From a bacterium (lineage in GTDB: Bacteria; Patescibacteriota; Patescibacteriia; JACPHY01): a stretch of 64,000 nt of DNA. The stretch lies in contig JAUSKM010000015.1 in assembly GCA_030646955.1 (NCBI GenBank), positions 285-64,284 on the forward strand. Reading direction: 5' to 3'. The position numbers were made by a program, and so were the translations under genes. The notes under the pieces are model-generated. The model was given only the letters and a program-made list of their open reading frames with translations. It had not been told where the DNA came from and ran no database searches. This document shows, piece by piece, positions 1-64,000 of the stretch. Within the stretch, counting starts at the first letter, position 1, and every line of letters begins with the position of its first letter.

Positions 1-483
1 ACACGTCCCGCCGGCGCTTGACGGCGTTGCCTGCTCGCACGAGAGCGCGATCCAACCATCATTGCCCAGCGCCAATACCTTTGCCCAACCCGCCGCCTGC
101 CCGGTAATCGCATTGAACCGCGCTGCCCACCCACCGGGCGGGGTTGCGCCACCGTACGCGCTACACGTCGCACCAAAGCATAGCCATCCTGCGTTACGCG
201 ACCATGCGAATCCGGAGACGTAGCCACGCGCATCAACGGTGACGCCGTACGATATATCGGCGTATGCGCCACCAAGTTCGCACGGATCATTGGTGCCAAA
301 CCGCTCACAGTTCGTCCCGTTCATCGAGATCCACCCCGCTTGCTCGTTCCACGCCCACCCCGCCACGTTGTCCGTCCCCGATGCGTCCGCCGCACGCGGC
401 GCGGCAAATACAACCACGGCCGCGACAACAGCCACGACCGACCACCAGCCGCCCCCAACATGCTTGCGGCGGTTCTCCACCAT
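1..483 (-). CDS. Secreted/anchored repeat protein, N-terminal part (3' end runs off the window start)
   Basis: Absent from the ORF track because there is no stop in the window. The reverse strand from ATG 483-481 reads MVENRRKHVGGGWWSVVAVVAAVVVFAAPRAADASGTDNVAGWAWNEQAGWISMNG...GFAWSRNAGWLCFG...GWAKVLALGNDGWIALSC and stays open for 161 codons to base 1. It has a hydrophobic signal/anchor followed by recurring GWAW..GW motifs. Third codon positions are GC-rich. Confidence 0.55.
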   Translation of the reverse strand, partial: MVENRRKHVGGGWWSVVAVVAAVVVFAAPRAADASGTDNVAGWAWNEQAGWISMNGTNCERFGTNDPCELGGAYADISYGVTVDARGYVSGFAWSRNAGWLCFGATCSAYGGATPPGGWAARFNAITGQAAGWAKVLALGNDGWIALSCEQATPSSAGGTC

Positions 484-544
484 AGTCATCCAGTGTACCA
501 CGATGTTGCACTCACCCTTTTCCCGCAACTCCCACCCCCTCTAT

Positions 545-571
545 CTCCCTCCTCCCAACGGGAGGGGGAGG
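545..571. repeat. Short G/C-tract hairpin element (family G), intergenic
   Basis: ctccctcctcccaacgggagggggagg: a C-tract arm and a G-tract arm form an inverted repeat. Same style as the elements at 14805, 21676, 44254 and 56235. Confidence 0.6.
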
Positions 572-608
572 ACCGGACTTCTGATCCCTCCCCTCCTGTG
601 CCCCACCC

Positions 609-1031
609 TCACACCGCATCCACGCGCCCCCGCGCGTCGATCGCCGCATTGACCATCCGGTCTGCATCGCAATTCTGCTCACGTCGCACATGGGTGAATG
701 TACACCGCCGAAACCGCTGCGCCAAACCGACGATGCGGACGAAGAGCGGTGCCAGGCCGGCATTCTTCACGCGGTACTGCCGATTGAGCTGCTTCACGAG
801 CAACTCGGAATCCGCAAACGCCTCCACTTCCGTCGCCCCAAGCACGTGCGCACGCTCCAACGCGGCCACCATCGCGCGGTACTCTGCCTGGTTGTTCGTC
901 ATCTCGCCCAGGTACTCACCAAACGCCGCGAGCGTCTTTCCGTCGGCATCCGTGATGAACACGCCCGTCCCCGCCGGACCCGGGTTCCCCCGCGCACCAC
1001 CATCAGTAAAAATACGAACAAGCATATCCAT
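609..1031 (-). CDS. rnhA: Ribonuclease HI
   Basis: MDMLVRIFTDGGARGNPGPAG...NNQAEYRAMVAAL...ADSELLVKQL...NCDADRM carries the RNase H DEDD residues in canonical order. The track ORF extends to 1118 through repeat-derived sequence, so the start was trimmed to the ATG at 1031. Confidence 0.85.
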   Translation of the reverse strand: MDMLVRIFTDGGARGNPGPAGTGVFITDADGKTLAAFGEYLGEMTNNQAEYRAMVAALERAHVLGATEVEAFADSELLVKQLNRQYRVKNAGLAPLFVRIVGLAQRFRRCTFTHVRREQNCDADRMVNAAIDARGRVDAV

Positions 1032-1068
1032 GAGACCGTAGAAAAAGTGGATAACACAACCCTCCTTT

Positions 1069-1266
1069 GTCATTTCGACAAGTCCGCGAGGAGAAATCTC
1101 ACCCATCCTTCCCGTCATTTCGACCGACGGAGTCCTCGAGGGAGTGGAGAAATCTCACCCATGCGTCGAACGGGCTCGAAATGACGGGGAGGAGAGCGGC
1201 GCGAGATTCCTCGGTCCCTCTTCGCGCGCGGAGCGCTTCGGAAGGACAAGCAGACCTCGGAATGAC
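1069..1266. repeat. Cluster of about 4 GTCATT..AATC repeat units (family T)
   Basis: Units: gtcatttcgacaagtccgcgaggagaaatctcac (1069-1102); gtcatttcgaccgacgg...ggagaaatctcac (1114-1158); an inverted half ctcgaaatgac (1175-1185); and an inverted long unit gcgagattcctcgg...cctcggaatgac (1201-1266). The cluster fills the rnhA-recJ spacer. Confidence 0.8.
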
Positions 1267-1300
1267 ATGCAACTTGATATCTCGATCGGATAGAAACACA

Positions 1301-3055
1301 TCACTTCGTCTCTCGCACGTCCACCACCTTCACTTGCGCATCGCGGCGGCCGTTCCACTCATTGATGTCCAGCTCGTACACGACATCAATGCGATTGCCT
1401 ATCGCGATGTTCGGGCAGATGTCCGCGTAGCGAAAGCAGACGAGCGTGTACTTTTTTCGATCCTCCTGCACGCCAATTCGGCAATGTGCGCCGGTTGCGC
1501 CCATGGTGCGCACGTCGGCAACGGTGAGCCCGCGCGCGAGAAACCGCGGCTGCGGATTGCCAATGCCAAAGGGCTCTAGCTGCTCCAACTGCTCCGCGAG
1601 CGCCAGCGTCGCATGCGCAAGTGGCAGCTCGGCATCTACCGCAATGGTCGGAACGAGGTCTGCGTCCGTCAGCGTCGCACGGGCGTACGCCTCGATGCCA
1701 TCGCGGAACGCGGGGATGGCATCCACTCCCGTCAGCGTCAGTCCGCACGCTTGCGGGTGGCCGCCGTATGCCGCCAGCGTCCCACGCACCGCGTCCAGCG
1801 CGCGGACAATGTGGAATCCGGCAATGCTGCGTCCGGATCCCGTCACGCGCCCGCCAGCGGTGGTGAGCGCGATGGCCGGCCGATGGTGTCGCTCTTTGAG
1901 CGCGCTCGCCACAAGCCCCACGATGCCCGGCGGCCACCACTCGCCTACCACCACCAGCGTCCGGCGATCGCCCAGCTCCCCCACTTGCGCAAACGCCTCC
2001 TCGTTGGCGCGCAGCACCAGCTGCTGGCGCTCGCCGTTCGTCGCGTTGATCTGGTCCGCAAGCTGCGCGGCCTCTGCTGCGTCCGTAGTGCGCAGAAGAC
2101 GCAGTGCAACCGATGCGTGGTCAATACGCCCGGATGCATTGATGCGCGGCGCGATTTGGAATCCGATGGTGCCCGGCGTGATGCGCTCCGGCACAATCTT
2201 TGCAATCTCGTAGAGCTTCTGGAGGCCGAGGCGCCGCGTTTTGGCCAACACCAGAAGCCCATAGCGCACGATGACGCGGTTCTCGCCCGTGAGCGGCCCA
2301 AAATCCGCCACGGTGGAGATCGCCGCGCAGTCGAGGAGCCATTTCGCAAATCCCTCTGGCAAACGCCGATCGCTCCGCTGCGCATCGTGCTGCACAATCG
2401 CCTCGCAGAACTTCAGTGCCACGCCGCCACCCGTCAGCTCCTGGTACGGGTACTGCTCGCCGCGCGCCTTCGGGTGCAGGATCGCAAACGCCGGCGGCAG
2501 TGCCTCGGCACCAGATGCATCTGTCGGAATAAGATGGTGATCGGTGATGACGACATCAATGCCGACCTCGCGCGCCGCTGCAACAGTTGCCGCGTTCGCA
2601 ATGCCGCAGTCGCACGTGATAATGACCGTCGCGCCCAGTGCTCGCGCGCGCGCAAGGCCGGGCTCTTTGAACCCGTACCCGTCCTCCTCGCGGTGCGGGA
2701 TGAACGCATCCGCGCTGCACCCGAATGCGGTCAGCGTCTCCGTGAGCACCGCCGCGCCCGACACGCCATCCGCGTCGTAATCGCCATGCACCAAAATGCG
2801 CTCGCCGCGCTCGCGCGCGAGAACAATTCGCTCCACGGCCTTGGCCATGTCCCGAAACAAACATGGATCGTGCCGGTGTGTATCGTAGTCCGGGTGCAAG
2901 AATGCCGCAATCGCAGCAGGAGAACGCATCCCCCGCTGGTACAACAGCTGTGCCACCGCTGGCGGCAGATCCGCATGCGCCGCCAGAAACTCCCCCGGAA
3001 CCTGCTCCGCCACCCGCCACTCCCGCGCCACGCGCTGCATCGCTGTGTACGACAT
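1301..3055 (-). CDS. recJ: Single-stranded-DNA-specific exonuclease RecJ
   Basis: 584 aa. DHH-family motifs are present: ILVHGDYDADGVSG, ITCDCG, VITDHH. A DHHA1-like region (GGHPQACG) and a C-terminal OB-like tail follow. Confidence 0.9.
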   Translation of the reverse strand: MSYTAMQRVAREWRVAEQVPGEFLAAHADLPPAVAQLLYQRGMRSPAAIAAFLHPDYDTHRHDPCLFRDMAKAVERIVLARERGERILVHGDYDADGVSGAAVLTETLTAFGCSADAFIPHREEDGYGFKEPGLARARALGATVIITCDCGIANAATVAAAREVGIDVVITDHHLIPTDASGAEALPPAFAILHPKARGEQYPYQELTGGGVALKFCEAIVQHDAQRSDRRLPEGFAKWLLDCAAISTVADFGPLTGENRVIVRYGLLVLAKTRRLGLQKLYEIAKIVPERITPGTIGFQIAPRINASGRIDHASVALRLLRTTDAAEAAQLADQINATNGERQQLVLRANEEAFAQVGELGDRRTLVVVGEWWPPGIVGLVASALKERHHRPAIALTTAGGRVTGSGRSIAGFHIVRALDAVRGTLAAYGGHPQACGLTLTGVDAIPAFRDGIEAYARATLTDADLVPTIAVDAELPLAHATLALAEQLEQLEPFGIGNPQPRFLARGLTVADVRTMGATGAHCRIGVQEDRKKYTLVCFRYADICPNIAIGNRIDVVYELDINEWNGRRDAQVKVVDVRETK

Positions 3056-3088
3056 AATGCCCGCAACCTACGCGCTCCCCGCCACCCG

Positions 3089-3187
3089 CTAAAAACTCAA
3101 CCCCACCCCCACGGTGAACGCGAGCATGCTCACAATAACGAGCACGCTGATGACGGCCCAAATGCGCTTGATGGTGTTATGGGACAT
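3089..3187 (-). CDS. Possible 32-aa single-pass membrane peptide
   Basis: Below the track's size cut-off. ATG at 3187, TAG at 3091-3089. Translation: MSHNTIKRIWAVISVLVIVSMLAFTVGVGLSF. It sits in the lepA-recJ spacer on the same strand. No homology evidence is available. Confidence 0.25.
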   Translation of the reverse strand: MSHNTIKRIWAVISVLVIVSMLAFTVGVGLSF

Positions 3188-3225
3188 ACCGTGCAACAAA
3201 AATACTACAATCCATCGTACCACGC

Positions 3226-5157
3226 TCACCGCTTGAGCACGGCGATGTAGGCCTCCGGGGGGAGGTCAACACGGCCGGTGGCGCGCATGGCTTTCTTGCC
3301 TTTCTTCTGCTTCTCCAGGAGCTTCTTCTTGCGCGTAACGTCGCCGCCGTAGAGACCGGCAGTGACGTCCTTGCGGAGCGGCGAGATGCGGGCGCTGGCG
3401 ACAATCTTGCCACCGATCGCCGCCTGAATGCGCACCTCAAACTGGTGGCGCGGGATCACGTCCTTGAGCCGCTCGACGATCCGCCGCCCCACCTGCTGCG
3501 CTTCGTCCTCGTACACAATTGTCGCGAGCGATTCCTCTGGTTCGTCCACAACAAAAATGTCGAGGCGCCGCACGTTCGCCTCGCGGTGCTCGGAAATTTC
3601 GTAATTCATGGACGCGTACCCCTGGGAAACACTCTTGAGCCGATCATAAAAATCCACCAGCACCTTCGCAAGCGGCAGCTCGTACTTCAGGAGCGCGCGC
3701 CGTTGCCCCTCGATGCCGCCGGCAAGGTACTCCGTGGTGCGGTAGGTGCCGCGGTACTCCTGGCAGAGCTGCATGAGCCCGCCCACGTACTGCTCTGGCG
3801 TCACGATGTCCATGCGCACCCACGGCTCCTCAATTGCCGCGATGGACGACGGGTCCGGCAGCTCCTGCGGCGAACGGATGACTTCTCGCGCGCTGCTGTC
3901 CGCTTGGTGTTGCCGGCGCACCCAGTATGCAACACTCGGCACCGTCACCACCACGTCCATGTTGTGCTCGCGGATAAGCCGCTCCCGGAACACGTCCAGG
4001 TGGAGGAGGCCCAAGAATCCGCAGCGGAACCCCACGCCCAGTGCCTGCGAATGCTCCGGCTCCGCGACAAGCGCAGCATCGTTGAGGCGTAGCTGATCAA
4101 TGGCATCACGGAGCTGTTCCGTTTCATCCGAGTTCTTGGGGAACACGCCAGCGAACACCATGGGCCGCACGTCCTTGTACCCGGGGAGCGGCGCGGTTGC
4201 CGCGTACTTCGCGCCCGTCATAGTATCGCCAACGCGCACGCTTCGGATGTCCTTGAGGCCCGTCACGATGTATCCGATCTCCCCCGGCCCCACCTCGTCC
4301 GTCGCATAGAGCTTGGGGTTAAACGATCCCACCTCGCTGGCCTCTACCACCGTACCGGTGGTGAAGAATTTGAGTTTATCACCGCGCGCAACCGATCCGT
4401 CCACCACGCGCACATACGCGATGACGCCCCGAAAATCGTCGTACACAGAATCAAAAATGAGTGCGCGCAATCTCCGATCCCCCACCTCATCTTGAGGGGG
4501 GGGCGTCCGCACGGGTGCCGGTACCCGCTCCACCACCGCGTCGAGCAACATCGCAACGCCCTCGCCCGTCTTTCCGGAGACGGCAAGAATCTCCTCACGC
4601 GCGCATCCCAACAGCTCCATGATTTCCTGCGCCGTGCGCTCAACGTCCGCCGCCGGCAGATCAATTTTGTTGATCGCCGGAATAATGACGAGGTCCTGCT
4701 CCATCGCCAAGTACAGGTTCGCAATCGTCTGCGCCTGCACACCCTGCGTCGCATCTACGAGCAGGATTGCTCCCTCCACTGCCGCAAGCGAACGCGAGAC
4801 CTCGTACGTGAAGTCCACATGCCCGGGCGTGTCGATGAGGTGGAATATGTACTCCTCCTGATGATCCCCCACCTCCCGCTCGTCTGCGTCCGCCGGAGCG
4901 CGGAGGGAGGAGGGGCGAGGGGGGGTGGGCGTCCGCATCGTTCCGCCATGCGCGCCCAGCGTCCATCGCATGCGGACTGGCGCCAGCTTGATCGTAATCC
5001 CCCGCTCCTGCTCCAGGTCCATCTGGTCCAGCGTTTGCTGCTTCATGTCCCGGCTACTCACCGTTCCCGTGAGCTCCAACATCCGGTCCGCCAGCGTGGA
5101 TTTGCCGTGGTCAATGTGGGCGATGATGCAAAAATTGCGAATGGATGATGATTCCAT
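3226..5157 (-). CDS. lepA: Elongation factor 4 (LepA)
   Basis: MESSSIRNFCIIAHIDHGKSTLADRML, DTPGHVDF and NKIDLP GTPase motifs, with full-length LepA-like order to the C-terminus. Start trimmed from 5394 to the ATG at 5157. It contains an extra segment of about 30 aa before DTPGH (see findings). Confidence 0.95.
   Translation of the reverse strand: MESSSIRNFCIIAHIDHGKSTLADRMLELTGTVSSRDMKQQTLDQMDLEQERGITIKLAPVRMRWTLGAHGGTMRTPTPPRPSSLRAPADADEREVGDHQEEYIFHLIDTPGHVDFTYEVSRSLAAVEGAILLVDATQGVQAQTIANLYLAMEQDLVIIPAINKIDLPAADVERTAQEIMELLGCAREEILAVSGKTGEGVAMLLDAVVERVPAPVRTPPPQDEVGDRRLRALIFDSVYDDFRGVIAYVRVVDGSVARGDKLKFFTTGTVVEASEVGSFNPKLYATDEVGPGEIGYIVTGLKDIRSVRVGDTMTGAKYAATAPLPGYKDVRPMVFAGVFPKNSDETEQLRDAIDQLRLNDAALVAEPEHSQALGVGFRCGFLGLLHLDVFRERLIREHNMDVVVTVPSVAYWVRRQHQADSSAREVIRSPQELPDPSSIAAIEEPWVRMDIVTPEQYVGGLMQLCQEYRGTYRTTEYLAGGIEGQRRALLKYELPLAKVLVDFYDRLKSVSQGYASMNYEISEHREANVRRLDIFVVDEPEESLATIVYEDEAQQVGRRIVERLKDVIPRHQFEVRIQAAIGGKIVASARISPLRKDVTAGLYGGDVTRKKKLLEKQKKGKKAMRATGRVDLPPEAYIAVLKR
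4866..4930. repeat. G/C-tract element inside lepA
   Basis: cccccacctcccgc...gcggagggaggaggggcgagggggggtgggc. Translated in the lepA frame as RTPTPPRPSSLRAPADADEREVGD. Confidence 0.6.
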
Positions 5158-5200
5158 ATATCGGGATGGTAGCAGCAACAATAGGAACCCGAAAATGGGA

Positions 5201-6802
5201 TCACCCTCGCGCCTCGTCTGCGCCACCAAAGGCACGGGGGACGGCGCGGAGGGCGTGACGACGGAGCGCGAGCGCAAGCGCGGTAATTTCATCGGATTTG
5301 AGGAGGATACCAACGGCAAGGTACGCCCCGAAGCCCAGGCCCCCTGCCAGGAAACCCTGCAACGCGATGCCGATGAATGTCTGTGTCCCCACAAGCGCGG
5401 CGATGCTGGGCTTCACCACCTGGATGACCACGCCCATGACGAGTGCAGCGATGAGGAATTTCCCGATGGCGATACCCGTACGCCGTCCATCCAGCCCGCC
5501 GGCGCGGCGACGCAATGCGACGAGGAGCGCGAGCGCCTGGACGATACCCGCGAGCGCCAACGCCAACGCGAGGCCCTGCGGACCAAATGTGCGACCCAGG
5601 AACCACGCAGCCGCGATGCCGAGCACATCCGCCGCCACGCTGATGACGAACGGCGTGCGCGTGTCCTCGAAGGCGTAAAACGCACGCGTCAAAAGCGGGA
5701 TGAGCATCGCAAAAAAGAGTCCAACGCCAAACGCCTCCACCGTTTCCAATGTTCGAACCGTATCCTCCCATCCAAACGCGCCAGCACCCAGGAGCACGCG
5801 GACGATCTGCGCTTTGAGTGCCAAGAGCATCACGACAGCAGGCAGCGCGAGGAGCGCGATCTGTCGAAACGTCGCAGAGAAATACTGCCGGAACTGTTCG
5901 ATGTCACCAGCAGCAACTGCGCTCGACAAGCGCGGGAATGCGGCGATGGCGAACGCGATGCCAATGAGCGCGATCGGCACATGTTGGATGTTCGCCGCAA
6001 ACGTAAACACCGCGAGCGATCCCGCGGCGAGCGTGGACGCAATGCCGGCGACGATGAGCAGCTGCACCTGCTGCGCGCCAAGCGATGCGACACGCGGGAG
6101 AAGGTTCACAAACAACAATCGCACCTCGCGATCGCGCCACGTTGGCGCCCACTGTACCCGCAGCCCCGTACGCGCCGCAGCCACCCATTGCATCGCAAGG
6201 TGCGCGGCAGCACCCAGCACCACGCCCCACGCGATTCCTACCGGGCCGAGCATCGGCGCCAGCGCGAGGACGCCGCCGATGATGCCAAGATTGTAGAGGA
6301 GCGGTGCCGCCGCAAACGCGAAGAAGCGCTCCTCTGCCTGCAATACGCTACCAATGACAGATGAGAGGCCTAGGAGTGCCGTCGCGATGAACAGGATGCG
6401 GCCAACCTGCACGGTGAGCGCAAGCTGCTCCGACGAAAACCCAGGCGCAATAGCCGCAAAGAGCGGCGTCGCCGCAAGTGCGCCAATGCTCCCACACAGC
6501 AGGAGGAGAAACGCGGCATTGGTGAACACCTGCGAGGCGAAACGATGTGCGCGGTCACGCCCACCCGCGCGCAGCCGAATAAAAATCGGCACGAACGCCG
6601 CGGAGAGCGCGGCGAGGCCAAGGAGGTTGAAGGCAAAATCCGGGATGCGGAATGCCGCGTAGTACGCGTCGAGTACCGACCCCGCACCAAACGTGGTGGC
6701 GAGGATGCGATCGCGCACGAGTCCCAGGATGCGGCTCGCAAGCGAGAGCGCTGCAATGAGCAGCGCGGAAGCGACGGTGGTTTGTCCCAAGCGCATAGGC
6801 AA
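5201..6802 (-). CDS. murJ: Lipid II flippase MurJ (MviN family)
   Basis: 533 aa polytopic membrane protein. The N-terminus SRILGLVRDRILATTFGAGSVLDAYYAAFRIPDF is typical of MurJ/MviN. Confidence 0.9.
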   Translation of the reverse strand: MPMRLGQTTVASALLIAALSLASRILGLVRDRILATTFGAGSVLDAYYAAFRIPDFAFNLLGLAALSAAFVPIFIRLRAGGRDRAHRFASQVFTNAAFLLLLCGSIGALAATPLFAAIAPGFSSEQLALTVQVGRILFIATALLGLSSVIGSVLQAEERFFAFAAAPLLYNLGIIGGVLALAPMLGPVGIAWGVVLGAAAHLAMQWVAAARTGLRVQWAPTWRDREVRLLFVNLLPRVASLGAQQVQLLIVAGIASTLAAGSLAVFTFAANIQHVPIALIGIAFAIAAFPRLSSAVAAGDIEQFRQYFSATFRQIALLALPAVVMLLALKAQIVRVLLGAGAFGWEDTVRTLETVEAFGVGLFFAMLIPLLTRAFYAFEDTRTPFVISVAADVLGIAAAWFLGRTFGPQGLALALALAGIVQALALLVALRRRAGGLDGRRTGIAIGKFLIAALVMGVVIQVVKPSIAALVGTQTFIGIALQGFLAGGLGFGAYLAVGILLKSDEITALALALRRHALRAVPRAFGGADEARG

Positions 6803-6820
6803 CTCCCATTGTACCGCACA

Positions 6821-6850
6821 ACACGCATCCGGCCGAAGCCGGATGCGTGT
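6821..6850. terminator. Intergenic 13-bp GC-rich hairpin between hpf and murJ
   Basis: acacgcatccggc cgaa gccggatgcgtgt, a perfect stem. The T-run is weak, so this is either a terminator or an attenuator. Confidence 0.5.
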
Positions 6851-6885
6851 TTGATGTATTGAGCCAGAAGCTAGCAGCTCGCAGC

Positions 6886-7260
6886 TTATGACGCTACTGC
6901 TTCCTCCGAAACACGCCGCGCGCTTGCTCCCGCGTGCATCCCCTGCATCGTACCGGCCACTCGGTGACGCTTGCGCATCTGAAGCACCAGTTTGTCCTTC
7001 GCGAGGTCAATCGCTTCGCGGAGCGTATGATCGTCCTCCTCCGCAAGCCACTTGTATGTATCAACCGTCAGCGTCAGGGATACCTTAAACGCCTTCTTCT
7101 TGGCAAAGCGCTCCGCCCGGAACGTCAGCAACGGCTCTTCTGTTCCTGCAGGGAGACGCAGCAACGCCCGCTCAATCGTCTTTGCCTTCACGACGAAATA
7201 CTGCCGGCAGAAATGCTGGTCAAACTCACCCACCTTCTTGTAGCTGTAGGAAACCTTCAT
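6886..7260 (-). CDS. hpf: Ribosome hibernation factor (HPF/RaiA family)
   Basis: MKVSYSYKK...FKVSLTLTVDTYKWLAEEDDHTLREAIDLAKDKLVLQMRKRH matches the HPF pattern (beta-alpha-beta core, then AIDxxxDKLxxQxxK). An alternative upstream ATG lies at 7275. Confidence 0.7.
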   Translation of the reverse strand: MKVSYSYKKVGEFDQHFCRQYFVVKAKTIERALLRLPAGTEEPLLTFRAERFAKKKAFKVSLTLTVDTYKWLAEEDDHTLREAIDLAKDKLVLQMRKRHRVAGTMQGMHAGASARRVSEEAVAS

Positions 7261-7422
7261 AGGATAGGCACTCATTACTACAGCGCGGGCCAGCCGTTTC
7301 TTTCATTTCCGCCGCCCGCGTCGCATGGACAACATACCCCGCCTGTGGAAAAACTGCAAGGAGGCCCCAAGATGCCAAAAATGGGGCGGTTCTGCGATGC
7401 CGATGATGCGGGAGGTACTTGC

Positions 7423-7815
7423 TCAATCATCAACGCGCGTATTGTTTCGTGTATCGCCGAGTACTCCGAGCGCCGCTGCTGCCATGAACAAACCAAAATC
7501 GCGCACGGCGAGATCCCCGCGTGCCACGGCAGCGAGAATGGTCAAAAGGTGAAGCGCGACAACCGCGGCAACGATACGCACTCGCCACCCCACCACCAGC
7601 AACACGCCGAGGAGCACCTCCGCCACACCCACCACGCGCAGGAACTGCACGGGATCCATCGGCAACAATCCGATCATCCACGGCGGAACAAATCCCAGCC
7701 ACGACACGGTATCTGCAATCTTGCCATATCCAAAGATGAGCAGCACTGCACCCAACCCCAAACGCAACAGCAATGCCGCAGCGCTGGGGCCCGTAAAACG
7801 AGAAAGCATCCTCAT
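7423..7815 (-). CDS. DoxX-family membrane protein
   Basis: MRMLSRFTGPSAAALLLRLGLGAVLLIFGYGKI...VAEVLLGVLLVVGWRVR: about 4 TM segments with DoxX-like composition. The track start at 7980 runs through a repeat unit, so the start was trimmed to the ATG at 7815. Confidence 0.7.
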   Translation of the reverse strand: MRMLSRFTGPSAAALLLRLGLGAVLLIFGYGKIADTVSWLGFVPPWMIGLLPMDPVQFLRVVGVAEVLLGVLLVVGWRVRIVAAVVALHLLTILAAVARGDLAVRDFGLFMAAAALGVLGDTRNNTRVDD

Positions 7816-7837
7816 ACTTTGACAATAAAATTGGTGC

Positions 7838-7868
7838 GTGTGAGATTGCTTCGCATGCTCGCAATGAC
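7838..7868. repeat. Single family-T repeat unit (TTGC/GCAA type)
   Basis: gtgtgagattgcttcgcatgctcgcaatgac. Its reverse complement is gtcattgcgagcatgcgaagcaatctcacac. Confidence 0.8.
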
Positions 7869-7924
7869 AATACTTAGGAATAAGTGGACTTAACATTTTC
7901 GACACCGTTTTCAAACACGGTCTC

Positions 7925-9187
7925 CTACGGCTTGTATAATTCATCGATGGCCGGCTCCCACACCGTGCAATGACTTGCACCGCCTATCGCGAACAGTTTT
8001 TTGTCGGGGTAGCGCTTTTTCAGCTCGCGAAACACATCGATTGCATGTTCGTCGCGAACAATATTCATGTCCCGCAAGACATCGCTGGTGACCCTTCGTT
8101 CACCGACCAACTGCGGCTCGGTCATTTCGATAATCCTGGCCCTATCTTCTTTCCTTAACTCCGGATCATCGAACCGTTTCACAAGCTCCGCCAAGGAGAA
8201 GCCCATATGCCTCTGCAGCGAGGCATCGATATTTTCATTCGTGAGTTCGATGCCTAAAGAAACTGCCTCTTCAACGCCGCCCCCCGACAAAGCAACACCA
8301 CTACGTCTGCGTATCTCGTCGGCGGAGGGCCTCACATTGGATTCATGGGGTTTATTTTCGTCATAGGATGCATGGGCCCTGCGTGCGGCATAGGTGACCA
8401 TCCAGTCGGTCACATCTTGTGGTCCGTATTTGTGCTCACCGGTGGTTTCATCTTTCAACTTAAGGACCTCGCGAATCTGCTCGATTGTACGCGTATCCCA
8501 AGTCCGGACCTCTTTCCCTTCCCGCATCGCCAATAAAGCAATGTACGGCTCCTCCCCTTTTTCCGCGATAACCCGCGCGGGATCTTTTTTCAGGATTTCG
8601 CTCAACGACTCCCCCGGGTAGAAGTCCTCAAGCGAAAGTCCGCCTTCGATCAGCACGATGTCCGGATCTTCTTGCATCAACGCATCGACCGTGGGTTGCA
8701 TCGGCTCAACTGTATTTGCGTGCGCAAAACCACGTCCAATGAACTCCGCACCGTTTTCGGAACGTTTCTTGATCTCGTTGATTTCCTTACCGCTTTCGCG
8801 GGCCGCCTTCTCTTCCTCCGGCGTCAAAAGAAGGAGATGCAATTTCTCGATCTCAAGTGCATCCAAGCGCGCGCCACGATTACGCTCCACACGCACTTGA
8901 TCGTCGACCATATGCCCGTGTATTGCCTGCTTGGATTCTTTACTAATAATTCCTAGTGCCGCCTCCAATCCATCCACTTCTCCCTGATAATCCTCTTCTA
9001 GTGTTGCGCGCATTTCAGATTCGTCTTTCGAGGAATCCGCAGCATGAGACAGAAGACGAATATCTTGATCGATTTTCGTGATCCGCTCCTTGCGCACCTG
9101 GGCAATGGTCTCCGGGGTTTTCGCTGCAACTTTTTCCGGAACAGCCCCCATCGAATCCATTTTCGGCAGTTCTTTTCCCGAGGACAT
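7925..9187 (-). CDS. Hypothetical protein, possible TraB/Tiki/ChaN-superfamily domain with an N-terminal coiled-coil extension
   Basis: 420-aa ORF in a visibly lower-GC stretch. Candidate superfamily motifs occur in order: RGFAH (GxxH), IVLIEGG (E), NIVRDEHAI (RD), FAIGGASH (GxxH). Motif-level inference only. Confidence 0.6.
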   Translation of the reverse strand: MSSGKELPKMDSMGAVPEKVAAKTPETIAQVRKERITKIDQDIRLLSHAADSSKDESEMRATLEEDYQGEVDGLEAALGIISKESKQAIHGHMVDDQVRVERNRGARLDALEIEKLHLLLLTPEEEKAARESGKEINEIKKRSENGAEFIGRGFAHANTVEPMQPTVDALMQEDPDIVLIEGGLSLEDFYPGESLSEILKKDPARVIAEKGEEPYIALLAMREGKEVRTWDTRTIEQIREVLKLKDETTGEHKYGPQDVTDWMVTYAARRAHASYDENKPHESNVRPSADEIRRRSGVALSGGGVEEAVSLGIELTNENIDASLQRHMGFSLAELVKRFDDPELRKEDRARIIEMTEPQLVGERRVTSDVLRDMNIVRDEHAIDVFRELKKRYPDKKLFAIGGASHCTVWEPAIDELYKP

Positions 9188-9205
9188 AAAAATACAACAA
9201 CCGCA

Positions 9206-9286
9206 TCAAGTCCGTTTTTCTCTCGTGCACAAACGCAACAGAAACGCCGCGATCTCGGAGCCCGTAAAGCGAAAAAACATCCTCAT
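9206..9286 (-). pseudogene. Duplicated, truncated doxX 5' end
   Basis: ATG at 9286 reads MRMFFRFTGSEIAAFLLRLCTREKRT*, compared with the doxX N-terminus MRMLSRFTGPSAAALLLRLG. Roughly 70 nt (9230-9300) matches 7761-7830 at an estimated 80 percent by eye, including the upstream leader. Confidence 0.55.
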
Positions 9287-9414
9287 ACTCTGACAATCAT
9301 CTTCGTCACCGCGTCCTGAAATACGCGAAACGCCTTCCGCCACTCTTTCTTGTGCGTGTATTGATCGTCATTGCTGACACGTACGCAGTACTGACACCCA
9401 CACCAATGATACCA

Positions 9415-9852
9415 TCAGTGTGCCTTCGGGTACGCGCAGTTTACCATCCACTGCACCCCGAACCGATCCCGAACACTCCCGTAGTAGTCACCCCATGGCT
9501 GGTCTGCAATATCCATCTCCACCGTGCCGCCGTCTGCAAGCGCATGGAAGATGCGATCCGCCTCCTCCTTGCTGTCGGGATGAATGGAAATGTACGCGTT
9601 ATTTCCCTGCACCAACTTCTGCCCAAGCGACGGCAGCGTGTCCGAAGCCATGAGCTTATCGTCGCCAACTGGAAGGCAAATGTGCATCATCCCGTTCTCC
9701 TCCTCTTTGGGAATGTGTACGCCTTCCATCGGCATGTCCTTGAACCGCACCCTGGAGCTGAACTCCCCGCCAAAGATGGAACGGTAAAACGTGAACGCCT
9801 CCTCTGCATTCCCGGCAAAGTTGAGATACGTGTTGAGTTTTATATTCTCCAT
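9415..9852 (-). CDS. VOC/glyoxalase-fold protein (PhnB-like)
   Basis: MENIKLNTYLNFAGNAEEAFTFYRSIFGG...MHICLPVGDDKLMASD...IADQPWGDYYGSVRDRFGVQWMV is the typical PhnB/VOC pattern. Start trimmed from 9981 (which runs through repeats) to the ATG at 9852. Confidence 0.8.
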   Translation of the reverse strand: MENIKLNTYLNFAGNAEEAFTFYRSIFGGEFSSRVRFKDMPMEGVHIPKEEENGMMHICLPVGDDKLMASDTLPSLGQKLVQGNNAYISIHPDSKEEADRIFHALADGGTVEMDIADQPWGDYYGSVRDRFGVQWMVNCAYPKAH

Positions 9853-9862
9853 TTTTCCATCT

Positions 9863-9942
9863 GTCATTTCGAACGCAGCGAGAAATCTCACACGATCCAA
9901 TAACTGCCGACACGCGAGATTGCTTCGCGGACTCGCAATGAC
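9863..9942. repeat. Inverted pair of family-T units (TTTC type + TTGC type)
   Basis: gtcatttcgaacgcagcgagaaatctcacacg (9863-9894) and cacgcgagattgcttcgcggactcgcaatgac (9911-9942). Confidence 0.8.
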
Positions 9943-9977
9943 AGTACGTATGTGATGCCGTGAAATTGCAATCGTTA

Positions 9978-11294
9978 TCATCCTTCGTACGCCCGCTGCA
10001 GCTGCTCCACATCAAACTTCTTCATCGCGAGAAATGCCTTCGTCACACGCGCACGACGTTCTGGATCCTCATCGCGCATCATCGCGTCCATTGCCGTGGG
10101 CACGATCTGCCAGGAAACGCCGTACGTGTCCTTGAGCCATCCGCATTGCTCTGCTTCCGGCACGGCAGAGAGCCGCTCCCAAAAATAATCGATCTCCGCC
10201 TGCGTATCGCACCGTATCAGGAACGAGAATGCCTCATTGAACGTAAACGCATGCTTATGCGCGCTGTCCATCGCTATAAACTGCTGCCCTACCAACGCAA
10301 ACTCTCCGTACATCACCGTCCCCTCCTTATCCGGCGCAGCATTCGCACCGTACCTACTCATATCGCCCACCTTCGCATCGCGAAATACTGACGCATAGAA
10401 CCGCATCGCTTCCTCTGCTTTCCCGCACCGCTCTCCAACGAACAGAAGCGATGGGGTGATGCGCTGGATACTCTTGCGACCGTCCATGCATATGAGCTGC
10501 CACGAGAGGCCATACCGGTCTTGCACCCATCCGTACCGCGTACTGAACGGATATGCACCAAGCTCCATCAGTACTTTCCCGCCATCCGCAAGCTGCTCCC
10601 AGAGCGCGTCCACCTCCGCAGGCGTTGCGCACGCGACCATGAATGAGATTGCCGGAGTAAATTGGAAGTACGGCCCTGCGCTGATGCACATGAACTCCTG
10701 CCCCGAGAGCACAAAGGACACAACATCTACCGCGCCAGAAGGCGTCCCCTGCAACGTAGTTACATACTCCACGCGCGAATCCGGAAAAAGCGACGTGTAA
10801 AATTCCGCCGCCTCTCGCGCCTCCTTGTCGTACCAAAGGTGAGGCACAATTTTTTGCATAGTGGCAACCTCCACCGTGCCGCGCTCGACGTACCGCTTGA
10901 AATTGGTGAGGATCGCCTGCCAACCATCCCGCTGCATCTGCTCCGGATTCAGCGACTCCGGATCAAACGTCTCGGTCACGTATACGTGCTCCAGCATCTG
11001 CGTGAACGTCACGCGCACATGCCGACCGTCATCCATGTCGTACTCGATCAATGCATACTTGCGAACGGCAGCATGCGTTCCCGAAAAATCAAACCTTGCG
11101 CTGCCATCCTTTGCAGCCATCACCGTCGTAAATCGTCCACCCACACGTACATCATTCTCCGCCGACGGCGCCTCCTACTCATCCGACGCAAACGCCCAGC
11201 CGACAATGTGCTCCGACTGCGTAAAACACTCCCACACCCTCGCCATGGGAGCGCGCACATCCACGTCCACTGTGATTGGCTGTTGTTTGTTCAT
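9978..11294 (-). pseudogene. SRPBCC(AHSA1-like) + 2x VOC (PF06983-like) fusion gene interrupted by an in-frame TAG
   Basis: From the ATG at 11294: MNKQQPITVDVDVRAPMARVWECFTQSEHIVGWAFASDE-TAG(11177-11175)[25 protein letters not shown]. The frame then continues through two VOC repeats ([17 protein letters not shown]...; [22 protein letters not shown]...). The same frame is used on both sides of the stop. Confidence 0.7.
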
Positions 11295-11479
11295 GTGATT
11301 CTTCACTGTAGCAGCGCCATGATGACCTTTTCGTGAATTGAATTCATCCGACCATGTCAGCGTACCACAACGCAAAACGCCCCTGCTTTCGCTCATAATA
11401 CTCTTCCCTCGCAGAGCAACGAAAAACCTACCGCCATCAATGCATACGCAGGAACACCACGTGCACTGTACTGCATGTA

Positions 11480-11517
11480 TACAAGGAAAGACCGCCCCAC
11501 GAAGGGCGGCCTTGTAC
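11480..11517 (-). terminator. Rho-independent terminator after the Asp/Cys-rich lipoprotein gene
   Basis: The minus strand reads ggtacaaggccgcccttcgtggggcggtctttccttgta: a GC stem followed by a T-rich tail. Confidence 0.55.
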
Positions 11518-11541
11518 CAACAACGGAGCACCGTACGTCGC

Positions 11542-12378
11542 TCAATCACCTGAGAGAAACTCGGCCCATGCCGCACACTCCTCGAGGTCGTCGGTATCGA
11601 TGAGGCGGTCGCAATCGTTGTCGACGTGATCATTGCACACCTCTTCATTGCACGCGGGATCGCAGGTGAGCAACGCTACAGGAGCATCACACTCCCAAAA
11701 CCCCTCCTGCAACAATCCGTCGTTCTCCCATATGCAGATCACGCCGATCCAATCACCGTCGTCCGTCACCCCGTCGCAGTCGTTGTCGACGCCATCGCAG
11801 ATTTCCATGGGACATGCTGCGGTCGAATCGAACACACAATCGCCATCATCCCAATCCACCATGCCATCGCAGTCGTTGTCGGCACGATCATGACACAACT
11901 CGACATTCTCCTCACAGGACGGACCTCCAGCGATAGGGAGCCCGCATGAGAGCGTTGTGTGTGGCACGCCCTCTGTACCGGGAGCCCCGCACGTACGCAG
12001 GCCTGCATTCACTGCATCCCAGTACTCCATGTAACACGCCTGCTCTTCCCAAGGACCATTGTCCGTGATACCGTCGCAGTCGTTATCGATACTATCGCAG
12101 CGCTCCTCAGAGCACTCGGTCGCGTCATCGCCGGAATCATCATCCGCGCTGACGGCATCATCGTCGGATGTGTCGCCGTCGTCGTTTGCGGTTGCTTGGG
12201 AGTCATCGTCGGTGATGACTCCATCGTCGTCCGCTGCCATCGTATCGTCATCGACGGAAGTTGCGACGCTATCATCGTCTCCAACCGGAAAACTTCCTTC
12301 CGGCATATCGCTCCCGCACGCCTGCACTGCCGTTATGAGCGCCGTGATCATGGAAAGAACCAACCATACGGTACGCAT
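11542..12378 (-). CDS. Asp/Cys-rich lipoprotein with four DNDCDG-type putative metal-binding repeats
   Basis: MRTVWLVLSMITALITAVQACG has a signal peptide plus lipobox. An acidic low-complexity region follows, then CDSIDNDCDGITD, CHDRADNDCDGMVD, CDGVDNDCDGVTD and CNDHVDNDCDRLID. There is a strong SD (aaggaggtgcgg) upstream of the ATG at 12378. Confidence 0.75.
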   Translation of the reverse strand: MRTVWLVLSMITALITAVQACGSDMPEGSFPVGDDDSVATSVDDDTMAADDDGVITDDDSQATANDDGDTSDDDAVSADDDSGDDATECSEERCDSIDNDCDGITDNGPWEEQACYMEYWDAVNAGLRTCGAPGTEGVPHTTLSCGLPIAGGPSCEENVELCHDRADNDCDGMVDWDDGDCVFDSTAACPMEICDGVDNDCDGVTDDGDWIGVICIWENDGLLQEGFWECDAPVALLTCDPACNEEVCNDHVDNDCDRLIDTDDLEECAAWAEFLSGD

Positions 12379-12404
12379 CCGCACCTCCTTCTTTGTTCCC
12401 CGCA

Positions 12405-12433
12405 AATATACATCCAAGCAGCCTCTCCGTCAA
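12405..12433 (-). promoter_or_regulatory. Sigma-70-like promoter for the lipoprotein gene
   Basis: Minus strand: TTGACG (12433-12428), a 17-nt spacer, then TATATT (12410-12405). This is about 27 nt upstream of the start codon. Confidence 0.5.
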
Positions 12434-12591
12434 GTTCCCCAAAATATATTCACCAAAAAGCTAATCGTTCGACGTGTTTCCACGGATGTCAAAAACCCCA
12501 CCGAAGCAGCGAGGCCATTGACATCTCCGCATCGTGAACAATGCTAGAGCCGCGGTACAGGAACATCGATAATACATCCGACTCCCCACAA

Positions 12592-13260
12592 CTAAAACTT
12601 CCTGACCTTCATGATGCAAGCATCGTCCACGCCTCCCTTTGCGCTCGCATACATCGCGTAGAGAAAGGCATCTCGGTCGATTGCATGTTGGCCGCCGAAT
12701 TCCTCACCCCAATCGGGGTCGTTGACGTAGACATTCTCTTGATCGATGCCGGTCACGACATTGAAATGAATGCTGAATCTTGGCGGGAGGTCAGTATTGT
12801 GAAGAAACCAATGTGTGAGAGGAATAAATACGGGCCGCTCTTCGTTTACTTCCACTTCGATATCACTCATGAGCGGAACCCGCGGCGTGATAGTGCCGCC
12901 TGCATCCACAAATTGAAGAAAGTGATCGAGAGCGATCGGATCACATTCTCCTTTCATGAGCGGTTTGAGCGACCAGAGATACCTCTTGAGCTCATCCGTA
13001 TTCTTGAACGATGAAAAGAGCGAAAAAAGGGATGGGTGCATCGTAATAATCTCGACCGAAAAACCTCGCTTAAGCAAGTACGTTCCGACTTGCGGGGTAA
13101 CTGTCCCCCACGAGTACGTTCCGAGTTCCTTTTTCATCTCATCAAAGGAAAACGACACCTTGTAGTACGCAAGCAACATCGCAAGACATGCGGGACCACA
13201 ATCGCTGGATCCTTCAGCTTGTCGAACAAGAGGAACAGATAGTTTCGTCATACTACCCAC
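12592..13260 (-). CDS. Stand-alone C39-like (papain-fold) cysteine peptidase
   Basis: VPLVRQAEGSSDCGPACLAMLLAYY gives the Q...C nucleophile motif, with HFNVVTGID...VYVNDP providing downstream His/Asp. The stretch is lower in GC. The track start is GTG at 13260; the first ATG is at 13251. Confidence 0.75.
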   Translation of the reverse strand: MGSMTKLSVPLVRQAEGSSDCGPACLAMLLAYYKVSFSFDEMKKELGTYSWGTVTPQVGTYLLKRGFSVEIITMHPSLFSLFSSFKNTDELKRYLWSLKPLMKGECDPIALDHFLQFVDAGGTITPRVPLMSDIEVEVNEERPVFIPLTHWFLHNTDLPPRFSIHFNVVTGIDQENVYVNDPDWGEEFGGQHAIDRDAFLYAMYASAKGGVDDACIMKVRKF

Positions 13261-13291
13261 AGTCTACCAGTTCGAATCCCATCACGGGAGC

Positions 13292-13319
13292 AAACAAAAC
13301 CCCAGCATTGCTGCTGAGG
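13292..13319 (-). terminator. Rho-independent terminator after the 225-aa membrane protein gene
   Basis: Minus strand: cctcagca gcaa tgctgggg followed by ttttgttt. Confidence 0.6.
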
Positions 13320-13417
13320 ATTTGTTGGCTCGGGCTCGTGGACCTTGATCGTCTTAACGGGTCAATTGCTCATTGGATTTCGAGAGGGCACGACTGACCA
13401 GAAATAATTAGGAAATC

Positions 13418-14095
13418 TCAAGGCAGATTGGACTCCCCCACTGCGACCAGCTTTCCATCCCGAAGATACACATGCAATGTCCAGTCTCGATGATCTTCCC
13501 AGGGGGCATAGGTTAGCACGGTGTAGCCATCGGACGCACTCGTTTTCACTGGTTCACCAAACGCTCGAAAAACAGTCACCGTATCGATTCCGACAACCTC
13601 CCCATGCGAACGCGGATCGGTAAACTTAATGAGTCGGGCACTCTTTTCATGCTGATTAGCCCGCTCTCGAAGATACTCCTTGGCATGGGAGCCACTCATC
13701 CAATACGCACGCTCCCAAAATGGAACCTGAATATGCTTTGTGACCTGTTCCCCACCTCGTCGAAGCGGATTGTCATCAATCTGTAAACGAAACTCTCGCA
13801 ACCATGGCGTCCAAACGACCATCCAAATAGTGAGCACGAACACAACGAATGCGGACGGGAGATACACAATCGCGACCGTTTTCGGCACCCGCTTCTTCAC
13901 CGTGAAAACCATGACCATGGTGAAGATGGCAACCGCGAGAATAACAGACAGCACAAGCATACCAACCTCAAACCCCACACCTCGACCCTCGAGTGCAGAA
14001 CTCCACCCCGCAAGAAAAGCACACGCGACCATGAAACCCGAGAATGCCGCCAGGAAAACCATGCAAACGCTCAACAAGTTTGGTTTTTTCATCAT
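13418..14095 (-). CDS. Hypothetical membrane protein (3 TM + soluble C-terminal domain)
   Basis: MMKKPNLLSVCMVFLAAFSGFMVACAFLAG..., followed by two more hydrophobic helices and then a domain of about 110 aa. Lower GC. No recognisable motif. Confidence 0.6.
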   Translation of the reverse strand: MMKKPNLLSVCMVFLAAFSGFMVACAFLAGWSSALEGRGVGFEVGMLVLSVILAVAIFTMVMVFTVKKRVPKTVAIVYLPSAFVVFVLTIWMVVWTPWLREFRLQIDDNPLRRGGEQVTKHIQVPFWERAYWMSGSHAKEYLRERANQHEKSARLIKFTDPRSHGEVVGIDTVTVFRAFGEPVKTSASDGYTVLTYAPWEDHRDWTLHVYLRDGKLVAVGESNLP

Positions 14096-14180
14096 AGCTT
14101 CGTGATACCTACCAAGAGGACGAAATGCTCAAGAATCGCAACGCTTCATCTTGACCGTTGTGCTCCCAAGTGTACCAAAA

Positions 14181-14212
14181 GTAATCGGACCACCCAAGGG
14201 TGATCCGATTAC
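14181..14212 (-). terminator. Terminator hairpin immediately 3' of tRNA-Gln
   Basis: gtaatcgga c caccc aa gggtg a tccgattac, followed on the minus strand by TTTTGG. Confidence 0.7.
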
Positions 14213-14214
14213 TT

Positions 14215-14285
14215 CTCGGGGACCTGGATTCGAACCAAGATAAACGGATTCAGAGTCCGTTGTCCTACCATTAGACGATCCCCGA
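14215..14285 (-). tRNA. tRNA-Gln (anticodon CUG)
   Basis: Minus strand: TCGGGGA TC GTCT AATGGTA GGAC A ACGGA CTCTGAA TCCGT TTAT CTTGG TTCGAAT CCAGG TCCCCGA G. The cloverleaf was folded by hand. The acceptor pairs 7/7. Confidence 0.9.
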
Positions 14286-14368
14286 CTACGCAGCAGCATA
14301 CACCACATCTTCAAGCAAAACCGTACCACGACCAGTTTCTTCTGACAAGCAACCCCATCAGACGCGCA

Positions 14369-16171
14369 CTACTCCATAATGGGCGCGGCTGCGGTGCCTC
14401 GTGCCGGTTCGCTCGCTGCGATGACGCGGGAAGAAGCGAACACCTCCAGGGCGGCGTCAACGGTGGTGTCGCCGGTGGCGGGGCGGCAGGCGCGGTCGAG
14501 CTCTTCAAAGTGCTCCACCGCAATCGCGACGGGATCCAGGTGGAGGGGCGTGCCGACGATGCGTGCGATGGCGCTGGTGAGCGGCTCTATGATGCCGGGC
14601 TGCCGCACTTTCTCCGCGTGGAGCTTGTAGCGGAAGCCGATGGTGAGCGTCCCGTCTGCAATGCGTTGCGGGCGACCGCCTTCCAGGAGGTACGGGATGG
14701 AGCGGTTGACGTCCGCGAGATCGCGGATGATGTGGTGCCATTGTTGCTGGACTTTCGAGAGCGCCTCGGTGGCGCTCTGGATGACGGTGGATGTTGGAAG
14801 TTGCTCCCTCCTCCCGGCGGAAGGGGGAGGAATAAAACGCACCCCCTCTGACTCCCCCTCTTGAAGAGGGGGAGGAACCGGATCGGATGTATCTGTTACC
14901 GTCGTTGGGAGTTTGATGCTTGCAGGGGTACGAGCGCGCGAGGCGTGTTGGGGGGTACGGGCTGCACCGCCGGTGGTGGCGGGTGGAGCATCGTCGTCAT
15001 TGCTCCGCGATGCGTCTCGCTGAGACGAGGCGAGCTGCGCGGGATTCATTTTGCCTGGTGATGCGCTCGCTGCGGGCGCTGCGGGAACGAATGGGGAGCG
15101 CGCGAGGAGCGTAAGGACGGCAACCTCGAGGAGGAAGAACGGACGGTCTGCACGACCGATGCGATCCAGGAGTTCCGTGAACATGCGAAGCGCGAACACC
15201 TGTGCCGTCGCAACGGCACCTTGCTGGGCGGCAGCGCGTGCGGCGCTGCGCAGCTCGTTGATGATGTCGCGACAAAACGCATCCGCATCGCATCCCTCGG
15301 CTGATGCAGCATCGAGCGTGGCCAGGGCCAATGCGGTGTCGCCGGCACCAACCGCGCGAAGCAGCGTCTGGACATGCACCATGTTTGATTGCGGGAGCAC
15401 GAGCGCGGCAACATCGGCCGTCACTCGCTTCCCGCCCACCGCCATGAGCTGCCCCAACAGGGATTCTGCGTCACGCACGGAGCCGTCTGCCGCGCGGACT
15501 ACCTGCGCGAGCACCTCGTCATCCACGGCAACATCCTCTACCCCTGCAAGCATCCGGAGCCGCTCCGTGAGCGTCCCATCCCCCACGCGCCGGAACGTAA
15601 AATGCTGGCACCGTGACGTGATCGTCTCCGGCACCTTCTGCATTTCCGTTGTCGCAAGGATGAAGTGGACGTGCTCTGGCGGCTCCTCCAGCGTCTTGAG
15701 GAGCGCATTAAAGGACGCCGTCGAGAGCATGTGCACCTCGTCAATGATGTACACCTTCTTTGCTGCAACTGCGGGGGCGATACGCACCGCCTCGATGATG
15801 TACTCACGCACCTTCTCCACCTGCGTGTTGGATGCCGCATCAATCTCCACGACATCCATGCAACGTCCTGCGGTAATTTCCTCGCACCGGATGCAGGCGT
15901 TACAAGGCACGGGAAGTGTTTGCTTCGACCGGTGCTTCGCGCGAGTTTCTTCGTCGCTCCGCTCCTCGGAATGACGAGGAGCGAGGCAATTCACCGCCTT
16001 CGCCAGGAGCCGCGCGGTGGTGGTCTTTCCAACGCCGCGCGGACCGGAGAAAAGGTACGCATGCGCAACACGACCCGCCGCGATAGCCGCGACGAGCGTG
16101 CGCGTGACATGCTCCTGCCCCACGACGTCCTCAAACGTCTGCGGGCGATGCTTACGATACAGTACGGGCAT
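14369..16171 (-). CDS. dnaX: DNA polymerase III subunit gamma/tau
   Basis: MPVLYRKHRPQTFEDVVGQEHV, Walker A GPRGVGKTT, DEVHML, TSRCQ. Start trimmed to the ATG at 16171. It carries two repeat-derived segments (features at 14805 and 15941). Confidence 0.9.
   Translation of the reverse strand: MPVLYRKHRPQTFEDVVGQEHVTRTLVAAIAAGRVAHAYLFSGPRGVGKTTTARLLAKAVNCLAPRHSEERSDEETRAKHRSKQTLPVPCNACIRCEEITAGRCMDVVEIDAASNTQVEKVREYIIEAVRIAPAVAAKKVYIIDEVHMLSTASFNALLKTLEEPPEHVHFILATTEMQKVPETITSRCQHFTFRRVGDGTLTERLRMLAGVEDVAVDDEVLAQVVRAADGSVRDAESLLGQLMAVGGKRVTADVAALVLPQSNMVHVQTLLRAVGAGDTALALATLDAASAEGCDADAFCRDIINELRSAARAAAQQGAVATAQVFALRMFTELLDRIGRADRPFFLLEVAVLTLLARSPFVPAAPAASASPGKMNPAQLASSQRDASRSNDDDAPPATTGGAARTPQHASRARTPASIKLPTTVTDTSDPVPPPLQEGESEGVRFIPPPSAGRREQLPTSTVIQSATEALSKVQQQWHHIIRDLADVNRSIPYLLEGGRPQRIADGTLTIGFRYKLHAEKVRQPGIIEPLTSAIARIVGTPLHLDPVAIAVEHFEELDRACRPATGDTTVDAALEVFASSRVIAASEPARGTAAAPIME
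14805..14874. repeat. Two adjacent G/C-tract hairpins inside the dnaX 3' half
   Basis: ctccctcctcccggcggaagggggagga and ctccccctcttgaagagggggag. Translated as PPLQEGESEGVRFIPPPSAGRRE. Confidence 0.65.
15941..15975. repeat. Family-T repeat unit inside the dnaX zinc-module region
   Basis: The reverse complement gtcattccgaggagcggagcgacgaagaaactcgcg is near-identical to the intergenic unit gtcattgcgaggagcgaagcgacgaagcaatcccgg at 24924-24961. Translated as RHSEERSDEETRA. Confidence 0.75.
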
Positions 16172-16198
16172 ACGCTGCCGGAAGCGAACAACCACCAA

Positions 16199-16969
16199 CT
16201 ATCCCCTGATGATGTTCTCCACTGCCGCCCAGGTGGAGGGAGCGTCTTTGGGGACGAGGACGACAACTTCGTCGCCGGGCTCGCCGTGGTAGTAGGTCAC
16301 CGACGCGCGAAGGATGCGGAAGCGCTTGTACTCCGTGGTGGGGAGATCACTCCCCTCTGCGATCGCGCGCGCAATACCGCTGCGCTCGCCGTCCGCATCC
16401 GGCACAATCACGACGTACTCTCCACTCACGTCATCGCGCTCCAGCACGCCGACGCGACGATCGCGCGCGATCGGGCCGATCTGCTTGTACACGAACGCGC
16501 CGCGCTGGGTGATGCGGAGCTTCAAGATGTCGCCTTCCACGAGCTTGGACTTTGATGCGTAGTTCGACGGAACGCTGTATTGCTTTCCGTCCGGACCCAC
16601 CATGTGCTGCCCATCGAACACACCTTCAATGACGCGCGCCGCATCGGTGTCGGGATTCGCGCCGCTGCTCAGCATGGGATCAAGCGGTCGAACATGCGCC
16701 ATAGTTTTTGGCATTGCTGCCCCTCCTCCAGCAGTCGCCATTGCCATCACGGGAACATTGGCAACCTCACGATCCATGAGCATGAGGAGCTGACGGATGT
16801 GCGTATCCAGCTCCCGAAGTTTTTCGCGAATCACCTCCATGGAATCTGATGTCGCGACTCCCGACGGAACCTGGAGCGCCGGGAACAGCTCTGACGGATC
16901 AAACTCCGCACCCTCGAATGACGCATCCATGGAATCGAACGGAAACGATGGCATGTTTTGGTTTTCCAT
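16199..16969 (-). CDS. Conserved-looking hypothetical protein (acidic N-terminus, beta-rich C-terminus)
   Basis: Only the last 256 codons of the 627-aa track ORF look coding: MENQNMPSFPFDSMD...VIEGVFDGQHMVGPDGKQYSVPSNYASKSKLVEGDILKL...VLVPKDAPSTWAAVENIIRG. The upstream part is Arg/Ser/Trp-rich and antisense to a better plus-strand ORF. Confidence 0.65.
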   Translation of the reverse strand: MENQNMPSFPFDSMDASFEGAEFDPSELFPALQVPSGVATSDSMEVIREKLRELDTHIRQLLMLMDREVANVPVMAMATAGGGAAMPKTMAHVRPLDPMLSSGANPDTDAARVIEGVFDGQHMVGPDGKQYSVPSNYASKSKLVEGDILKLRITQRGAFVYKQIGPIARDRRVGVLERDDVSGEYVVIVPDADGERSGIARAIAEGSDLPTTEYKRFRILRASVTYYHGEPGDEVVVLVPKDAPSTWAAVENIIRG

Positions 16970-17141
16970 GCAGAAATATTTATGAACGCATACACCCAGC
17001 ATACGTCGCACGGAGCGCGTGCGCAATGGTGGAAAAACGGTGGAGGAAACGGGCGTAGGATGAACATTCCATGAGCACGCCGAGGGGGCCTTGACAGCAT
17101 GCAGTAGCCCATGGTACGGTGCGGGCACGCTCTTTGGCAAC

Positions 17142-17858
17142 ATGCCGGTGAGTGATCGGGAGGAAATGGACATGCAAGAAGGACATGAACGGGGGGGTGA
17201 TGACACGATCGTCGAGCGGGCGTACGCGATGCGACGAGATGGGCAGCTCCTGCAGGCGCAACGGCTCCTGGAGGATGCGGCGAAACGGTATCCGCGCTCG
17301 CCACGCGTCGCGCTTGCACAATCGGACACAGCGATCCAGCTCAACCAGTTCGCCGTCGCCCTCCGCGCAGCACGGCGCGGCATCGCGACGAATCGCGATG
17401 CCGAGCGCGCGGAATGGCACCTCGCGCTCCTCATCAATGCAGGCACCGCCGCACGCGTCCTCCAACGGTTCGACGAGGCGCAGGAGTTCTTGGATACCGC
17501 ATTCCGGATCGAGGAGCACCACCCGCTGGTCAACCTCCAGCTTGCGAGCATCGCGGAGCAGACGCGACGCCCAGAGGAGGCCGCGCGATTTGCGCTCCGA
17601 GCAATCGCAAACGCGAGGAAGCTCCCCGACAGCGAACGACGCATCCTGCTTGGCGCATCCGCCATCCTCAACGCGGAGACGGTCGCGCCACGTGCGACAC
17701 GCACGCAACGCGCCGTCGCCGCCGCCGTCCGCATCATCTGCGGCGATGCCGCACTCATTGTGCGACGCCAACGTCTGCTCCGCCTCTTCGACCTGCAGCT
17801 CACGCCGATAGAGCGGCGTGCGGCAGGAACGCTCACGCACCTCCTCGGCAGTGCGTGA
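17142..17858 (+). CDS. TPR-like helical repeat protein
   Basis: ...AYAMRRDGQLLQAQRLLEDAAKRYPRSPRVALAQSDTAIQLNQFAVALRAARRGIA... shows helical-repeat periodicity with GC-rich third positions in this frame. The track start at 17091 is TTG; the first ATG is at 17142. It is convergent with the ATPase gene. Confidence 0.5.
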   Translation: MPVSDREEMDMQEGHERGGDDTIVERAYAMRRDGQLLQAQRLLEDAAKRYPRSPRVALAQSDTAIQLNQFAVALRAARRGIATNRDAERAEWHLALLINAGTAARVLQRFDEAQEFLDTAFRIEEHHPLVNLQLASIAEQTRRPEEAARFALRAIANARKLPDSERRILLGASAILNAETVAPRATRTQRAVAAAVRIICGDAALIVRRQRLLRLFDLQLTPIERRAAGTLTHLLGSA

Positions 17859-17878
17859 CGCGCACATCGGAACGACAA

Positions 17879-17901
17879 GCCCCGCACCAATGGTGCGGGG
17901 C
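17879..17901. terminator. Bidirectional hairpin between convergent genes
   Basis: gccccgcacc aat ggtgcggggc, a perfect 10-bp stem. Confidence 0.6.
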
Positions 17902-17921
17902 GATTCCATTGCCGATGCGTG

Positions 17922-20342
17922 CTACCCCAGCTGTGACCGCTCCATGATCTCCTGCTCCACGAGCATGCGATCGCGTCCGTAGGTGAGGCGCGAGAGCTGC
18001 CGAATGGCATCCGCCACCTTGGGATCGCCGTGCGGCGGCGGACGCGTGTAGAAATTGAACGGCCGCTGCGCGGTGTTGTCAATCATGAGTCGGATGTACG
18101 CATTGCGCGCCTCGATGTTCATGACATCGTGCTGCGTCACGGGCGGGCCAAGCTGTGTCGCGATGGTCTCCGCATCGTCCACACCCACGCGGAAGCTCAC
18201 AACGGAGCCCACGTTCCCAAAAATCGCATCACGCACAGCCGTGTCGTTGTTCTGCACGAGCTGGCCAATGTACTGATGCGCCATGATAAGGTTCAACCGG
18301 TACTTGCGCGCCTCGGCAAGAATGGTCGCAATGGAATCGGTTACGAAGTTCTGAAACTCGTCAATGTAGAGGTAGAAGTCCTTGCGATCCGCCTCTGGCA
18401 TGTCCGCACGCGCGAGCGCGGCGATCTGCAATTTCGTCACACAGATGAGACCCAGGAGCTTCGCGTTCATCTCGCCCACTTTGCCCTTTGAGAGGTTCAC
18501 GAGCAGAATCTTTTGCTTGTCCATTATTTCACGGAAATCAATGCCGGAATGTTGCTGACCGATGATGTTGCGCACCATCGTATTCTCAATAAACCTGCCG
18601 ATCTTTGAAACGAGGTACGGAAGCATCTCGCCCTTGGTCTGACTGCTCGTCTGGGGCAGCTCTTTCTCCCAGAAGGCGCGCACGATAGGATCCGTCACCT
18701 GCTGAAGTTTGAGCTTCTGGTACCCCTCGTCCGTAAGGATGCGTGGGATTTCCACGAGCGTCCCCGGGTTCTGCATGTCCGCCATGAGCGTAATCATCGC
18801 GTTGCGCATGTAATGCTCAAACATCGGCCCGATCATCTGCGGATCGGAGACGAGCTTGTAGAAGATTGCGATCATCTCCTGCGTCGCAAAATCAATCGCC
18901 TCCGGCGTTTTTGCTTCCAGCATGTTGAGGCCTACCGGCCGCTCAACATCGGACGGGTCAAAAACAACAACATCACCCGCGCGCTCCTTGGGGATGTTCG
19001 GAAGCACGTCCTCCACGAACGAGCCGTGCGGATCAATGACGCACACACCCTTTCCGGCGCGAATGTCCTGGATCACCATGTTCAACATGATGTTGGTCTT
19101 TCCGACGCCCGTGCTCCCGATGAGGTACATGTGCCGCTGGCGATCCTGCTGCTTCATGCGTACCGTCACGTTACGGCCGCGGTATGACGCATCGCCCAAA
19201 ATGACGCCCTCCGTGGGGAGTGATACTGGCGGTGCTGCACGCCGTGCGCCGAGCCATTCAATGTTCGGCGTCTGCGCGGACGGCAGCGGGAGATGCCACA
19301 CACTCGCCATCTCCTCTGTATTGAGCACCACACGCTGCCGCTCATCAAACTGGCGGTACACAAAGCGGCGGATGCGTGCATCATCCGCGCTGGCCTTCCC
19401 CACCACGAACATGTTGCCGTACTCGGGCATCCCGTACTGCGCAAACGCCTGCGTGATGGAATTGAGGACGAGATCTGTACGCTCTGCCGTTGCTGCAGAT
19501 GCAACGATACGGACGTTCGCATCGAGTCCAAACTTTGATGCCTTCTCCTCCAATCCCTTCACGATCTCCTGCTCCATGGGTGAGAGCTGGTGCTGCTCTT
19601 TTTCTTTCGTACCGCCACCGATACCCGCGATTGCTCTCCACGATGTGCCACCTGCGGCATCCTTCCCCTGCTGCATGTCGCGCGCTTTCTGCACCCCGCC
19701 CGAACGCCACGAGCGGCGTGCAGACCGGACGACGAACTGCATCGCCGCACCCTCCTGCTCGCCAATCTTGCTCATCGCATTCGTGAGCGCATCGAGCGGA
19801 TCGGATTCCATCTTGCGGTAGGACTTGATGGGGTAGTATCCCGCGCGCTTGAATGTCACCGTCGCACCGCGAATAACGCCGTGCGGCTGGAAAATATTGT
19901 AGTCACTCGCCTCACTCATCGAGGCATCGGGCTCCTGCGCATGGAGCTGCTCCTCAATATACCCCTGGTGCCGGCGCGGTATTGCAATGTAAAACTGTAC
20001 CTTGCCGGCGGACGCAACAATTTCGAACGCGAACGTATCATCGCGCCCAAAGAGCCAGGCCTTCAGTCCGCGCTGGGCGTGCAGTCCCGCAATCGCGGTA
20101 AAAAACGCCTCGGTCTGCGCGATGGATTCCTGAATTTGCTGCGAGTTTGCCACGCCCTGCTCCTCCTCACGACCGCGCTCGCGCGGGACAAGCACCTTGA
20201 GCACCACCAAATCAAATGTCCGCACGACGGAGACGTGGTGCCGGGCAATCGCTCGCACGATGAACAGCGCCACTATGAACGCACTGCCGGCGCCGAGAAA
20301 CACCGCGAGCGCGATGAGAATCTGGAAAATAGACAGCGTCAT
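17922..20342 (-). CDS. VirD4/TraD/TraG-like membrane-anchored AAA ATPase (type IV coupling-protein-like)
   Basis: N-terminal TM segment (ILIALAVFLGAGSAFIVALFIV), Walker A HMYLIGSTGVGKTN, Walker B DFYLYIDEFQNF, and a C-terminal AHQYIGQL...FRVG region. Start trimmed to the ATG at 20342. Confidence 0.8.
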   Translation of the reverse strand: MTLSIFQILIALAVFLGAGSAFIVALFIVRAIARHHVSVVRTFDLVVLKVLVPRERGREEEQGVANSQQIQESIAQTEAFFTAIAGLHAQRGLKAWLFGRDDTFAFEIVASAGKVQFYIAIPRRHQGYIEEQLHAQEPDASMSEASDYNIFQPHGVIRGATVTFKRAGYYPIKSYRKMESDPLDALTNAMSKIGEQEGAAMQFVVRSARRSWRSGGVQKARDMQQGKDAAGGTSWRAIAGIGGGTKEKEQHQLSPMEQEIVKGLEEKASKFGLDANVRIVASAATAERTDLVLNSITQAFAQYGMPEYGNMFVVGKASADDARIRRFVYRQFDERQRVVLNTEEMASVWHLPLPSAQTPNIEWLGARRAAPPVSLPTEGVILGDASYRGRNVTVRMKQQDRQRHMYLIGSTGVGKTNIMLNMVIQDIRAGKGVCVIDPHGSFVEDVLPNIPKERAGDVVVFDPSDVERPVGLNMLEAKTPEAIDFATQEMIAIFYKLVSDPQMIGPMFEHYMRNAMITLMADMQNPGTLVEIPRILTDEGYQKLKLQQVTDPIVRAFWEKELPQTSSQTKGEMLPYLVSKIGRFIENTMVRNIIGQQHSGIDFREIMDKQKILLVNLSKGKVGEMNAKLLGLICVTKLQIAALARADMPEADRKDFYLYIDEFQNFVTDSIATILAEARKYRLNLIMAHQYIGQLVQNNDTAVRDAIFGNVGSVVSFRVGVDDAETIATQLGPPVTQHDVMNIEARNAYIRLMIDNTAQRPFNFYTRPPPHGDPKVADAIRQLSRLTYGRDRMLVEQEIMERSQLG

Positions 20343-20359
20343 GCGTACGAGCGCGATGC

Positions 20360-20809
20360 TTACTTCTGCTTCCGGGCGAGCGCGAGGATTGCGTCGGTCT
20401 TCACCTTTGCTTCTTGCGTAAGAAACCACCGGTTGAGCCGCGGGATGACGTGCAGCCATCGAACGATGTCTCCGTGCGCTTCCCGCACATCCACCGGACC
20501 ACGCACGAACATGGCTTCAAGGCGTTCTGCAAGACGGCTGGCAGCGCCACGGAATGCTTGCTGCACCTGCGGGTCCAAACCCATGTAGAGCGCCTTGAGC
20601 TGCTCATCTGCCAATGCAATCTCAATGTCTTCACGCAATGGTGATTTCTGCACGCGCGGCGCCGCCGAGGATTGCGGAATCGACGCGCGCGCTGCAGGCG
20701 ACGCGCTGGCACGCTCCGGCGCTGCCGGGCGTTGCTCGAGCTGTTCCGTGATGCGCGCGAGGGTGCGCGGCTGCTCGACAATCGGTTGTTCCGGTGATCC
20801 GAGCGGCAT
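20360..20809 (-). CDS. Hypothetical protein (disordered N-terminus, helical C-terminus), 18 nt upstream of the ATPase gene
   Basis: 149-aa ORF on the same strand, tightly spaced with the ATPase gene. The C-terminal half is LKALYMGLDPQVQQAFRGAASRLAERLEAMF.... No motif recognised. Confidence 0.55.
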   Translation of the reverse strand: MPLGSPEQPIVEQPRTLARITEQLEQRPAAPERASASPAARASIPQSSAAPRVQKSPLREDIEIALADEQLKALYMGLDPQVQQAFRGAASRLAERLEAMFVRGPVDVREAHGDIVRWLHVIPRLNRWFLTQEAKVKTDAILALARKQK

Positions 20810-20866
20810 AGCGACGATATTCGTGCTTCCAGTATACCACTTTGGTATGCATCCCGACGACCCCGC

Positions 20867-22306
20867 CTATGCCCCCCCTCGAACCTTCGGCCCGTCTTGC
20901 GTATCTTCAACGGTGTACCCCAGCGCGGCAATCTGCGCGCGGAGACGATCAGCGCGTGCCCAATCCTTCTCGGTGCGTGCGTGCTCTCGCGCACGCACGA
21001 GCTCCAGCACCTCCGGCGGAACGACGAATGGTTTACCCAAAACGTCGCGCAGCCCTAGTGCAAATACCTCATCCGCATACGCAACGAACGCGCTCTGCTC
21101 CACGGTTCGCTCGCTCTTCTTGAGGCATTCCCAGAGCAACGCGAGCGCTTTTGGCGTGTCGAGATCGTCGTTCATGGCATCCAAGAACCGCTCGGTGGTC
21201 TTGTGCACCTTCACCTTCAGCTGCGCGCTCACGCGTACCGGCGGCTTGGGGAATTCGCGGCACTGTGTTCGCAGATGCTCCAGCGCATGCTGCGCAGCGG
21301 TGAGGGATTCCCAGGTAAAGTTGAGCGGCGAACGGTAGTGCGCGCCCAGCACCAAATACCGATATGCAAGCGGATCAATCCCCCGCTCAATCAACTGCGT
21401 GATGGTAATGAGGTTCCCCTCGGACTTCCCCATGCGCTTGCCGTCCACGGTCAGGAATGCGCCATGGAGCCAATACGCTGCGAGCGGCTTCCCGTACGCC
21501 GCTTCGGACTGCGCAATCTCGTTCGTGTGATGGACGGGAATGTGATCAATCCCGCCCGTGTGGATATCAAACGGCTGCCCCAACAGCTCACGGCTCATGA
21601 CGGAGCACTCCAAATGCCACCCGGGGAACCCTGTCCCCCACGGCGATTCCCACTCCTGCTGACGTTTCCTCTGTTCCCCCCCCTCCCGCTGGAAGGGGGG
21701 GCTGGGGGGGGTAGGGTTTGAAAGTTTCCACAGCGCGAAATCGTGCGGCAATCGCTTCTCGCCCACCGCAACGCGCATACCGCCCGCCTTCTCCTCCAGC
21801 TTCTGACCGCGGAACGCCGTGCCGTAGGACGCGAGCTTCGCGGTGTCAAAATACACACCGTCCGATGTCGTATAGGTGTACCCCTGCTTCTCCAAACGCT
21901 CTACCAGCGCAATCTGCTGCGCGATGTACTCCGTTGCCTTGGGCATCGCGTCTGGTGTGAGGATGTGCAGCCGCTCAAGGTCCTGCAGGAATGCCTGCGT
22001 GTAAAAATCCGCCAGTTCCCGCGCAGACTGCTTGCGCTGCGCAGCTGCGCGTTCCAATTTATCCTCGCCGGTATCCGCGTCGCCCACGAGATGTCCTACG
22101 TCCGTAATGTTCATGACGTGCTTCACCCGCAACCCATTGAGCAGGAGCGTCCGCCGAAGCACATCCGCAAACACGTACGACCGCAAATTCCCAACGTGCG
22201 CAAAATCGTACACCGTCGGCCCGCACGTGTACACGCGAACGCTCCGACCGCGCAGCGGCCGGAACGGTTCGATCGTCTTGGTGAGGGAGTTATGGAGCGC
22301 GAGCAT
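20867..22306 (-). CDS. cysS: Cysteine--tRNA ligase
   Basis: VYTCGPTVYDFAHVGNLRSY gives the HIGH-type motif, GWHLECS the zinc site and KRMGKS the KMSKS-type motif. Start trimmed to the ATG at 22306. It contains a repeat-derived insert (feature at 21676). Confidence 0.92.
   Translation of the reverse strand: MLALHNSLTKTIEPFRPLRGRSVRVYTCGPTVYDFAHVGNLRSYVFADVLRRTLLLNGLRVKHVMNITDVGHLVGDADTGEDKLERAAAQRKQSARELADFYTQAFLQDLERLHILTPDAMPKATEYIAQQIALVERLEKQGYTYTTSDGVYFDTAKLASYGTAFRGQKLEEKAGGMRVAVGEKRLPHDFALWKLSNPTPPSPPFQREGGEQRKRQQEWESPWGTGFPGWHLECSVMSRELLGQPFDIHTGGIDHIPVHHTNEIAQSEAAYGKPLAAYWLHGAFLTVDGKRMGKSEGNLITITQLIERGIDPLAYRYLVLGAHYRSPLNFTWESLTAAQHALEHLRTQCREFPKPPVRVSAQLKVKVHKTTERFLDAMNDDLDTPKALALLWECLKKSERTVEQSAFVAYADEVFALGLRDVLGKPFVVPPEVLELVRAREHARTEKDWARADRLRAQIAALGYTVEDTQDGPKVRGGA
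21676..21716. repeat. G/C-tract element inside cysS
   Basis: ccccccccctcccgctggaagggggggctggggggggtaggg. Translated as NPTPPSPPFQREGGEQ. Near-identical to the element in rfbD at 56235. Confidence 0.75.
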
Positions 22307-22307
22307 G

Positions 22308-23927
22308 CTAAGGTGCGAGGCGGGCGCAAATGGCGTACGATGTTGCTGTTCTGTTGAAAGCGGTGCCATTTCGATACCCGCATCCCCAGCTCTGACCTGT
22401 GGTAACTGGATACGAATGCAGTAGTTGCATCGCTCCGGACCCGTCATCTTTACATCCGCCACCGATCCTTTGGCCGGCGGCACAAGTCACGACCCCAGAC
22501 GCAGTTACTGCATTTGCTGGAACACTGAAAGAGCTTTCAATGATTGTGAGACCGATGGATAGATTTCCATCGATCGTTGTATTTCCGTACACGTGCAGCT
22601 TTGCTGTATCGGTTCCCAAGAATCCACCAATGCCCAACCGATCATCGATGCGCTCGTCTCCATACACACGCAACTTCACCCCGGAAGGCGCTGCACCACC
22701 AATACCAACACCCAACGCACCACCCCCGACATGGAGTCGGTTGATCGTACCCAACGCATTCGAGAGCTTCAATTCACCCTCTTCGCTCACTTCCAATATC
22801 GGATCCGCCTGTAGGGGGGTGTAGCTATTGTGCTGCCCCAACACCCTAAACCAACTCGCTCCAACGTCATTCCCATCCGCATCAATCTGCACCTCCGCAT
22901 TTGCGGTGCTGGACATCACAAGAGGCGCGGTAACGTTGAGGGTAGATGCATGCACAAATCCCAATTGCGCACTCTTGTCATCGCGCAGCCGTAACGTAGA
23001 TGTTCCATCAGACGTCGCCACCGTCAATGCGCTCCCAGGATTCGCGTTTGTTGCATTCACCTTGAATTGAATATTTCCACTCGCATCAACATAGAAATTT
23101 CCGGCCGTTACATCAAGATTGGCCTGTGTCCCATTCCCCGCGATTTCCACTTTTCCCGCACGCGCAGTTCCCGCAATCCAGAGGTCACTCCCGCTGGTGC
23201 TCGTCTGCCCCGCTGGTGCGATGACGAGATCCGTAAGGGATACAAAATCGCCCGTTGCACCCGCTGCCGGCCACGCGCCGCGGCAGTCGCCCTGGAGACA
23301 GAGCTGGCCGGTGGTGGCGATGTCGCCCGCGACCCACAGCTTCCTGCTCGCATCCGGCGTAGCGCCGATGCCAACGTTACCCGTGACACCACTCACGTGC
23401 ATGCGCACCGCGGCACTCGTTCCAGAAACGGTACTCAACGTGAGATCTGCTGGAGGTGCCGATGACGACGCTGGCATGGCGACAATCGAGCCCCCCTGAA
23501 CGTAGAGTGCTGGTCCGACAAGTACCCCTTTCCCCGCCTGTCCGTACGCGTAGAGAAATCCGTTAGCGCTCGAAACGTACGCATCACCCGCGGCGTTCTG
23601 CACGCTGAAGTCGGACGAGCCCCGCATGATGAATCTCTCATTTTCCCCGTACAGATACCCGGATCCTTCGCTGCCCTGCAGGATGATGTTCCCACTCGCA
23701 AGGACGTTTGCCGCTTGCAATGCACCGCTGATGACAATGTTGCCCGTTTGCGTCTCTGGGGTCCCTGCGCCCCCCTGCAACCATACAAACCCCGGCGGAT
23801 TACCGGACGGAGGCGCTTGCCCTGGCTCCTGCCACTGCGCGTACGCGGACGATGCAAGTCCCGCAACCCCGAGGAAGAGGGCGACCACAAACATTGCGTA
23901 TGGGTGGTGACGGTTGGATGATTGCAT
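22308..23927 (-). CDS. Secreted tail-fibre-like repeat surface protein
   Basis: Signal peptide MFVVALFLGVAGLASSAYA. Recurring GNVGIGATPDASRKLWVAGD and KLHVYGNTTIDGNLSIG type repeats. An LCLQGDCRGAWP motif and a Cys-containing C-terminal domain. The stop TAG (22310-22308) abuts the cysS ATG (22306). Confidence 0.65.
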   Translation of the reverse strand: MQSSNRHHPYAMFVVALFLGVAGLASSAYAQWQEPGQAPPSGNPPGFVWLQGGAGTPETQTGNIVISGALQAANVLASGNIILQGSEGSGYLYGENERFIMRGSSDFSVQNAAGDAYVSSANGFLYAYGQAGKGVLVGPALYVQGGSIVAMPASSSAPPADLTLSTVSGTSAAVRMHVSGVTGNVGIGATPDASRKLWVAGDIATTGQLCLQGDCRGAWPAAGATGDFVSLTDLVIAPAGQTSTSGSDLWIAGTARAGKVEIAGNGTQANLDVTAGNFYVDASGNIQFKVNATNANPGSALTVATSDGTSTLRLRDDKSAQLGFVHASTLNVTAPLVMSSTANAEVQIDADGNDVGASWFRVLGQHNSYTPLQADPILEVSEEGELKLSNALGTINRLHVGGGALGVGIGGAAPSGVKLRVYGDERIDDRLGIGGFLGTDTAKLHVYGNTTIDGNLSIGLTIIESSFSVPANAVTASGVVTCAAGQRIGGGCKDDGSGAMQLLHSYPVTTGQSWGCGYRNGTAFNRTATSYAICARLAP

Positions 23928-24176
23928 TCCTAGCTGCTCCACGCGAGATCCCTGGACGATCCTCGGAATGACGAGGAAAGGAAACTCTGTATGACGGGAG
24001 ATTAAAAGGGGGACCTCTGCAAAAGTTGTGTTATTGCGAGCCGAACCCGTGAAGCGTGGCAATCCCGGCGTTAGGTTGACCGAGATTGCGGAGCCTGTCC
24101 CGAGTACGCGATGGATCCGCGTGTGTGACTCCTCACCATGACACCGTAGGGTTTTTTGGAGGTCTCAAGGGACAAT

Positions 24177-24704
24177 CTACATCCGCTCCTCCCGTGGCCG
24201 ACGCGCGAGCACCATCGTGAGAATGGGGAGCACGATCCAAAGTGAACGCGCGGTATCCGTGAGGAACGCAGCGCGGGTCACCGGCGCGAACTGCTGCGTG
24301 ATGGTGGCGGGGAGGAACGAGAGCGTCACGGACACGAGCAATCCAACGTGGAGGATACTGAATACGAACACCTGCCAGAACGGCCCATCGTACCCGCCAA
24401 TCGCCCACGACATCGCGCTGCGGGAGAGCAGGAAAAAAATGAAGAGCAGCACGCCGAGGAATACCGTCACACGGAACACGAACGATGGCCCCACCGCTAC
24501 CTGCACCATTGTTCCGCTCACCTCATGGAACCACGGCACGGTGTGTACAACCGCGAGCGCCATGTAAATGGCCACGATGATCGCCAAAATCCGGTCACGT
24601 CCCAACGAGACGCCGTAGAGCAAAGAAAAAACGACAAAGAACAGGATGATGAAGAGATCCCACGTTGGCGAAGCAAAATTGAACTGAGGAAGCCAAGAAG
24701 ACAT
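24177..24704 (-). CDS. Hypothetical polytopic membrane protein
   Basis: 175 aa with about 5 hydrophobic helices (WDLFIILFFVVFSLLYGV..., ILAIIVAIYMALAVV...). No motif recognised. Confidence 0.55.
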   Translation of the reverse strand: MSSWLPQFNFASPTWDLFIILFFVVFSLLYGVSLGRDRILAIIVAIYMALAVVHTVPWFHEVSGTMVQVAVGPSFVFRVTVFLGVLLFIFFLLSRSAMSWAIGGYDGPFWQVFVFSILHVGLLVSVTLSFLPATITQQFAPVTRAAFLTDTARSLWIVLPILTMVLARRPREERM

Positions 24705-24803
24705 ACTACTGCGCAGTCATCCACAGTATAGCACGCTGGGCAGAGTACGCACCGTAGAAATAATTTCTGAACGGGATAGAGGACGTTGTGGGTACCCTTG
24801 ATA

Positions 24804-24961
24804 GCCGGAATTGCCACGTCGAGGACTCCTCGCAATGACAATACCGGTGTCATTGCGAGTCCGCGAAGCAATCCCGGCCATGTGCAGCACTGTGCTGCGT
24901 CGCCATCGCAAGAGTCCTGCTATGGCCGGGATTGCTTCGTCGCTTCGCTCCTCGCAATGAC
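24804..24961. repeat. Three family-T units, two of which form a long hairpin
   Basis: gccggaattgccacgtcgaggactcctcgcaatgac (24804-24839) faces gtcattgcgagtccgcgaagcaatcccggcc (24849-24879). A third, inverted unit ggccgggattgcttcgtcgcttcgctcctcgcaatgac lies at 24924-24961. Confidence 0.85.
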
Positions 24962-24998
24962 AACGTGGGCGTGACGAGGGGAATGACGGCTTCACGTA

Positions 24999-26090
24999 TT
25001 ACTCCGCGCTCCGTAGATCCTCCCACAGTTGCTTTGCTTTCCGCGAGAGCTTCTCGGGGATCTTCACGTCTACGGTGACGATGTGATCGCCGCGGCTGCC
25101 ACTGCGCCTTGGCACGCCCTTATGTTTCAATCGAAGCTGATCACCGGGCTGCGTGCCCGTAGGGATTTTGAGCGCGACATCGCCGTCCACCGTGGGAACA
25201 TCCACGGTGTCCCCAAGTGCCGCTTGCGGCGCGCTGACTGCCACCTGCGACCGAATCGTCTCGCCGTCGCGCGTGAACCGTGCATCGGGACGCACGCGAA
25301 GACGTACGTAGAGGCTCCCCGCCGCGCCGCCACGCCCTGCTGCTTCCCCGCCGCCACGCATCTCCAGCACGGTGCCGTCGTCCACGCCCGGAGGAACCTC
25401 AATCGCGAGGTCATCCGAGCGCACCTGCGTCCCGCTCCCACGGCACGTCGCGCACTTCGTTTTTGGTACCTTGCCCGCACCCTCGCACGCCGGACACGCA
25501 CGCACCTGCTGGAATGCGCCAAAGATGGTCTGCTGGACCTGTCGCACACGACCTGCGCCGCCGCATTGGCTGCACGATTGCACGTCCGTCCCCTTCTCCG
25601 CGCCGGTCCCGTGGCACTCTCGACACTCCACCCGCCGCTCCAACGTGAGTGTTTTGCGCACGCCAAAAATCGCCTCCGCAAAATGAATCTCCATCGCAAC
25701 TTCCAAATCCCGCCCGCGCCGCTGTCGAGCGCCGCCGCGCTGCCCCATCCCAAAGATGTCGCCGAGGCCGCCGCTAAAAGCCCCCGAGAAGAGGTCCTCA
25801 AAGTTCACGCCGGTCGCCTCCGCCCAATTGGAAAAATCGCCGAAGCCCTCAAAGCCCCGGAACCCGCCCTGCGCGCGCGCCTGCTCAAACGTGTGGCCGT
25901 ACTGATCGTACTGCTGGCGCTTCTCCACGTTTGAGAGAATCTGGTACGCCTCGCTGATTTCCTTGAATTTTTCCGGATCCCCACCCTTGTCCGGATGATG
26001 CTGCTGCGCGAGCTTCCGAAATGCGCGCTTCACCTCATCCGCCGATGCGGATTTAGCAACGCCGAGTGTATTGTAGTAGTCCTTGGCCAT
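24999..26090 (-). CDS. dnaJ: Chaperone DnaJ
   Basis: J domain (YYNTLGV...HHPDKGGD), a G/F region, four CxxCxGxG zinc motifs and a C-terminal substrate-binding domain. Confidence 0.95.
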   Translation of the reverse strand: MAKDYYNTLGVAKSASADEVKRAFRKLAQQHHPDKGGDPEKFKEISEAYQILSNVEKRQQYDQYGHTFEQARAQGGFRGFEGFGDFSNWAEATGVNFEDLFSGAFSGGLGDIFGMGQRGGARQRRGRDLEVAMEIHFAEAIFGVRKTLTLERRVECRECHGTGAEKGTDVQSCSQCGGAGRVRQVQQTIFGAFQQVRACPACEGAGKVPKTKCATCRGSGTQVRSDDLAIEVPPGVDDGTVLEMRGGGEAAGRGGAAGSLYVRLRVRPDARFTRDGETIRSQVAVSAPQAALGDTVDVPTVDGDVALKIPTGTQPGDQLRLKHKGVPRRSGSRGDHIVTVDVKIPEKLSRKAKQLWEDLRSAE

Positions 26091-26099
26091 AGGGAAGAT

Positions 26100-26141
26100 G
26101 CTAGCTGCTGGCTGCTAGCAGCTAGCAGCTAGATACTAGCA
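26100..26141. repeat. Six heptamer-periodic GCTAGCW-like units directly upstream of dnaJ
   Basis: gctagct gctggct gctagca gctagca gctagat actagca. The tract starts 10 nt from the dnaJ start codon and is also self-complementary (gctagctgc / gcagctagc). Confidence 0.7.
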
Positions 26142-26239
26142 CCATCGCTCATCACCGTAGCATGCTGCTGCGCGATGGACAATCATTTCCCCTCCCTCTC
26201 CGCTTCCAGGGGAGCGGTGGTGCGATACCGCGCCACCGC

Positions 26240-26310
26240 ACAGTCATACATGGCCACCTCTCCCCCTCTAGCTCCCCCTCCCCCCATGAGTACGTGCGGG
26301 GAGGGGGAGG
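26240..26310 (+). repeat. About 72-bp G/C-tract element, long form, copy A
   Basis: acagtcatacatggccacctctccccctctagctccccctccccccatgagtacgtgcggggagggggagg aligns along its length with 45806-45878 and with the reverse complement of 60164-60235. Confidence 0.85.
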
Positions 26311-26417
26311 ACAAGAACATCGGAGTCGCTGGAGACACTTTTCGCATCCGCCACAAATGGAAGCGCCAGCGCGATACCAAGCATCGCGAGGATCAACACC
26401 TTCGTACGACGTTGCAT
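26268..26417 (-). CDS. Possible 49-aa secreted peptide in the dnaK-dnaJ spacer
   Basis: MQRRTKVLILAMLGIALALPFVADAKSVSSDSDVLVLPLPARTHGGRGS has a signal-peptide-like N-terminus, but the last third is encoded by the repeat element. Speculative. Confidence 0.2.
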   Translation of the reverse strand: MQRRTKVLILAMLGIALALPFVADAKSVSSDSDVLVLPLPARTHGGRGS

Positions 26418-26527
26418 ACAAAACTGCGGAAAATAAAAAAGCCGTCCGGCACAACGGCACAGGCGCGGCGTGCCTATACACTGTTGATGGTATACCCCCC
26501 CACAACACTGTAAAGGGTACGTCACGC

Positions 26528-26561
26528 ACACCAGCGGAGCCGTTTCCGGCTCCGCTGGTGT
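26528..26561 (-). terminator. 15-bp perfect hairpin just downstream of dnaK
   Basis: acaccagcggagccg tttc cggctccgctggtgt. No strong T tract, so this may be a partial terminator or a processing site. Confidence 0.55.
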
Positions 26562-26579
26562 CGCGTTATGCACTGCGCG

Positions 26580-28427
26580 TTATTCTTTCTCCTTGAAATC
26601 CGCATCCTTCGCCGCATCTTCTCCATCCGGCTTCTTCTCGGGTTCCTTGTCCCCCGTTCCTTGTTCCTTGTTCTCCTTGTACATCGCCTCGCCGATCTTG
26701 GAGAGTGCCGGTTGCAGCTCGTCCAATGCGCGCGTGATCGCGGCAATATCCTGACCATCTTTCACCTCGCGCAGCGCGCGCACTTTTGTCTCCACCTCGG
26801 TCTTCACCGTAGCATCCACCTTGTCGCCAAGATCGCGCAACGATTTCTCGGCGGTGTGGATGATCGTCTCCGCCTGATTGCGCAGCTCGATCAGTTCCTT
26901 GAGCTTCTTGTCCTCCTCGGCGTGCGCATCGGCGTCCTTCTTCATACGCCCCACTTCCGCATCGGAGAGCTTTGCGGAACCGGAGATGGTAATCTTCTGC
27001 TCCTTGCTGGTTGCCTTGTCCTTCGCGGACACCGTGAGGATGCCGTTCGCATCAATGTCGAACGTCACCTCCACCTGCGGGATGCCGCGCGGTGCGGGCG
27101 GGATGCCGTCGAGCATGAACCGACCGAGCGATTTATTATCCTTCGCCATGGGCCGCTCACCCTGCAGCACATGCACCTCCACGCCCGTCTGGTTGTCCGC
27201 AGCGGTGGAGAACACCTGCGATTTGCTGGTGGGGATCGTTGCGTTGCGCTCGATGAGCGGCGTTGCAACGCCGCCGAGCGTTTCAATGGAGAGCGTGAGC
27301 GGCGTGACATCCAGGAGCAGGATATCCTTCGCGCTGGAGTCCTCGCCAGAGAGCACGCTCGCCTGAATCGCCGCGCCCTTCGCGACGCACTCCATGGGAT
27401 CCACGCCGTGCTCAATCTTCTTGCCCACAATGCTCTCCACAAGCTGCTGAACGACGGGCATGCGCGTGGGACCGCCGACCAGGATGACGCGCTCGACGGT
27501 CTGCGGCGTAATGCCTGCGTCTTTCAGCGCCCGCTCCACCGGCGCGCGGCACCGATCCACCGTGGGACGCACCAGCTCTTCCAACGTCGCGCGCGTCACC
27601 TTCACCAACAGATGTTTGGGACCATCCGCCGTCGCGGAGATAAACGGGAGGTTCACCTCCGTCTCCATGGTGGTGGAGAGTTCGATCTTTGCCTTCTCCG
27701 CCGCCTCGTGGAGGCGCTGGAGCGCCATCGCGTCCTTGCGCAAATCCACGCCGTTCGTACGATGGAACTCATCCGCAATATAGTTGAGGAGCACCTCGTC
27801 CATGTCGCGGCCACCCAGTTGCGTATCGCCAGAGGTCGAACGCACCTCAAAGACACCCTGGCTGAAATTCATGACGGTCACGTCCAGTGTGCCGCCGCCC
27901 AAATCGAACACCACCACTTGTTGCTCCTTATCCGTCACCTTATCCAGACCGTACGCGAGCGCTGCCGCGGTTGGCTCGTTGATGATACGCACCACCTCCA
28001 ACCCCGCAATGCGCCCCGCGTCCTTCGTCGCCTGGCGCTGATCGTCATCAAAGTACGCCGGCACGGTAATGACGGCTTTCTCTACTGGCTCACCAAGATA
28101 CTTCTCGGCATCCTGCTTGATCTTCTGCAACACGAACGCGGAGAGCTGCTGCGGCGTGTAGTCCTTGTCCCCCGTCTTTGCCTTCCAATCCGTCCCCATC
28201 CGACGCTTGAACCCGTGGAACGTACGATCCGGGTTGGACACCGCCTGCCGCCGCGCCGGCTCCCCCACCAACCGCTGTCCGTCCTTGGTGAACGCAACGT
28301 ACGACGGAAACGCCTTCCCGCCGATCGTGGACCCTTCCGCCGCCGGAATGATGTTCACGCTCCCCCCCTGCATCACCGCCGCGGCGGAGTTGGACGTCCC
28401 CAGGTCAATACCGATGATCTTTGGCAT
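26580..28427 (-). CDS. dnaK: Chaperone DnaK (Hsp70)
   Basis: [37 protein letters not shown], plus the substrate-binding and lid regions. Start trimmed to the ATG at 28427. Confidence 0.97.
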
Positions 28428-28495
28428 AGTTTTCTTGTGTGACTTCACCTACCCCGTCTTATCATTGCACGTGAAAATCTGAAGGCCTCCATCGT

Positions 28496-28981
28496 TCATG
28501 CGGTATCGCTCACGGGGATCGATTCTGCTGCCACAATGACCTTCGCCGGGCGCAGGCAGCGATCGTGCAATGCGTATCCCTGCTGGGCGACGCGGACGAT
28601 GGCCCCGGGTGCTGTATCTGGATACGACTCCTGGCCCACAATCTCGTGCAGCAGGTAGTCCACCGTCACGCCCTCCTGCGCGGTTGGCGTGACGCGGTGC
28701 TCGGCGAGGAACCGCTCCAATTGACTGGCAATGGCCTCGCACTCGTGGAGGTGCGCTGCGGCCGCCTGCACCGAGTCCACAATAGGCAGGAGCGCTCGAA
28801 GCACGTCCGCGGCCGCAAACTTCGCGTGCTCCTGGCGCGCGCGCTCGTGCTGCTTCTCCGCGTTCACGAGATCCGCAAGCGCGCGTTTCCACTTTTGCTC
28901 CAGCTCCGCAATACGCGCCTGGCACGCGGTGTGGTCTGGCACTTCCGCTTGTGGCGCATCTGCTGGTTGGGTGTCACTCAT
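28496..28981 (-). CDS. grpE: Nucleotide exchange factor GrpE
   Basis: Coiled-coil N-terminus (IAELEQKWKRALADLVNAEKQHER), then LLPIVDS...HEIVGQE...VRVAQQGYALHDRCLRPAKV. Its ATG overlaps the hrcA stop (ATGA at 28981-28978). Confidence 0.9.
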   Translation of the reverse strand: MSDTQPADAPQAEVPDHTACQARIAELEQKWKRALADLVNAEKQHERARQEHAKFAAADVLRALLPIVDSVQAAAAHLHECEAIASQLERFLAEHRVTPTAQEGVTVDYLLHEIVGQESYPDTAPGAIVRVAQQGYALHDRCLRPAKVIVAAESIPVSDTA

Positions 28982-29688
28982 ACGATTCCCATTGCCGCAT
29001 ATCGAATATCTCGAAGCAACTCGAACTGCCGATCGTACGCCATGCGCATGGGCCCCGCAATGCCGATGGTCAATCGATGTCCTTCAGGGAGTGCGAGGTG
29101 CCCCGCAACCGTGCCACACTGGCCGCCGAACGGGTTCCCGTCCCCCAGGATGGCCGCCGCATCTCCCGTGAGCTGCGCATCAATAACTGCAATGGTATTG
29201 TCGAGATCATCGAAGCCCGCCGTGAATGCGTAGAGCGTCTCGCGATCATGGAACTCCGGCTGCACGACGACGTACGAAAGTCCTGTCGCGTACGCGTCGC
29301 CGTGTGCGATCCCCACCACCACTGCCTGCCGCGCCTCGCTGGCGAGCGCGCGCGCAATCGCGTGGCCGGCAAGCCGCACGTCCGCCGCAACCTCCGCGAT
29401 GAGCCGCGCAAACCGCTCCACGCGCTCCGCCGCAATGCGCGCTGCTTGCTGTTGGATGTGCTCCACGTACAGCTCGTACGCCGCGGGCGTTGGCGCACGG
29501 CCGGCAGACGTGTGCGGCTGTACCAGATACCCCTGCGCCTCCAGCGCGGCAAGCTCTGCGCGGATGGTCGCCGGACTCGCGTCAACCCCACGCCGGGCAA
29601 TTTCGCCCGACGACACCGGCTCCGCCGCCTCGACGTATGCCGAGATGACCTCAAAGAGAATGGTTACTTGACGATTGGTGAGCGACAT
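28978..29688 (-). CDS. hrcA: Heat-inducible repressor HrcA (short form, 236 aa)
   Basis: The N-terminal winged helix LTNRQVTILFEVISAYVEAAEPVSSGEIAR...SPATIRAELAALEAQGYLVQPHTSAGRAPT is typical of HrcA. Supported by operon context and an upstream CIRCE. Confidence 0.8.
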   Translation of the reverse strand: MSLTNRQVTILFEVISAYVEAAEPVSSGEIARRGVDASPATIRAELAALEAQGYLVQPHTSAGRAPTPAAYELYVEHIQQQAARIAAERVERFARLIAEVAADVRLAGHAIARALASEARQAVVVGIAHGDAYATGLSYVVVQPEFHDRETLYAFTAGFDDLDNTIAVIDAQLTGDAAAILGDGNPFGGQCGTVAGHLALPEGHRLTIGIAGPMRMAYDRQFELLRDIRYAAMGIV

Positions 29689-29701
29689 ATCCTCTCCCTA
29701 C

Positions 29702-29731
29702 AGCATAAAAAAGTATTGGCACTCTCGTCAA
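29702..29731 (-). promoter_or_regulatory. Candidate sigma-70-like promoter of the hrcA operon, overlapping CIRCE
   Basis: Minus strand: TTGACG (29731-29726), an 18-nt spacer, then TATGCT (29707-29702). A GGGAGAGGA SD follows, then the ATG at 29688. Confidence 0.45.
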
Positions 29732-29742
29732 GAGAGTGCCAA
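29716..29742. promoter_or_regulatory. CIRCE operator (HrcA binding site), variant
   Basis: TTGGCACTC-tcgtcaaga-GAGTGCCAA is a perfect 9-bp inverted repeat with a 9-nt spacer. The canonical form is TTAGCACTC-N9-GAGTGCTAA. Confidence 0.85.
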
Positions 29743-29776
29743 TACTCTCGGCGATTCGCTCGGTTTCCCCGGTGTA

Positions 29777-29857
29777 TCCTTTGCGAGTCCGTGAGGGCGC
29801 AGCAATCTCTCTGCCTGATTGGCCGGGATTACCACGTCGCGGACTCCTCGCAATGAC
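29777..29857. repeat. Two family-T units (one degenerate, one inverted)
   Basis: cctttgcgagtccgtgagggcgcagcaatctctc and ggccgggattaccacgtcgcggactcctcgcaatgac. Confidence 0.7.
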
Positions 29858-29943
29858 ACAAACATACGAAATTCTACCTCTCAAAAAGAACGAGACCCGC
29901 ACTTTCGTACGGGTCTCAGGTAATACTCCTCGAAGTTTGCGGC

Positions 29944-31782
29944 TTACATCATCGACATGTCCAGGATGATCTGCACGGCATCGACGAGGCTCTTGCACGG
30001 CTTCATGTTCGGCTTCTGACGTAGGCTCCTGGTGGAGAGCACGTAGGCCGGAACCGGACCGTAGCCCTCGATCAGAACGGTCGGCTTCCCGGCCTCCAGC
30101 GCGAGAAGCACTTCGCGGAGCGTGCCTTCCTCACCGCCGAGGGTCAGAACGACGTTGCTGTCGGCGATCATCTGCTGACGCATGTCGTCCTTCTCACCCA
30201 CAAACATGACGGGCACCCCGCCGAACGAGTCTTCCGCCCTGCCCTGCATGTAGCTGGGCTGGTAGAGACGCACTTCCGGCTGGGCAACCTTGTCGCTCGC
30301 GAGAGCCGCCCTGAGGACCGCACCCGGATTTCCGCCCGGCGTTCCGGCGAAGAACGAGCAGTGGGAACTGAGGTTGTCGGCCACGAACTGCGCCGCGCCC
30401 TGCGGAAGATCGGGCTGCTTCCCGGATCCGACCACGAGCACGTTGTGACGCGCGTGATTTGCTCCGTTCGGCACGGTCGCCGGCAACGGTTCCTCGGGCA
30501 GGGCGATGAAGTCGGCGACGAGCTTCTTCCACCGCTTGCTGGACGTGATTTTCTTGAGCTTGCGCTCTATCTTCTCGCGCTTGCGCCGCTCGGTGTCCTC
30601 GGCCTTGGCCTGCTTCTGCTGCTCCTTGAACTCGGCCACTTCCTTCTCGTGTTCGGCCCTTCCCTCGGCGACCTGCTGAACGTGTTCCGCGCGCCGATTC
30701 TTCTGACGCTCAGCCCACTTCTTGTGCTGCTCTTCGATCTGGTTGTCGATGTCGGCGGCCACGTAGATGTAGCCATCGGGGACTGCAAGCAGACACCTGC
30801 GGATCGTCTCGGACGCTTTCGTGGGACGCTCCACGACCTTGGCGTAGGTACCGGGGGCGTAGTCGATGCCCATCAGTTCGGGTTTGTCCTCGAAGGTGTT
30901 GTCCGGATCGACGCCCCAGTTGACGTTGCGGTGGTGGTCGAGATCCTGGCCGTACTCGTTCGAGCCGACGATGCTCCAGCTCGAGTGACCGATCCGGTTG
31001 CGCCACGCGTCTGCATCGAAGTATTTGACCAGCACCCGGATCTGACGACCGGAATCGACCGTCGAATCCACGAAGAGGACGTGCTTGCCCCGGAGCGTTC
31101 CCTTCTTGGCGAACTCCTCGAGCTTGTCCTCGTCGAGCTGACCACCGCCCTGATCCACCTTGATGCTGAACATCTCGGTGAGACCGAGAGCGCGCCGCAG
31201 GATGATGCAGGGAAGACGACCACCGCGGTCGATGGACACGAGCACGGTCTGCTCGATGCTCACCTTATGGGAACGACGCAGATGTTTGACGACCGTCTGA
31301 TGCAGGCCGTAGTACGGAATCGCACGGGCGATGCGCTCCATCTCGCCGACCGACTCGAGCATAGCGATTGCCCGCTCGTACTCGGCGCGGCTGATGCGCT
31401 TCTTGATCTTGTCGATCCCATCGTCGGCGTCCATGATGTTGCGGTCGCGCAGGAGGGGGATCTTGAAATAGCCCTTCTTCTTGTCGTCGTCCTCGTCGAT
31501 GCCGCGCGTGTAGGCGAAGCGAAAGACCTCGTTAGCATCGTCCACGAGGCGCATGCGCTCGACGTGGCTCAAGGACTCGAAATCCTCGATCCTACTCTGC
31601 TCGAGCTTGAGGCGCGGAGTGAAGTCCTCCTTCTCGAACGTCGGCTCGACGTAGGGCGGGAGCCCGATGATCCCGTTCCGATACGCCTGCAGGAGGCTCC
31701 ACTGGATCTCCGGCATGGCCACGACGAGACGCTGAGCGAGAGACTGACGACATCCGAGAGACATGTGCATGCCGAATGACAT
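29944..31782 (-). CDS. Multidomain protein: unknown N-domain + type I phosphoribosyltransferase core + Lys/Glu-rich coiled coil + LOG/SLOG Rossmann domain
   Basis: 612 aa. PRT motifs: VSIDRGGRLPCIIL and GKHVLFVDSTVDSGRQ (aa 233-247). Coiled coil roughly aa 345-420 (EEQHKKWAERQKNRRAEH...KREKIERKLKK). LOG-type motifs: NVLVVGSGK, TPGGNPGAVL, LTLGGEEGTLRE (aa 546-557), KPTVLIEG. The stop codon is TAA. Confidence 0.75.
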   Translation of the reverse strand: MSFGMHMSLGCRQSLAQRLVVAMPEIQWSLLQAYRNGIIGLPPYVEPTFEKEDFTPRLKLEQSRIEDFESLSHVERMRLVDDANEVFRFAYTRGIDEDDDKKKGYFKIPLLRDRNIMDADDGIDKIKKRISRAEYERAIAMLESVGEMERIARAIPYYGLHQTVVKHLRRSHKVSIEQTVLVSIDRGGRLPCIILRRALGLTEMFSIKVDQGGGQLDEDKLEEFAKKGTLRGKHVLFVDSTVDSGRQIRVLVKYFDADAWRNRIGHSSWSIVGSNEYGQDLDHHRNVNWGVDPDNTFEDKPELMGIDYAPGTYAKVVERPTKASETIRRCLLAVPDGYIYVAADIDNQIEEQHKKWAERQKNRRAEHVQQVAEGRAEHEKEVAEFKEQQKQAKAEDTERRKREKIERKLKKITSSKRWKKLVADFIALPEEPLPATVPNGANHARHNVLVVGSGKQPDLPQGAAQFVADNLSSHCSFFAGTPGGNPGAVLRAALASDKVAQPEVRLYQPSYMQGRAEDSFGGVPVMFVGEKDDMRQQMIADSNVVLTLGGEEGTLREVLLALEAGKPTVLIEGYGPVPAYVLSTRSLRQKPNMKPCKSLVDAVQIILDMSMM

Positions 31783-31863
31783 GGATCACCTCTTGTGGGA
31801 CGCGTGGTTGGAATGAAAAGAACCGTACAGCCACCATGACTGTACGGGACAACGTGCTTTTTG

Positions 31864-33195
31864 TCAAGCAGGGACGCCACGCACGTTCCGGACGATTGCC
31901 AACGGCGTCTGCTCGCTGCTCTGACCCAGTGGATTGTCTCGAAATACTGCACGAATACGCGCACGATCCACGCCCTCGGACACGCCCAACACCTCGACGC
32001 CAAGATCATTAGCATCGATAATCGCAATGCCAACACCAATACGTCGCGCGAGGCGCTCCGCAACGGCATCGGGGTCCTTGGGCCCCAGGACGGCATACGC
32101 GTTGTACGGCGGGAGCGTGTACGAGCACGGCCCATCAATCGCATTCACGCTGTGCCCTGCCAAACGGTAGAAAAGCCCGGAGATACCAAATGGTTTTGTG
32201 ACGGCCGCGACGGCTGCGGCGAGCAGGATGCGCAACGTGCCGGCTTCGCGCAGCGCAAGTTCCATCGTCTCCGGCCGCGCAAGCCCGATGCCGGCAGGAT
32301 TCTTGGTGACGAACCGCACGAGCTGTGTTGCCAGCCACCGCGGACGAATCTCGTCCACGCGGTATGCACGCCCCTGTGTGATCGCCACCACGCGCTCGGA
32401 AATCGCCAGCACGTCATCCGGCCGCAGGTACTCCGTGGTGTGCTTCGTCACCAGCTCCAAGAGATCATCGTGCGGCAGCACGACGTTTGTCCTCACCGGA
32501 TAGCGCGCAAGACGCTCCTCCTGATCCCGCACGTAGCTCACCACAAGCTCCTTGCCCGCGTTTGGCACGAACGGAGGATCTGCGTCACCCGCAAAATGCG
32601 TGCGACGAACCGCGTCCAATGCCGCATCCAACAGCCGCTCGGCATCGCTGCCAAGCGAAGCAATGATGGTGCGTCCCCAGCGGCTGTACCCATAGAGCGC
32701 GCGCAGGGCGATGCGACGCCCCACCGATGGCGTCGCAGCATGATCGCGCGCGTTATCAATGATGTCCGCTGCCTTCACCATTCGAACGGCCCGCGGCGCA
32801 TCCAAAAACGCGCGTGCTTGCGACCACTTGGCATCGCGCCCTGGCGTCCAGGTGAGCCAACGCACCGCACCTGCAACCGCGTCGCCGAATGCGGTAGCGA
32901 TATCGTCTACCCGAACGCCGCAATCCTCCACCACGTCATGGAGCAGCGCGGCAGCAATCGCATCAGCATCGCGCACGCGGAATTCCTCCAACAACGATAC
33001 CGCGACCCGCATGGGATGAATGATGTACGGAATCGCCGGATTCCCTTTCCGCGTCTGTCCCGCATGCGCATCACGAGCAAAGGACAACGCCGTGCGAATA
33101 CGGTGTTGCTCTGCTTCGTTGCATGACGCAAGCGCCCGATCAAATCGAGCTTCCTGGGCAGCACAATCAACAAATTCCTTCCACGACACGGGCAT
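31864..33195 (-). CDS. Fusion of a RelA/SpoT-type HD hydrolase domain and a CofE (F420-0:gamma-glutamyl ligase)-like domain
   Basis: HD domain: AHAGQTRKGNPAIPYIIHPMRVAVSLL...AALLHDVVEDCGV...FGDAVAGAV. C-terminal half: DDVLAISERVVAITQGRAY...VGIAIIDANDLG...NPLGQSSEQTPLAIV. The track start at 33219 is GTG; the first ATG is at 33195. Confidence 0.7.
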   Translation of the reverse strand: MPVSWKEFVDCAAQEARFDRALASCNEAEQHRIRTALSFARDAHAGQTRKGNPAIPYIIHPMRVAVSLLEEFRVRDADAIAAALLHDVVEDCGVRVDDIATAFGDAVAGAVRWLTWTPGRDAKWSQARAFLDAPRAVRMVKAADIIDNARDHAATPSVGRRIALRALYGYSRWGRTIIASLGSDAERLLDAALDAVRRTHFAGDADPPFVPNAGKELVVSYVRDQEERLARYPVRTNVVLPHDDLLELVTKHTTEYLRPDDVLAISERVVAITQGRAYRVDEIRPRWLATQLVRFVTKNPAGIGLARPETMELALREAGTLRILLAAAVAAVTKPFGISGLFYRLAGHSVNAIDGPCSYTLPPYNAYAVLGPKDPDAVAERLARRIGVGIAIIDANDLGVEVLGVSEGVDRARIRAVFRDNPLGQSSEQTPLAIVRNVRGVPA

Positions 33196-33272
33196 ACATA
33201 TTCTAGTGTAGCACGACACTGCACTTGACGAACTCCCAGAAGTCGCTACGCTGGTAATGCATACACACTGCT

Positions 33273-33344
33273 GGCCCCATCGTCTAGCGGCTAGGACGGT
33301 GCCCTCTCACGGCACAAACCCGGGTTCGATTCCCGGTGGGGTCA
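33273..33344 (+). tRNA. tRNA-Glu (anticodon CUC)
   Basis: GGCCCCA TC GTCT AGCGGCTA GGAC G GTGCC CTCTCAC GGCAC AAAC CCGGG TTCGATT CCCGG TGGGGTC A. Folded by hand. Confidence 0.9.
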
Positions 33345-33347
33345 TAT

Positions 33348-33381
33348 GAAAACCGCCCTCCGATTTCGGAGGGCGGTTTTC
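33348..33381. terminator. Bidirectional rho-independent terminator (tRNA-Glu / murF)
   Basis: gaaaaccgccctccga tt tcggagggcggttttc is a perfect 16-bp stem flanked by A and T runs. It abuts the murF stop at 33383. Confidence 0.85.
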
Positions 33382-33382
33382 A

Positions 33383-34708
33383 TTATGCGGTCCACGCGCG
33401 GTCCTGGCGGCAGAGGAGTGCTGGTGCGCGGAGGGGATCGGCCATGAGCTCACGGACGATGCGCTCGAGACGGACGCCTTGGGAACCCTTGATGAGTACC
33501 ACGTCGCCGGGTGCCAGAAGATCCTGCACAAAGCGGCCCGCCTCCTGGGCGCGGGAAAATTCTAGGATGCGATCCGCGGGCATGCCCGCTGCGCGCGCGG
33601 CAGCGGCGGTCTGGCGGCTGGCGGCGCCCACACAGATCAGGTACGCAAGCGACTGCGCCGCGGCCAACCGCCCGATCCGCTCGTGCTCCTGAATCGTGAG
33701 CGTCCCCAGTTCCAACATGTCCCCAAGCACCGCGATGGCACGGCCCGGCACCGTACGCTGCTCCAGCGCGTGCAGGGCAACGGCAACCGCGAGCGGCGAT
33801 GCATTGTAGCTGTCATCCAAAAGCGCCGTCTCCTTGATGCCGGGGATGATACGCATGCGACCCGGCGCCGGTTGGTACTGCCGCAGCGCGTGCGAAATCT
33901 CCACGAGGTGCATGCCCAGTCCCAAACCCACCGCCGCCGCGGCAAGCGCCGCGTGCATGTGCCCTGCCCCCAGACACCCCGGGAGATGCACCGGCACCGT
34001 TGCGCCCCCTGCAACAATTTTGAACGTCATCCCGCCCGGAAGCACAAATCCTCCTGTCGTTCCTTGTTCCTTGTCCCTTACCCCTTGTGCTCCAGAGGTA
34101 ACTCGGTACTCGATCCCGCGTACGTCCGCATCCTCGTGCGTGCCGTACGAAATGACGCGCGCCTTCGTGCGCTCCGTCATCGCCCACACATGGATATCAT
34201 CACGGTTGAGTACTGCGATGTCATCGCGGCTGAGCACGCTGACGAGCTTGCGTTTCTCGCTCGCCACGCGGTCCACGGACTTAAAGAATTCCGTGTGCGC
34301 TGCGCCAACCGCCGTGACGACAGCAACGTGCGGACGCGCAATGCGTAGGAGGTAGCTCAAATCGCCTGGATGGTCCGCGCCATACTCCAGCACGAGCGCC
34401 TCCGGGTACCGCAACCCACGCACGGCTGCGTACCACTTCCCCCGCGCAAGCAACGCAACCCAGCGCCACGGCGACCGGCCGGGCGCCCGCCCTCCGATGA
34501 TCGCCACCGGCAACCCAATCTCGTTGTTGTAGTTCTTCGGCGCAGCGCGAACGTCCCAATCGGCGTCCAACACCGCACGGATTGCCTCACGCGCCGACGT
34601 TTTCCCCACACTGCCCGTGATACCCACGATCAGCGGTTGCTGCCGCCGCACCACTGCACGGGCGAGGAAGGCGAGGAGTGATTCCAAGAATGTACGCATA
34701 GCGATCAA
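33383..34708 (-). CDS. murF: UDP-MurNAc-tripeptide--D-Ala-D-Ala ligase
   Basis: GITGSVGKTSAREAI P-loop, the Mur ligase middle and C-terminal domains, and dcw context after ftsI. Confidence 0.9.
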   Translation of the reverse strand: MIAMRTFLESLLAFLARAVVRRQQPLIVGITGSVGKTSAREAIRAVLDADWDVRAAPKNYNNEIGLPVAIIGGRAPGRSPWRWVALLARGKWYAAVRGLRYPEALVLEYGADHPGDLSYLLRIARPHVAVVTAVGAAHTEFFKSVDRVASEKRKLVSVLSRDDIAVLNRDDIHVWAMTERTKARVISYGTHEDADVRGIEYRVTSGAQGVRDKEQGTTGGFVLPGGMTFKIVAGGATVPVHLPGCLGAGHMHAALAAAAVGLGLGMHLVEISHALRQYQPAPGRMRIIPGIKETALLDDSYNASPLAVAVALHALEQRTVPGRAIAVLGDMLELGTLTIQEHERIGRLAAAQSLAYLICVGAASRQTAAAARAAGMPADRILEFSRAQEAGRFVQDLLAPGDVVLIKGSQGVRLERIVRELMADPLRAPALLCRQDRAWTA

Positions 34709-34714
34709 CGCACG

Positions 34715-36496
34715 TTACTCCACCCGCGGCGGAACGCCGTCATACTGGACGATATACGCTGCGAGGTCGCCGAACAAGGGGGCGGCAGTGGAATCCGCAA
34801 AGAGCCGCTGTGCACGGTCAATGCGAACAACCATGGAAAAGGTTGGCCGATCCACCGGTCCGATTCCTACGAACGTATGGATCGTGTCATCTGAATAGCC
34901 CGGTCGATCACGGTACGGAATCTGCGCCGTGCCGGTTTTCCCGCCAATGAGGTACCCGCGCACCCCCGCGCTCTTGGCGTACCCGTCTCGCACCACGCTC
35001 ACCAGCATGCCCTGGAGTATCACCGCTGCGCGTTGACTCACCGCGCGATGCACAATGCGCGGCGCAAAGGTTTTGCGTGTGCCATCCGGCGCCACAACCG
35101 CCTCCACGATGCGCGGCTCCATGAGGTTCCCGCCGTTTGCGATTGCTGCGTACGCTACGGCAAGCTGAAGCTGCGTGGCGGTAATGCCCTGCCCAAACGA
35201 CGCGGTGGCGAGATAGATGTCGCCGCGCTGCACGAGGTTCGCAATGTTCCCGGGCGACTCCGCATCGAGCGCGATCCCCGTCCGCGCACCAAACCCAAAC
35301 CGCTCGATGGCCTCGCGGAACCGATCACGCCCCAGCTGCATCGCCGCGTACACGGTTCCCGTATTAATCGAAAATCGAAGCACGTCCGTCATCGTCGAAC
35401 GCCCGTAGACCTTATGGAGCGAGTTTGTGATGGTGTGATTATTCAACGTGACGCTGCCGGTGTCCGTAAACTCTGTATTTGGCCCTACCGCATCCGCTTC
35501 GATTGCCGCAGCCATGGTGACGGCCTTGAACACCGAGCCGGGCTCGTATGCGTCCGATACGGCTGGGGTCTGGTACACGCCGATATCCTCCACATCGCCA
35601 TACCGATTGGGATCGAACGCCGGCACGGCGCACATTGCACGCACGGCACCGGTCACGGGATGGAGGATGACAATAGATCCGCTGGCCGCGCCGTGTTTTG
35701 TAACCGCATCCTCCAGCCGGCGGCACACTTCCAGTTGGAGCTCCCGTTCAATAGTAAGGTACACGTCCGACCCATGTTCCGCCTGGCGGCCATCGCGTTT
35801 CCCAAACACGATGAGGCGACCGGCGGCATCGCGCTCCCCCTCCAGGAATCCCGAGGTGCCGGCGAGCACGTCTTCGAACGCGCCCTCGACGCCGTACCGT
35901 CCCGCGATGCGCGAATCCTCGTCTGCGCCAACGAAACCCGTAAGGTGCGCCATGCGCGTCCCATCGGGATAGAAGCGCGCGATCGTGGGCTGCGTATGGA
36001 TGCCGGGCAGCGCGAGCGCGAGCACCGAATCGCGCAGCTCCGCAGATGCATCGCGCGTGACGGGCTCGTAGGGGTCATTGGGTTTGCTCAGACGCTCCGC
36101 AAGCGCAACCTCTGCCGCCTCGTCCAACTGCAGCAGTGGCGCCAGGAGCCCTGCGGCGCGCTTGGGCTGTGCGATCTCCGTCGGCACCGCGTAGACGGTG
36201 TACGTTCGCTGATTCGTCGCCACCGGGAAGTACCCGTCACTCGCCTGCCGATCGTGTACAAAAATTTCACCACGCTCCGCCGTGAGCTGCCGGAACACCT
36301 CGTGCTGCCCGGCCGCAAGCCCCGTGTACCACTCGTGGTCGCGCACCTGCACAATCCAGAGCCGCACGACCACCACCGCCCACAGCAACACGAACACGCC
36401 CGCGACCACCACGAGGCGCGGATCCCGGCCGCCGCGCGGACGCGCCGCAGCCCGCCCCGCCCCCCATCCATTCCGCATCATGCGCGCGGCTGCCAT
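34715..36496 (-). CDS. ftsI: Class B penicillin-binding protein / transpeptidase (FtsI-like)
   Basis: TM anchor (LVVVAGVFVLLWAVVVV), SxxK (GSVFKAV), SxN (FSINTG), KTG (GGKTGTA). Start placed at the ATG at 36496, just after the upstream stop. Confidence 0.85.
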   Translation of the reverse strand: MAAARMMRNGWGAGRAAARPRGGRDPRLVVVAGVFVLLWAVVVVRLWIVQVRDHEWYTGLAAGQHEVFRQLTAERGEIFVHDRQASDGYFPVATNQRTYTVYAVPTEIAQPKRAAGLLAPLLQLDEAAEVALAERLSKPNDPYEPVTRDASAELRDSVLALALPGIHTQPTIARFYPDGTRMAHLTGFVGADEDSRIAGRYGVEGAFEDVLAGTSGFLEGERDAAGRLIVFGKRDGRQAEHGSDVYLTIERELQLEVCRRLEDAVTKHGAASGSIVILHPVTGAVRAMCAVPAFDPNRYGDVEDIGVYQTPAVSDAYEPGSVFKAVTMAAAIEADAVGPNTEFTDTGSVTLNNHTITNSLHKVYGRSTMTDVLRFSINTGTVYAAMQLGRDRFREAIERFGFGARTGIALDAESPGNIANLVQRGDIYLATASFGQGITATQLQLAVAYAAIANGGNLMEPRIVEAVVAPDGTRKTFAPRIVHRAVSQRAAVILQGMLVSVVRDGYAKSAGVRGYLIGGKTGTAQIPYRDRPGYSDDTIHTFVGIGPVDRPTFSMVVRIDRAQRLFADSTAAPLFGDLAAYIVQYDGVPPRVE

Positions 36497-36503
36497 AGGT
36501 TCT

Positions 36504-37664
36504 TCACAATCTCCCCTCTCCCACCGGGCTGTAGCCATTGCGAACCTCCTCGCCATCGGTGTAGCCGTCGCCGTCACTGTCCCGGCTGTTCAGGTCACTG
36601 CCGTACAACGCCTCGCGAACGTCGGAAAGACCGTCGGCATCGGCATCGGAACCTGCGGGCAATGCGTGCGACGGCTGCGGTTGCACGCCGAAGAGCTGCT
36701 CGATGACATCGTCGAGCGGGAGCGCGCTCGGAGGCGGCGCCATGGTCACGGGAACGTTCCAATCTGACCACTGGATGTCTGCGGTGCCGGTGAGGCGGAT
36801 GTTCGTTGCGTCCTCGCGCACCGCGAACGGGAACTGCGCGCGCACGAACGCACCCGCGCCCGTGAGCCACACATCGATCGTAATGTCCCGCACCCGCGGA
36901 ACGACTGCGGTCTGGAGCAATGCGGCCAGCGTCTCCCCACTCTCGCTTCCTGCGAGGAGCGCGATGAGCGCAGCGAGCGCTTGCTCGTTGATCGTCGTGC
37001 GGAGGTGCCGCGCGCGGACGCCGTCTACGCGCTCGCGCCCGAGATCCTCCTGGAACATGAGCAGTGGGTGCGTCCGCGCTTGTTCACGCAGCGCCGCGGC
37101 GCGACTCGCGTCGTACGGTGCGCTGGGTGCTGCCGCGCCTCCTATGCGCTGCTGGAGCCGCGCAAAGGTTGCACTATCCGCCACTACCCACCGCTCGCCG
37201 AGCATGCCCTGGACGATGCCCGCGCCGAGCGCCACGGCAGGCGCCGATGTCCCGCCGAGGAACGAAAAATCCCGCAGTCGGAGGTACTGCATCTCGCCAA
37301 TCGCTCGCGTGTCGAGCAGGAAGCCCAGCGTCGCATCACCGATCGCGCCCGCTGCCGTGATCGTCCCATCGCTTGCACGCGCGCCATCGTGCTCGCCGCG
37401 CCGTCCGTCATACGTCAGATGGAGCGACGCGGATTGCTCGTCCTGCTCCCACGCGATGCGCACGTCCGCGCGTGTGCGCACGGACACCGCCTCGACGGCC
37501 TGCACCCACGCACGATCGAGCGCCACCTGCGGATGCCGCGCCACCGCGCTCCACGGCCCCGCGCCCATCACCGCCGCGACCGTGCCAGCGGCTGCCGCGA
37601 CAATAATCGCAACAACTGCGGGCACGATGCCTCTTGGTTCCGTACCGTGTCGAAGCATAGTCAT
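36504..37664 (-). CDS. Membrane-anchored hypothetical protein with a C-terminal TSP3-like calcium-binding repeat
   Basis: N-terminal anchor VPAVVAIIVAAAAGTVAAV. The C-terminus is GSDADADGLSDVREALYGSDLNSRDSDGDGYTDGEE (a DxDxDG pattern). Confidence 0.6.
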   Translation of the reverse strand: MTMLRHGTEPRGIVPAVVAIIVAAAAGTVAAVMGAGPWSAVARHPQVALDRAWVQAVEAVSVRTRADVRIAWEQDEQSASLHLTYDGRRGEHDGARASDGTITAAGAIGDATLGFLLDTRAIGEMQYLRLRDFSFLGGTSAPAVALGAGIVQGMLGERWVVADSATFARLQQRIGGAAAPSAPYDASRAAALREQARTHPLLMFQEDLGRERVDGVRARHLRTTINEQALAALIALLAGSESGETLAALLQTAVVPRVRDITIDVWLTGAGAFVRAQFPFAVREDATNIRLTGTADIQWSDWNVPVTMAPPPSALPLDDVIEQLFGVQPQPSHALPAGSDADADGLSDVREALYGSDLNSRDSDGDGYTDGEEVRNGYSPVGEGRL

Positions 37665-37990
37665 GATGTCAATGCATTCGCTTCAATCGTGCACCATTCG
37701 CCCTGCTCCGCATCCCATCGAAATGCGCGAAGGAACGACACGAGATCATTGGTATCGTACATTTTTTGCACTGCCGTTTCTCCACCGATGCGCCGCGATC
37801 CCAACGCATGCTCACCGATGGTGCGCGGCTTGGTGACGTATTCCAACCGCACTCGTCCCATCGGCGCCTCAAATTCTACGAACGCCACCGTGCTCAATGG
37901 CACGCCCTCCAGTTCGGTTCTGCCTTCCTCTGCAATCACGAACCGCTCGGCAATGCGATCCAGGAGATCCGCCCATTGGGATGGTTGCAT
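37661..37990 (-). CDS. Small hypothetical cytoplasmic protein
   Basis: MQPSQWADLLDRIAERFVIAEEGRTELEGVPLSTVAFVEFEAPMGRVRLEYV.... Its stop overlaps the next gene's start by 4 nt. No motif recognised. Confidence 0.45.
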   Translation of the reverse strand: MQPSQWADLLDRIAERFVIAEEGRTELEGVPLSTVAFVEFEAPMGRVRLEYVTKPRTIGEHALGSRRIGGETAVQKMYDTNDLVSFLRAFRWDAEQGEWCTIEANALTS

Positions 37991-38009
37991 ACAAAAACAA
38001 TGCGATGCC

Positions 38010-41000
38010 TTACGGTTCCTCGCGTGATACTGCCGCTGCCGGCGCCTCGGCAATACCGGGTGATACCGTCATATCCTGCGGAGCCGTCGTCCCCGCATCG
38101 CGGAGTGCCCCGGTGTGCACACTCGGGTGCAGCGCGAGATCCACGCCAACAATGCCCTCGCGTTTGCGCATGTCCAGCGTACTCGAGCGCGCCGGGTCAT
38201 ACCCCCCCTTCTGCGCCGTCACATAGTAGACGCTCTTGCCCGCAAGGAACTGGTAACGGCCGTATCGGTCGGTCGCCGCGGTCTCCAGAAGTTTTCCAAA
38301 CTCAATATCGAACAGACGGACAACCGCGAGGTGGAGCGGGTGCTTAGAAACCACATCCCGAATCGCACCCCAGGATTTCACGGCGCGCGCGCGGATAGCA
38401 AGTCGCCGGAAGAGCACGTAGAAGAGGAGGTTGATGCCCAGCACGGCACCGATGAGCGGACGCGGCGAAATGGCGAAGGATGCGATGGAGAGCACGAGGC
38501 CGACATCCGAAACCGCGCCACTGATGATGCGCCCGTAGTGGTTGCGCAGGACATGCTTGTCGAGCGTCATCGTCCGCTCCGCTTTCGCGTCCAGCGGGAT
38601 ACTCTTGATGACGAACCCGCCACCCTCCGGCACCGCGAACGGCTCGCCGTAGGTGCAATCGAGGAAGTCGCCATCCTCGCGGCGCCCCGCAAGGCGCGTG
38701 GAGGGGTATGCGTACTGCGGATGGCGCACGTCCAATCGGTACGATCCTGCTTGCTTCACCGCAAAGTTGTACCGCCCCAGGTGGTCCGTCACCTCGGTGG
38801 CAACCACGCGACCCGTCGCAACATCCAGAAGCCGGACGGTAGCGAGATCCACCGGCCGCTTCGAGAGCGCGCCATACACCGTCCCCCACGCGGTACGCTT
38901 GCGTCGCGAAAAGAGGCGGCTTGGCGAGAGAAGGAAGCCAACGAGGTACTGCGCGTACGCGAGGAGCTGAAACCCGTGCACGGCGGTCGCGGTGTTCGTC
39001 GCGACGGCAACCACCACCGCTGGCGCAACGACACGCTCCGTCGTTGTCTCAACGGCAGGGTTGTCCAGCACGCGTTCCTGCACCGCCACGGCGGTCTTCT
39101 CCGCGGCCTTCGCCGTTGCCTTCGCGGTGGTCTGCGTTGCACTGACGACGGCCTTCGCGGTCGCGGTGGTTGCCTCGGCAACCACCGTCGCGGTACGCGC
39201 CGCGATGCCTTCCGTTTCCTCGGTGCGATCAAACGCGCTCGCGCAGTCAGGATCCGCTGGGTAGTCCAGGAGCGCGTCGCCATCGTTATCCATACCATCT
39301 GCGCATGCGGCTGGCGCGATCGCAAACGGGAGCACCTGCGGGAGCGGCGAGACGTTCCCTGCGGAATCGCGCGCGGCGACGCGGATGGTGGAGCCGCCTG
39401 GTGGGAGTGCGAGCGTTGTACGGAACTCCCATGCGACACTCGTCACGCGGTGCGTAAAGGTTGCCGATTCTCCGCCGATGGTAATGAGGATCGCATCAAC
39501 ATCTCCTGCCGATGCCGCAGGGATGATACCGGCGAGCTGAATCAGCACGTCGAACGCGTCCGCGCGCGATGCCGCAATCCCCTGCTTCGTTGTCCGAACC
39601 TCGCGAACCTCCGGCGTTCCTGGCGGCGTGCGATCCACCACAAACGGAGCAGCCGCCGTCAGCGTCAGCCCTCCAGCGACAACCGCATCGCCGCGCACCT
39701 CATGTGCTCCTTCTGCCACGATGCCGGGGAGGAGTGCCGTGAAACCGCCGAGCGCGTCCGTCTCCACGGAAGCAATGGGGGTACCGTCGAGCGCAATACG
39801 TACCATGGTCTCCGATGGTCCGCGCCCACTCACCACAACGGTTTGCGCATTGGTTGCAGAGCCCGCGATGGGTGCCGTGAGCGTGAGATCGCGCAAGGGC
39901 GGCGATACCATACGCACCTGCGCAGCAGTAGATTGCCCGCTCGTTGTCACACTGATGCGATGCGATCCCTCGCTCACATTGCGAATGGTCAACGAGAAGC
40001 TCTGATCCGCAGCCGCAGTGAGATTCCAATGCGTCCGATCGTCAAGCGAGACCGTCACCGATGCATCGGATGATGCCGCACCACGAATGACGAGATCACC
40101 CGCAGGCAACACCGCGCCATCAACAGGCGCGAGGAGCGCGAACATCGTCGCCGCGTTTGCGCGCGTGACGCCGGGCGCGGGGGACGCCGTGCCCGGCGCT
40201 GCTGACGTGCCCGGCGCAGCAACGTCTGGAATCGGGACCACCGGCGGTGCTCCCGGTTGCTGCGGAGGCGGCGTTGGCTGCGGCGTAACAGTAAGCGGTG
40301 CGCCAACGGGCTCCGCCGGAGGCGCCTCCTGCGGCGGCACTGGTTGTTGCGGCGGCGCTGTGTCCGGCGGAGGAGCAAGCGGCCCAATGACGCTGAACGT
40401 GAGCGGCGCGAGTGCAACCGTACGCGGCGCCACATCCGCAAGGGGCACATATGCCATAGTCGGCGCAACCGTGAGGGATGCGCCCGCAGCTGCCGTTGTC
40501 CGGAAATCAATGCCGAACACCGCCGTTGCACCGATGCCGAGCGTGGCAAGTCGGAATGTCGCAACACCCGGCGCAGTGGCGCCAACATCCGCAGCATCCG
40601 CGTCGCCTGCATCCGATGCACGGACGCCGTTGACTACGAGCGTGCCCGGCATTGGCACGGCACCTGCCGGGATAGGGATAGAAACAACAAGATTGCGCAC
40701 GATGCCGGTCCCCGCATGCGCAACACGCACCACGACGGGAATGCGATCATCCGTACGAACATCCGGAGATGCGAGCGTGGTCTGCACCTGCGCGGACGCA
40801 TCGCCGCGATCGCTGCCGACGGTGGTACTCACAATGGTCGTCGCGGAGCACGCTGATGGCACGCCAACGTGATTGCGCGCCTCGGCACAAAACGCGTAGG
40901 TATGATCCGGCTCAAGGCCAATGACAAGCACGCGGCCGCGCTCCCACTCTGCGAACGTCCGCCATACGGCATCAGGCGTACCAAAAAGCCCGTCTGCAGC

Positions 41001-42851
41001 AACGTACCGGCCAGATTGTTTATCCTTGATCGCATACCGAATGTCGTCCGCGTTCCCGCTGCCAGCACCAAACGCAATGACCGCGCTCGATCGCGTCACA
41101 TCTGATGCGGTCGCTGCTCCCGGCACGACGGCAAGCGTCACCGCACAGGGATACGAATCGGAAACTGGCGAGATCTTCGTGCCGCTCAACGCGACAACGC
41201 GCCGGCCGCAGTACTCGGTGTCCGGCGCGAGCGCACGTTCCTCCACGAATGTTGCCGCGGGATCGTCCGTCCGCGCCAGCTCCTTCCCATCCGCGTCACG
41301 AATCGCAAACCCCGATGCCGCACCCCCGCTATTCGCAAATGGCCATCGGATGCTCGTGGCGGCGGGCACCGGCGTTGCAATCGTTGGCGCCCCGATGGTG
41401 TCATCTACCGTGTACGCAATACGCAACGCGGTGAGGCGCGGATCCGCCTCGCCGTTCGTTGAAATGAGCGTTGCGCGCCACCGCAGCGATGAACCCGTTA
41501 CCGTGAACGTCCATACCGTCCCGGGCGTGACCGGACCCTCCCACCGTGCGGCACCATCCGCTGCGCTCACCTCGTAGGTGATTGCCGCGCCTGCCGGCAC
41601 GGTCGCCGTGGGCGTGAGCGTCGCGGTAAGGATGCGATGCGGAGTGTCATCAACGGGGTTCGCGGTCAACGCGATACCAGGGGATGCGAGGCCGGACATC
41701 AGGACGTTCGCGCCGTCCGCCCGTCCCGCAATGACGCTCCCGTGCGCGGGGTATGTTGGCGCAATGCCAAACGCGGACGGCGCACTGCCAACCCATCCGA
41801 GGGCAAGCGCGGTGGCAGTCCCGCCCTCCACGCGGGCAACGCCGCCACTCCTCCCAACCAGGAGCTGCCCGCCGGGGCCGTATGCAATCGCGCTGGCGTC
41901 CTCGCTGCGATACGCGATACTCCACCCAGCGCCGCCGTCCGTTGTCTCGTACACGCCATCAAGGAACAGTGCGGCAACGCGCCCCGTACTGCTCGCGGCA
42001 AGCGCGGTCGCATACGGCACGGAGATGCCAGCCGGATTGCGCAGCGTCCACGTGGTACCAGCGTCCACGGAACGGTACAGGCCATCGCGCAATGTCGAAA
42101 GGAAGACCGTATGGTTCGTCTGGTACGCAGGATCCACCGCAACGGCGCGGATGTCACCGTTCACGCGCACTGCATCAGACACGCCGGAGGAAATATCGAA
42201 CCATGATACGCCGCTATCTTGGCTTCGCAGCACGCGATCGAACGCCGCGACAAATACCGTGCGGTCTGTCGCGTACGCCGGCGAGAATGCGATACCAAAT
42301 CCATTCACGCTCCCGTCTACCTGCAGCCACGTCACACCGCCATCAATCGTACGCCAAAGGCCGCTCCCGTTTGTCATGGCAAACGCGATCCCATCGCCGG
42401 AGAATGTTGGGGAAACCGCAACCGCAACCGCCTCGCTGCCCGTCGCAAGCATGCGCAGCCACGTTGATCCTCCGTCCGTGGTGCGATACACGCCGTCGCT
42501 TGCAGCGATGAATGCCGTACGACTTGCGGCGTACTCTGGCGTATACGCGACACCGCTGACGCGGCGGCCATCAAACGCGGCGGCGGTCACCCAGACATTC
42601 CCGTTGTCAACCGCGCGACGCAGACGTACGTCCCCTGCTGCACTGTCCCAAGACGCACTCCAACCCGAAGCGAGCGCAGCGGGCACCGAGGAAAATTCCT
42701 CGACGTACACGCGCTCTGTTGCCGCATCAATTTTGGTGACGACGGCACCCGCAAGAACGAGAAGGAGCGCGGCGACTCCAAAGCCAAGCGCATGGTGACG
42801 CGGGAACAATGCAGCCATAGGAACAACAAACAGCCGAGCACGCAGCTCCAT
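38010..42851 (-). CDS. Giant multidomain surface protein (BNR/Asp-box propeller, FN3/Ig-like domains, Pro-rich linker, DNDGD motif, TM segments, 2x carboxypeptidase-regulatory-like domains)
   Basis: About 1613 aa from the ATG at 42851. Five Asp-box repeats: TTDGGSTW, TIDGGVTW, SQDSGVSW, SVDAGTTW, TTDGGAGW. Pro-rich stretch PPPDTAPPQQPVPPQEAPP. CADGMDNDGDALLDYPADPDC. Two segments like VRLLDVATGRVVATEVTDHLGRYNF, separated by TM helices. Confidence 0.8.
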   Translation of the reverse strand: MELRARLFVVPMAALFPRHHALGFGVAALLLVLAGAVVTKIDAATERVYVEEFSSVPAALASGWSASWDSAAGDVRLRRAVDNGNVWVTAAAFDGRRVSGVAYTPEYAASRTAFIAASDGVYRTTDGGSTWLRMLATGSEAVAVAVSPTFSGDGIAFAMTNGSGLWRTIDGGVTWLQVDGSVNGFGIAFSPAYATDRTVFVAAFDRVLRSQDSGVSWFDISSGVSDAVRVNGDIRAVAVDPAYQTNHTVFLSTLRDGLYRSVDAGTTWTLRNPAGISVPYATALAASSTGRVAALFLDGVYETTDGGAGWSIAYRSEDASAIAYGPGGQLLVGRSGGVARVEGGTATALALGWVGSAPSAFGIAPTYPAHGSVIAGRADGANVLMSGLASPGIALTANPVDDTPHRILTATLTPTATVPAGAAITYEVSAADGAARWEGPVTPGTVWTFTVTGSSLRWRATLISTNGEADPRLTALRIAYTVDDTIGAPTIATPVPAATSIRWPFANSGGAASGFAIRDADGKELARTDDPAATFVEERALAPDTEYCGRRVVALSGTKISPVSDSYPCAVTLAVVPGAATASDVTRSSAVIAFGAGSGNADDIRYAIKDKQSGRYVAADGLFGTPDAVWRTFAEWERGRVLVIGLEPDHTYAFCAEARNHVGVPSACSATTIVSTTVGSDRGDASAQVQTTLASPDVRTDDRIPVVVRVAHAGTGIVRNLVVSIPIPAGAVPMPGTLVVNGVRASDAGDADAADVGATAPGVATFRLATLGIGATAVFGIDFRTTAAAGASLTVAPTMAYVPLADVAPRTVALAPLTFSVIGPLAPPPDTAPPQQPVPPQEAPPAEPVGAPLTVTPQPTPPPQQPGAPPVVPIPDVAAPGTSAAPGTASPAPGVTRANAATMFALLAPVDGAVLPAGDLVIRGAASSDASVTVSLDDRTHWNLTAAADQSFSLTIRNVSEGSHRISVTTSGQSTAAQVRMVSPPLRDLTLTAPIAGSATNAQTVVVSGRGPSETMVRIALDGTPIASVETDALGGFTALLPGIVAEGAHEVRGDAVVAGGLTLTAAAPFVVDRTPPGTPEVREVRTTKQGIAASRADAFDVLIQLAGIIPAASAGDVDAILITIGGESATFTHRVTSVAWEFRTTLALPPGGSTIRVAARDSAGNVSPLPQVLPFAIAPAACADGMDNDGDALLDYPADPDCASAFDRTEETEGIAARTATVVAEATTATAKAVVSATQTTAKATAKAAEKTAVAVQERVLDNPAVETTTERVVAPAVVVAVATNTATAVHGFQLLAYAQYLVGFLLSPSRLFSRRKRTAWGTVYGALSKRPVDLATVRLLDVATGRVVATEVTDHLGRYNFAVKQAGSYRLDVRHPQYAYPSTRLAGRREDGDFLDCTYGEPFAVPEGGGFVIKSIPLDAKAERTMTLDKHVLRNHYGRIISGAVSDVGLVLSIASFAISPRPLIGAVLGINLLFYVLFRRLAIRARAVKSWGAIRDVVSKHPLHLAVVRLFDIEFGKLLETAATDRYGRYQFLAGKSVYYVTAQKGGYDPARSSTLDMRKREGIVGVDLALHPSVHTGALRDAGTTAPQDMTVSPGIAEAPAAAVSREEP

Positions 42852-43002
42852 TGCCGATGCGTGCGCGAACGGCTCACGGAACAATCTTTTGTTAGTATAC
42901 CACGCAAATTTCTCTTGCGCCCACAGGGTACTGGGCGGTACAATGGCAATGTGCATGCGTGACACTGCACGGGGCACGCTCCCGCGCACCACGACTCCAT
43001 CC

Positions 43003-43758
43003 ATGTTCAATCATCAGGATTTTTTCACACTCGAGCGCCGTGCAAAGCAGCAACGCGTTGCCGCGATTGCAGGCAGCGCGCTCGCCGCGATCCTGCTCGT
43101 GACCTTCGCAACCGCGACCGACGCGTCCCGGGCTGTGGATAGCGCATCGCTCGCGCTGGTGTCCGCGGATTGCGCGCCGGTCGTACGCGGCCGCACCATC
43201 CACGTCGCCTGGGAGACCACCGTCGCAGCGGATGAAAATTCCGTCATGGTTGGATCGGACGACATGTTCGGCACCACCGTCGCCGCAACGCCGGGGACGC
43301 GCCACGCAGCAGTCATCGCAGACCTCCCCAGCGGCGCGACCGTCCACTATCGCGTCACATCGCGACGTACTGCCACGGAGGAGACCGCCGCATCCGGTAC
43401 CTGCGTGGTCACGGTGGATGGCCTCGACACCGCCGCGCCACGCTTCACCGATGTCATTGTGGACAGTGTTGTCACCGATGCGGCCGCGGTCCACTTCGCA
43501 ACCAACGAACCCGCCGCGCTCCTCGTTACCGTGACATCCTTTGATGCAGACGGCGCCATCGTCACCGCATCGGAGACCACCGCCACCCAGGATATCGTGT
43601 CGCCTCCCGCCCACCGCATCGTCCTCTCCGGCCTCACCCCCGGCACGCGCTACACCGTCCGCGCAGACGCCATCGACAACGCTGGCAACTCCACCACCTT
43701 GACACCCCCCATCGAATTCCGTACGCTGCATGTGCCCGCCCCCGTAGCTCAGTGGTAG
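43003..43758 (+). CDS. Membrane-anchored protein with two FN3-like domains
   Basis: MFNHQDFFTLERRAKQQRVAAIAGSALAAILLVTFA provides the anchor. Two beta-sandwich-like repeats end in GATVHYRVTS and GTRYTVRADAIDNAGNS. The ORF has no stop until 43758, which is 21 nt inside tRNA-Lys. Confidence 0.6.
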   Translation: MFNHQDFFTLERRAKQQRVAAIAGSALAAILLVTFATATDASRAVDSASLALVSADCAPVVRGRTIHVAWETTVAADENSVMVGSDDMFGTTVAATPGTRHAAVIADLPSGATVHYRVTSRRTATEETAASGTCVVTVDGLDTAAPRFTDVIVDSVVTDAAAVHFATNEPAALLVTVTSFDADGAIVTASETTATQDIVSPPAHRIVLSGLTPGTRYTVRADAIDNAGNSTTLTPPIEFRTLHVPAPVAQW

Positions 43759-43809
43759 AGCAGCGGCCTTTTAAGCCGAATGTCGCAGGTCCGATCCCTG
43801 CCGGGGGCA
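43738..43809 (+). tRNA. tRNA-Lys (anticodon UUU)
   Basis: GCCCCCG TA GCTC AGTGGTA GAGC A GCGGC CTTTTAA GCCGA ATGTC GCAGG TCCGATC CCTGC CGGGGGC A. Folded by hand. There is one G-A mismatch at the top of the anticodon stem. Confidence 0.88.
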
Positions 43810-43830
43810 TAGATACAACCACGCGCAGCA

Positions 43831-43872
43831 CAACAAAACACCCACCCCAGCAATGGGGTGGGTGTTTTGTTG
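43831..43872. terminator. Bidirectional rho-independent terminator (tRNA-Lys / murG)
   Basis: caacaaaacacccacccc agcaat ggggtgggtgttttgttg is an 18-bp perfect stem, followed by gttttt. Confidence 0.85.
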
Positions 43873-43884
43873 GTTTTTCGCCCG

Positions 43885-44952
43885 TCACTGCGCTGCTTGC
43901 ATGACCACGCGCGCAAGCGTGGCGGCGGCGTTGTCGGGAAACATGGTGGCGATGGAACGACCGAGTTTGGCGCGACGGTTGGCATCCTCGAGAAGCGCAT
44001 GGATGCGTTGTGTGAAGACGCCGGGCGCGACGAGGGCCCGCGAATTCCAAACCTCCGCAGCACCGCGCTCGTTGAGTTGCTGCGCGTTGTCTTCCTGGTG
44101 AGTGGATGGCATGGGCACCAGCACCGTCGGTTTACCCAGGCACCCCAGCTCCGCGATCGTCCCCATGCCCGCACGACTCACCACAAGATCCGCAGCAGCG
44201 AGCGCGGGAATCATATCGTCGGCGAGAAACTCAAATTGTCGATAGGATCCGGCCCACTCCCCCTTCCCAGCGGGAGTGGGGGGAACATTGCCCTGCTTCC
44301 CTTTCCCCGTCACATGAATCACGTCGGCAATCGCCGTCAGCTCGGGCAATGCGGCCCAGACAAGGTGGTTGAGCGCCATTGCGCCGGTGCCACCGCCAAG
44401 AATGAGGAGTACGTGTCGATTTCCGGAGAATCCAAAATGCCGCTGTGCTTCGCGCACATCCGCCACGCACGCATCGCGCACGGCGGCACGCACCGGCACG
44501 CCGATGCCCTCAGCGCCAAATGTCGCCGTCCGCGCGGACGAAAACCGCGCCACAAGCGTGTTGGCCAATGATGGACGCGCGTCCAGTTGGTGGATGACGA
44601 TCGGGATGCGCAGCACGCGCGCCGCAAGCATCACCGGCACCTGCACGTATGACCCCGCGCCCACCACCGTATCTGGCCGCTCCCGACGCAGAAACGCAAG
44701 TGCGCGCACGAACGCCCATGCAATTGCAAACGCATCCACGATATTCCGCCCATCCAGGTACCGTCGCAGCTTGCCTGCCGGAAACGCGATGAACCGGATC
44801 CCGTCGCGCTCCACCAACACCCGCTCCGGCCCCCGCCGCGTCCCAATCCACATCATCACCGCCCGCGGCCGCACATGCCGAATCTCCTCCGCGACAGCCA
44901 AGAGCGGGGTCACCGATCCCAATGTTCCGCCGCCGGTGAAGAGGATGGTCAT
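43885..44952 (-). CDS. murG: UDP-GlcNAc--lipid I GlcNAc transferase MurG
   Basis: MTILFTGGGTLGSVTPLLAVAEE glycine-rich loop, a GT28 two-domain layout, and C-terminal RAGMGTIAEL. Confidence 0.9.
   Translation of the reverse strand: MTILFTGGGTLGSVTPLLAVAEEIRHVRPRAVMMWIGTRRGPERVLVERDGIRFIAFPAGKLRRYLDGRNIVDAFAIAWAFVRALAFLRRERPDTVVGAGSYVQVPVMLAARVLRIPIVIHQLDARPSLANTLVARFSSARTATFGAEGIGVPVRAAVRDACVADVREAQRHFGFSGNRHVLLILGGGTGAMALNHLVWAALPELTAIADVIHVTGKGKQGNVPPTPAGKGEWAGSYRQFEFLADDMIPALAAADLVVSRAGMGTIAELGCLGKPTVLVPMPSTHQEDNAQQLNERGAAEVWNSRALVAPGVFTQRIHALLEDANRRAKLGRSIATMFPDNAAATLARVVMQAAQ
44254..44284. repeat. G/C-tract hairpin inside murG
   Basis: cccactccc ccttcccagc gggagtggg has a 9-bp perfect stem. 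Translated as PPTPAGKGEWAG. Confidence 0.6.
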
Positions 44953-45656
44953 GCGTGGGCGTGAAGATACATACTCCGAGCATCGCTCGGCAGCCGCTCG
45001 ATGGCGGAGCGAAGCATGGTGCGGGGCATCGCTGCGGCGTGCAGACGGAGGAATGTTTCGAGGGCGGCCGTGGAACGCTTCCCGGCCTCACGCAGCATCC
45101 AACCGGTTGCTTTGTGGATGAGGTCATGCGGATCGCGTAGGAGGATCTGCGCGATGCGAAACGTGTCCGTCAACTGGCCATGCCGAATGAACGCGTACGT
45201 CGCGACGATGGCGATGCGCCGCTCCCAGAGCTGCGGCGAGCGTGCGAGACGGGCCAGCACACCGCGCGGACGACGCAGGAGGTATGCGCCGACGATGTGG
45301 TACGCAGAAGTGTCCACGAGATCCCAGTTGTTCACGCGCACGGTATTGTGGAGGTAACACTGGTACACCGCGCGCTGCTCCCGCGCATCGCCGCCGTTGA
45401 ACCGCGCGATGAGCAGCAGGAGCGCCACGAAACGATCCTCATGGGAGCGCGATTGCAGCAACTGCTCCGCGTGCGTGAACGAGCATGCGTGGTACTGCTT
45501 CGCAATCGTGCGCATCGTTGGGACAGTAACGCCAAGAAATTGATCCCCCTGTGCGTATTCCCCTGCTCCGGTCTTAAAAAACCGCGCACACGCTGCCGCA
45601 CGCGACGGATCCGCCGCACTCCGTATCGCGCGTTTGATCGTGGGAAGAGAGGCCAT
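44949..45656 (-). CDS. DNA alkylation repair protein (AlkD-like HEAT-repeat family)
   Basis: RAAACARFFKTGAGEYAQGDQFLGVTVPTMRTIAKQY...NNWDLVDTSAYHIVG...WERRIAIVATYAFI matches the AlkD/PF08713 pattern. Its stop overlaps the murG ATG (ATGA). Confidence 0.8.
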   Translation of the reverse strand: MASLPTIKRAIRSAADPSRAAACARFFKTGAGEYAQGDQFLGVTVPTMRTIAKQYHACSFTHAEQLLQSRSHEDRFVALLLLIARFNGGDAREQRAVYQCYLHNTVRVNNWDLVDTSAYHIVGAYLLRRPRGVLARLARSPQLWERRIAIVATYAFIRHGQLTDTFRIAQILLRDPHDLIHKATGWMLREAGKRSTAALETFLRLHAAAMPRTMLRSAIERLPSDARSMYLHAHA

Positions 45657-45729
45657 AGTGCGCTCCTTGATGCTCGGTGCTCGGAATCTGGGCTCTTCGC
45701 CCTTTTCTGTCGCTCATGCTCTGTTTGAT

Positions 45730-45878
45730 CCCCTCCCTCCCCGCGCGTACTCGCGGGGGGAGGGAGGGTTAGGGAGGGAGAGGTGGGACGGAATGGCAAC
45801 ATGGTACAGCCCATCCATAGCCACCTCTCCCCCTCCTGCTCCCCCTCTCCCCACGAGTACGTGCGGGGAGGGGGAGGG
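45730..45878. repeat. Inverted pair of long G/C-tract elements (about 150-bp composite palindrome)
   Basis: 45730-45803 (cccctccctccccgcgcgtactcgcggggggagggaggg...) is in the same orientation as 60164-60235. 45806-45878 (acagcccatccatagccacctctccccctcctgctccccctctccccacgagtacgtgcggggagggggaggg) is in the opposite orientation. Confidence 0.85.
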
Positions 45879-45885
45879 TAAGGAG

Positions 45886-47022
45886 CTAGCGCCGATGCCG
45901 TGCCGCCGTGCCGCGCGTCCGGCTAAGGTTGAGCACGATACCAGCCGCACCCAGCGAGACCGCCAACGCGGTGCCGCCAGAGGAGACGAACGGCAGCGGC
46001 AAGCCCGTGAGCGGGAGCATGCCGACCATCGCGCCAATGTTCACGACGGACTGCACGCCCCACCACGCAGCGATGCCGACAAGCACGAGGCGGTCAAACT
46101 CATCTGTCGCATCCATGGCATTGCGCAGCACGCGCGCAATGACGTACGCAATCAGCGCGAGAAACGCGAGCGAGAAGATGAAACCGATTTCCTCGGCGAC
46201 AATCGCGAAGATGGAGTCCGAGATGACCTCCGGGAGGAACGCAAACTTCTGCCGCGAGTGCCCCAGGCCAACGCCAAACCATCCGCCCGATCCTACAGCG
46301 AGGAGCGCCTGGTTTACCTGATACCCGATGCCCTGGGGATCTAGCTCCGGGTGCAGGAACGCGGTGAGCCGCGCGACGCGGTACGGCGCGGCCGCGATGA
46401 GCGCAGTGAGCGCCGCGATGCCGCCCAACGCGAGGAGGCCGAGGTGGCGCAACTGCATCCCCCCCACGAACGCCATCGCCACGCCAATCGCCGCGATAAT
46501 CAGCATCGTACCGAGGTCTGGTTGGAGCCCGATGATGCCCAGTACGCCACCAAGAACGCCGAGGAACGGCAGGAATCCCCTCGCCCACGCCTTCGGATGG
46601 AACCACAACGGACGCCGCACCGTTGCCCACGACGCGAGCGCGAGGATGAGTCCAACTTTTGCAAGCTCTGCGGGCTGGAACGTCACGAAACCGATATCGA
46701 GCCAGCTCTGCGCCCCACCGCGCGTCACGCCGAGGCCCGGAATGAGCACCGCAATGAGGAGCACCACACTCCCTGCGAGCGCCCAGAGCCCGCACCGCTC
46801 CAGAACAGGCCGCCGCAGCCGCGCGGCGAGCACGAGGAGGACCGCGCCCGGGAGCACGCCGGACCAGAGCTGATGGACCAAGTAGTACGACCGCGAGCCG
46901 TACCGTTCGTACGCGAGCGGCGCAGAGACGGACGAGAGAAAAATGAGCCCCAGTGCCACGAGCAGCGCGACCGCAGCAAAGAACCGCGTGTCCGTCTCCT
47001 GGAGGAATCGCGGCATGCGCAT
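45886..47022 (-). CDS. ftsW: SEDS-family peptidoglycan polymerase FtsW/RodA
   Basis: 378 aa with about 10 TM segments. Motifs FQPAELAK, LQPDLGT and LPLTGLPLPFVSSGGT. Confidence 0.9.
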   Translation of the reverse strand: MRMPRFLQETDTRFFAAVALLVALGLIFLSSVSAPLAYERYGSRSYYLVHQLWSGVLPGAVLLVLAARLRRPVLERCGLWALAGSVVLLIAVLIPGLGVTRGGAQSWLDIGFVTFQPAELAKVGLILALASWATVRRPLWFHPKAWARGFLPFLGVLGGVLGIIGLQPDLGTMLIIAAIGVAMAFVGGMQLRHLGLLALGGIAALTALIAAAPYRVARLTAFLHPELDPQGIGYQVNQALLAVGSGGWFGVGLGHSRQKFAFLPEVISDSIFAIVAEEIGFIFSLAFLALIAYVIARVLRNAMDATDEFDRLVLVGIAAWWGVQSVVNIGAMVGMLPLTGLPLPFVSSGGTALAVSLGAAGIVLNLSRTRGTAARHRR

Positions 47023-47024
47023 AG

Positions 47025-48074
47025 CTACAACCCGTGATCAAGGAGGTAGAGGATAAGCCCGAGGACGGCAGTGACGCCGGCGATGACCCAGAAGCGCATG
47101 ACGATCTTCGCCTCTGGCCACCCGATGGCCTCCAGATGGTGATGGAACGGCGTCGAGCGGAAGAGCTTTCTCCCTACGAAGCGCTTCGCGGTCATCTGCA
47201 CAACGACGGACGCGGACTCTGCCACGAACGGGAGGCCGATGACGAGGAGCAGAAACGGCTCGTTCGTGAGCAGCGCGATGATGCCGAGTGTTGTCCCCAG
47301 CGCCATGGCACCGGTATCGCCCATGAAGAACCGCGCGGGCGGAATGTTGAACCAAAGAAACGCGAGGAGCGCGCCGACGATCACACCCACGAACGCCGCG
47401 AGATCGTATCGCTCCAGAAGAAACGCAATCGCGCCGTATGCGCCAAACGCGGTGAGGAGCGTCCCGCCAGCCAGACCATCCAAACCATCCGTAATGTTCA
47501 CGGAGTGCATGGTCGCAATGAGCACGAGCGCCGCGAAGAGAAAGTAGAGTATGGGCCCAAGATCAGCAATGCCGATGAACGGCACAGAGAGCGTGGTCCA
47601 CTCCAGCTTCACAACGAACCACCACGCGATTCCAGCGGCGACGAGCGCGTACAGAAAGAGCCGGTGGCGCATGGTGAGGCCGCCGCCCTTGGGGCCAACG
47701 CCAAGGACATTGAGCAGGTCGTCGCCAAACCCGATGAGTGCCGCAGCAACGAGCGCGCCCAGCGGGAGGAGCGTCTCCGCACGGGAAAGGAAATTCAACT
47801 GTGCGAGGAACGGAACATCAAACGCGTACGCGGCACCAAACAACACCGCGAGCGCGAGCGTGGTCCCCCACACGAGCACCCCGCCCATGGTGGGCGTCCC
47901 CTGTTTGTGCGCGTGCATCCTCGCGTACACCGGCGCCTCGGACGCAAGGCGGATGTTCTTACCCAACTTATACTTATACAACATCCGCGTGAGCGCCGGC
48001 GTCCAGAGCATCGTCACGACGAACGCGAGTGTGGTGAGGACAAATATTTTGACAATGGGATCCATGAGGTTCAA
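47025..48074 (-). CDS. mraY: Phospho-N-acetylmuramoyl-pentapeptide transferase
   Basis: HSVNITDGLDGLAGG, FMGDTGAMALG and PFHHHLE motifs. Confidence 0.95.
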   Translation of the reverse strand: MNLMDPIVKIFVLTTLAFVVTMLWTPALTRMLYKYKLGKNIRLASEAPVYARMHAHKQGTPTMGGVLVWGTTLALAVLFGAAYAFDVPFLAQLNFLSRAETLLPLGALVAAALIGFGDDLLNVLGVGPKGGGLTMRHRLFLYALVAAGIAWWFVVKLEWTTLSVPFIGIADLGPILYFLFAALVLIATMHSVNITDGLDGLAGGTLLTAFGAYGAIAFLLERYDLAAFVGVIVGALLAFLWFNIPPARFFMGDTGAMALGTTLGIIALLTNEPFLLLVIGLPFVAESASVVVQMTAKRFVGRKLFRSTPFHHHLEAIGWPEAKIVMRFWVIAGVTAVLGLILYLLDHGL

Positions 48075-48084
48075 TAGATGTTTC

Positions 48085-48242
48085 CGTCACCTTCGAGCGA
48101 TACTTCACTTCCGTCATTTCGAGCGCAGCGAGAAATCTCACACGCAATACTCTATCGAACACGATACGGTTGACATGTACTGCTTACGAATGTTTCTCAA
48201 CCCCCACATCATGTGAGATTCCTCGGCCGACCTCGGAATGAC
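48085..48242. repeat. Family-T units upstream of mraY (one degenerate, one TTTC type, one inverted TTCC type)
   Basis: gtcatttcgagcgcagcgagaaatctcacacg (48113-48144) and tgtgagattcctcggccgacctcggaatgac (48212-48242). Confidence 0.8.
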
Positions 48243-48720
48243 GAGCAGAAGCATACCCCACCCCATTCATATTCCAGAGCAGCACGGTACCCACAAGCGC
48301 GGCGAATGCGAGGAGTACTGCGGCAGCGAGGAGGAACACAGATGCCGTGGCGGGCGCAGGCGCGTTGCGGGGCGTGAGACCAAATGCGAGCGCAATGTTG
48401 AATGCGATGAACGCCGAGCCCGTGCGAGCGATGCGCGCGAGATCATGCCATGAACCAAAGGCATCGATCCCAAACGTGGTAGTGTAATGCGTCACGAGCG
48501 ATGCCGCGTCCGGCACATTTGGCACCGCGAGCGCCGCAATCCATGCACCCGCGAGCAGTGCACCGGCCGCGACGGCCATCCAGCGCGTTTGCGAATTCGC
48601 GAGCAGTGGATGCGAAAACGCGCACACGCGCCGCACGCATGCACGCTGCACCCGCCCAACTGCCGTCCATAGCTCCCCCTCGCTCCGGGATGGAGCATCC
48701 GGGGAGATGCGGTCATCCAT
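48184..48720 (-). CDS. Hypothetical membrane protein (3 TM); C-terminal 20 aa encoded by a repeat unit
   Basis: MDDRISPD...[20 protein letters not shown]...[23 protein letters not shown]...[20 protein letters not shown]. Start uncertain. The tail is family-T sequence. Confidence 0.45.
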
Positions 48721-48774
48721 ATGCCTCATCCTATGCCCATCCGCTCTCTCCAGCGTAGCATTGTCCCACCGTTC

Positions 48775-48803
48775 TTGACATCTCCGGAGCCGTGTGATGG
48801 AAT
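48775..48803 (+). promoter_or_regulatory. Candidate promoter for rpmA
   Basis: TTGACA (48775-48780), a 17-nt spacer, then TGGAAT (48798-48803). About 100 nt upstream of rpmA. The -10 is weak. Confidence 0.3.
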
Positions 48804-48900
48804 ATATCCAGGAGATGCATACGATAGCATCGCTTTTTTGTTGCAGCCGCCCGCCCCGCGAAACATTCGCGAAGCATGGCCGGCTTGCAGCTCGTTTTTT

Positions 48901-49185
48901 ATGGCACATAAAAAGGCAGGTGGCTCAACACGGTTGGGCCGCGATTCCCAGGGGCAGCGGCTTGGCGTGAAGCGCTCTGACGGGCAAGTTGTCCGTTCGG
49001 GCAACATCATCGTCCGGCAGCGCGGAACATCGTTCCGCCCGGGCACCAACGTCCAGCGCGGCAAGGATGACACACTCTTCGCGGTCGCCGATGGCGTCGT
49101 GAAGTTCGTCAAACGCACCCGCTTGACGTTCGCCGGAAAGAAGGTGGTGCGGAATGTCGTCTCGGTGGAGCAGCCGCGCGGCTAA
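48901..49185 (+). CDS. rpmA: 50S ribosomal protein L27
   Basis: [61 protein letters not shown] is a near-canonical L27. Start trimmed to the ATG at 48901. Confidence 0.95.
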
Positions 49186-49209
49186 CGCACGGATCCGCAA
49201 ACAAGAAGC

Positions 49210-49235
49210 AGCGCCCGCTCGAAAGAGCGGGCGCT
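49210..49235 (+). terminator. Terminator after rpmA
   Basis: a gcgcccgctc gaaa gagcgggcgc t, followed by tgcgtgttg. Confidence 0.6.
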
Positions 49236-49255
49236 TGCGTGTTGCAGCCAAACGA

Positions 49256-49525
49256 TCACGAACCGTCGAGGTCCTCCGTTGCCTGCGGTGCTCGGTGGTG
49301 CTCGTCTTTTACTATTTGGATGAATGTGTCCAAGATCGTCGCGCTGGCGGTGATGCAGCACACACCTCCAACAAGGAACCAGGCAGAGAGGAGTACCCTC
49401 GGTGTTGGGAAAAGCATGTGAATGACATACGCGACAGCGCAATACACCACCCACAAAAGTACGAACGACAAAAGCATCAGTGCAGCTGCGCTGCTCGGGC
49501 GCTGCTCGGGCGAATGTTCCATCAC
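49256..49525 (-). CDS. Small hypothetical 2-TM membrane protein
   Basis: 89 aa with helices ALMLLSFVLLWVVYCAVAYVIHMLF and LLSAWFLVGGVCCITASATIL. No homology evidence. Confidence 0.4.
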   Translation of the reverse strand: MMEHSPEQRPSSAAALMLLSFVLLWVVYCAVAYVIHMLFPTPRVLLSAWFLVGGVCCITASATILDTFIQIVKDEHHRAPQATEDLDGS

Positions 49526-49564
49526 GCACCTCCTGCGAATACCCTACACGAGCCCATACCGCTG

Positions 49565-51232
49565 TCAAGCACCACGCTTCTCGGCGGCCTTGATGAGACC
49601 CAGGAAGAGCGGCTGGGGGTCGAGGGGGCGGCTCTTGAATTCGGGGTGGAATTGAGCGGCAACGAAGTACGGGTGCGTCTGTTTGGGCAGCTCTATTATT
49701 TCCGCGAGATCGCGCTCGGGGTTGACGCCGGAGAAGACCATGCCCGCGGCCTCGCACCGCTCACGGTACGCGTTATTAAATTCGTAGCGGTGCCGATGAC
49801 GCTCCGAGATGCGTAGGTCGCCATTGGCGTACCGCTTGCTCACCCATGACGTATCCGCATAGGCGCGCGCTGCGTGTGTTCCCGCGCGCACGCGACAATC
49901 ATACGCGCCCAGGCGCATGGTGCCGCCGTACGCATCCTTCGCCAGCCGCGCCTTCTGCTCTTCCATGACATCAATGATGGGGTCTGCCGTGTCCGGCACA
50001 ATCTCGGTGGTATGCGCGCCGGGCAGTCCCAATACGTTGCGCGCGAACTCGACGCACGCGAGTTGCATGCCGTAGCAGATACCAAGGAACGGAATGCCGT
50101 GCTCGCGGAGGTACTGGATTGTGCGAATCTTCCCCTCAACGCCGCGCGACCCAAATCCCCCAGGAATGACAACACCATCACATTGTCCGAGTTGCTTCAG
50201 CTTCTTGTTGTCCTGCTCGTACTCCTCCGTATTCACCCACTCCAGCACCGGCGTGCGCTTCCGCGCCCACGCAGCATGCTTCACCGCCTCAATGACGGAG
50301 AGGTACACGTCCGAGAGCACAAAATCGCCTGTTGAAAAATACTTCCCCACGATCGCAATGCGAACCGGTGCATACTGCCGCTCCGAGGTGCGCACCATCG
50401 CGCGCCACTGCCGCAAATCTTTCCCGCGCGGCGCAAGACCCAACTTTTCCAATACGCGCTCCGCAACGTGCTCGCGCTCAAAATTGACCGGCACATGATA
50501 GATGGATGCCACATCCGGCGCCGCAATCACATCGTCCGCCTGGACGTTACAGAACACCGCCAGCTTCTTGCGTCGCACAGCGTCCAACGCTTGCGATCCG
50601 CGCGCAACGATGAAATCCGGCTGAATGCCCGCAGCTTGCAGCTGTCTGGTCGCATGTTGCGTGGGCTTCGTTTTCATCTCGCCGATATGACCCGGGATTG
50701 GAAGGTACGACACGAGCAGCGTAATGACATCGTCCGGCCGCTGCTGTTTGAGCAATCGCGCGGCTTCCAAGAAGAGCACGTTCTGGTACTCACCGACGGT
50801 TCCACCGATCTCAATGAGCACGATCTCCGCACGCCGCGCCTCTACGCACGCATGAATGCGATGGAGTACCTCCTCGGGAAGATGCGGCACCACCTCCACG
50901 CACTTGCCCTTGTACCCCAAATTCCGCTCGCGCTCAATGACCGAGAGGTACACCCGCCCGGTGGTCATGTAATTGATTTTCCCCAGATCCTGACCCAGGA
51001 ACCGTTCGTAGCTTCCGATGTCCAGGTCCGTCTCGTCACCATCATCCGTCACAAATACTTCGCCATGCTCCGTGGGGTTCATGGTGCCCGCGTCTACGTT
51101 CACATAGGGATCAATCTTCATCGCGGTGACGCGAAATCCCTTCGCCTGCAGCAGTACACCCAGCGATGCCGTAACCGTCCCCTTCCCAACGCCAGACAAC
51201 ACCCCGCCGGCAACGAAAATATATTTGGGCAT
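49565..51232 (-). CDS. pyrG: CTP synthase
   Basis: MPKYIFVAGGVLSGVGKG starts the synthetase domain, and the GATase domain carries GICYGMQL and HRHRYE. Start trimmed to the ATG at 51232, with an AGGAG SD 8 nt upstream. Confidence 0.95.
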   Translation of the reverse strand: MPKYIFVAGGVLSGVGKGTVTASLGVLLQAKGFRVTAMKIDPYVNVDAGTMNPTEHGEVFVTDDGDETDLDIGSYERFLGQDLGKINYMTTGRVYLSVIERERNLGYKGKCVEVVPHLPEEVLHRIHACVEARRAEIVLIEIGGTVGEYQNVLFLEAARLLKQQRPDDVITLLVSYLPIPGHIGEMKTKPTQHATRQLQAAGIQPDFIVARGSQALDAVRRKKLAVFCNVQADDVIAAPDVASIYHVPVNFEREHVAERVLEKLGLAPRGKDLRQWRAMVRTSERQYAPVRIAIVGKYFSTGDFVLSDVYLSVIEAVKHAAWARKRTPVLEWVNTEEYEQDNKKLKQLGQCDGVVIPGGFGSRGVEGKIRTIQYLREHGIPFLGICYGMQLACVEFARNVLGLPGAHTTEIVPDTADPIIDVMEEQKARLAKDAYGGTMRLGAYDCRVRAGTHAARAYADTSWVSKRYANGDLRISERHRHRYEFNNAYRERCEAAGMVFSGVNPERDLAEIIELPKQTHPYFVAAQFHPEFKSRPLDPQPLFLGLIKAAEKRGA

Positions 51233-51270
51233 ACCGTACGCTCCTAGCTGCTGGCTCAGAAAACGATTCA

Positions 51271-51717
51271 TCACGAAACTTCTTCCACGATAACGCGTCC
51301 TTCCGCCTCAATGCCGTGCGGCATGCTAAAACGGATATCGTACTCTCCTGGTTCTTCGATTGGCGCATCGAGACGCACCCACGCAGCATCGATGTGCGTG
51401 CCATCAGCAGCGAGCTGCGCGGCGATGCGTGCGGCATCGATAACGCTGGAGAGCGTCCCGTTTGCGTTCACCTTCACCGATACGATGAGTTCGCACCCAT
51501 CAAGCACTTCGGCAATCCGCTGGAGCTCGGTAAGCTCATGCTCGGCTGCCTGCCGCTGCTCCTCTGCGCGCGCCGCGACCTCCGCGAGCGCGGTCTCCGT
51601 TGCCGGAACCGCGAGGTGCTGCGGGAAGAGGATGGTACGCGCGTGCCCATCGGACACTTCGACGATATCGCCCTCGTCGCCAACGTTAGCAACGTCGGCA
51701 AGAAGCATGACTTTCAT
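51271..51717 (-). CDS. rplI: 50S ribosomal protein L9
   Basis: MKVMLLADVANVGDEGDIVEVSDGHARTILFPQHLAVPAT, then a long connecting helix and a C-terminal domain. Start trimmed to the ATG at 51717. Confidence 0.85.
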   Translation of the reverse strand: MKVMLLADVANVGDEGDIVEVSDGHARTILFPQHLAVPATETALAEVAARAEEQRQAAEHELTELQRIAEVLDGCELIVSVKVNANGTLSSVIDAARIAAQLAADGTHIDAAWVRLDAPIEEPGEYDIRFSMPHGIEAEGRVIVEEVS

Positions 51718-51724
51718 ATATTCC

Positions 51725-52984
51725 TTATGGTGCGCGCTCCACCATCGTCGCCAGCTCTGCCATCGCGCGCGCATGCTGCGGATCGCGCTCGGCCTTGCTG
51801 TCATCTTCGGTGAGCGCAACTGCCATATCGGGCGTGATGCCATTCCCCTCAATAGATCGGCCTGCGGGCGTGAGCCATTCGGCAATCGTCAATTTGAGCG
51901 CGGATCCATCGCGCAGATTCGCGAGGTGTTGCACGGTCCCTTTCCCAAATGTCTGCGCTCCGATGACGCGCGCACGCCCGGTGTCTTGCAACGCGCCCGC
52001 GACGATCTCTGATGCAGATGCACTCCCCTCGTTGACGAGCACCACCGTCGGAAGGTGCTGGAGCCGCGCGAGCCCACTGGACCGATGCTCCTGCACGCGG
52101 CCATCATTCGTACGCTCCTGGACGATAACATCGCGCTCGATCCACTCCCCCGCAATCGCGATGGCTGCTTCCAAGAAGCCCCCGGGGTTATTCCGCAAAT
52201 CGAGCACGACCGCACGATCGCCCCGCGCGAGAAGCGTACGCACCGCAGCATCAAATCGTTCCACCGTGTCGCCGTTGAAATGTGAGATGTGCACCACCGC
52301 AACCGCCTTGCCGGTACTGGTCCGCTGCTGCTCCACGGTCACACTCTCGATTGCAATGACATCGCGCACGATGGAGACCTCACGCGGCGTCGCTTCTTTC
52401 CCGGACTGCACGAGGAGCTTTACCGCGGTACCGCGCTCACCACGAATACGCGCAACCGCTTCCTCCAACGAGAGATCCAGCGTCGGTTCTTCATCCACCG
52501 CGAGGATGCTATCCCCAGACCGCAGCCCCGCGCGCGCGGCGGGCGTACCGGGGAGCGGCGCGATGACCGTAAGCACGTCGCCACGAATGCCGATCTCCGC
52601 CCCGATACCCTGAAGCGATCCGGAGAGATCCTCACGAAACAACTCCGCGCGCTCCGGATCGAAGAACGCGGAATAGGGATCTTCGAGCGCATCCACCATG
52701 CCCGCAATGGATCCGTAGAAGCGGTCGCGCGTATCCACGGGCTGCCGGAGGAAATCGCGCTCGAGGAGCGACCACACCTCCCAGTACAAACCAAAATCAA
52801 GGTCACGAGCTGCCTCGGGCGCCCCCACATCGCGGTTGACAACACGCGCTGGCGCTCCTCCACCGGCAGATGGATCCGCGTATCGGCCAGCGAAATACCC
52901 AACCCAATAGCTCGCCGCGAGCACGGCAATGCCGACGAGCATCTGGAGGTGTCTGCGGGTAATCGTCACCATAGTACTCCCCAT
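51725..52984 (-). CDS. ctpA: Carboxy-terminal processing (S41) protease with PDZ domain
   Basis: TM anchor, PDZ domain (GIGAEIG...APLPGTPAARAGLRSGDSILAVD), catalytic GSASASEI (Ser) and TFGKGTVQ (Lys). An alternative ATG lies at 52972. Confidence 0.85.
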   Translation of the reverse strand: MGSTMVTITRRHLQMLVGIAVLAASYWVGYFAGRYADPSAGGGAPARVVNRDVGAPEAARDLDFGLYWEVWSLLERDFLRQPVDTRDRFYGSIAGMVDALEDPYSAFFDPERAELFREDLSGSLQGIGAEIGIRGDVLTVIAPLPGTPAARAGLRSGDSILAVDEEPTLDLSLEEAVARIRGERGTAVKLLVQSGKEATPREVSIVRDVIAIESVTVEQQRTSTGKAVAVVHISHFNGDTVERFDAAVRTLLARGDRAVVLDLRNNPGGFLEAAIAIAGEWIERDVIVQERTNDGRVQEHRSSGLARLQHLPTVVLVNEGSASASEIVAGALQDTGRARVIGAQTFGKGTVQHLANLRDGSALKLTIAEWLTPAGRSIEGNGITPDMAVALTEDDSKAERDPQHARAMAELATMVERAP

Positions 52985-53060
52985 GCGTACGTTACTCCTC
53001 CACGCTACCACATTCCGCAACGGTGTGAACGTCTGGGTATCTCCGACCCCACAACGCTGC

Positions 53061-54332
53061 TCATGTTTCCGTACGACGAATATCCACACCAATAGCACGC
53101 AGTCGTTGCTCAATCTGCTCAAAGCCGCGATCGATCTGGGAGACGTTGTGGATGGTGCTCACGCCCTGGGCCGCGGCAGCTGCAATGACCAGCGCAATGC
53201 CGGCGCGGATATCCGGCGAACCCAGCGTTGCAGCGGCGAGTGGCCGCGGCCCCTCCACAACGCACCGATGCGGATCGCACAGGATGATGTTGGCCCCCAT
53301 CTTGTTCAGACGGTCAATGTAGAAGAGCCGCCCCTCATAGATGGTCTCGTGAACCAGCGCAACGCCGTGCGCCTGCGTCAGCGCCACCGTGAGCGGCGGC
53401 TGGAAGTCCGTCGCCATTCCTGGATACTCGTGCGTCCGCAACGGCATCGCGCGCAACGGGCCGTCTACGCGGATGTGCATGCTCCCGGTAGCCGCGTCCG
53501 CATCAATCGCCGCTCCCATGGAGCGCAGGAATGCAATGGGCACCTGGAGGTGCGCGGGATCGCAGCCGGTAATGGTCAACGATCCGCCACAGCTCGCGGT
53601 GAGGGCGGCGAATGTGACCGCCTCGACGCGATCCGGAATGCAGGCCACCTCGCCCCCCGAGAGCCGATCCACACCCACGACGCGCATCGTGGGTGTCCCC
53701 AGGCCAGTGATACGCGCACCACATGCATTGAGGAACTCACCCAACGCGACCACCTCGGGCTCCATCGCGACGTTCTCAAGGATCGTCGTACCGGGGACGC
53801 GCACAGCGAAGAGCATGAGCGCCTCGGTGCCGGTGACGCTCACGAAAGGAAAGACGAAGTGCGCGGGCGCGAGGGCGCGGGCAGTGAATCGAACTGCGTC
53901 CGCCTCCTCCTCCACCTGGACGCCGAACGCGCGGAATCCCTGTATGAAAAAATCGATTGGCCGACGCCCAATAGCGTCGCCGCCGGGAAGCGGCAGCGTG
54001 AGCGTGCCGAAACGATGGAGGAGCGGACCGATCATCACGAGGCCGGCACGAAGCTTCCCCATGCGTTCTGCGGGAAGCTCCGCATTCCGCAGCGTTGCTG
54101 CGTCAATGGTATACTCGTGAGGACCAGCCGTCACCGTTGCGCCAAGCGCACGAACGATCTCCGCCATATGGCGGACGTCCTCAATATCCGGCACGCGACG
54201 GATCGTGACGGGGCCATCCGAAAGCAGCGCTGCTGCAAAAAGCTTCAGCGCCTCATTTTTTGCCCCACCCACTGCCACCGTGCCGTGGATCGCAGATGGG
54301 CCGGTCACGATGAACGATGCATCAGCTCCCAT
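53061..54332 (-). CDS. murA: UDP-N-acetylglucosamine 1-carboxyvinyltransferase
   Basis: 423 aa with N-terminal GTVAVGGAKNEALKLFAAALL. Full-length MurA-like two-domain order. Confidence 0.95.
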   Translation of the reverse strand: MGADASFIVTGPSAIHGTVAVGGAKNEALKLFAAALLSDGPVTIRRVPDIEDVRHMAEIVRALGATVTAGPHEYTIDAATLRNAELPAERMGKLRAGLVMIGPLLHRFGTLTLPLPGGDAIGRRPIDFFIQGFRAFGVQVEEEADAVRFTARALAPAHFVFPFVSVTGTEALMLFAVRVPGTTILENVAMEPEVVALGEFLNACGARITGLGTPTMRVVGVDRLSGGEVACIPDRVEAVTFAALTASCGGSLTITGCDPAHLQVPIAFLRSMGAAIDADAATGSMHIRVDGPLRAMPLRTHEYPGMATDFQPPLTVALTQAHGVALVHETIYEGRLFYIDRLNKMGANIILCDPHRCVVEGPRPLAAATLGSPDIRAGIALVIAAAAAQGVSTIHNVSQIDRGFEQIEQRLRAIGVDIRRTET

Positions 54333-54341
54333 ATCGATTCT

Positions 54342-55679
54342 ATGCCGCTCGCATTACGACGATTACTCTACAGCGCGTTCATCGCAGTATTCCTCGCGGT
54401 GGCGCCACTCTTGGTAGTATACAGCATGGGCTATCGCTACCATCCCGAGAAGCACCGATTTGAGCGGACGGGGCTTATCGTGCTCGATGGAACGCCGGAG
54501 CAGGCGACGGTGCTCGTGGACGGCACCGTGCGGGCGACGCGGCTCCCTGCTCGCATCGGAGGCCTGGGCGAAAACGTCTACACCTTGCGCGTCGAACAAT
54601 CAGGGTTCCACCCGTGGGAGCAGCGCGTGAGCGTGACGAGCGGCCACACGACGTTCGCAACCGCATTACGCCTCTTCCGCATCGCAGATCCCGTTCGCAT
54701 CGCCACAGGAACAACCGCACGACTTGCAACCAGCGCCGACGGTCACTGGGCGGCATGGGTACGCACGGAGCAAGGATTTGAGGAACTCTGGTTACACGAT
54801 CTCGTCCGCGATACGCGCACGCTCGTCTACCGCGCGCCGCCGCAGGGCATCACCATCACTTGGTCGCCGCAAGATGCCATGCTCCTCCTGCACACCGCGG
54901 CCGACACGCTTGTGGTGGACCCCGATGCGCCGCGCGTGCTCCTGTCACTCCGCACGCTCCTGTCACATGTGCCGAACGCCGTTCAGTGGGAACTCGAATC
55001 CAGCAGCGCCGTCATTGCCGTCGCGGAAGGCCGCCTCTCCCGCGTGCACCTGGCGACTGCGCGTGCCGTGACGCTGCCCGTGCCGGTTCCGGAAACGCCG
55101 TTTGCCGTTGCACGAGCCACACTGTACGTCGTCCGCCAACTCGCGAATCCGCACGACCGGGATTCGGAGATCGTCGCGGTCCCGCTTGACGGAAGTGCAC
55201 CGCACACGATCACGACGTTCCCGGGATCCATCGCACGCTTCGTGGGCATGCGCGATACCACGCTCATCGCGGAGCAGGACACGCCGCTCGGCGTTGCAAC
55301 CATGGATATCGACACGACCGACGGCACCATCGTCATACAAAACGGATACGCACGGGATGCGCGTGGAGATGCGGTGCTCTGGCGGACCAACGCGAACGAA
55401 CTCTGGATGGAGCGCGGGAAGCCACCAACCGCCACCCTCCTGGTCCGCCGCGACGCCCCGCTCGTGGACACACGCTGGCTCCCTGATGCCCCGTACGCGA
55501 TGCTCGCAACCGATCGGGACATCCACGCGGTCGCCCTTGACCACCCAACGCCAAATCGCACGACGCTCCTCGCCACATTTGACCACATCATCGGCGCAAC
55601 GGTCCTTGCCGATTCCAGTACCCTCCTCATTGCTGGCACCCACAATGACGAAGACGGCCTCTGGCGCCTCCCCCTCTAG
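54342..55679 (+). CDS. Membrane-anchored PEGA-domain protein with a beta-propeller-like C-terminus
   Basis: Only the last 445 codons of the 916-aa track ORF are credible. MPLALRRLLYSAFIAVFLAVAPLLVVY provides the anchor, and LIVLDGTPEQATVLVDGT...YTLRVEQSGFHPWEQRVSV the PEGA domain. The upstream part is antisense to murA. Confidence 0.65.
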   Translation: MPLALRRLLYSAFIAVFLAVAPLLVVYSMGYRYHPEKHRFERTGLIVLDGTPEQATVLVDGTVRATRLPARIGGLGENVYTLRVEQSGFHPWEQRVSVTSGHTTFATALRLFRIADPVRIATGTTARLATSADGHWAAWVRTEQGFEELWLHDLVRDTRTLVYRAPPQGITITWSPQDAMLLLHTAADTLVVDPDAPRVLLSLRTLLSHVPNAVQWELESSSAVIAVAEGRLSRVHLATARAVTLPVPVPETPFAVARATLYVVRQLANPHDRDSEIVAVPLDGSAPHTITTFPGSIARFVGMRDTTLIAEQDTPLGVATMDIDTTDGTIVIQNGYARDARGDAVLWRTNANELWMERGKPPTATLLVRRDAPLVDTRWLPDAPYAMLATDRDIHAVALDHPTPNRTTLLATFDHIIGATVLADSSTLLIAGTHNDEDGLWRLPL

Positions 55680-55697
55680 CGATACGCGCTGCGCACC

Positions 55698-56600
55698 TCA
55701 CCGATGACCGAGGTACTCCGCAAGCGCCTGCTCCCATCCGCGCAAGGGTGGGAGCTTTGTCGTGCGGAGTACCGAGTGCGTGGGGCGTCTGGCAGCGCGC
55801 GGAAACTGCGACGCGGAGACGGGAACTAGCGTCCCACGCCACCCAGCGCACGTGAGCGCCTCCTGCGCAAAACGGTACCAGGTACACGCCCCGTCGTTCG
55901 TGCGATGATAGATGCCGCTCTCCGTAGTGCGCGCCACCAGATCCCGGGTTGCTTGCGCGAGGTCTGGCGCATACGTTGGCGATGCCCGCTCATCATCCAC
56001 CACTTCCAACCGATCGCTCGCCGCCGCTCGCTCGATAATCACGTCCACGAACGAACGCTTTCCGCCTGCCGACTGCGCCGCTGTACCAAAGAGCCGCGAG
56101 AGCCGGATGATGTGCCACTGCCATCCTGGATGCGCAGCCGCAACACGCTGCACCTCCTGCTCGCCCAGGAACTTTGACCGTCCATAGGCGGAGCAAGGAT
56201 CCGGTATCGCATCCTCGGCATATCCCGCTCCTATCCCCCCTCCCGCTGGGAGGGGGGGAAGGGGGGGGAGGTCCTGCAGCGCTCCAAACACATAATCCGT
56301 CGAATAGTGCACGAACGCCGCTCCAACAGCAGCGGCTGCATCTGCCAAATGCCCAACCGCGTATCCGTTCACCGCATCGGCAACGGCTTGCTCCTCCTCT
56401 GCGCGGTCCACCGCATTATACGCCGCCGCGTTGATGAGGATCTCCGGTGCAGCCGCCGCGATACGCGCCCGCACCTGCACCGCATTGGTGATGTCGAGAT
56501 TACTGCGATCCCACGCGATCACCTCGCAATCAGAAAACGCTCGGACGAGTGCGTGTCCGAGCATCCCCCTTGCACCCACAATGCAGACGCGCATACTCAT
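55698..56600 (-). CDS. rfbD: dTDP-4-dehydrorhamnose reductase
   Basis: VCIVGARGMLG Rossmann motif, STDYVF, YGRSKFLGE. It contains a repeat-derived insert (feature at 56235). Confidence 0.85.
   Translation of the reverse strand: MSMRVCIVGARGMLGHALVRAFSDCEVIAWDRSNLDITNAVQVRARIAAAAPEILINAAAYNAVDRAEEEQAVADAVNGYAVGHLADAAAAVGAAFVHYSTDYVFGALQDLPPLPPLPAGGGIGAGYAEDAIPDPCSAYGRSKFLGEQEVQRVAAAHPGWQWHIIRLSRLFGTAAQSAGGKRSFVDVIIERAAASDRLEVVDDERASPTYAPDLAQATRDLVARTTESGIYHRTNDGACTWYRFAQEALTCAGWRGTLVPVSASQFPRAARRPTHSVLRTTKLPPLRGWEQALAEYLGHR
56235..56271. repeat. G/C-tract element inside rfbD
   Basis: cccccctcccgctgggagggggggaaggggggggagg. Translated as DLPPLPPLPAGGGIG. It matches the cysS copy at 21676. Confidence 0.75.
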
Positions 56601-57355
56601 CGCTGCACTGGCGCACTTACGCCGAACGCGCCGGCGGCATGAAGCTCCGCCACGCGCTGATTTGCGCGTAGGAGCTCATCATGCGAAGTGCCCGCATCAA
56701 TCCAGAACCCCGGAAGTTCCACGGCCTCCAGGATCCCCTGCTGGACGTACCACATATTGAGATCGGTCACCTCTAATTCGCCGCGGCCCGACGGCACCAG
56801 CGAGTGGATGGCCTGGAACACCTGCGGATCGTAACAGTAGATACCCGTCTGCGCGAAGTGTGACTTCGGGTGCTGCGGTTTCTCCTCGATCGAACGGACG
56901 TTGCCGCGTTCATCAAACTCCACGACGCCGCACTGACGCGGATCCTCCACGCGCGTCACGAAGATCAACGCGCCACGCTCGCGCGCCATGAATCGCTGGA
57001 GATACGGTCGGAGATCTGCAGTAAAAATATTGTCGCCGAGGAGCATCATGATGTGCTCGCCCCCCGCGAATCGCTCCGCGAGCGCCATCGCCTGCGCAAT
57101 TCCGCCGGCCTCTTCCTGGATCTCGTACTGTAACCGTAACCCAAACTGCGCGCCCGACCGCAGGAGGTTGAGGAAGCTCCCCGCGTGCTCTGGCCCCGTG
57201 ATGAGCAGCACGTCCTCAATCCCCGCAGTCGCCATGGCCTGCAGCGGATAGTAAATCATGGGCCGATCGTAAATCGGCAGGAGGTGCTTATTGGTGACGT
57301 ACGTCAACGGCCGCAGCCGCGTCGCCCGCCCACCGGCAAGGATGACACCACGCAT
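56597..57355 (-). CDS. rfbA: Glucose-1-phosphate thymidylyltransferase
   Basis: MRGVILAGGRATRLRPLTYVTNKHLLPIYDRPMIYYPL. Start trimmed to the ATG at 57355. Its stop overlaps the rfbD start. Confidence 0.9.
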   Translation of the reverse strand: MRGVILAGGRATRLRPLTYVTNKHLLPIYDRPMIYYPLQAMATAGIEDVLLITGPEHAGSFLNLLRSGAQFGLRLQYEIQEEAGGIAQAMALAERFAGGEHIMMLLGDNIFTADLRPYLQRFMARERGALIFVTRVEDPRQCGVVEFDERGNVRSIEEKPQHPKSHFAQTGIYCYDPQVFQAIHSLVPSGRGELEVTDLNMWYVQQGILEAVELPGFWIDAGTSHDELLRANQRVAELHAAGAFGVSAPVQR

Positions 57356-57392
57356 AGAAAGATACCGTAGCACGCCCGGGCGCGCGACCCAA

Positions 57393-58220
57393 TCATCGCC
57401 GCAGTGCCCACTTCACCTGGTACTGCACGAGGGACTTCAGGTGCGTGCGGGTGAGCGGATTCTGCACGAGGGATTTAAGACCGGGCACCTGTGCCGAAGA
57501 GCGCTCGTGACCATGCTCTACGATAATGTCGCCCTTGTAGTACACCGGCCACCCGCGCGCCCAGAATGTCCGGCAGAGGTCGCAGTCCTCAAAATACATG
57601 AAGTACCGCTCGTCAAATCCACCGATCTCGCGCAGGTAACTCCCGCGGATGAACTGGGCCGCAGACACTGCCCAATCAATCGGCCGCGTCTGCGCGTGAT
57701 CCATGTCATCCATGTGAATACGGTCCACACGCCGGCGCGCCCAACGGTACTTGCGGTGGAGATCCAGTCGGTGGATCGGCTGATCAAGGAACGCAGGGAA
57801 CCGCATGCACGAGGGCTGCGTTGCTCCGCTGGGCAGCTGCAGGCGCGGTGCTGCCATCCCTATCTCCGGATTCGTTTCCATGTAGGCATGGAGCCGCTGC
57901 ACGACTTGCGGATGATCAGGAAGAAACACGATATCCGGATTCACGAGGAAGTAGTACCGCGCAGCAATCTGCCGGAGCGCGATGTTATTGCCGGATCCAA
58001 ATCCACGGTTCGACGGCGCTGCAATGACGATCGGCTCCGGCTGATAGCCATGAAACTCCCGCGCGATCGCGTCCGCGATACCGTCGCCGGACGCATTGTC
58101 CACAATGACCGGCTGCACCGCAAGCCCGCTCCCCGCGACATCACGATAGAGCGATCGCAGCATCGCGAGCACTTTCTCCTTCATCTGGTAGTTTACGGTC
58201 ACGGTGACGATGTCGTTCAT
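57393..58220 (-). CDS. Family 2 glycosyltransferase
   Basis: VTVTVNYQ...VIVDNASGDG...NRGFGSGNN...DCDLC is a GT-A/GT2 pattern. Confidence 0.8.
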   Translation of the reverse strand: MNDIVTVTVNYQMKEKVLAMLRSLYRDVAGSGLAVQPVIVDNASGDGIADAIAREFHGYQPEPIVIAAPSNRGFGSGNNIALRQIAARYYFLVNPDIVFLPDHPQVVQRLHAYMETNPEIGMAAPRLQLPSGATQPSCMRFPAFLDQPIHRLDLHRKYRWARRRVDRIHMDDMDHAQTRPIDWAVSAAQFIRGSYLREIGGFDERYFMYFEDCDLCRTFWARGWPVYYKGDIIVEHGHERSSAQVPGLKSLVQNPLTRTHLKSLVQYQVKWALRR

Positions 58221-58233
58221 ATCTTGAGCACGC

Positions 58234-59232
58234 TCACGCTGCCGTCTTCACAAACCACTGCCGCACCTCCTCCGGTGGTACGCGATAGCGCGCCATGACC
58301 TCCTTGCGGCGCTGGACCATTGCGGGCGCAAGCCGCCAGAGATCCACGAGGCCGCGGAGCGTCCCCCACTCCGCGAGCAGAAGGTACGCGAGTTTTTTCC
58401 CCTCGTACCAGAGCAGGGGCGCACTATCCACCCGCAGCGTCTTCCCGTGCTCATTCTTCAGGAGCATGAGGAGATGATTACGGTACGAGCAGCGCCGCTC
58501 AAACGCGCTGCGGCTTCCCCGCCGCCGGTGCGCAGCGGCCGTCCGATCATGCCATGCGCGCGCCGCGGGAACGAGGTGCGCCTTCCATCCTGCGCTCCGC
58601 AGACGGTACGCAAGGTCCACGTCCTCCTTGTAGCTAAAAAACTGCTCATCAAAAATCTCATTGCCGTGTGCCACCGCACGCAGCGCCGCGCGACGGTACA
58701 TCGGCAACGCGCCGGACACGCCGAACACCTCGCTGAATGCGACGCTCCCGTACGCCTCGCCAACGCCAAGCTCCGTCACATTCCGCGACCGATCCACGCG
58801 CAACCCCATCGAATCTACCGTATCCGTGCGCACATCCCGCTGCACGTCCCACCGGCAGAGCGCACCCTGCACGGCAGCGGTGGTCGGATGCGTATCCAGG
58901 AATGCACGACACCGCGCAATGTAATCCGGTGCGAGTACCGTGTCCTGATTGAGAAGCTGTACGAATACGCTCTCGGACAACGCGAACGCCTGATTATGAC
59001 CGGCGGCAAACCCGCGATTTATTGCATTGCGCACCACACGCACCCGCTGTGATCCCGATGCACGAAACCGTGCGACGTCCTGCTCAAGTGCGGCGAACGC
59101 CTCATCCGTGGATCCATTATCCACGACAACAAAATCCCAATCCTTCGCGGTCTGCTTGCGCAGCGAGGCGAAGAGATGGGGGTAGTACATCGCGCCATTC
59201 CACGCTACGAGTTGGACGGTGAGCGTTGCCAT
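58234..59232 (-). CDS. Family 2 glycosyltransferase
   Basis: TVQLVAWNG...VVVDNGSTDE...NRGFAAGHN...EDVDLAYR. Confidence 0.8.
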   Translation of the reverse strand: MATLTVQLVAWNGAMYYPHLFASLRKQTAKDWDFVVVDNGSTDEAFAALEQDVARFRASGSQRVRVVRNAINRGFAAGHNQAFALSESVFVQLLNQDTVLAPDYIARCRAFLDTHPTTAAVQGALCRWDVQRDVRTDTVDSMGLRVDRSRNVTELGVGEAYGSVAFSEVFGVSGALPMYRRAALRAVAHGNEIFDEQFFSYKEDVDLAYRLRSAGWKAHLVPAARAWHDRTAAAHRRRGSRSAFERRCSYRNHLLMLLKNEHGKTLRVDSAPLLWYEGKKLAYLLLAEWGTLRGLVDLWRLAPAMVQRRKEVMARYRVPPEEVRQWFVKTAA

Positions 59233-60071
59233 AGATCAGCGATACGCGTTGTGCCGATCGCAAACGGCCGCACGAACGCAAGAACCGCACGCTTCCACGG
59301 CGCATGGTGCTTTCCAAAGTACCGCACCATGCTCTGCGTGAATATCCGCTGTTTCGCGCTGCGTCGCACCTGCGCAAAGGATCGCCCCACGGCGTCCACG
59401 CAGGAGACGCGCGGCGTGTACGCGATCTCCCACCCCGCATCATGCGCGCGCTTACAGAAATCCACTTCCTCAAACCACAAGAAAAAATGATCATCAAGCA
59501 ACCCGATGTCGTCTATGACACGACGCCGGATGCAGAAGAAGGAACCGCGAAGAGAATCCACACGCGCCTCGCGTGCATAATCAAAATCCCGCACGAGATA
59601 CCGATCGAGCACGCGCGGAAACACATGCGGGACCTTCATGAGCAACGCCAGCTGGTCCGCGAGCTCTGGAAACCGCCGCACATGCGGCAACACTGCACCG
59701 TGCTCATCGAGCAGTCGGCACCCCGCAACGCCAACGCGCGCATTGCGTTCCTCCTGCATGAACGCGACCATGTCCGGCAACGCCCCCGGCAACACGCGCA
59801 TGTCCGGATTCAGCAACAGGACGAATGCCGCATCATGTGCAGCTGCAATCCCTTGATTGCACGCTGCTGCAAACCCCCGATTCGTATCGTTGCCAATGCA
59901 CCGGACCCGCGGGAAGGCATCACGAACCATCTCCGCGCTGCCGTCCGATGATGCGTTATCAACCACGACAACCTCGTGCGTGAGGTTGCCAGCGTGCGCC
60001 GCGATGGACTCCAGACACGTCCGCAGCCGCTCCCGCACGTTCCACGAGACGATGACGATGCACAGGTCCAT
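59205..60071 (-). CDS. Family 2 glycosyltransferase
   Basis: MDLCIVIVSWNV...VVVDNASSDGS...NRGFAAACN...EEVDFCKR. Start trimmed to the ATG at 60071. Confidence 0.8.
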   Translation of the reverse strand: MDLCIVIVSWNVRERLRTCLESIAAHAGNLTHEVVVVDNASSDGSAEMVRDAFPRVRCIGNDTNRGFAAACNQGIAAAHDAAFVLLLNPDMRVLPGALPDMVAFMQEERNARVGVAGCRLLDEHGAVLPHVRRFPELADQLALLMKVPHVFPRVLDRYLVRDFDYAREARVDSLRGSFFCIRRRVIDDIGLLDDHFFLWFEEVDFCKRAHDAGWEIAYTPRVSCVDAVGRSFAQVRRSAKQRIFTQSMVRYFGKHHAPWKRAVLAFVRPFAIGTTRIADLWQRSPSNS

Positions 60072-60163
60072 ACCGTCTCCATTCTCGCACACGAACGGCG
60101 CCAAAGCAACTCCTCAAAAAAGTAGGTTCTTCCGGCTTTCGTGTCGCCGAGTACGCTTCTTAT

Positions 60164-60235
60164 CCTCCCCCTCCCCGCACGTACTCGTGGGGGGAGGGGG
60201 AGCGAGAGGGGGAGGGGTGGCTATGGATGGGCTGT
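60164..60235 (-). repeat. About 72-bp G/C-tract element, long form, copy C
   Basis: The reverse complement acagcccatccatagccacccctccccctctcgctccccctccccccacgagtacgtgcggggagggggagg is nearly identical to 45806-45878. Confidence 0.85.
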
Positions 60236-60311
60236 GTGATCGTGCGATGCAGATGGGGCGACAACCGACAGGAAAGCCGGAAGAACCAAAAAAGTACGAC
60301 ATCGCGCCGCA

Positions 60312-60881
60312 TCACGCGTGAATCCCGTACTGCGCAACGCGCTCCGCGCAACCATGGACGGTCTGCCATGGCGTGCGCACCACATCCTCCAATTCGTGCG
60401 AAACCGATGCAGCCGCCAGCACGGAAACCGGAGCTTCCGTGAGCGGCCAAAACACATGATAGACACCCGTCGGCACGATGGCGCGCACCATATCAATATC
60501 TGCCAACACGTACACGGGATCCGGCACTGCATCACGCGGCCGATCCGCTCCTAGCACGCACGCATACTGATGCCCACGCGTGGGTGAGTCCTCTCGGAGA
60601 TCAGAAAAATACCACAACGCGCAGCCCGAGAGCGTAAAAAACCGCTCAAGATTATTCGTGTGGTGGTGCCCCGCGCGCGCGATGTGCTTCCCCATTGCGA
60701 TGGAAACGTAGAGGTTCCCCAACCCCGCACCCAAGATCGGATTCGCGCTCCCGTTACGGATAAGCTCCGCCAACATCCCACGACTATCCCCCACCACCTT
60801 CGTATGGTGCAATTCCAATCCCGCAATGGTCGTCGTCTCGACGCGAGCGTCGGCAATCACATTCGTATCGCTGTGCGTCAT
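60312..60881 (-). CDS. rfbC: dTDP-4-dehydrorhamnose 3,5-epimerase-like cupin
   Basis: VGDSRGMLAEL, GHHHT, WYFSDLREDSPTRGHQYACVL and IVPTGVYHVF fit the RmlC-type cupin pattern but are divergent. The rfb context supports the call. Confidence 0.65.
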   Translation of the reverse strand: MTHSDTNVIADARVETTTIAGLELHHTKVVGDSRGMLAELIRNGSANPILGAGLGNLYVSIAMGKHIARAGHHHTNNLERFFTLSGCALWYFSDLREDSPTRGHQYACVLGADRPRDAVPDPVYVLADIDMVRAIVPTGVYHVFWPLTEAPVSVLAAASVSHELEDVVRTPWQTVHGCAERVAQYGIHA

Positions 60882-60902
60882 ACCCCACGTATTGCTAGCA
60901 GC

Positions 60903-61925
60903 TTACCGCGGCAGGTGTGCGTTAATCTCCTCACTGCGTGTGCGGAGCTGCTCCACCCAAGCACGGTGCTCTTGATACCAGCGCACGGTGCGCTCGAGTC
61001 CTTCATGGAACCGATCGCGCGTGTACACCGGCTTCCACCCCAGCGCCTCGATCTTCGTGGCATCAATTGCGTACCGGCGATCGTGCCCCGGACGATCCTC
61101 GACAAACTGCATGAGCGATCGCGGTTTCCCAAGAATCTCAAGAATTGCGCCCACGACATCAAGATTGTTCCGCTCATTGTCCACGCCAATATTGTACACC
61201 GCCCCCGGAATCCCCGTACGGAGGAGCGTATCGAGCGCCGCGCAGTGATCCTCCACATGAATCCAGTCGCGCACGTTCTTACCATCGCCATAGATCGGCA
61301 CTGGCTGGCCAGCCATGGCGCGGAAAATCACAAACGGAATCAGCTTCTCTGGGAATTGGTACGGGCCGTAGTTATTGGAGCAGTGCGTCACGATCACCGG
61401 TGCCTTATGCGTCACGACGTAGGAACGACAGAGCAAATCACCGCCCGCTTTTGCCGCGGCGTACGGAACATTGGGTGCAAACGCGGTGTCCTCCGTGAAC
61501 CGTAATCCGTCATCCAATGCGAGCGTCCCGTACACCTCATCCGTCGAGACCTGTACGAACCGCTCGATGCCCTCCTGGCGAACCACATCAAGCAGGGTGC
61601 AGACGCCGAGGACGTTCGTGGTGACGAATGCCCGTGCACCAAGGTGAATGGAGCGATCCACATGCGTCTCTGCTGCAAAGTTGATGATGGTATTGATGTG
61701 GTGTTCCCGCACCGTCTGCAGCACCTGCGTCGCATCGGTGACGTCACCCCGCACGAACGCGTAACGCGGACCAAACTGCGCCTCAACATCCGCGAGGTTT
61801 TCAGGATTCGCTGCGTACGTCAACGCATCGAAGTTCACGATCGTCACATCCGCGTGCGCGTTGAGCACAGAGCGGATGAAATTCGAGCCGATGAATCCGG
61901 CGCCGCCGGTGACGAGCAGTCGCAT
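60903..61925 (-). CDS. rfbB: dTDP-glucose 4,6-dehydratase
   Basis: MRLLVTGGAGFIGSNF, VSTDEVYG, PYAAAKAGGD. Start trimmed to the ATG at 61925. Confidence 0.92.
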   Translation of the reverse strand: MRLLVTGGAGFIGSNFIRSVLNAHADVTIVNFDALTYAANPENLADVEAQFGPRYAFVRGDVTDATQVLQTVREHHINTIINFAAETHVDRSIHLGARAFVTTNVLGVCTLLDVVRQEGIERFVQVSTDEVYGTLALDDGLRFTEDTAFAPNVPYAAAKAGGDLLCRSYVVTHKAPVIVTHCSNNYGPYQFPEKLIPFVIFRAMAGQPVPIYGDGKNVRDWIHVEDHCAALDTLLRTGIPGAVYNIGVDNERNNLDVVGAILEILGKPRSLMQFVEDRPGHDRRYAIDATKIEALGWKPVYTRDRFHEGLERTVRWYQEHRAWVEQLRTRSEEINAHLPR

Positions 61926-61944
61926 ACGGGAAAACAACGGACGG

Positions 61945-62331
61945 TCATGAAATATCGTGACGCAACGCAAGCGCCAGCGATGCCACCGCAACCGTGGTGA
62001 GCAGTGCCATCACCGCACCCAGCGTGCCAAAACCAAGTTGCCACCACACCCATGCGCCGGCAGCAAGCGCCGCAACGATACCCCAACACACAACCATCCG
62101 GGACGGCACGGACGGCTGCGCGGACTTTGGTGCCAGCATAGCTACCCCAATGAGCGCGAGCAAGAACGCGTGCGGATTGACGACGCTGCGGACGAATCCC
62201 GGTTCAAGATCGTCCAACAACAGAAGGAGCGGGTAGAGCACGAGCAACACCGGCAGCGCCTCGCCCGCGAGGAAGTGAACGAACTGCAGCGACGAGTGAC
62301 GCATACGGTGACGCATCATCATAGACACCAT
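61945..62331 (-). CDS. Hypothetical small membrane protein
   Basis: 128 aa with about 3-4 hydrophobic helices. Start uncertain. It overlaps the upstream gene's end by 13 nt. Confidence 0.4.
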   Translation of the reverse strand: MVSMMMRHRMRHSSLQFVHFLAGEALPVLLVLYPLLLLLDDLEPGFVRSVVNPHAFLLALIGVAMLAPKSAQPSVPSRMVVCWGIVAALAAGAWVWWQLGFGTLGAVMALLTTVAVASLALALRHDIS

Positions 62332-62918
62332 GGACCCAGACAGAAGGGGTCACGTTCGGCAGTCACCGAGAGAGCACGGATGCGAATCGGACGCGCCGGA
62401 GACACCCCCGGCGCGGAAAAAATGACCCGATACACGTTCCGCTCCACCTGCCAGGCACGCTGGAGCGTGAATGGAATCTGGACCACACCAACCTCGCCAG
62501 GCAACCCGGCGCGCACGACATCCGGATGCTGCACGAGTACGGCATCACCAACAACGCCCCCATCCACGGTCTTCACATCAAACTCCCACCGCTCCGGATG
62601 CGTCCGCACGCCCACGCGGAATGGCACCTGGTGCTCATTATCGTACCGTAGCGTCACCGTGATGCGACGGAACCACCGCGGGAGCCGTAGGTTCACATAC
62701 ACCGGCTCGCCCACCAGGAACACCTCGGACTGCTCCGGCTGTCGCGCAACGCGCGGCGGCGGTCCAAATGCGGTCAGGTACGGCGTTGTGCGATTACGCA
62801 CCACGTCCGCCTCCACCGTCACCGTTCGGTCCAGCTGCACATCACGCAACGCGAGCACGACAAGGAGCGCTGCAGCAGCAGCCCAGAGCACCGCTCGAAG
62901 TACGCGCTGCTTCGTCAT
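62319..62918 (-). CDS. Hypothetical anchored/exported protein
   Basis: MTKQRVLRAVLWAAAAALLVVLAL provides the anchor, followed by a beta-rich domain. Its start overlaps the GT39-like gene's stop by 4 nt (coupled). Confidence 0.5.
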   Translation of the reverse strand: MTKQRVLRAVLWAAAAALLVVLALRDVQLDRTVTVEADVVRNRTTPYLTAFGPPPRVARQPEQSEVFLVGEPVYVNLRLPRWFRRITVTLRYDNEHQVPFRVGVRTHPERWEFDVKTVDGGVVGDAVLVQHPDVVRAGLPGEVGVVQIPFTLQRAWQVERNVYRVIFSAPGVSPARPIRIRALSVTAERDPFCLGPWCL

Positions 62919-64000
62919 AGCAATCCCATGCGATAGAGCTGTTCGCCGAACGGCATCGTTCCAACGGACGTGAACGCAAATCCGACAACTGCGGGCCTGC
63001 TTGGAGCGTACCAGTAGACAGGCGCCGTTTCCACAAGGACAGCAAGATGTCGCAGGAAGTCCGCGTCGGGTTCCTCTGAAACAAAGACGACTGCGCGTTC
63101 CGGGAAGAACGTCTTGTCCATACGGTGCGAGACGATGATCGCATCGTCGGGCGTTTCCGCAATGACCGCGCGGGCGCGTGTGCGGTGCTCAACGATCCCC
63201 CGACGCTGCTGGGCAAGCCCTTCGGTTGTACCAGTGACGATCTGCTGACTGCTCACGAGCGCGATGCCGAGCACCAGGAGCATCGCAATGATCTGCCGGA
63301 GGCGCCCGACGCGCGACACGATCCGCAAAAACCCTGTCGCCGCCCATGGCGCAAGAAGGAACACCATCGGCAGCCAGTACCGTGCGTACGAAATCGTGAA
63401 CACATTTGTTGCTCGCACCAATGGATCCGCAAGCGTCCAGGATCCGTAGAACACCATAAGCCACGCTGACAATAGAACGGTGATCATTCCTTCCCGCTTG
63501 CAGCTTGCGGCTTGCAGCTTGCGGCTTGCAGTGAACAATCCAACAATCGCAAGCGCCATGAACCACCAATACGGCACCACCATGTACTGCCAGAAGCGCT
63601 GGAGCGACGCGACAATATCCACGCCGAACGGAAAGAGGAACGCACGAATCATGCCGCCCGATCCCGCAAACTCTGTCGGCGGCGCACCGCCTGCATGCAG
63701 GAGTGCATAGCCGGTGGTGAACGGGGATCCGTACAGTTGTGCATTGAGGATGAGAATCGGAATGAACGGCAGCACAAGGCCAACAACAGCGGCAACACCC
63801 TGCGCCACTGTTGCGCGCTGCCGCCATGCGATGGCGCCTGCGAGCGTCAAGACCCAGAGTGCCTCATGCGTGCGGAACGTCAGTGCAAAGCCGATCAGAA
63901 GTCCGCCGCACAACCACCACGCCACATGCCCCCGTTTGTGCAATACGGCAGCCAATCCCATGAGGAGCAGCGCCAGGAATGGAATATTCGGCAGGAACGC
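62915..64000 (-). CDS. GT39/ArnT-like polytopic glycosyltransferase, C-terminal part (5' end beyond the window)
   Basis: Multiple TM helices followed by a soluble C-terminal domain. The frame stays open upstream of the track's Met (63961) to base 64000 (..AFLPNIPFLALLL-MGLAAV..). Family assignment rests on architecture and context only. Confidence 0.6.
   Translation of the reverse strand, partial: AFLPNIPFLALLLMGLAAVLHKRGHVAWWLCGGLLIGFALTFRTHEALWVLTLAGAIAWRQRATVAQGVAAVVGLVLPFIPILILNAQLYGSPFTTGYALLHAGGAPPTEFAGSGGMIRAFLFPFGVDIVASLQRFWQYMVVPYWWFMALAIVGLFTASRKLQAASCKREGMITVLLSAWLMVFYGSWTLADPLVRATNVFTISYARYWLPMVFLLAPWAATGFLRIVSRVGRLRQIIAMLLVLGIALVSSQQIVTGTTEGLAQQRRGIVEHRTRARAVIAETPDDAIIVSHRMDKTFFPERAVVFVSEEPDADFLRHLAVLVETAPVYWYAPSRPAVVGFAFTSVGTMPFGEQLYRMGLL
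63496..63531. repeat. Heptanucleotide tandem repeat (5 copies) inside the GT39-like CDS
   Basis: The coding strand reads ctgcaag ccgcaag ctgcaag ccgcaag ctgcaag (equivalently a 14-mer x 2.5). Translated as TASRKLQAASCK. Confidence 0.85.

Follow-up and report, generated by a model that had tools for sequence, protein, structure and literature searches.

What are the short repeats that punctuate the intergenic spacers of this Patescibacteria DNA, and what recognizes them? The window, i.e., the whole 64-kb stretch that was analyzed, carries approximately one repeat unit per 4 kb, arranged as singles, inverted pairs, and clusters. The element is not new: it corresponds to a very widespread REP-type family, the CGTC-tagged REPs (PMC3733652), an outcome that the preliminary description had itself named as refuting its reading. 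With a probability of roughly 0.78, the repeats belong to the CGTC-tagged REP superfamily, also called Ssn-related motifs (SRM), whose hairpins would be bound here, too, by Ssn nucleases.

The exact head GTCATTBCGA occurs 16 times in the window, compared with 0.78 ± 0.85 expected from dinucleotide shuffles, none of which (0/100) reached 16. When the window was searched without filters, using a covariance model based on 42 units taken from numerous genomes, 15 units were identified at E<0.01, including every one of the 13 units listed previously (13/13). Absent from that earlier list were the units at 23940-23976 (minus strand) and 24026-24071 (plus strand), as well as a partial inverted head at 1146-1185 (minus strand). 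The head at 8121 is probably a chance occurrence, because it has neither a 3' arm nor a covariance-model match. The units and remnants of the window are as follows, with bit scores from the covariance model:

1065-1105, plus strand: unit with tag TGTC, stem ATTTC/GAAAT, and tail CTCACCC; exact head; 26.8 bits, E 4e-5.
1110-1161, plus strand: unit with tag CGTC, stem ATTTC/GAAAT, and a long inner hairpin; 22.7 bits.
1146-1185, minus strand: partial inverted head GTCATTTCGAG; exact head, no model match.
1198-1270, minus strand: unit with stem ATTCC/GGAAT and a 45-nt inner region; 26.4 bits.
7837-7872, minus strand: unit with stem ATTGC/GCAAT and tail CTCACACG; 43.4 bits, the best match.
9859-9894, plus strand: unit with stem ATTTC/GAAAT, the antisense half of the pair 9859-9946; 35.4 bits.
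9911-9946, minus strand: sense unit with stem ATTGC/GCAAT; 39.7 bits.
15938-15979, minus strand: decayed in-frame copy in dnaX (..PRHSEERSDEETRAK..) with a broken 3' arm; 21.2 bits.
23940-23976, minus strand: unit with stem ATTCC/GGGAT (T.G wobble); 18.8 bits, E 0.007.
24026-24071, plus strand: unit with the mutated tag GTT (GTTATTGC..GGCAATCCCGGC); 26.1 bits.
24103-24146, minus strand: possible, uncertain remnant GTCATGGTGAGGAGTCACACACG; weak match, 11.8 bits, E 0.6.
24802-24843, minus strand: unit with stem ATTGC/GCAAT and tail TCCGGC; 26.3 bits.
24845-24880, plus strand: unit with stem ATTGC/GCAAT and tail CCCGGCCAT, the inverted partner of 24923-24965; 34.2 bits.
24923-24965, minus strand: sense unit of the 32-nt type (GAG-GAGCGAAGCGAC-GAAG); 36.1 bits.
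29820-29861, minus strand: unit with stem ATTGC/GTAAT (G.T wobble); 30.3 bits.
48109-48144, plus strand: antisense unit with stem ATTTC/GAAAT; 39.8 bits.
48210-48246, minus strand: sense unit with stem ATTCC/GGAAT; 34.3 bits.

The partial head at 1146-1185 overlaps the tail of the unit at 1110-1161, and the two jointly form a 72-nt element with inverted ends (1114-1185). The neighboring unit at 1065-1105 is antisense to the local genes.

The units are oriented and share a common plan, consisting of YGTC, ATT with a variable dinucleotide, GAG, a middle part of variable sequence, CGA(A/G), the complementary dinucleotide followed by AAT, a C, and a tail. Tags in the window are TGTC or CGTC (ATGTC in the unit with its head at 1266), and tails are CTCACACG/CTCGCG or CCCGGCC (CTCACAC or CCCGGCC types); copies in Alphaproteobacteria carry a CCAG tail. 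The matching of the variable dinucleotides across the stem proved to be as originally reported, with complementary bases in 11 of the 13 units, one G-T wobble, and a broken copy in dnaX. Specifically, GC..GC stems occur in the units with heads at 7868, 9942, 24839, 24849, and 24961, TC..GA stems at 1069, 1114, 9863, and 48113, and CC..GG stems at 1266 and 48242, while the GC..GT wobble is found at 29857 and the broken stem in the dnaX copy at 15975. The additional unit at 23972 (ATTCC/GGGAT) represents a second wobble case.

Because the window contains only three stem variants, and thus few independent events, the sample was enlarged with units from other genomes. A motif scan with the GC stem variant, using one genome per species, recovered the motif, among the matches listed, in Alpha- and Gammaproteobacteria, Desulfobacterota, Bacteroidota, Chloroflexota, Cyanobacteria, Planctomycetota, Zixibacteria, Patescibacteria, a Helicobacter, and a Sporomusa, and, likewise among the matches listed, in IMG/VR. 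Across these and subsequently retrieved loci the stems ATTGC, ATTAC, ATTCC, ATTTC, ATTCT, ATCCT, ATCGC, ATCCC, ATCAC, ATGCT, ATGCC/ATGGC, and ACTGC each occur with a matching 3' arm, amounting to at least 10 compensated variants across phyla. A strict unit definition retrieved 217 units from the window and the first 124 loci, and none from the same sequences reversed. In a partner-shuffling test on candidates that had not been selected on their stems, with the dominant TTGC arm left out, the arms were exactly complementary in 36 of 139 candidates (53 when wobble pairs were allowed), whereas 2000 shuffles gave 3.8 on average and never more than 12. Likewise, 94.1% of the cells pair in 150 model-aligned units vs 88.2% after shuffling (0/500), and in this model-fitted alignment five of the seven stem pairs change on both sides, whereas slid controls drop to 16-61%. 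The statistical examination of a larger multi-genome sample thus found pairing above that of shuffled controls, and these statistics, together with the compensated variants across phyla, strengthen the earlier proposal that covariation reflects a hairpin, in RNA or single-stranded DNA. The templated copy mechanism offered as an alternative in the preliminary description may operate, but is not needed.

Invariant in the aligned units (150/150 each) were GTC, the GA on the 5' side, the closing T, and the C next to it, and the base before GTC was T in 131 and C in 14 of them. The outermost pairs are also strongly conserved, with columns 8/47 being A-T in 146 of 148 distinct rows and columns 9/46 being T-A in 146 and C-G in 2. 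The helix comprises 5 bp, a GA/GA(A) internal loop, and a further 2-10 bp, with loops of at least 3 nt; the variable middle forms an inner hairpin of free sequence (3 to >40 nt), closed by G-C in 118 of 141 distinct units. The invariant GA facing GA/GAA probably forms tandem G.A pairs. K-turn, loop E, ribozyme, and attC readings of the internal loop were considered from the sequence and rejected, because neither the sizes of the loop nor its consensus bases agree with them. The predicted folding of single units does not surpass that of shuffled sequences, either as DNA (z +0.2 to +1.6) or as RNA (z -0.1 to +0.8), and the case for the hairpin therefore rests on covariation rather than on predicted energy. 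The inverted pair at 24845-24965 folds at -46 kcal/mol (z -8.5), and the pair at 9859-9946 at -16.5 kcal/mol (z -2.2).

The position of the units relative to genes is not best captured by the first description. Rather than lying mostly upstream of gene starts, the units are better characterized by a sense copy shortly after a stop codon, both in the window and at more than 120 loci from other phyla. Counted at loci not chosen by the nuclease, and relative to the stop codon of a long same-strand ORF, a head lay 0-40 nt past a same-strand stop in 78 of 170 cases, compared with 19 of 153 for the antisense (mirror) arrangement; for single units only, 22 sense vs 3 antisense copies followed a stop codon. 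The mirror arrangement has a secondary peak at 60-100 nt, which fits the second member of a pair. Convergent spacers held 35 units vs 21 in divergent spacers, at equal background. Sense units of the window typically come 30-90 nt past a stop codon, in some cases with an inverted partner behind them; the first unit after each of six to seven stop codons is in the sense orientation, and all spacers of the window agree with the pattern. The recJ stop (1301; Pfam RecJ) precedes the head at 1266 by 34 nt, the stop at 7925 precedes the head at 7868 (the unit 7837-7872 lying between this stop and the doxX start at 7815), the stop at 9978 precedes the head at 9942 by 35 nt, the dnaJ stop (24999; Pfam DnaJ) precedes the head at 24961 by 37 nt, and the stop at 29944 precedes the head at 29857, while the 48184 ORF runs into the unit with its head at 48242. 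The possible remnant at 24103-24146, with its head at 24142 approximately 34 nt past the stop at 24177, probably follows the same rule. No conserved sequence was found in the recurring 34-37 nt gap between stop and head. The antisense unit at 48109-48144 precedes the start of the mraY ORF (Pfam MraY) by 35 nt.

An mRNA-stabilizing or attenuating role has been proposed for classical REPs, and the units could accordingly be selected mainly as RNA hairpins at the 3' ends of genes, with any link to a nuclease being secondary. The excess of sense units after stop codons, the bias toward convergent spacers, and the sense orientation of the first unit past each window stop would all be expected from such a role, and G.T wobbles exceed A.C mismatches in the stems (16 vs 9). 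However, we consider selection mainly as RNA unlikely. Single units do not exceed shuffled sequences in their folding as RNA (z-scores given above); a terminator scan of the window found no unit at a terminator-like site and no T/U tract after the units; and the unit at 29820-29861 lies downstream of a canonical intrinsic terminator (29918-29891) and upstream of the promoter-like site of hrcA. Moreover, 6 of the 16 window units are antisense, and SsnA, an Ssn nuclease acting on such hairpins, does not bind RNA (PMC11893778). As the invariant positions are unpaired bases of the tag, loop, and tail, the units appear suited to recognition by a protein. The sense placement itself may reflect a strand-specific insertion preference or an added benefit at the RNA level, and gives a testable hint at their mode of spread. 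Nearly all genes of the window lie on the minus strand, which is the G-rich strand throughout (GC skew); a replication-strand bias of the units (10 minus vs 6 plus) was not significant.

A candidate protein partner is found where units flank a nuclease gene. In Neisseria, the NTS (CGTCATTCCCGCGMAVGCGGGAATCYRG) is the oriented form of dRS3, and NTS and its relatives (SRM) flank small single-domain GIY-YIG genes, termed Ssn (PMC11893778). Ssn proteins are GIY-YIG nucleases of approximately 95 aa, with hundreds of motif copies per genome (Chenal et al., Nat Commun 2025, PMC11893778). Six-frame translations of unit-bearing loci were therefore scanned for the GIY-YIG motif, which revealed, on a Planctomycetota contig (L064), a 96-aa GIY-YIG ORF located between two inverted units with their heads outward. 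Pfam assigned only the GIY-YIG domain to this protein type, and NCBIfam holds no specific model for the nuclease. The protein of this ATTGC-type module shares 41-48% identity (E 1e-18 to 1e-24) with the products of GIY-YIG genes flanked by canonical NTS-type hairpins in IMG/VR contigs (e.g., L259). A protein search with the nuclease returned matches mainly from Chryseobacterium.

The association was assessed on 80 metagenome loci picked solely by the L064 protein and a 48%-identical relative. A sense unit lay no more than 160 nt upstream of the GIY-YIG gene in 57 of the 73 loci whose flank was long enough. Downstream, 57 of 76 loci had an antisense unit at a distance of up to 160 nt, and both sides were occupied in 43 of the 80 loci. 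The nearest upstream unit was sense in 41 vs antisense in 18 cases, and the nearest downstream unit antisense in 39 vs sense in 25. These loci contain 1.3 units per kb (328 by the unit finder), and the covariance model, applied to 370 kb, gave 356 matches, some loci carrying arrays of >20 units. Units around one GIY-YIG gene may differ in their stems, e.g., with ACTGC or ATCGC upstream and ATTGC downstream. The published SRM pattern, HGTCWYN(0-2)YYVSBRHN(0-5)WNVSBRGN(0-2)RNCYNB, matched none of the 217 strictly defined units (0/217) and yielded 2 matches in the 80 GIY-YIG loci; the NTS and NTSvar controls did match, and the NTS loci gave 263 matches. The GA-interrupted subtype thus escapes a search with this pattern, and the counts of Ssn motifs in the literature are therefore likely underestimates. 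An Rfam scan of the window returned only three tRNAs at gathering scores, lax thresholds adding spurious miRNA-like matches to an inverted pair, and full-text literature searches for the DNA and RNA strings of the repeat retrieved only primers and unrelated matches.

A tblastn search covering the 64-kb window and 57 kb from three related genomes (L121, L122, and L124) detected no GIY-YIG ORF. The units of this lineage could accordingly be orphan relics of a past spread or of a lost ssn module, on which nothing acts now and which are decaying, in keeping with the degenerate copies at 15938-15979, 23940-23976, 24026-24071 (tag GTT), and 24103-24146, the partial head at 1146-1185, and the wide variation in CGTC REP family size among related strains (PMC3733652). 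Nevertheless, this scenario appears distinctly improbable, as most copies keep perfect stems and all invariant bases, and the window represents only approximately 6% of a roughly 1-Mb genome. Relatives whose proteins are only approximately 50% identical likewise have numerous intact units, with the same CTCACAC tail and five stem variants, which argues for continuing maintenance or spread in the lineage.

Mobilization by a transposase was likewise weighed, either as classical REPs/REPINs with a RAYT (an IS200/IS605-type tyrosine transposase) or as MITEs with a DDE transposase. Short palindromes in singles, inverted pairs, and clusters are reminiscent of such elements, as are the composites with inverted ends at 1114-1185 and in L015 (4923-4567). 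The tag, however, is YGTC rather than GTAG, and single units occur without an inverted partner and without visible target duplication. The gene between inverted units encodes a GIY-YIG nuclease (43-57 of 80 loci), and when all ORFs of 90 aa or longer from 120 unit-bearing loci were clustered against one another, common families alone and no transposase family resulted; the GIY-YIG partner emerged only once shorter ORFs were included in the motif search. CGTC-tagged REPs, which occur in several phyla, have no associated transposase beside them either (PMC3733652). Only a very slight probability is therefore left to these readings, and assignment to the CGTC-tagged REPs and Ssn-related motifs is retained.

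The units also affect gene prediction, as the preliminary description had pointed out. RNase H starts at 1031 rather than 1118, DoxX at 7815 rather than 7980, and the VOC gene at 9852 rather than 9981; in each of these, and in the 22308 ORF, the longer ORF of the track reads through units. For the 22308 ORF, the product of which looks secreted, the probable start is 23927. The homology between the two doxX paralogues ends before the unit. The C-terminal end of the 48184-48909 ORF is indeed derived from the repeat, with the unit at 48210-48246 supplying codons 222-234, within the last 20 codons. The units thus alter several predicted ORFs (RNase H, DoxX, VOC, 48184 ORF, and 22308 ORF), and masking them prior to gene calling is advisable in genomes of this kind. 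The gene content of the window is consistent with Patescibacteria. In dnaX, whose product is identical to an NCBI MAG protein and whose nearest named relatives belong to Candidatus Uhrbacteria (approximately 48% identity), alignment with homologues places the in-frame, decayed copy at 15938-15979 in the loop between AVNC and PCNAC; at this insertion place, three relatives carry a different decayed unit and five carry none.

These observations can be combined into a model. A unit consists of a YGTC tag and a 5-bp A-T-N-N-N stem, the last three pairs of which can vary freely as long as they remain complementary, followed by the GA/GA(A) loop, a free second stem-loop closed by G-C, and then a C and a lineage-specific tail. 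By analogy with SsnA, the single-stranded hairpin would be bound by an Ssn-family GIY-YIG nuclease of approximately 95-105 aa, which would read the stem and the 3' C, cut within a short distance on the 5' side of GTC (a few nucleotides), and not act on duplex DNA, RNA, or the complementary strand. Predicted ssDNA substrates of the L064-clade nuclease are GTCATTGCGAG..CGAAGCAATC and GTCATTGCGAGCGAAGCGAAGCAATCTC. The GIY-YIG gene between inverted, heads-outward units resembles a miniature insertion sequence, and such a module is likely the source of the dispersed copies. On the same analogy, Ssn-type binding and cutting would be expected in the window organism. A broader proposal holds that the GA/GA(A)-interrupted units form a distinct, very large class of Ssn substrates, that they insert strand-specifically into the lagging-strand template, driven by the GIY-YIG nuclease, and that Ssn modules mobilize CGTC REPs; we regard this extension as doubtful. 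If it were true, the nucleases would recognize structure together with a small number of unpaired bases, and not the sequence of the stem, so that the occurrence of several compensated stem variants within one genome would be explained; the stop-codon rule would reflect insertion into the transiently single-stranded coding strand, and in Patescibacteria the system might control what becomes of single-stranded DNA entering the cell.

Several known systems share features with the units. Similar to the GTAG REP/BIME/REPIN elements of Escherichia coli and Pseudomonas, they are short tagged hairpins occurring as singles, inverted doublets, and clusters, and both systems include a single domesticated nuclease gene flanked by its own repeats, for which recognition of an ssDNA hairpin has been proposed. 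However, those elements combine a GTAG tag with an HUH/Y1 transposase (RAYT), whereas YGTC and a GIY-YIG nuclease are found here, and the window units are not members of the GTAG REP/REPIN family. The imperfect subterminal hairpins of IS200/IS605 elements are likewise recognized as ssDNA and cleaved a short distance outside the hairpin, but these elements have two different ends, tnpA/tnpB, and a tyrosine enzyme, none of which is present here. Intrinsic terminators were rejected as an identity for the units, which have CTCACAC or CCCGGCC tails without a T tract and do not overlap terminator-like sites.

A close correspondence is seen with the CGTC-tagged REPs (families CGTC-1 to -4), among whose members are Neisseria dRS3 and Rickettsia RPE-4/-6 (Di Nocera et al., BMC Genomics 2013, PMC3733652). 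These repeats have an unpaired CGTC/TGTC (or CCTC) tag, stems of 8-9 bp that mostly open with complementary A-T and may contain non-complementary residues, loops of 4-5 nt, and a short tail that is mostly CCA; they frequently form inverted dimers, often of unequal units, and are located after coding regions, with intragenic copies notably in replication/repair genes (PMC3733652). The window units share the tag, the A-T/T-A base of the stem, a tail beginning with C, inverted dimers (9859-9946 and 24845-24965), the post-coding location, and an in-frame copy in a replication gene, here dnaX. They differ in that the helix is interrupted by GA/GA(A) instead of extending over 8-9 bp, the inner hairpin spans 3 to >40 nt, and the tail is CTC or CCC vs CCA, the families CGTC-1 to -4 being compared here by their text descriptions.

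The Ssn system likewise has several features in common with the units. Binding of the hairpin by SsnA requires ssDNA and is limited to one strand, and the cut is made a few nucleotides upstream; in mutagenesis, the C after the palindrome was most critical for binding and the three preceding bases for cleavage, and in N. meningitidis SsnA lowers the integration of motif-carrying transforming DNA (PMC11893778). The units have the same oriented hairpin with (C)GTC 5' of a stem starting with AT and a C 3' of it, so that the invariant GTC and 3' C coincide with the positions critical in SsnA mutagenesis, and in other genomes a single-domain GIY-YIG gene of approximately 95-105 aa lies between inverted copies. 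The stem, however, is not a perfect palindrome of 8-9 bp but 5 bp followed by the GA/GA(A) loop and a free stem-loop, and the host belongs to Patescibacteria, a group not named in the main text of Chenal et al. (PMC11893778). In N. meningitidis, SsnA activity is lost when the stem sequence is changed with the structure kept (PMC11893778), a dependence with which the coexistence of three stem variants in the window genome sits uneasily. Although nothing here overturns current understanding, the Patescibacteria host, the GA-interrupted architecture missed by the published pattern, the several compensated stems in one genome, and the strong cross-phylum placement of sense units after stop codons may be modestly new, and a repeat type abundant from Bradyrhizobium to Patescibacteria is now tied to the recently described Ssn nucleases.

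In four spacers of the window, the head of the repeat unit (the GTCATTBCGA-type 5' end of the CGTC-tagged, Ssn-related REP hairpin) is found 34-37 nt from the stop codon (1301-1266, 9978-9942, 24999-24961 and 24177-24142), and the sequences filling these gaps are unrelated to one another. Two doxX paralogues (7759-7835 and 9230-9306) are 78% identical at the 5' ends of the genes and in the 20 nt preceding the start codon, and a unit lies directly upstream of the first paralogue only, not of the second. In the spacer ahead of hrcA, the unit at 29820-29861 is located between two further features:

Window 29891-29918, (-) strand: canonical intrinsic terminator with a 12-bp stem and a T tract, after the stop at 29944
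Window 29702-29731, (-) strand: promoter-like site ahead of hrcA

Within dnaX, a decayed unit (15938-15979) occupies the AVNC-PCNAC loop. The same loop carries a different decayed unit, with the tail CCCGG, in three relatives (P0004, P0005 and P0008), and is short in five other relatives. Either the site is a hot spot for insertion, or an old insertion there was lost at a later time. Synteny of a TrwB/TraG-like gene near dnaX is conserved in this lineage, in the window and in three loci from related genomes (L121, L122 and L124); the encoded homologue corresponds to DUF8128 in relatives.

L122, about 10150-10290: dnaX loop with a different decayed unit
Window 17922-20459, (-) strand: TrwB/TraG-like coupling-protein homologue, 845 aa

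The window also contains another palindromic repeat family, unrelated to the CGTC-tagged units, with one C-rich and one G-rich arm (for example, CTCCCCCTCCCC-N14-GGGGAGGGGGAG); its copies are intergenic in most cases, with one lying within the C-terminal part of dnaX.

C-rich/G-rich-arm palindromic repeats, window:
545-572
14804-14831
21672-21706
26245-26317
44253-44287
45728-45886
56224-56268
60155-60248

A Candidatus Doudnabacteria locus (L015) harbors a composite element in which a repeat of about 34 nt occurs five times in tandem, and 350 nt downstream of this element lies a GIY-YIG ORF broken by an in-frame TAG.

L015, within 3970-4923: composite element of about 360 nt, its ends being inverted GTCATTGCGAGG heads

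Two metagenome loci (L170 and L199), each with a GIY-YIG gene, hold more than 20 units apiece; the units are spaced about 45-50 nt from one another in near-tandem arrays that adjoin the nuclease gene and represent BIME-like clusters.

Follow-up and report, generated by a model that had tools for sequence, protein, structure and literature searches.

According to PMC10969869 and PMC3184786, the Rickettsia palindromic elements (RPEs; Ogata et al. 2000, 2002) measure about 105–150 bp and fall into families 1–10, each with a conserved encoded peptide. ERIC, BOX/RUP/SPRITE and Correia elements are small non-autonomous repeats that sometimes give in-frame ORF fusions (PMC3184786, PMC10969869). REP and REPIN sequences (RAYT, Y1, IS200-like) are short, GC-rich, imperfect palindromes that occur in many copies, sometimes as inverted pairs, and REPs are extragenic by definition. 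The insert in a lepA gene described here is a real RPE-like case, located in a recurrent insertion hot spot.

The gene lies in a window of 64,000 nucleotides, the whole stretch of DNA that was analysed, from an uncultured Uhrbacteria-like (CPR) bacterium with a genome of 61% GC. It occupies positions 3226–5157 on the minus strand, with an ATG start at 5157, and encodes a LepA (EF4) of 643 aa that is identical to protein record P0001, annotated as elongation factor 4. The protein is a member of the EF4 family, comprising a GTP_EFTU G domain with motifs G1–G4, domain II, EFG_C and LepA_C (precomputed Pfam matches PF00009, PF03144, PF00679 and PF06421), and a PDB search retrieved EF4 entries down to E=6.6e-196. 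Every column that is invariant across 97 LepA sequences is present. The AF2 model superposes on EF4 structures with a TM score of 0.8, the overall EF4 fold being kept.

The sequence-only reading had proposed an insert of about 30 aa just ahead of the DTPGH motif. Our translation of 3226–5157 is identical to that reading and the insert is real, the protein running ...GITIKLAPVRMRW-TLGAHGGTMRTPTPPRPSSLRAPADADEREVGDHQ-EEYIFHLIDTPGHVDF through this region; the length of the insert, however, is 35 aa. At the codon level, comparison with the empty site of L001 (ATG CGG TGG AAG GAG TAC), the nearest relative, gives a net in-frame insert of 105 nt at approximately 4858–4962 on the minus strand (edges ± a few bases), corresponding to residues 67–101. 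Because the net insert has this span, the segment 4866–4930 that was flagged earlier is just its G/C-tract core. The distance from GITIK to DTPGH is 61 aa in this LepA, against 26 aa in P0002–P0005 and 31 aa in E. coli-type LepA. The insert is missing from P0002–P0005, the four closest LepA relatives (69–77% identity), and is lineage-specific. In the empty-site comparison with L001, neither a target-site duplication nor terminal inverted repeats could be defined at the insert; the sequence ATGCG repeats 30 nt inside the insert and does not flank it.

The insert forms the tip of the β2-β3 hairpin, 8 residues ahead of DTPGH, and is missing from all solved EF4 structures. The alignment with Aquifex LepA (2ywe) covers residues 1–66 and 102–642, with 5 residues at the intervening turn in the Aquifex protein and 35 here. 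In the AF2 model, the insert is a low-confidence coil with block-mean pLDDT values of 46–58, set as a surface loop between strands 61–66 (β2) and 102–109 (β3). The modelled fold can accommodate the insert at this surface position, which should lie away from both the nucleotide pocket and the ribosome interface. A phmmer search of 1.84 billion representative proteins with the 35-aa peptide gave only one match, to a Gram-positive surface-repeat protein, and this was judged spurious, so that no other protein in the set has the peptide.

Rfam, which contains no family for the repeats described below, revealed no intron or other RNA family at the insert, and a terminator scan found nothing there. 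One could imagine that the segment is removed or skipped and stays untranslated, as an intein, an intron or a translational bypass element, and yeast mitochondria, in which translation is known to bypass GC-rich hairpin elements, offer a precedent. An insert of 35 aa is, however, far too short for an intein, Rfam provides no match for an intron or a related RNA, and all in-gene copies of the repeat are in frame and stop-free, which would be needless if they were skipped. We accord this reading next to no likelihood and treat the insert as translated.

The core of the insert comprises a C-tract arm, CCCCCACCTCCC (4866–4877), a loop of 27 nt (4878–4904) that holds a small nested hairpin, TCCGC/GCGGA, and two G-tracts, GGGAGGAGGGG followed by GAGGGGGGGTGGG (4905–4929, with the tracts at 4905–4915 and 4917–4929). 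Together with T4865 and the GCT at 4878–4880, the C-tract makes up the family motif TCCCCCNCCTCCCGCT. The arms 4867–4877 and 4905–4915, 27 nt apart, are complementary at 10 of 11 positions, bearing out the C-tract/G-tract style first noticed in this DNA. On the plus strand, which serves as the template for lepA, the G-tracts at 4905–4929 also make up a canonical G-quadruplex motif. Because A and T are nearly lacking from the element, the core is without a stop codon in all six frames. The remainder of the insert (4931–4962, minus strand) encodes TLGAHGGTMR and has no match in the window beyond chance. By BLAST, the 27-nt loop and these 32 nt, together about 60 nt, match nothing elsewhere in the window, and the whole insert searched against the window gave nothing below E=0.075. 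Folded as a single sequence, whether as RNA or as DNA, the insert does no better than its own shuffles (z from −1.5 to +1.45), so hairpin stability is unusable as evidence for the lepA copy.

The window contains 10 clusters of such C-rich hairpins, two of them in lepA, whereas 30 dinucleotide shuffles gave 0.03 on average. The family shares a layout in which a C-rich arm of 11–14 nt is followed by a complementary G-rich arm, the two separated by 3–4 nt in a short subfamily or by a 12-nt GAGTACG-type loop in a long subfamily. The initial description was of an intergenic repeat family, but the family is not purely intergenic, with copies in frame in DnaX, CysRS and an RmlD-like protein and inside the MurG ORF. 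Seven of the 12 copies reside inside genes, where they are stop-free and in frame, in reading frames that differ between genes.

In addition to the long insert, lepA contains a short hairpin, GATCCCCCACCTC-ATCTT-GAGGGGGGGG (approximately 4476–4506, minus strand), which encodes RTPPPQDEVGD. It is located in the linker that joins the G domain to domain II, where it amounts to about 7 aa extra relative to other LepA proteins, and both of its arms are common to the long insert. The cysS copy, NPTPPSPPFQREGG (21674–21716, minus strand), is in frame and, of all copies, comes closest to the lepA core, with which it shares the same frame; it corresponds to 13 additional aa relative to the six nearest relatives P0122–P0127 and to a 16-aa gap against 8qhp. 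The copy in the RmlD-like reductase, LPPLPPLPAGGGIG (56231–56272, minus strand), is likewise in frame, and the protein shows gaps of 2 and 12 aa (14 in total) against 3sc6. Two in-frame copies, VPPPLQEGESEG and IPPPSAGRRE, occur in the dnaX linker (14802–14878, minus strand); DnaX has gained about 23 aa relative to L001, and one of the two copies is missing from the DnaX of the nearest relative. The murG copy, PPTPAGKGEW (44255–44286, minus strand), lies inside the reading frame, and comparison with 7d1i reveals no clear gap that would mark it as an insertion.

Between genes, we found a short copy at 543–574 and long-subfamily copies at 26245–26317, with the 12-nt GAGTACG-type loop, at 45729–45886, where two copies stand in inverted orientation, and at 60155–60248, the latter three regions all being picked up by a covariance model. 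As MAFFT gave no consistent alignment of the short and long subfamilies for a joint structure model, only short copies were modelled, six in number. Trained on these alone, the covariance model recovers the untrained long copies at E = 3.5e-4 to 9e-3, with the copy at 26245–26317 at E=3.5e-4, and scores the short lepA hairpin as borderline (E=0.067). A second Uhrbacteria genome has the same family (L002:2097–2130 and 2220–2244). Seven of the 10 G-quadruplex motifs in the window fall within the hairpin family.

On the basis of motifs, layout, frame and unusual codons, and not of profile score, the lepA core looks like a copy of this family. Its left arm and loop start, TCCCCCACCTCCCGCT, equal the cysS copy at 15 of 16 bases, the sole difference falling on the N of the pattern, and the TCCCCCNCCTCCCGCT pattern has 0 mismatches in both lepA (4865–4880) and CysRS (21675–21690). 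Because both motif patterns were derived from lepA and CysRS, only additional matches count as evidence. With up to two mismatches, TCCCCCNCCTCCCGCT also occurs in the RmlD and MurG copies and in the copy at 545 (6 found, 0.20 expected), and a double G-tract, with the second tract 1–3 nt on, is present in lepA (4905–4929), CysRS, RmlD and the copy at 60192 (4 found, 0.00 expected). When 22 loop bases (4881–4902) are left out, the lepA core shows about 80% identity to the CysRS copy, and the shared frame reads PTPP...REGG in lepA and PTPP...REVG in CysRS. Scored against the insert, the RmlD, 45714 and CysRS copies rank highest, with z of about 5. The loop of the lepA core, at 27 nt, departs from the 3–4 or 12 nt of the family. 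A search by nhmmer with the other copies gave no match at E<10 on 4866–4930, and the covariance model scored the core at 9.2 bits (E=5.4), no better than generic terminator hairpins. The proposal that a repeat was absorbed in frame without breaking the ORF is thus supported, with the qualification that only about 43 of the 105 bases in the insert are tract-like or recognisably repeat-derived and that the profile tests are not significant.

Alternatively, slippage, small duplications or copying within the gene, perhaps of 4476–4513 (387 nt away), could have built up the 35 residues locally, in which case the likeness to a dispersed repeat would come down to low complexity, rich in Pro and Gly, at a genomic GC content of 61%. 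In the whole window, the exact 13-mer GATCCCCCACCTC has just two occurrences, each of them in lepA, with opposite arms that match as well; such growth would also agree with the variation in loop length across CPR, with the roughly 60 unique nt of the insert and with the non-significant family profile scores. The Pro and Gly codons, however, are the rare homopolymeric ones: in the in-gene elements, CCC/CCT make up 25 of 28 Pro codons where the background has 247 of 770 (p=1e-9), and GGG/GGA make up 13 of 15 Gly codons, against 476 of 1201 (p=3e-4), pointing to a constraint at the DNA level. Moreover, the 16-nt left arm finds its 15/16 counterpart in the CysRS copy 17 kb off, with the double G-tract spacing in common as well, and the supposed source at 4476–4506 is itself a borderline family member and an addition of about 7 aa. 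The inserts that other lineages carry at this loop are clearly palindromic elements. Growth in place is therefore doubtful in our view, and we retain the reading of the core as a copy of the dispersed repeat.

Among CPR LepA proteins, 40 of 119 (34%) have an insert at the β2-β3 loop; loop inserts in CysRS number some 44. Many distant CPR LepA sequences thus do carry a segment at the equivalent position, but these segments are unrelated to one another in sequence, length and composition, and the nearest relatives of the LepA studied here have none; this pattern identifies the loop as a hot spot and not as the site of a conserved segment. When checked as DNA, 7 of 8 loop inserts were strong whole-length hairpins (z −3.6 to −10.5), compared with a minimum z of −1.44 among 32 control segments, and 5 of 9 have more copies in their own locus (≤22 kb of their own genome).

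The recurrence at this loop bears on whether the insert might be an assembly or sequencing artefact, that is, a chimeric join or a mis-called homopolymer-rich segment in a lepA that truly lacks it. The lepA with the insert is known from one assembly, one contig and one protein record, its junction had 0 matches in JGI metagenomes, and G and C homopolymers are prone to error. The MAG is not among the genomes of the collection scanned, whose contigs contained only chance matches to lepA-type arms, in unrelated GC-rich genomes. Yet the segment measures 105 nt exactly and is in frame and stop-free, it falls at the one loop that carries inserts in 34% of related LepA proteins, which come from many independent assemblies, and the element is in frame in several more genes of the contig. 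Taken together, these observations make an artefact very improbable.

With one third of homologues occupied, the loop might alternatively be adaptive, the insert being kept for a new EF4 interaction with the CPR ribosome or a partner protein and the hairpin DNA having served as raw material. The inserts nevertheless differ in sequence, length and composition by lineage and are lacking in the nearest relatives, AF2 predicts no structure in the insert described here, and its composition tracks the DNA repeat and not any peptide motif. We consider such a role improbable, and favour a repeat copy that is tolerated.

The loop has presumably been hit repeatedly across CPR through tolerance of inserts and not through targeting. 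Recurrence might reflect structural tolerance only, or insertion might be directed to particular sites, for instance those prone to hairpins or to stalled replication, with Y1 transposases as possible agents. We lean towards the wider view that, across CPR, conserved housekeeping proteins have a few surface loops in which genome-specific hairpin repeats have lodged again and again and are translated, which would be a phylum-wide route of RPE-like loop evolution. Two of the loops concerned are in LepA, namely the β2-β3 turn and the linker from the G domain to domain II; the others are the zinc-module loop of DnaX and the loop that precedes KRQMEW in CysRS. The literature searched contained nothing on in-frame repeats in CPR or on LepA loop inserts.

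For lepA itself, we think it probable that a copy of the hairpin repeat was inserted in the codons of the β2-β3 turn and is translated as a tolerated loop. A nearly A/T-free stem-loop repeat, in which a C-tract and a loop are followed by either one or two G-tracts, is dispersed in the genome, and one copy would have entered the codons of this turn in the LepA G domain. Given the stop-free composition, a copy with a net length that is a multiple of three leaves the ORF open. The copy would then be read as a disordered 35-residue loop, Pro-rich and then acidic/Gly-rich, protruding from the tip of the β-hairpin. Since the GTPase motifs are all intact, the LepA with the insert is, judging from its sequence, most likely still functional, and the insert a tolerated passenger. 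Candidate routes for the movement of the element are a REP/MITE-like mobilisation, possibly by a Y1 transposase, and template switching at hairpins. In the related genome L018, a Y1_Tnp (PF01797) gene is found two genes upstream of lepA; the repeat of L018 is absent from the flanks of this gene. A search of the 64-kb window revealed no transposase, and the Y1 protein of L018 has no homologue there (tblastn E>0.08).

The analogy with RPEs, suggested when the insert was first noticed, holds up well, as the same repeat is in frame in LepA (two copies), DnaX (two copies), CysRS and the RmlD-like protein, in addition to its intergenic copies. Like RPEs, the elements are dispersed palindromes that lie both between genes and in frame in unrelated housekeeping genes, at fold-compatible sites and with the ORFs kept. 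Unlike RPEs, the units here are simple C-tract/G-tract stem-loops of about 28–65 nt, their frame and peptide differ by gene, and composition alone excludes stop codons. The host phylum is CPR/Uhrbacteria, and, judging from the published RPE descriptions, the two are probably unrelated in sequence. With REPs and REPINs, the elements share a short, GC-rich, imperfectly palindromic structure, a high copy number and the occasional inverted pair (here at 45729–45886); they differ in that the lepA copy and six more are inside genes. The 64-kb window contains no homologue of a Y1 transposase, and the Y1_Tnp gene of L018 showed no link to the repeats. MITE-type elements resemble them as small repeats that land inside coding sequence, as in lepA. 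The elements here are much shorter, however, no terminal inverted repeats and target-site duplication are definable, and reported intragenic MITE insertions mostly disrupt genes instead of lengthening loops.

Translational GTPases also have lineage-specific loop insertions of another kind, exemplified by EF-G, in which the β2-β3 connection is longer. The likeness lies in the turn of the interswitch β-hairpin, which tolerates length variation in both cases. Those insertions are conserved and structured, whereas the CPR LepA inserts are hypervariable, consist mostly of palindromic DNA and match genome-specific repeats.

The lepA locus places RPE-like behaviour in a free-standing CPR lineage, with an element that is much shorter than an RPE and whose composition alone guarantees an open frame. 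Insertions of this kind account for many of the odd loops of low complexity, and many of the outlying lengths, seen in CPR proteins. Such loops should accordingly not be taken as functional innovations, and alignments or phylogenies that run through them are not trustworthy. The copies also mark natural permissive sites in EF4, CysRS and DnaX, and the hot spot in LepA supplies independent insertion events in which the tolerance of proteins to random peptides can be studied. More broadly, our findings suggest that, in genomes that are small and leave little room between genes, selfish hairpins may generally end up being translated as protein loops.

The lepA gene, which encodes EF4, lies at 3226-5157 on the minus strand, the strand that holds most genes of this window (61% GC), and its translation product has 643 residues. 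An identical deposited protein (P0001) is annotated as 'MAG: translation elongation factor 4 [bacterium]' on a 73-kb contig, and the best homologues all belong to Candidatus Uhrbacteria or other Patescibacteria. Our translation agrees with the protein segment read earlier from the DNA, GITIKLAPVRMRW-TLGAHGGTMRTPTPPRPSSLRAPADADEREVGDHQ-EEYIFHLIDTPGH. The GITIK-to-DTPGH spacing is 61 residues, compared with 26 in the four nearest homologues (P0002-P0005, 69-77% identity), from which the extra segment is absent in alignment, and 31 in LepA of the E. coli type; the alignment with Aquifex LepA (PDB 2ywe) covers residues 1-66 and 102-642. In the nearest relative (locus L001, GCA_030647005.1), the empty site reads ATG CGG TGG AAG GAG TAC, against ATG CGA TGG (105 nt) ...CAG GAG GAG TAC here, and from this codon comparison we place an insert of 105 nt, or 35 aa, at about 4858-4962. 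The sequence-only reading had an in-frame insert of about 30 aa at 4866-4930: the insertion and its frame hold, with the size corrected to 35 aa and that span reduced to its G/C-tract core. A search of JGI metagenomes for the insert junction gave no match, and the insert is known from one assembly.

In Ras-like GTPases, the β2-β3 turn is the end of the interswitch hairpin and points away from the nucleotide. In an AlphaFold2 model of this LepA built from 97 homologues (mean pLDDT 81, pTM 0.77), β2 spans residues 61-66 and β3 residues 102-109, and insert residues 67-101 form a disordered surface coil between the two, with block-mean pLDDT of 46-58. The model matches EF4 structures, including the ribosome-bound 5J8B, with a TM-score of about 0.8, and all columns invariant across the 97 sequences, the G1-G4 motifs included, are kept in this LepA.

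The C-tract/G-tract family comprises a short stem-loop, with arms of 11-12 bp and a loop of 3-4 nt, and a long form of about 60-94 nt with a 12-nt GAGTACG-type loop, found at 26245-26317, 45729-45786, 45793-45886 and 60155-60248. A scan for hairpins that pair at 10 or more of 11 positions, have a C-rich arm (8 or more C in 11) and enclose a loop of no more than 40 nt gave 10 clusters in the window; 30 dinucleotide shuffles averaged 0.03. A covariance model from six short copies recovers long copies outside its training set (E = 3.5e-4 to 9e-3); both forms also occur between genes of another Uhrbacteria genome (L002:2097-2130 and 2220-2244), and Rfam holds no matching family. Only ten canonical G-quadruplex motifs occur in the window, seven of them inside the family, including 4905-4929 and those at 21695-21716, 56248-56268, 45755-45787, 60189-60217 and 515-556. 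For the three in-gene copies with three parts, the template strand, not the mRNA, is the G-rich one. Between murG and a tRNA (43836-43868) there is a classical hairpin resembling a bidirectional terminator, AAAACACCCACCCC..GGGGTGGGTGTTTT; it is distinct from the family, which lacks T-runs.

The main new point is that this family, first described as intergenic, is not only intergenic. An intergenic short copy does exist (543-574, ig545), and short copies are also read in frame inside long ORFs: dnaX at 14802-14833 and 14849-14878 (VPPPLQEGESEG and IPPPSAGRRE), cysS at 21674-21716 (NPTPPSPPFQREGG), murG at 44255-44286 (PPTPAGKGEW) and an RmlD-like reductase gene at 56231-56272 (LPPLPPLPAGGGIG). 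In CysRS, the segment accounts for 13 aa beyond the six nearest relatives and faces a 16-aa gap in PDB 8qhp, the gaps of RmlD against 3sc6 sum to 14 aa, and the DnaX linker copy is missing from the DnaX of the nearest relative; for murG, homologue comparison does not demonstrate an insertion. Proline codons in the in-gene repeat segments are CCC or CCT in 25 of 28 cases (background genes, 247 of 770; p=1e-9), and glycine codons are GGG or GGA in 13 of 15 (background, 476 of 1201; p=3e-4). It is therefore the DNA tracts that dictate these Pro/Gly-rich peptides, rather than selection on the peptides themselves. The composition of the lepA core excludes stop codons, none occurring in any of its six frames.

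The lepA core shares its coding-strand layout (C-tract 2, C-tract 1, loop, G-tract) with the CysRS, RmlD and long copies, and its reading frame is identical to that of the CysRS copy. Over the 16-nt left arm and loop start, TCCCCCACCTCCCGCT, lepA and CysRS agree at 15 of 16 bases, the sole difference falling on the N of the pattern; with up to two mismatches the pattern also occurs in RmlD, MurG and ig545 (6 matches, 0.20 expected), and a double G-tract pattern matched four copies (0.00 expected). Once 4881-4902 is taken out, identity between the core and the CysRS copy reaches about 80% across 43-46 nt; the copies in CysRS and RmlD agree with each other at 35 of 41 positions. When every 76-nt window was scored against the lepA insert, the RmlD, 45714 and CysRS copies ranked highest (z about 5). 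An nhmmer search gave no match at 4866-4930, the covariance model scored the core on par with generic hairpins (9.2 bits, E=5.4), and BLAST of the insert against the window returned nothing significant. Nothing in the window matches the 27-nt loop or the stretch of 32 nt at 4931-4962, and the insert folds no more stably than its own shuffles. Most likely, the 65-nt core is a diverged or composite copy of the family, which does not account for the rest of the insert.

A second, short hairpin lies in frame in lepA at 4476-4506 (GATCCCCCACCTC-ATCTT-GAGGGGGGGG, encoding RTPPPQDEVGD), within the linker that joins the G domain to domain II, adding about 7 aa relative to relatives and 2ywe (covariance model, E=0.067). 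Its arms are identical to the long insert's outer pair: in the window, the 13-mer GATCCCCCACCTC is present only at 4476 and 4863, and the opposite arm matches the long insert through GGGCGTCCGCA. Either the two lepA elements are copies of one subfamily, or one was seeded by the other.

The β2-β3 loop of LepA is a hot spot across CPR. Among 119 homologues, the GITIK-to-DTPGH spacing is 26-32 residues in 79 and 34-191 in 40, and the inserts of those 40 are unrelated in sequence; a second variable site is the linker from the G domain to domain II. The insert DNA forms whole-length hairpins in seven of eight relatives (z -3.6 to -10.5, none of 200 shuffles as stable), compared with a mean z of 0.07 and a minimum of -1.44 for 32 control segments of the same genes. 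Further copies lie nearby for five of nine LepA inserts (L005, L003, L016, L018 and L019; at most 22 kb fetched per relative), with identical ATCCCGGCGAAAGCCGGGAT hairpins at two intergenic places in L005. In L006 (734-1228, P0032), the loop is occupied by an in-frame insert of 165 aa that contains a PD-(D/E)XK domain (PF13366) and has 14-nt inverted repeats on either side; the gene after this lepA encodes a PF05635 '23S rRNA intervening sequence' protein.

The CysRS loop (DFALWK...PGWHxEC) behaves like that of LepA: it has minimal length in 69 of 117 homologues (P0121-P0240) and inserts of 8-22 aa in about 44, many of them repeat-like, with the signatures HPELVEGS, SSPPYQGGE and RSFDSAQDD typical of translated hairpin repeats. 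DnaX of L002 has its own in-frame hairpin, CCCCGCACCACTTTT..AAAAGTGGTGCGGGG, encoding HPAPLLSEKWCGV and differing from the C-tract/G-tract repeat; its sites (L002:5012-5046, 9398-9432 and 9809-9851) comprise the DnaX copy and two intergenic ones.

A second repeat family in the window (...GATTGCTTCGC..CTCGCAATGACA / TCCTCGGAATGACGAGGA), unrelated to the first, has copies at 15960-15980, 7830-7869, 9862-9943, 23957-23977, 24804-24966, 29822-29858 and 48113-48247. One is in frame in the zinc-module loop of DnaX (PRHSEERSDEE, 13 aa more than the nearest relative), where the insert in L002 is a different one, about 30 aa long. A 77-nt direct repeat (7759-7835 and 9230-9306, 78% identity) marks the starts of two neighbouring minus-strand genes. 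Gene 11542-12417 contains a periodic GTCGCAGTCGTTGTCGAC-type repeat at 11608-12100, and its syntenic genes in L017 and L019 show faint thrombospondin type-3 repeat matches.

Comparison with the L001 empty site revealed no target-site duplication at the lepA insert, and no transposase was found in the 64-kb window. In L018, a related Uhrbacteria genome with a strong palindromic insert in its LepA loop, a Y1 transposase gene (IS200/RAYT-type, PF01797; L018:8494-9165) is found upstream of lepA at a distance of two genes; it has no homologue in the window, and the L018 repeat does not flank it. REPs are of similar size and shape to the C-tract/G-tract element but by definition lie outside genes, and the hallmarks of a MITE were not found for the lepA element. 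In our literature search, neither in-frame repeats of CPR proteins nor inserts in the LepA loop were described. Among known systems, the Rickettsia palindromic elements (RPEs) behave most similarly: they form ten families of about 105-150 bp and often sit in frame within unrelated genes, in a way compatible with the fold (PMC10969869, PMC3184786). The C-tract/G-tract element shares this in-frame behaviour, but it is far shorter, is a plain GC stem-loop translated in several different frames and comes from another phylum; it is RPE-like, not a member of the RPE families. It may spread as a REP/MITE-like hairpin or through template switching, and copies would persist only where their length preserves the frame and the loop tolerates the added residues.

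Follow-up and report, generated by a model that had tools for sequence, protein, structure and literature searches.

A diverged copy of the doxX 5′ end beside a probably acquired TIKI/TraB-like gene in an uncultivated bacterium

Results

A gene of 420 codons (ORF420) lies directly upstream of doxX in the window, that is, in the whole 64,000-nucleotide stretch of DNA analysed here, and is bracketed by two diverged copies of the doxX 5′ end (Table 1). The host is an uncultivated bacterium that probably belongs to the Patescibacteria. On balance, we favour a joint reading of this locus, in which ORF420 is an acquired accessory gene that occupies a variable region 5′ of the conserved doxX-HPF pair and lies within the former first 20 codons of doxX, the upstream repeat copy is a dead 5′ stub that breaks off behind codon 19 and gives way to ORF420, doxX itself has remained intact, and the product of ORF420 is a TIKI-like enzyme.

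Table 1. Features of the doxX-ORF420-VOC region (positions in the window)
Feature	Position	Strand	Basis or remark
Intact doxX, 130 aa counted from its first ATG (NCBI annotation: 128 aa)	7423..7815	-	Pfam DoxX E 6e-9; full-length alignment
Downstream repeat copy: working leader and doxX codons 1-19	7759..7835	-	Repeat search, alignment
T-family palindromic repeat unit, TGTCATTGCGAG...GCGAAGCAATCTCACACG..CCAAT, adjoining the doxX-side repeat copy	7830..7876	-	Repeat search
Spacer 3′ of the ORF420 stop: short hairpin (GAGACCGTGTTTGAAAACGGTGTC), no U-run	7877..7924	-	ORF positions, consensus scan, folding
ORF420, 420 aa, predicted soluble: N-terminal three-helix region (residues 28-119) and TIKI/TraB-superfamily alpha/beta hydrolase-like domain (~135-420)	7925..9187	-	Fold, motifs
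18-nt spacer from the relic stop to the ORF420 ATG	9188..9205	-	ORF positions
Post-break sequence: 7 unrelated codons (CTREKRT) and TGA stop (9208-9206) ending the relic ORF	9206..9229	-	Nothing similar in the rest of doxX
Upstream repeat copy, probable relic of the doxX 5′ end: ~20 nt of leader and codons 1-19 (MRMFFRFTGSEIAAFLLRL)	9230..9306	-	78% identity to 7759-7835, gapless
VOC145 (PhnB/YjdN-like VOC protein), next gene upstream of the relic	9415..9852	-	Family and homologue searches
Inverted pair of T-family units between the two VOC genes	9862..9950	-	Repeat search
AHSA1-VOC gene, two-gene module with VOC145	9978-11294		Horizontally spread

Two diverged copies of the doxX start

A preliminary description of this DNA had noted, by eye, a diverged duplication of about 70 bp at approximately 80% identity that covered the doxX leader and the start of the gene. 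The repeat search recovered it as a gapless direct repeat of 77 nt (7759-7835 and 9230-9306) with 78% identity and a spacing of 1471. On the minus strand, the copies extend from -20 to +57, counted from the first ATG, that is, over about 20 nt of leader and doxX codons 1-19. The formal pairwise alignment that had been suggested as a check was significant, with a local alignment score of 44 in comparison to 14.9 ± 1.65 (maximum 20) for shuffled queries searched against the whole window on both strands, and to 11.1 ± 1.5 (maximum 16) when the search was restricted to the 400-nt flanks of ORF420. A degenerate pattern of 38 nt that the two copies share occurred exactly twice in the window, with no occurrence expected. 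Chance similarity was rejected on the basis of this pattern and of the score, which lies approximately 18 standard deviations above the shuffles. The Logan assembly of SRR13727527 was 100% identical over 3260 nt (window 6613-9872), so the arrangement does not stem from an assembly quirk in the present record.

The two copies differ by seventeen substitutions. They encode the N-termini MRMLSRFTGPSAAALLLRL (doxX) and MRMFFRFTGSEIAAFLLRL (relic), with differences in 8 of the 19 codons (6 non-synonymous and 2 synonymous) and no indel; this ratio is equally compatible with the neutral decay of a pseudogene and with two alleles that both function and have a poorly conserved N-terminus. The copies share identical blocks of 9-12 nt (AGTATGAGGATG, TTTACGGGC and CTGTTGCGTTTG), the longest identical run being 12 nt. 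The similarity was confined to the 77 nt, and the insert contained no other remnant of doxX. The 1.39 kb between the copies contain ORF420 (7925-9187) and, as had been described, a T-family repeat unit (7830/7842-7876).

The premature stop of the upstream copy at position 9206 and the start of ORF420 at 9187 were both confirmed. ORF420 is in frame with the relic ORF, a coincidence expected by chance in one case out of three. Recoding of UGA, which would fuse the two, was ruled out, as TGA terminates doxX and VOC145 alike, at lengths that agree with those of their homologues. The relic is nearer to the resident doxX than is any database homologue.

The resident gene belongs to the DoxX family, with 36.8 bits against Pfam PF07681 (cut-off 23.6), and alignments with homologues of 137-148 aa covered 93-98% of its length. 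In a search of 5.8 billion proteins, its nearest relative other than the source record had 57% identity, and a scan of genome contigs with the adjacent MurJ as query returned nothing above 41%. In the two orthologue loci inspected (L043 and L044), the gene order was dnaX - rhomboid - doxX - ... - HPF, with neither ORF420 nor VOC genes upstream of doxX; the 6.6 kb of extra genes present in the window are absent there. Both loci carry two DoxX genes in tandem, the second of which lies downstream and is a very dissimilar paralogue (MSLLQPLLVYSDWGLVVLRVVAG...). An empty site, that is, doxX without the insert, was not found, the relatives obtained (L043 and L044) being too distant, nor was a donor-type relative with ORF420-T-doxX and no relic.

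Composition and genomic context of ORF420

Within its neighbourhood, ORF420 is the gene with the lowest GC and the lowest GC3. The lower GC that had been remarked upon was borne out, at 52.3% in comparison to 61.3% for the window, and its GC3 was 57.7% versus 65-79% for the neighbouring genes. Homologues of ORF420 were located in seven unrelated contexts, with their own terminators, without doxX or the T repeat, and with no flanks in common with this locus; one homologue with 82% nucleotide identity resides on a contig of 46% GC, versus 61% here. In other genomes, the GC of the family tracks that of the host (0.42-0.60), so that a very recent arrival of the gene is not evident in all of them. 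A metagenome scan with an alignment of eight ORF420 sequences yielded two loci only. ORF420 was not found in viral contigs, plasmids or phages, and PADLOC and PHROGs likewise gave no match.

ORF420 is the sole ORF of the insert with family support. The 1.39-kb insert and the surrounding ~10 kb (for recombinases, ~7 kb on either side) contained no integrase, recombinase or relaxase, no transposase was detected, and the insert ends carry no terminal inverted repeats. The locus thus departs from a transposon or insertion sequence, for which an identical target duplication of 2-15 bp, inverted repeats and a transposase would be expected, in having a 77-nt repeat at 78% identity. It departs from an integrative element with att repeats and an integrase in that direct repeats are present and a recombinase is absent. 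One homologue locus (L002) is bracketed by an unrelated direct repeat of 26 nt with 85% identity (score 18 versus 10.5 ± 1.3; only two copies on the contig), and no flanking repeat was found at five other homologue loci.

The VOC module upstream of the relic was found across phyla at 73-80% identity, and its AHSA1/big-VOC/small-VOC order is repeated elsewhere. The preliminary description had proposed looking for doxX directly next to the VOC gene in relatives; that adjacency was nowhere seen, neither in the four contexts of the closest VOC145 homologues, which are never followed by doxX, nor in L043 and L044. An in-frame TAG in the AHSA1-VOC gene represents other decay in the region. The T-family units are short imperfect palindromes present in multiple copies, which mostly lie between genes or at the 3′ ends of genes and in some cases form inverted pairs. 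Further copies were located at ~24800-24965 and ~29797-29858, and the family is also present in another Patescibacteria MAG (L007).

Taken together, the unrelated homologue contexts, the lowest GC and the horizontally spread VOC module upstream lead us to regard ORF420 as an acquired gene in a variable region. The earlier proposal that the gene was inserted at doxX is therefore supported indirectly, by these contexts and by the lack of ORF420 in L043 and L044, and not by an empty site.

The ORF420 protein

The start codon of ORF420 is backed by the conserved N-termini MSxK(D/E)LPK of homologues from other contexts, and no membrane anchor or signal peptide was seen by eye. The N-terminal helical region proved shorter than the about 170 aa that had been suggested; it consists of three long helices at approximately residues 28-131. 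The remaining domain has a predicted parallel beta-sheet core flanked by helices, as in the alpha/beta fold of TIKI proteins, and five other TIKI-superfamily structures were present among the top 60 structure matches. The ordered GxxH / E / RD / GxxH motifs that had been recognised were retrieved as G153-x-x-H156, E181, E212, R378-D379 and G403-x-x-H406. In 40 family members, with identities down to 19%, G153, E181, E212, R378, G403 and H406 were invariant, and H156 and D379 were at least 90% conserved. Each motif follows a predicted beta-strand or sits in the long C-terminal helix. The sequence thus contains the TIKI His/Glu set (GxxH ... E ... E ... GxxH) together with the R(D/N) motif. A 2His/2Glu active site is the signature of the TIKI fold/superfamily (PMC6254334).

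The TraB/Tiki-like assignment was upheld at the superfamily level by structures and motifs, but not for PF01963 as currently defined. ORF420 had no match among the Pfam and NCBIfam models or in profile searches against PDB sequences, and ORF420 and seven close homologues did not match PF01963 even at E ≤ 10 (gathering score 26.8 bits). Distant family members reached 18.6-24.6 bits against this model (TraB_PrgY_gumN; E 3e-5 to 2e-3), over the C-terminal motif only. The family is tiny, accounting for 92 of 1.84 billion representatives. A helical insertion of ~130 residues separates its E and RD motifs, and the N-terminal modules are interchangeable, with the three-helix region in ORF420 and a CxxC mini-domain in P0003, P0004 and P0005. 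Structure prediction and motifs support, at the superfamily level, a TIKI/TraB-superfamily hydrolase of an unannotated family, and ORF420 is predicted to be a soluble His/Glu hydrolase, i.e., a protease or esterase.

Expression signals

The consensus scan of the gene strand revealed no sigma-70-like promoter and no terminator. There was no Rfam match in 6800-10100 at E ≤ 1, the duplicated leader included, and the folding energies of the leader were no better than those of shuffles. ORF420 lies 42 nt behind the old doxX leader and would probably be transcribed from the promoter serving that leader or by read-through from VOC145; doxX, in turn, may depend on transcripts that read through ORF420 and T, or on the leader copy directly in front of it.

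Discussion

We tentatively prefer import by one-sided homology as the mechanism that produced this locus. DNA would have been taken up from a diverged relative carrying ORF420-T-doxX and would have recombined homologously on the doxX side, while the other side was joined illegitimately inside codon 19/20 of the recipient's doxX. The two repeat copies would then be orthologous alleles from two lineages; the downstream start, joined to the remaining doxX, would keep the gene intact, and the upstream start would be left as a stub. Such an import would account for the 22% divergence without an indel, the kept reading frame, the sharp 3′ boundary and the 5′ boundary at the start of the T repeat. 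The divergence of the copies agrees with such an import no less well than with duplication in situ. As the nearest doxX is only 57% identical and neither an empty-site nor a donor-type relative was retrieved, we infer both the direction and the mechanism of the event.

An unlikely alternative to this import is a duplicative insertion in situ at codon 19/20 of doxX, in which repair duplicated ~71-77 bp and the upstream copy decayed neutrally to 78% identity with doxX under selection. The direct repeats bracket the insert exactly, the L002 homologue is also bracketed by a significant direct repeat, and non-synonymous changes dominate in the relic, all of which agree with it. However, bacterial pseudogenes show a deletion bias, and seventeen substitutions with zero indels would be unusual for a neutral stub. 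So much neutral time should also have brought the GC3 of ORF420 nearer to that of the host. A 77-bp target duplication far exceeds what any transposase makes, terminal inverted repeats and a transposase are lacking, and five other homologue loci have no flanking repeat. A wider version of this idea, which we regard as speculative and quite improbable, is that genes of the ORF420 family travel between Patescibacteria-like genomes as naked cassettes of a single gene, through a process that is recombinase-independent or trans-acting and duplicates tens of target bases. It draws on two of seven loci, namely the 77 nt of the doxX start here and the unrelated 26-nt repeat at L002. If true, landing in the 5′ end of a gene would capture expression signals, and the duplication would keep the resident gene alive.

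We consider it improbable that a small circle with its own diverged doxX 5′ end as attachment site integrated by a Campbell-type or site-specific event, regenerating doxX and displacing the original start. The flanking repeats are in register, so that recombination anywhere between them would restore one intact doxX ORF, and the identical blocks of 9-12 nt could act as a core. Nevertheless, RecA recombination is inefficient with an identical run of only 12 nt, no integrase, recombinase or relaxase accompanies the insert, viral contigs, plasmids and phages yielded no ORF420, and the homologues elsewhere lack comparable flanks, the short L002 repeat excepted. The high divergence of the copies and the tandem DoxX genes of L043 and L044 would also suit an older tandem doxX duplicate, the body of which was later deleted or overwritten when ORF420 arrived. 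We find this derivation of the relic quite improbable, for the second DoxX of those loci is downstream, not upstream, and very dissimilar, the similarity here spans the non-coding leader of ~20 nt, the relic lies nearer to the resident doxX than the database homologues do, and the insert holds no other doxX remnant. The probability of a chance similarity or an assembly artefact is negligible, given the comparison with shuffles and the identical arrangement in a separately assembled contig; moreover, copies at 78% identity would not be mis-joined by an assembler.

The one-sided import that we prefer resembles homology-facilitated illegitimate recombination, which reportedly accompanies natural transformation in Acinetobacter, S. 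pneumoniae and P. stutzeri. This process combines one homologous anchor with one illegitimate junction and needs neither a recombinase gene nor terminal repeats, which are likewise absent here, and as a result the anchor-side gene may acquire a partial, diverged second copy beside the insert. In contrast to the described process, the donor, the anchor crossover and the junction microhomology were not seen at the doxX locus, and to our knowledge it has not been documented in Patescibacteria. Phage 21 and e14 integrate in icd of E. coli and carry a diverged substitute 3′ end. As at doxX, the insert is flanked by a diverged second copy of one gene end, the gene is intact and the displaced end persists as a stub; those elements, however, involve a 3′ end, an integrase and tens of kb, whereas the present locus involves a 5′ end, a single 1.26-kb gene and no integrase. 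The T-family unit is similar to REP/MITE-like intergenic palindromes in its form, copy number and inverted pairs, but no associated transposase was seen and the unit is absent from ORF420 loci in other genomes. The ordered G-x-x-H, E, E, R-D and G-x-x-H of ORF420 match those of the TIKI / TraB / PrgY / GumN, erythromycin esterase and ChaN group (also HopBA1 and RRSP), from which its family differs by the helical insertion and the swappable N-terminal modules, and from PF01963 and its relatives by the lack of Pfam, NCBIfam and PDB-sequence matches in ORF420 and its close relatives.

The locus represents a fairly ordinary footprint of gene acquisition and does not overturn current understanding. 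Patescibacteria have small genomes and few classical mobile elements, and they likely take up DNA. In this lineage, whose acquisition routes are poorly understood, the doxX locus offers a clean, datable-looking scar of gene gain, and the relic indicates that a resident gene can survive the entry of a new gene at its very start. ORF420 defines a small unannotated branch of the TIKI/TraB superfamily with conserved putative active-site residues, and this branch is a candidate for inclusion in family databases.

The 77-nt repeat of the doxX start

ORF420, a 420-aa gene, lies between two copies of a direct repeat of the doxX start, of which the downstream one leads into intact doxX and the upstream one is a broken doxX 5' end (the relic). 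All features of the locus are located on the minus strand. The diverged duplication of the doxX leader and start noted in the preliminary description was confirmed by pairwise alignment: the repeat spans 77 nt, is gapless and 78% identical, and its local alignment score of 44 was well above that of shuffles against the whole window (14.9 ± 1.65, maximum 20) or, when the comparison was restricted to the 400-nt flanks of ORF420, 11.1 ± 1.5. A 38-nt pattern shared by the copies had exactly two occurrences in the 64 kb, against an expectation of none. The repeat comprises approximately 20 nt of leader and 19 doxX codons, eight of which differ (6 non-synonymous, 2 synonymous) with no indels. The similarity stops sharply past ...CTGTTGCGTTTG (codon 19), and its opposite limit is the start of a T unit, a short palindromic repeat. 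Neither other doxX-like sequence within the insert nor similarity between the regions farther upstream of the two copies was found. A Logan assembly of SRR13727527 was 100% identical to the window over 3260 nt that cover both copies.

The relic ORF (9343-9206) shares the reading frame of ORF420, separated from it by TGA and six codons only; the shared frame is probably a coincidence, because TGA is the normal stop of doxX and VOC145. The consensus scan of the gene strand (6800-10100) revealed no sigma-70-like promoter or intrinsic terminator, and no Rfam match or unusual RNA fold was found at the locus. From the break point to the ORF420 ATG is a distance of 42 nt; judging from this geometry, ORF420 may plausibly have captured the doxX promoter and leader.

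Features of the ORF420/doxX locus, in order of transcription, and other elements of the window
Feature	Position	Strand	Remark
AHSA1-VOC gene	about 11294-9978	-	
T units, inverted pair	9950-9862	-	
VOC145, PhnB/YjdN-like VOC gene	9852-9415	-	145 aa
Spacer, VOC145 to upstream repeat copy			108 nt
Upstream repeat copy, into short dead ORF	9306-9230	-	stop at 9208-9206
Spacer, relic stop to ORF420			18 nt
ORF420	9187-7925	-	
Spacer, ORF420 to T unit			48 nt
Single T unit	7876-7830	-	
Downstream repeat copy, into intact doxX	7835-7759	-	
doxX, intact	7815-7423	-	
HPF-like gene	7275-6886	-	then murJ, lepA
Family T copies	7830-7876, 9862-9950, 24804-24965, 29797-29858		possibly 1256, 24029, 48110-48144
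G/C-rich palindromes	26245-26315, 45728-45882, 60162-60220		
291-aa Asp-rich protein and 222-aa C39-like cysteine peptidase	11542-12417 and 12592-13260		

ORF420 represents a small family in the TIKI/TraB superfamily

Searches of Pfam, NCBIfam, PADLOC and PHROG with ORF420 gave no match. Only 8 homologues were present among 5.8 billion clustered proteins, and a profile search of 1.84 billion yielded 92 representatives. The AlphaFold2 model, built from 8 sequences, was confident (pLDDT 83.4, pTM 0.77): residues 28-119 form three long helices at the N-terminus, and an alpha/beta domain starts at about residue 135. The top structure match, the same chain that led the Foldseek search, was followed by five more members of the same superfamily (2rad, Ere/Bcr-like; 2g5g, ChaN; 6xcq, EreC; 5t09, HopBA1; 5w6l, RRSP). 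In a 40-sequence family alignment extending down to 19% identity, G153, E181, E212, W230, R378, G403 and H406 were invariant and H156 and D379 near-invariant, forming a GxxH / E / E / RD / GxxH pattern. The TIKI/TraB superfamily, whose members have been listed, has a 2His/2Glu active site (PMC6254334). PF01963 matched distant family members slightly under threshold. Based on the structures, motif pattern and sub-threshold matches, ORF420 was therefore filed as an unannotated family inside this superfamily and not as a PF01963 member, and the earlier TraB/Tiki-like guess holds at the superfamily level. The conserved core starts at about residue 115-121, preceded by a modular N-terminus, which is helical in ORF420 and homologues P0002, P0006 and P0007, whereas P0003, P0004 and P0005 have a short CxxC module there.

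Probable acquired genes upstream of doxX

ORF420 homologues occupied seven different neighbourhoods (L001, L002, L003, L005/L006, L045, L046), and none of them had doxX, a T unit or flanks in common with the window locus. Several homologues carry their own intrinsic terminator. At L005 (1650-2925), the homologue is immediately preceded by three tandem modules of ~440 nt, all of which contain a palindrome and a small ORF of 70-84 aa. ORF420 has the lowest GC and the lowest GC3 of its neighbourhood (52.3% and 57.7%; GC of the window, 61.3%), and an 82% identical homologue (nucleotide) resides on a 46%-GC contig. The two doxX orthologue loci examined, L043 and L044 (55-56% identity), kept the downstream HPF gene and had only a rhomboid gene upstream, plus dnaX in L043; the window, by comparison, has 6.6 kb of other genes between dnaX and doxX. 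The previously described lower GC was upheld, and the inserted-gene reading is supported indirectly by the homologue contexts, the GC, the L043/L044 loci and the VOC pair.

VOC145 had thousands of homologues of 73-80% identity in very different phyla, including archaeal Methanoperedens, whereas core genes of the source genome reached at most about 40% identity to anything sequenced, which suggests that the AHSA1/VOC/VOC module is a recent horizontal acquisition. The VOC pair is itself a travelling module: the AHSA1/large VOC/small VOC order was found again elsewhere, never with doxX next downstream. MurJ showed ≤41% identity to any species-representative genome, the best matches being Patescibacteria and Berkelbacteria MAGs; the source is therefore uncultivated, probably a CPR bacterium, and lacks close sequenced relatives.

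Decay is visible in the doxX stub and in an in-frame TAG (11175-11177, minus strand) that breaks the AHSA1/SRPBCC-VOC fusion gene at a position usually occupied by Trp in the family; the TAG reflects a sequencing error or else a nonsense mutation, which would make the gene a pseudogene. Also encoded in the variable region between dnaX and doxX are a C39-like peptidase and a secreted-looking, Asp-rich protein whose Cys motifs are of MopE type (DNDCDG repeats).

Family T is a multi-copy imperfect palindrome, often in inverted pairs (canonical form GGGATTGCTTCGTCGCTTCGCTCCTCGCAATGACA, 24928-24964), and was also present in another Patescibacteria MAG (L007, 821-904). A T-like palindromic unit (GTCATTCCGAGGAGCGGAGCGACGAAGAAACTC) lies in frame within the clamp-loader gene dnaX (16198-14369; unit at about 15935-15975, minus strand), inserting '...PRHSEERSDEETRAKHRSKQ...' close to the zinc module. 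The G/C-rich palindromes (CCTCTCCCCCTC...GTACGTGCGGGGAGGGGGAGG; copies 81-89% identical) form a second family.

Possible routes of acquisition

No recombinase gene was found in or near the insert, nor terminal inverted repeats, and ORF420 had no match in viral, plasmid and phage collections. We prefer import from a diverged relative, in which DNA with ORF420, T unit and doxX already assembled would have recombined homologously on the doxX side and been joined illegitimately within recipient doxX codon 19/20 on the other. Both copies would have been working alleles until the event, hence 22% divergence with neither indels nor loss of frame; this route would also account for the sharpness of the inner boundary and for an outer boundary that falls at the T unit. 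The collections searched contained no relative close enough to test this. A less favoured alternative is insertion with in-situ duplication of ~71-77 bp, after which the stub would have decayed neutrally over a long time. It gains from the L002 homologue, bracketed by a 26-nt direct repeat of 85% identity, unrelated in sequence to that of doxX (4629-4654 / 5910-5935; score 18 versus 10.5 ± 1.3 for shuffles), that is significant within, and has only two copies on, its 8.2-kb JGI contig. Five other homologue loci showed nothing comparable. The third route, likewise less favoured, is integration of a circle bearing its own doxX-like attachment segment.

Given the contexts and GC of ORF420, the L043/L044 loci and the travelling VOC pair, doxX is preceded by a mosaic of acquired genes. 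The locus itself is a well-preserved, conceptually ordinary scar of gene acquisition, which adds a small new family to a known enzyme superfamily.
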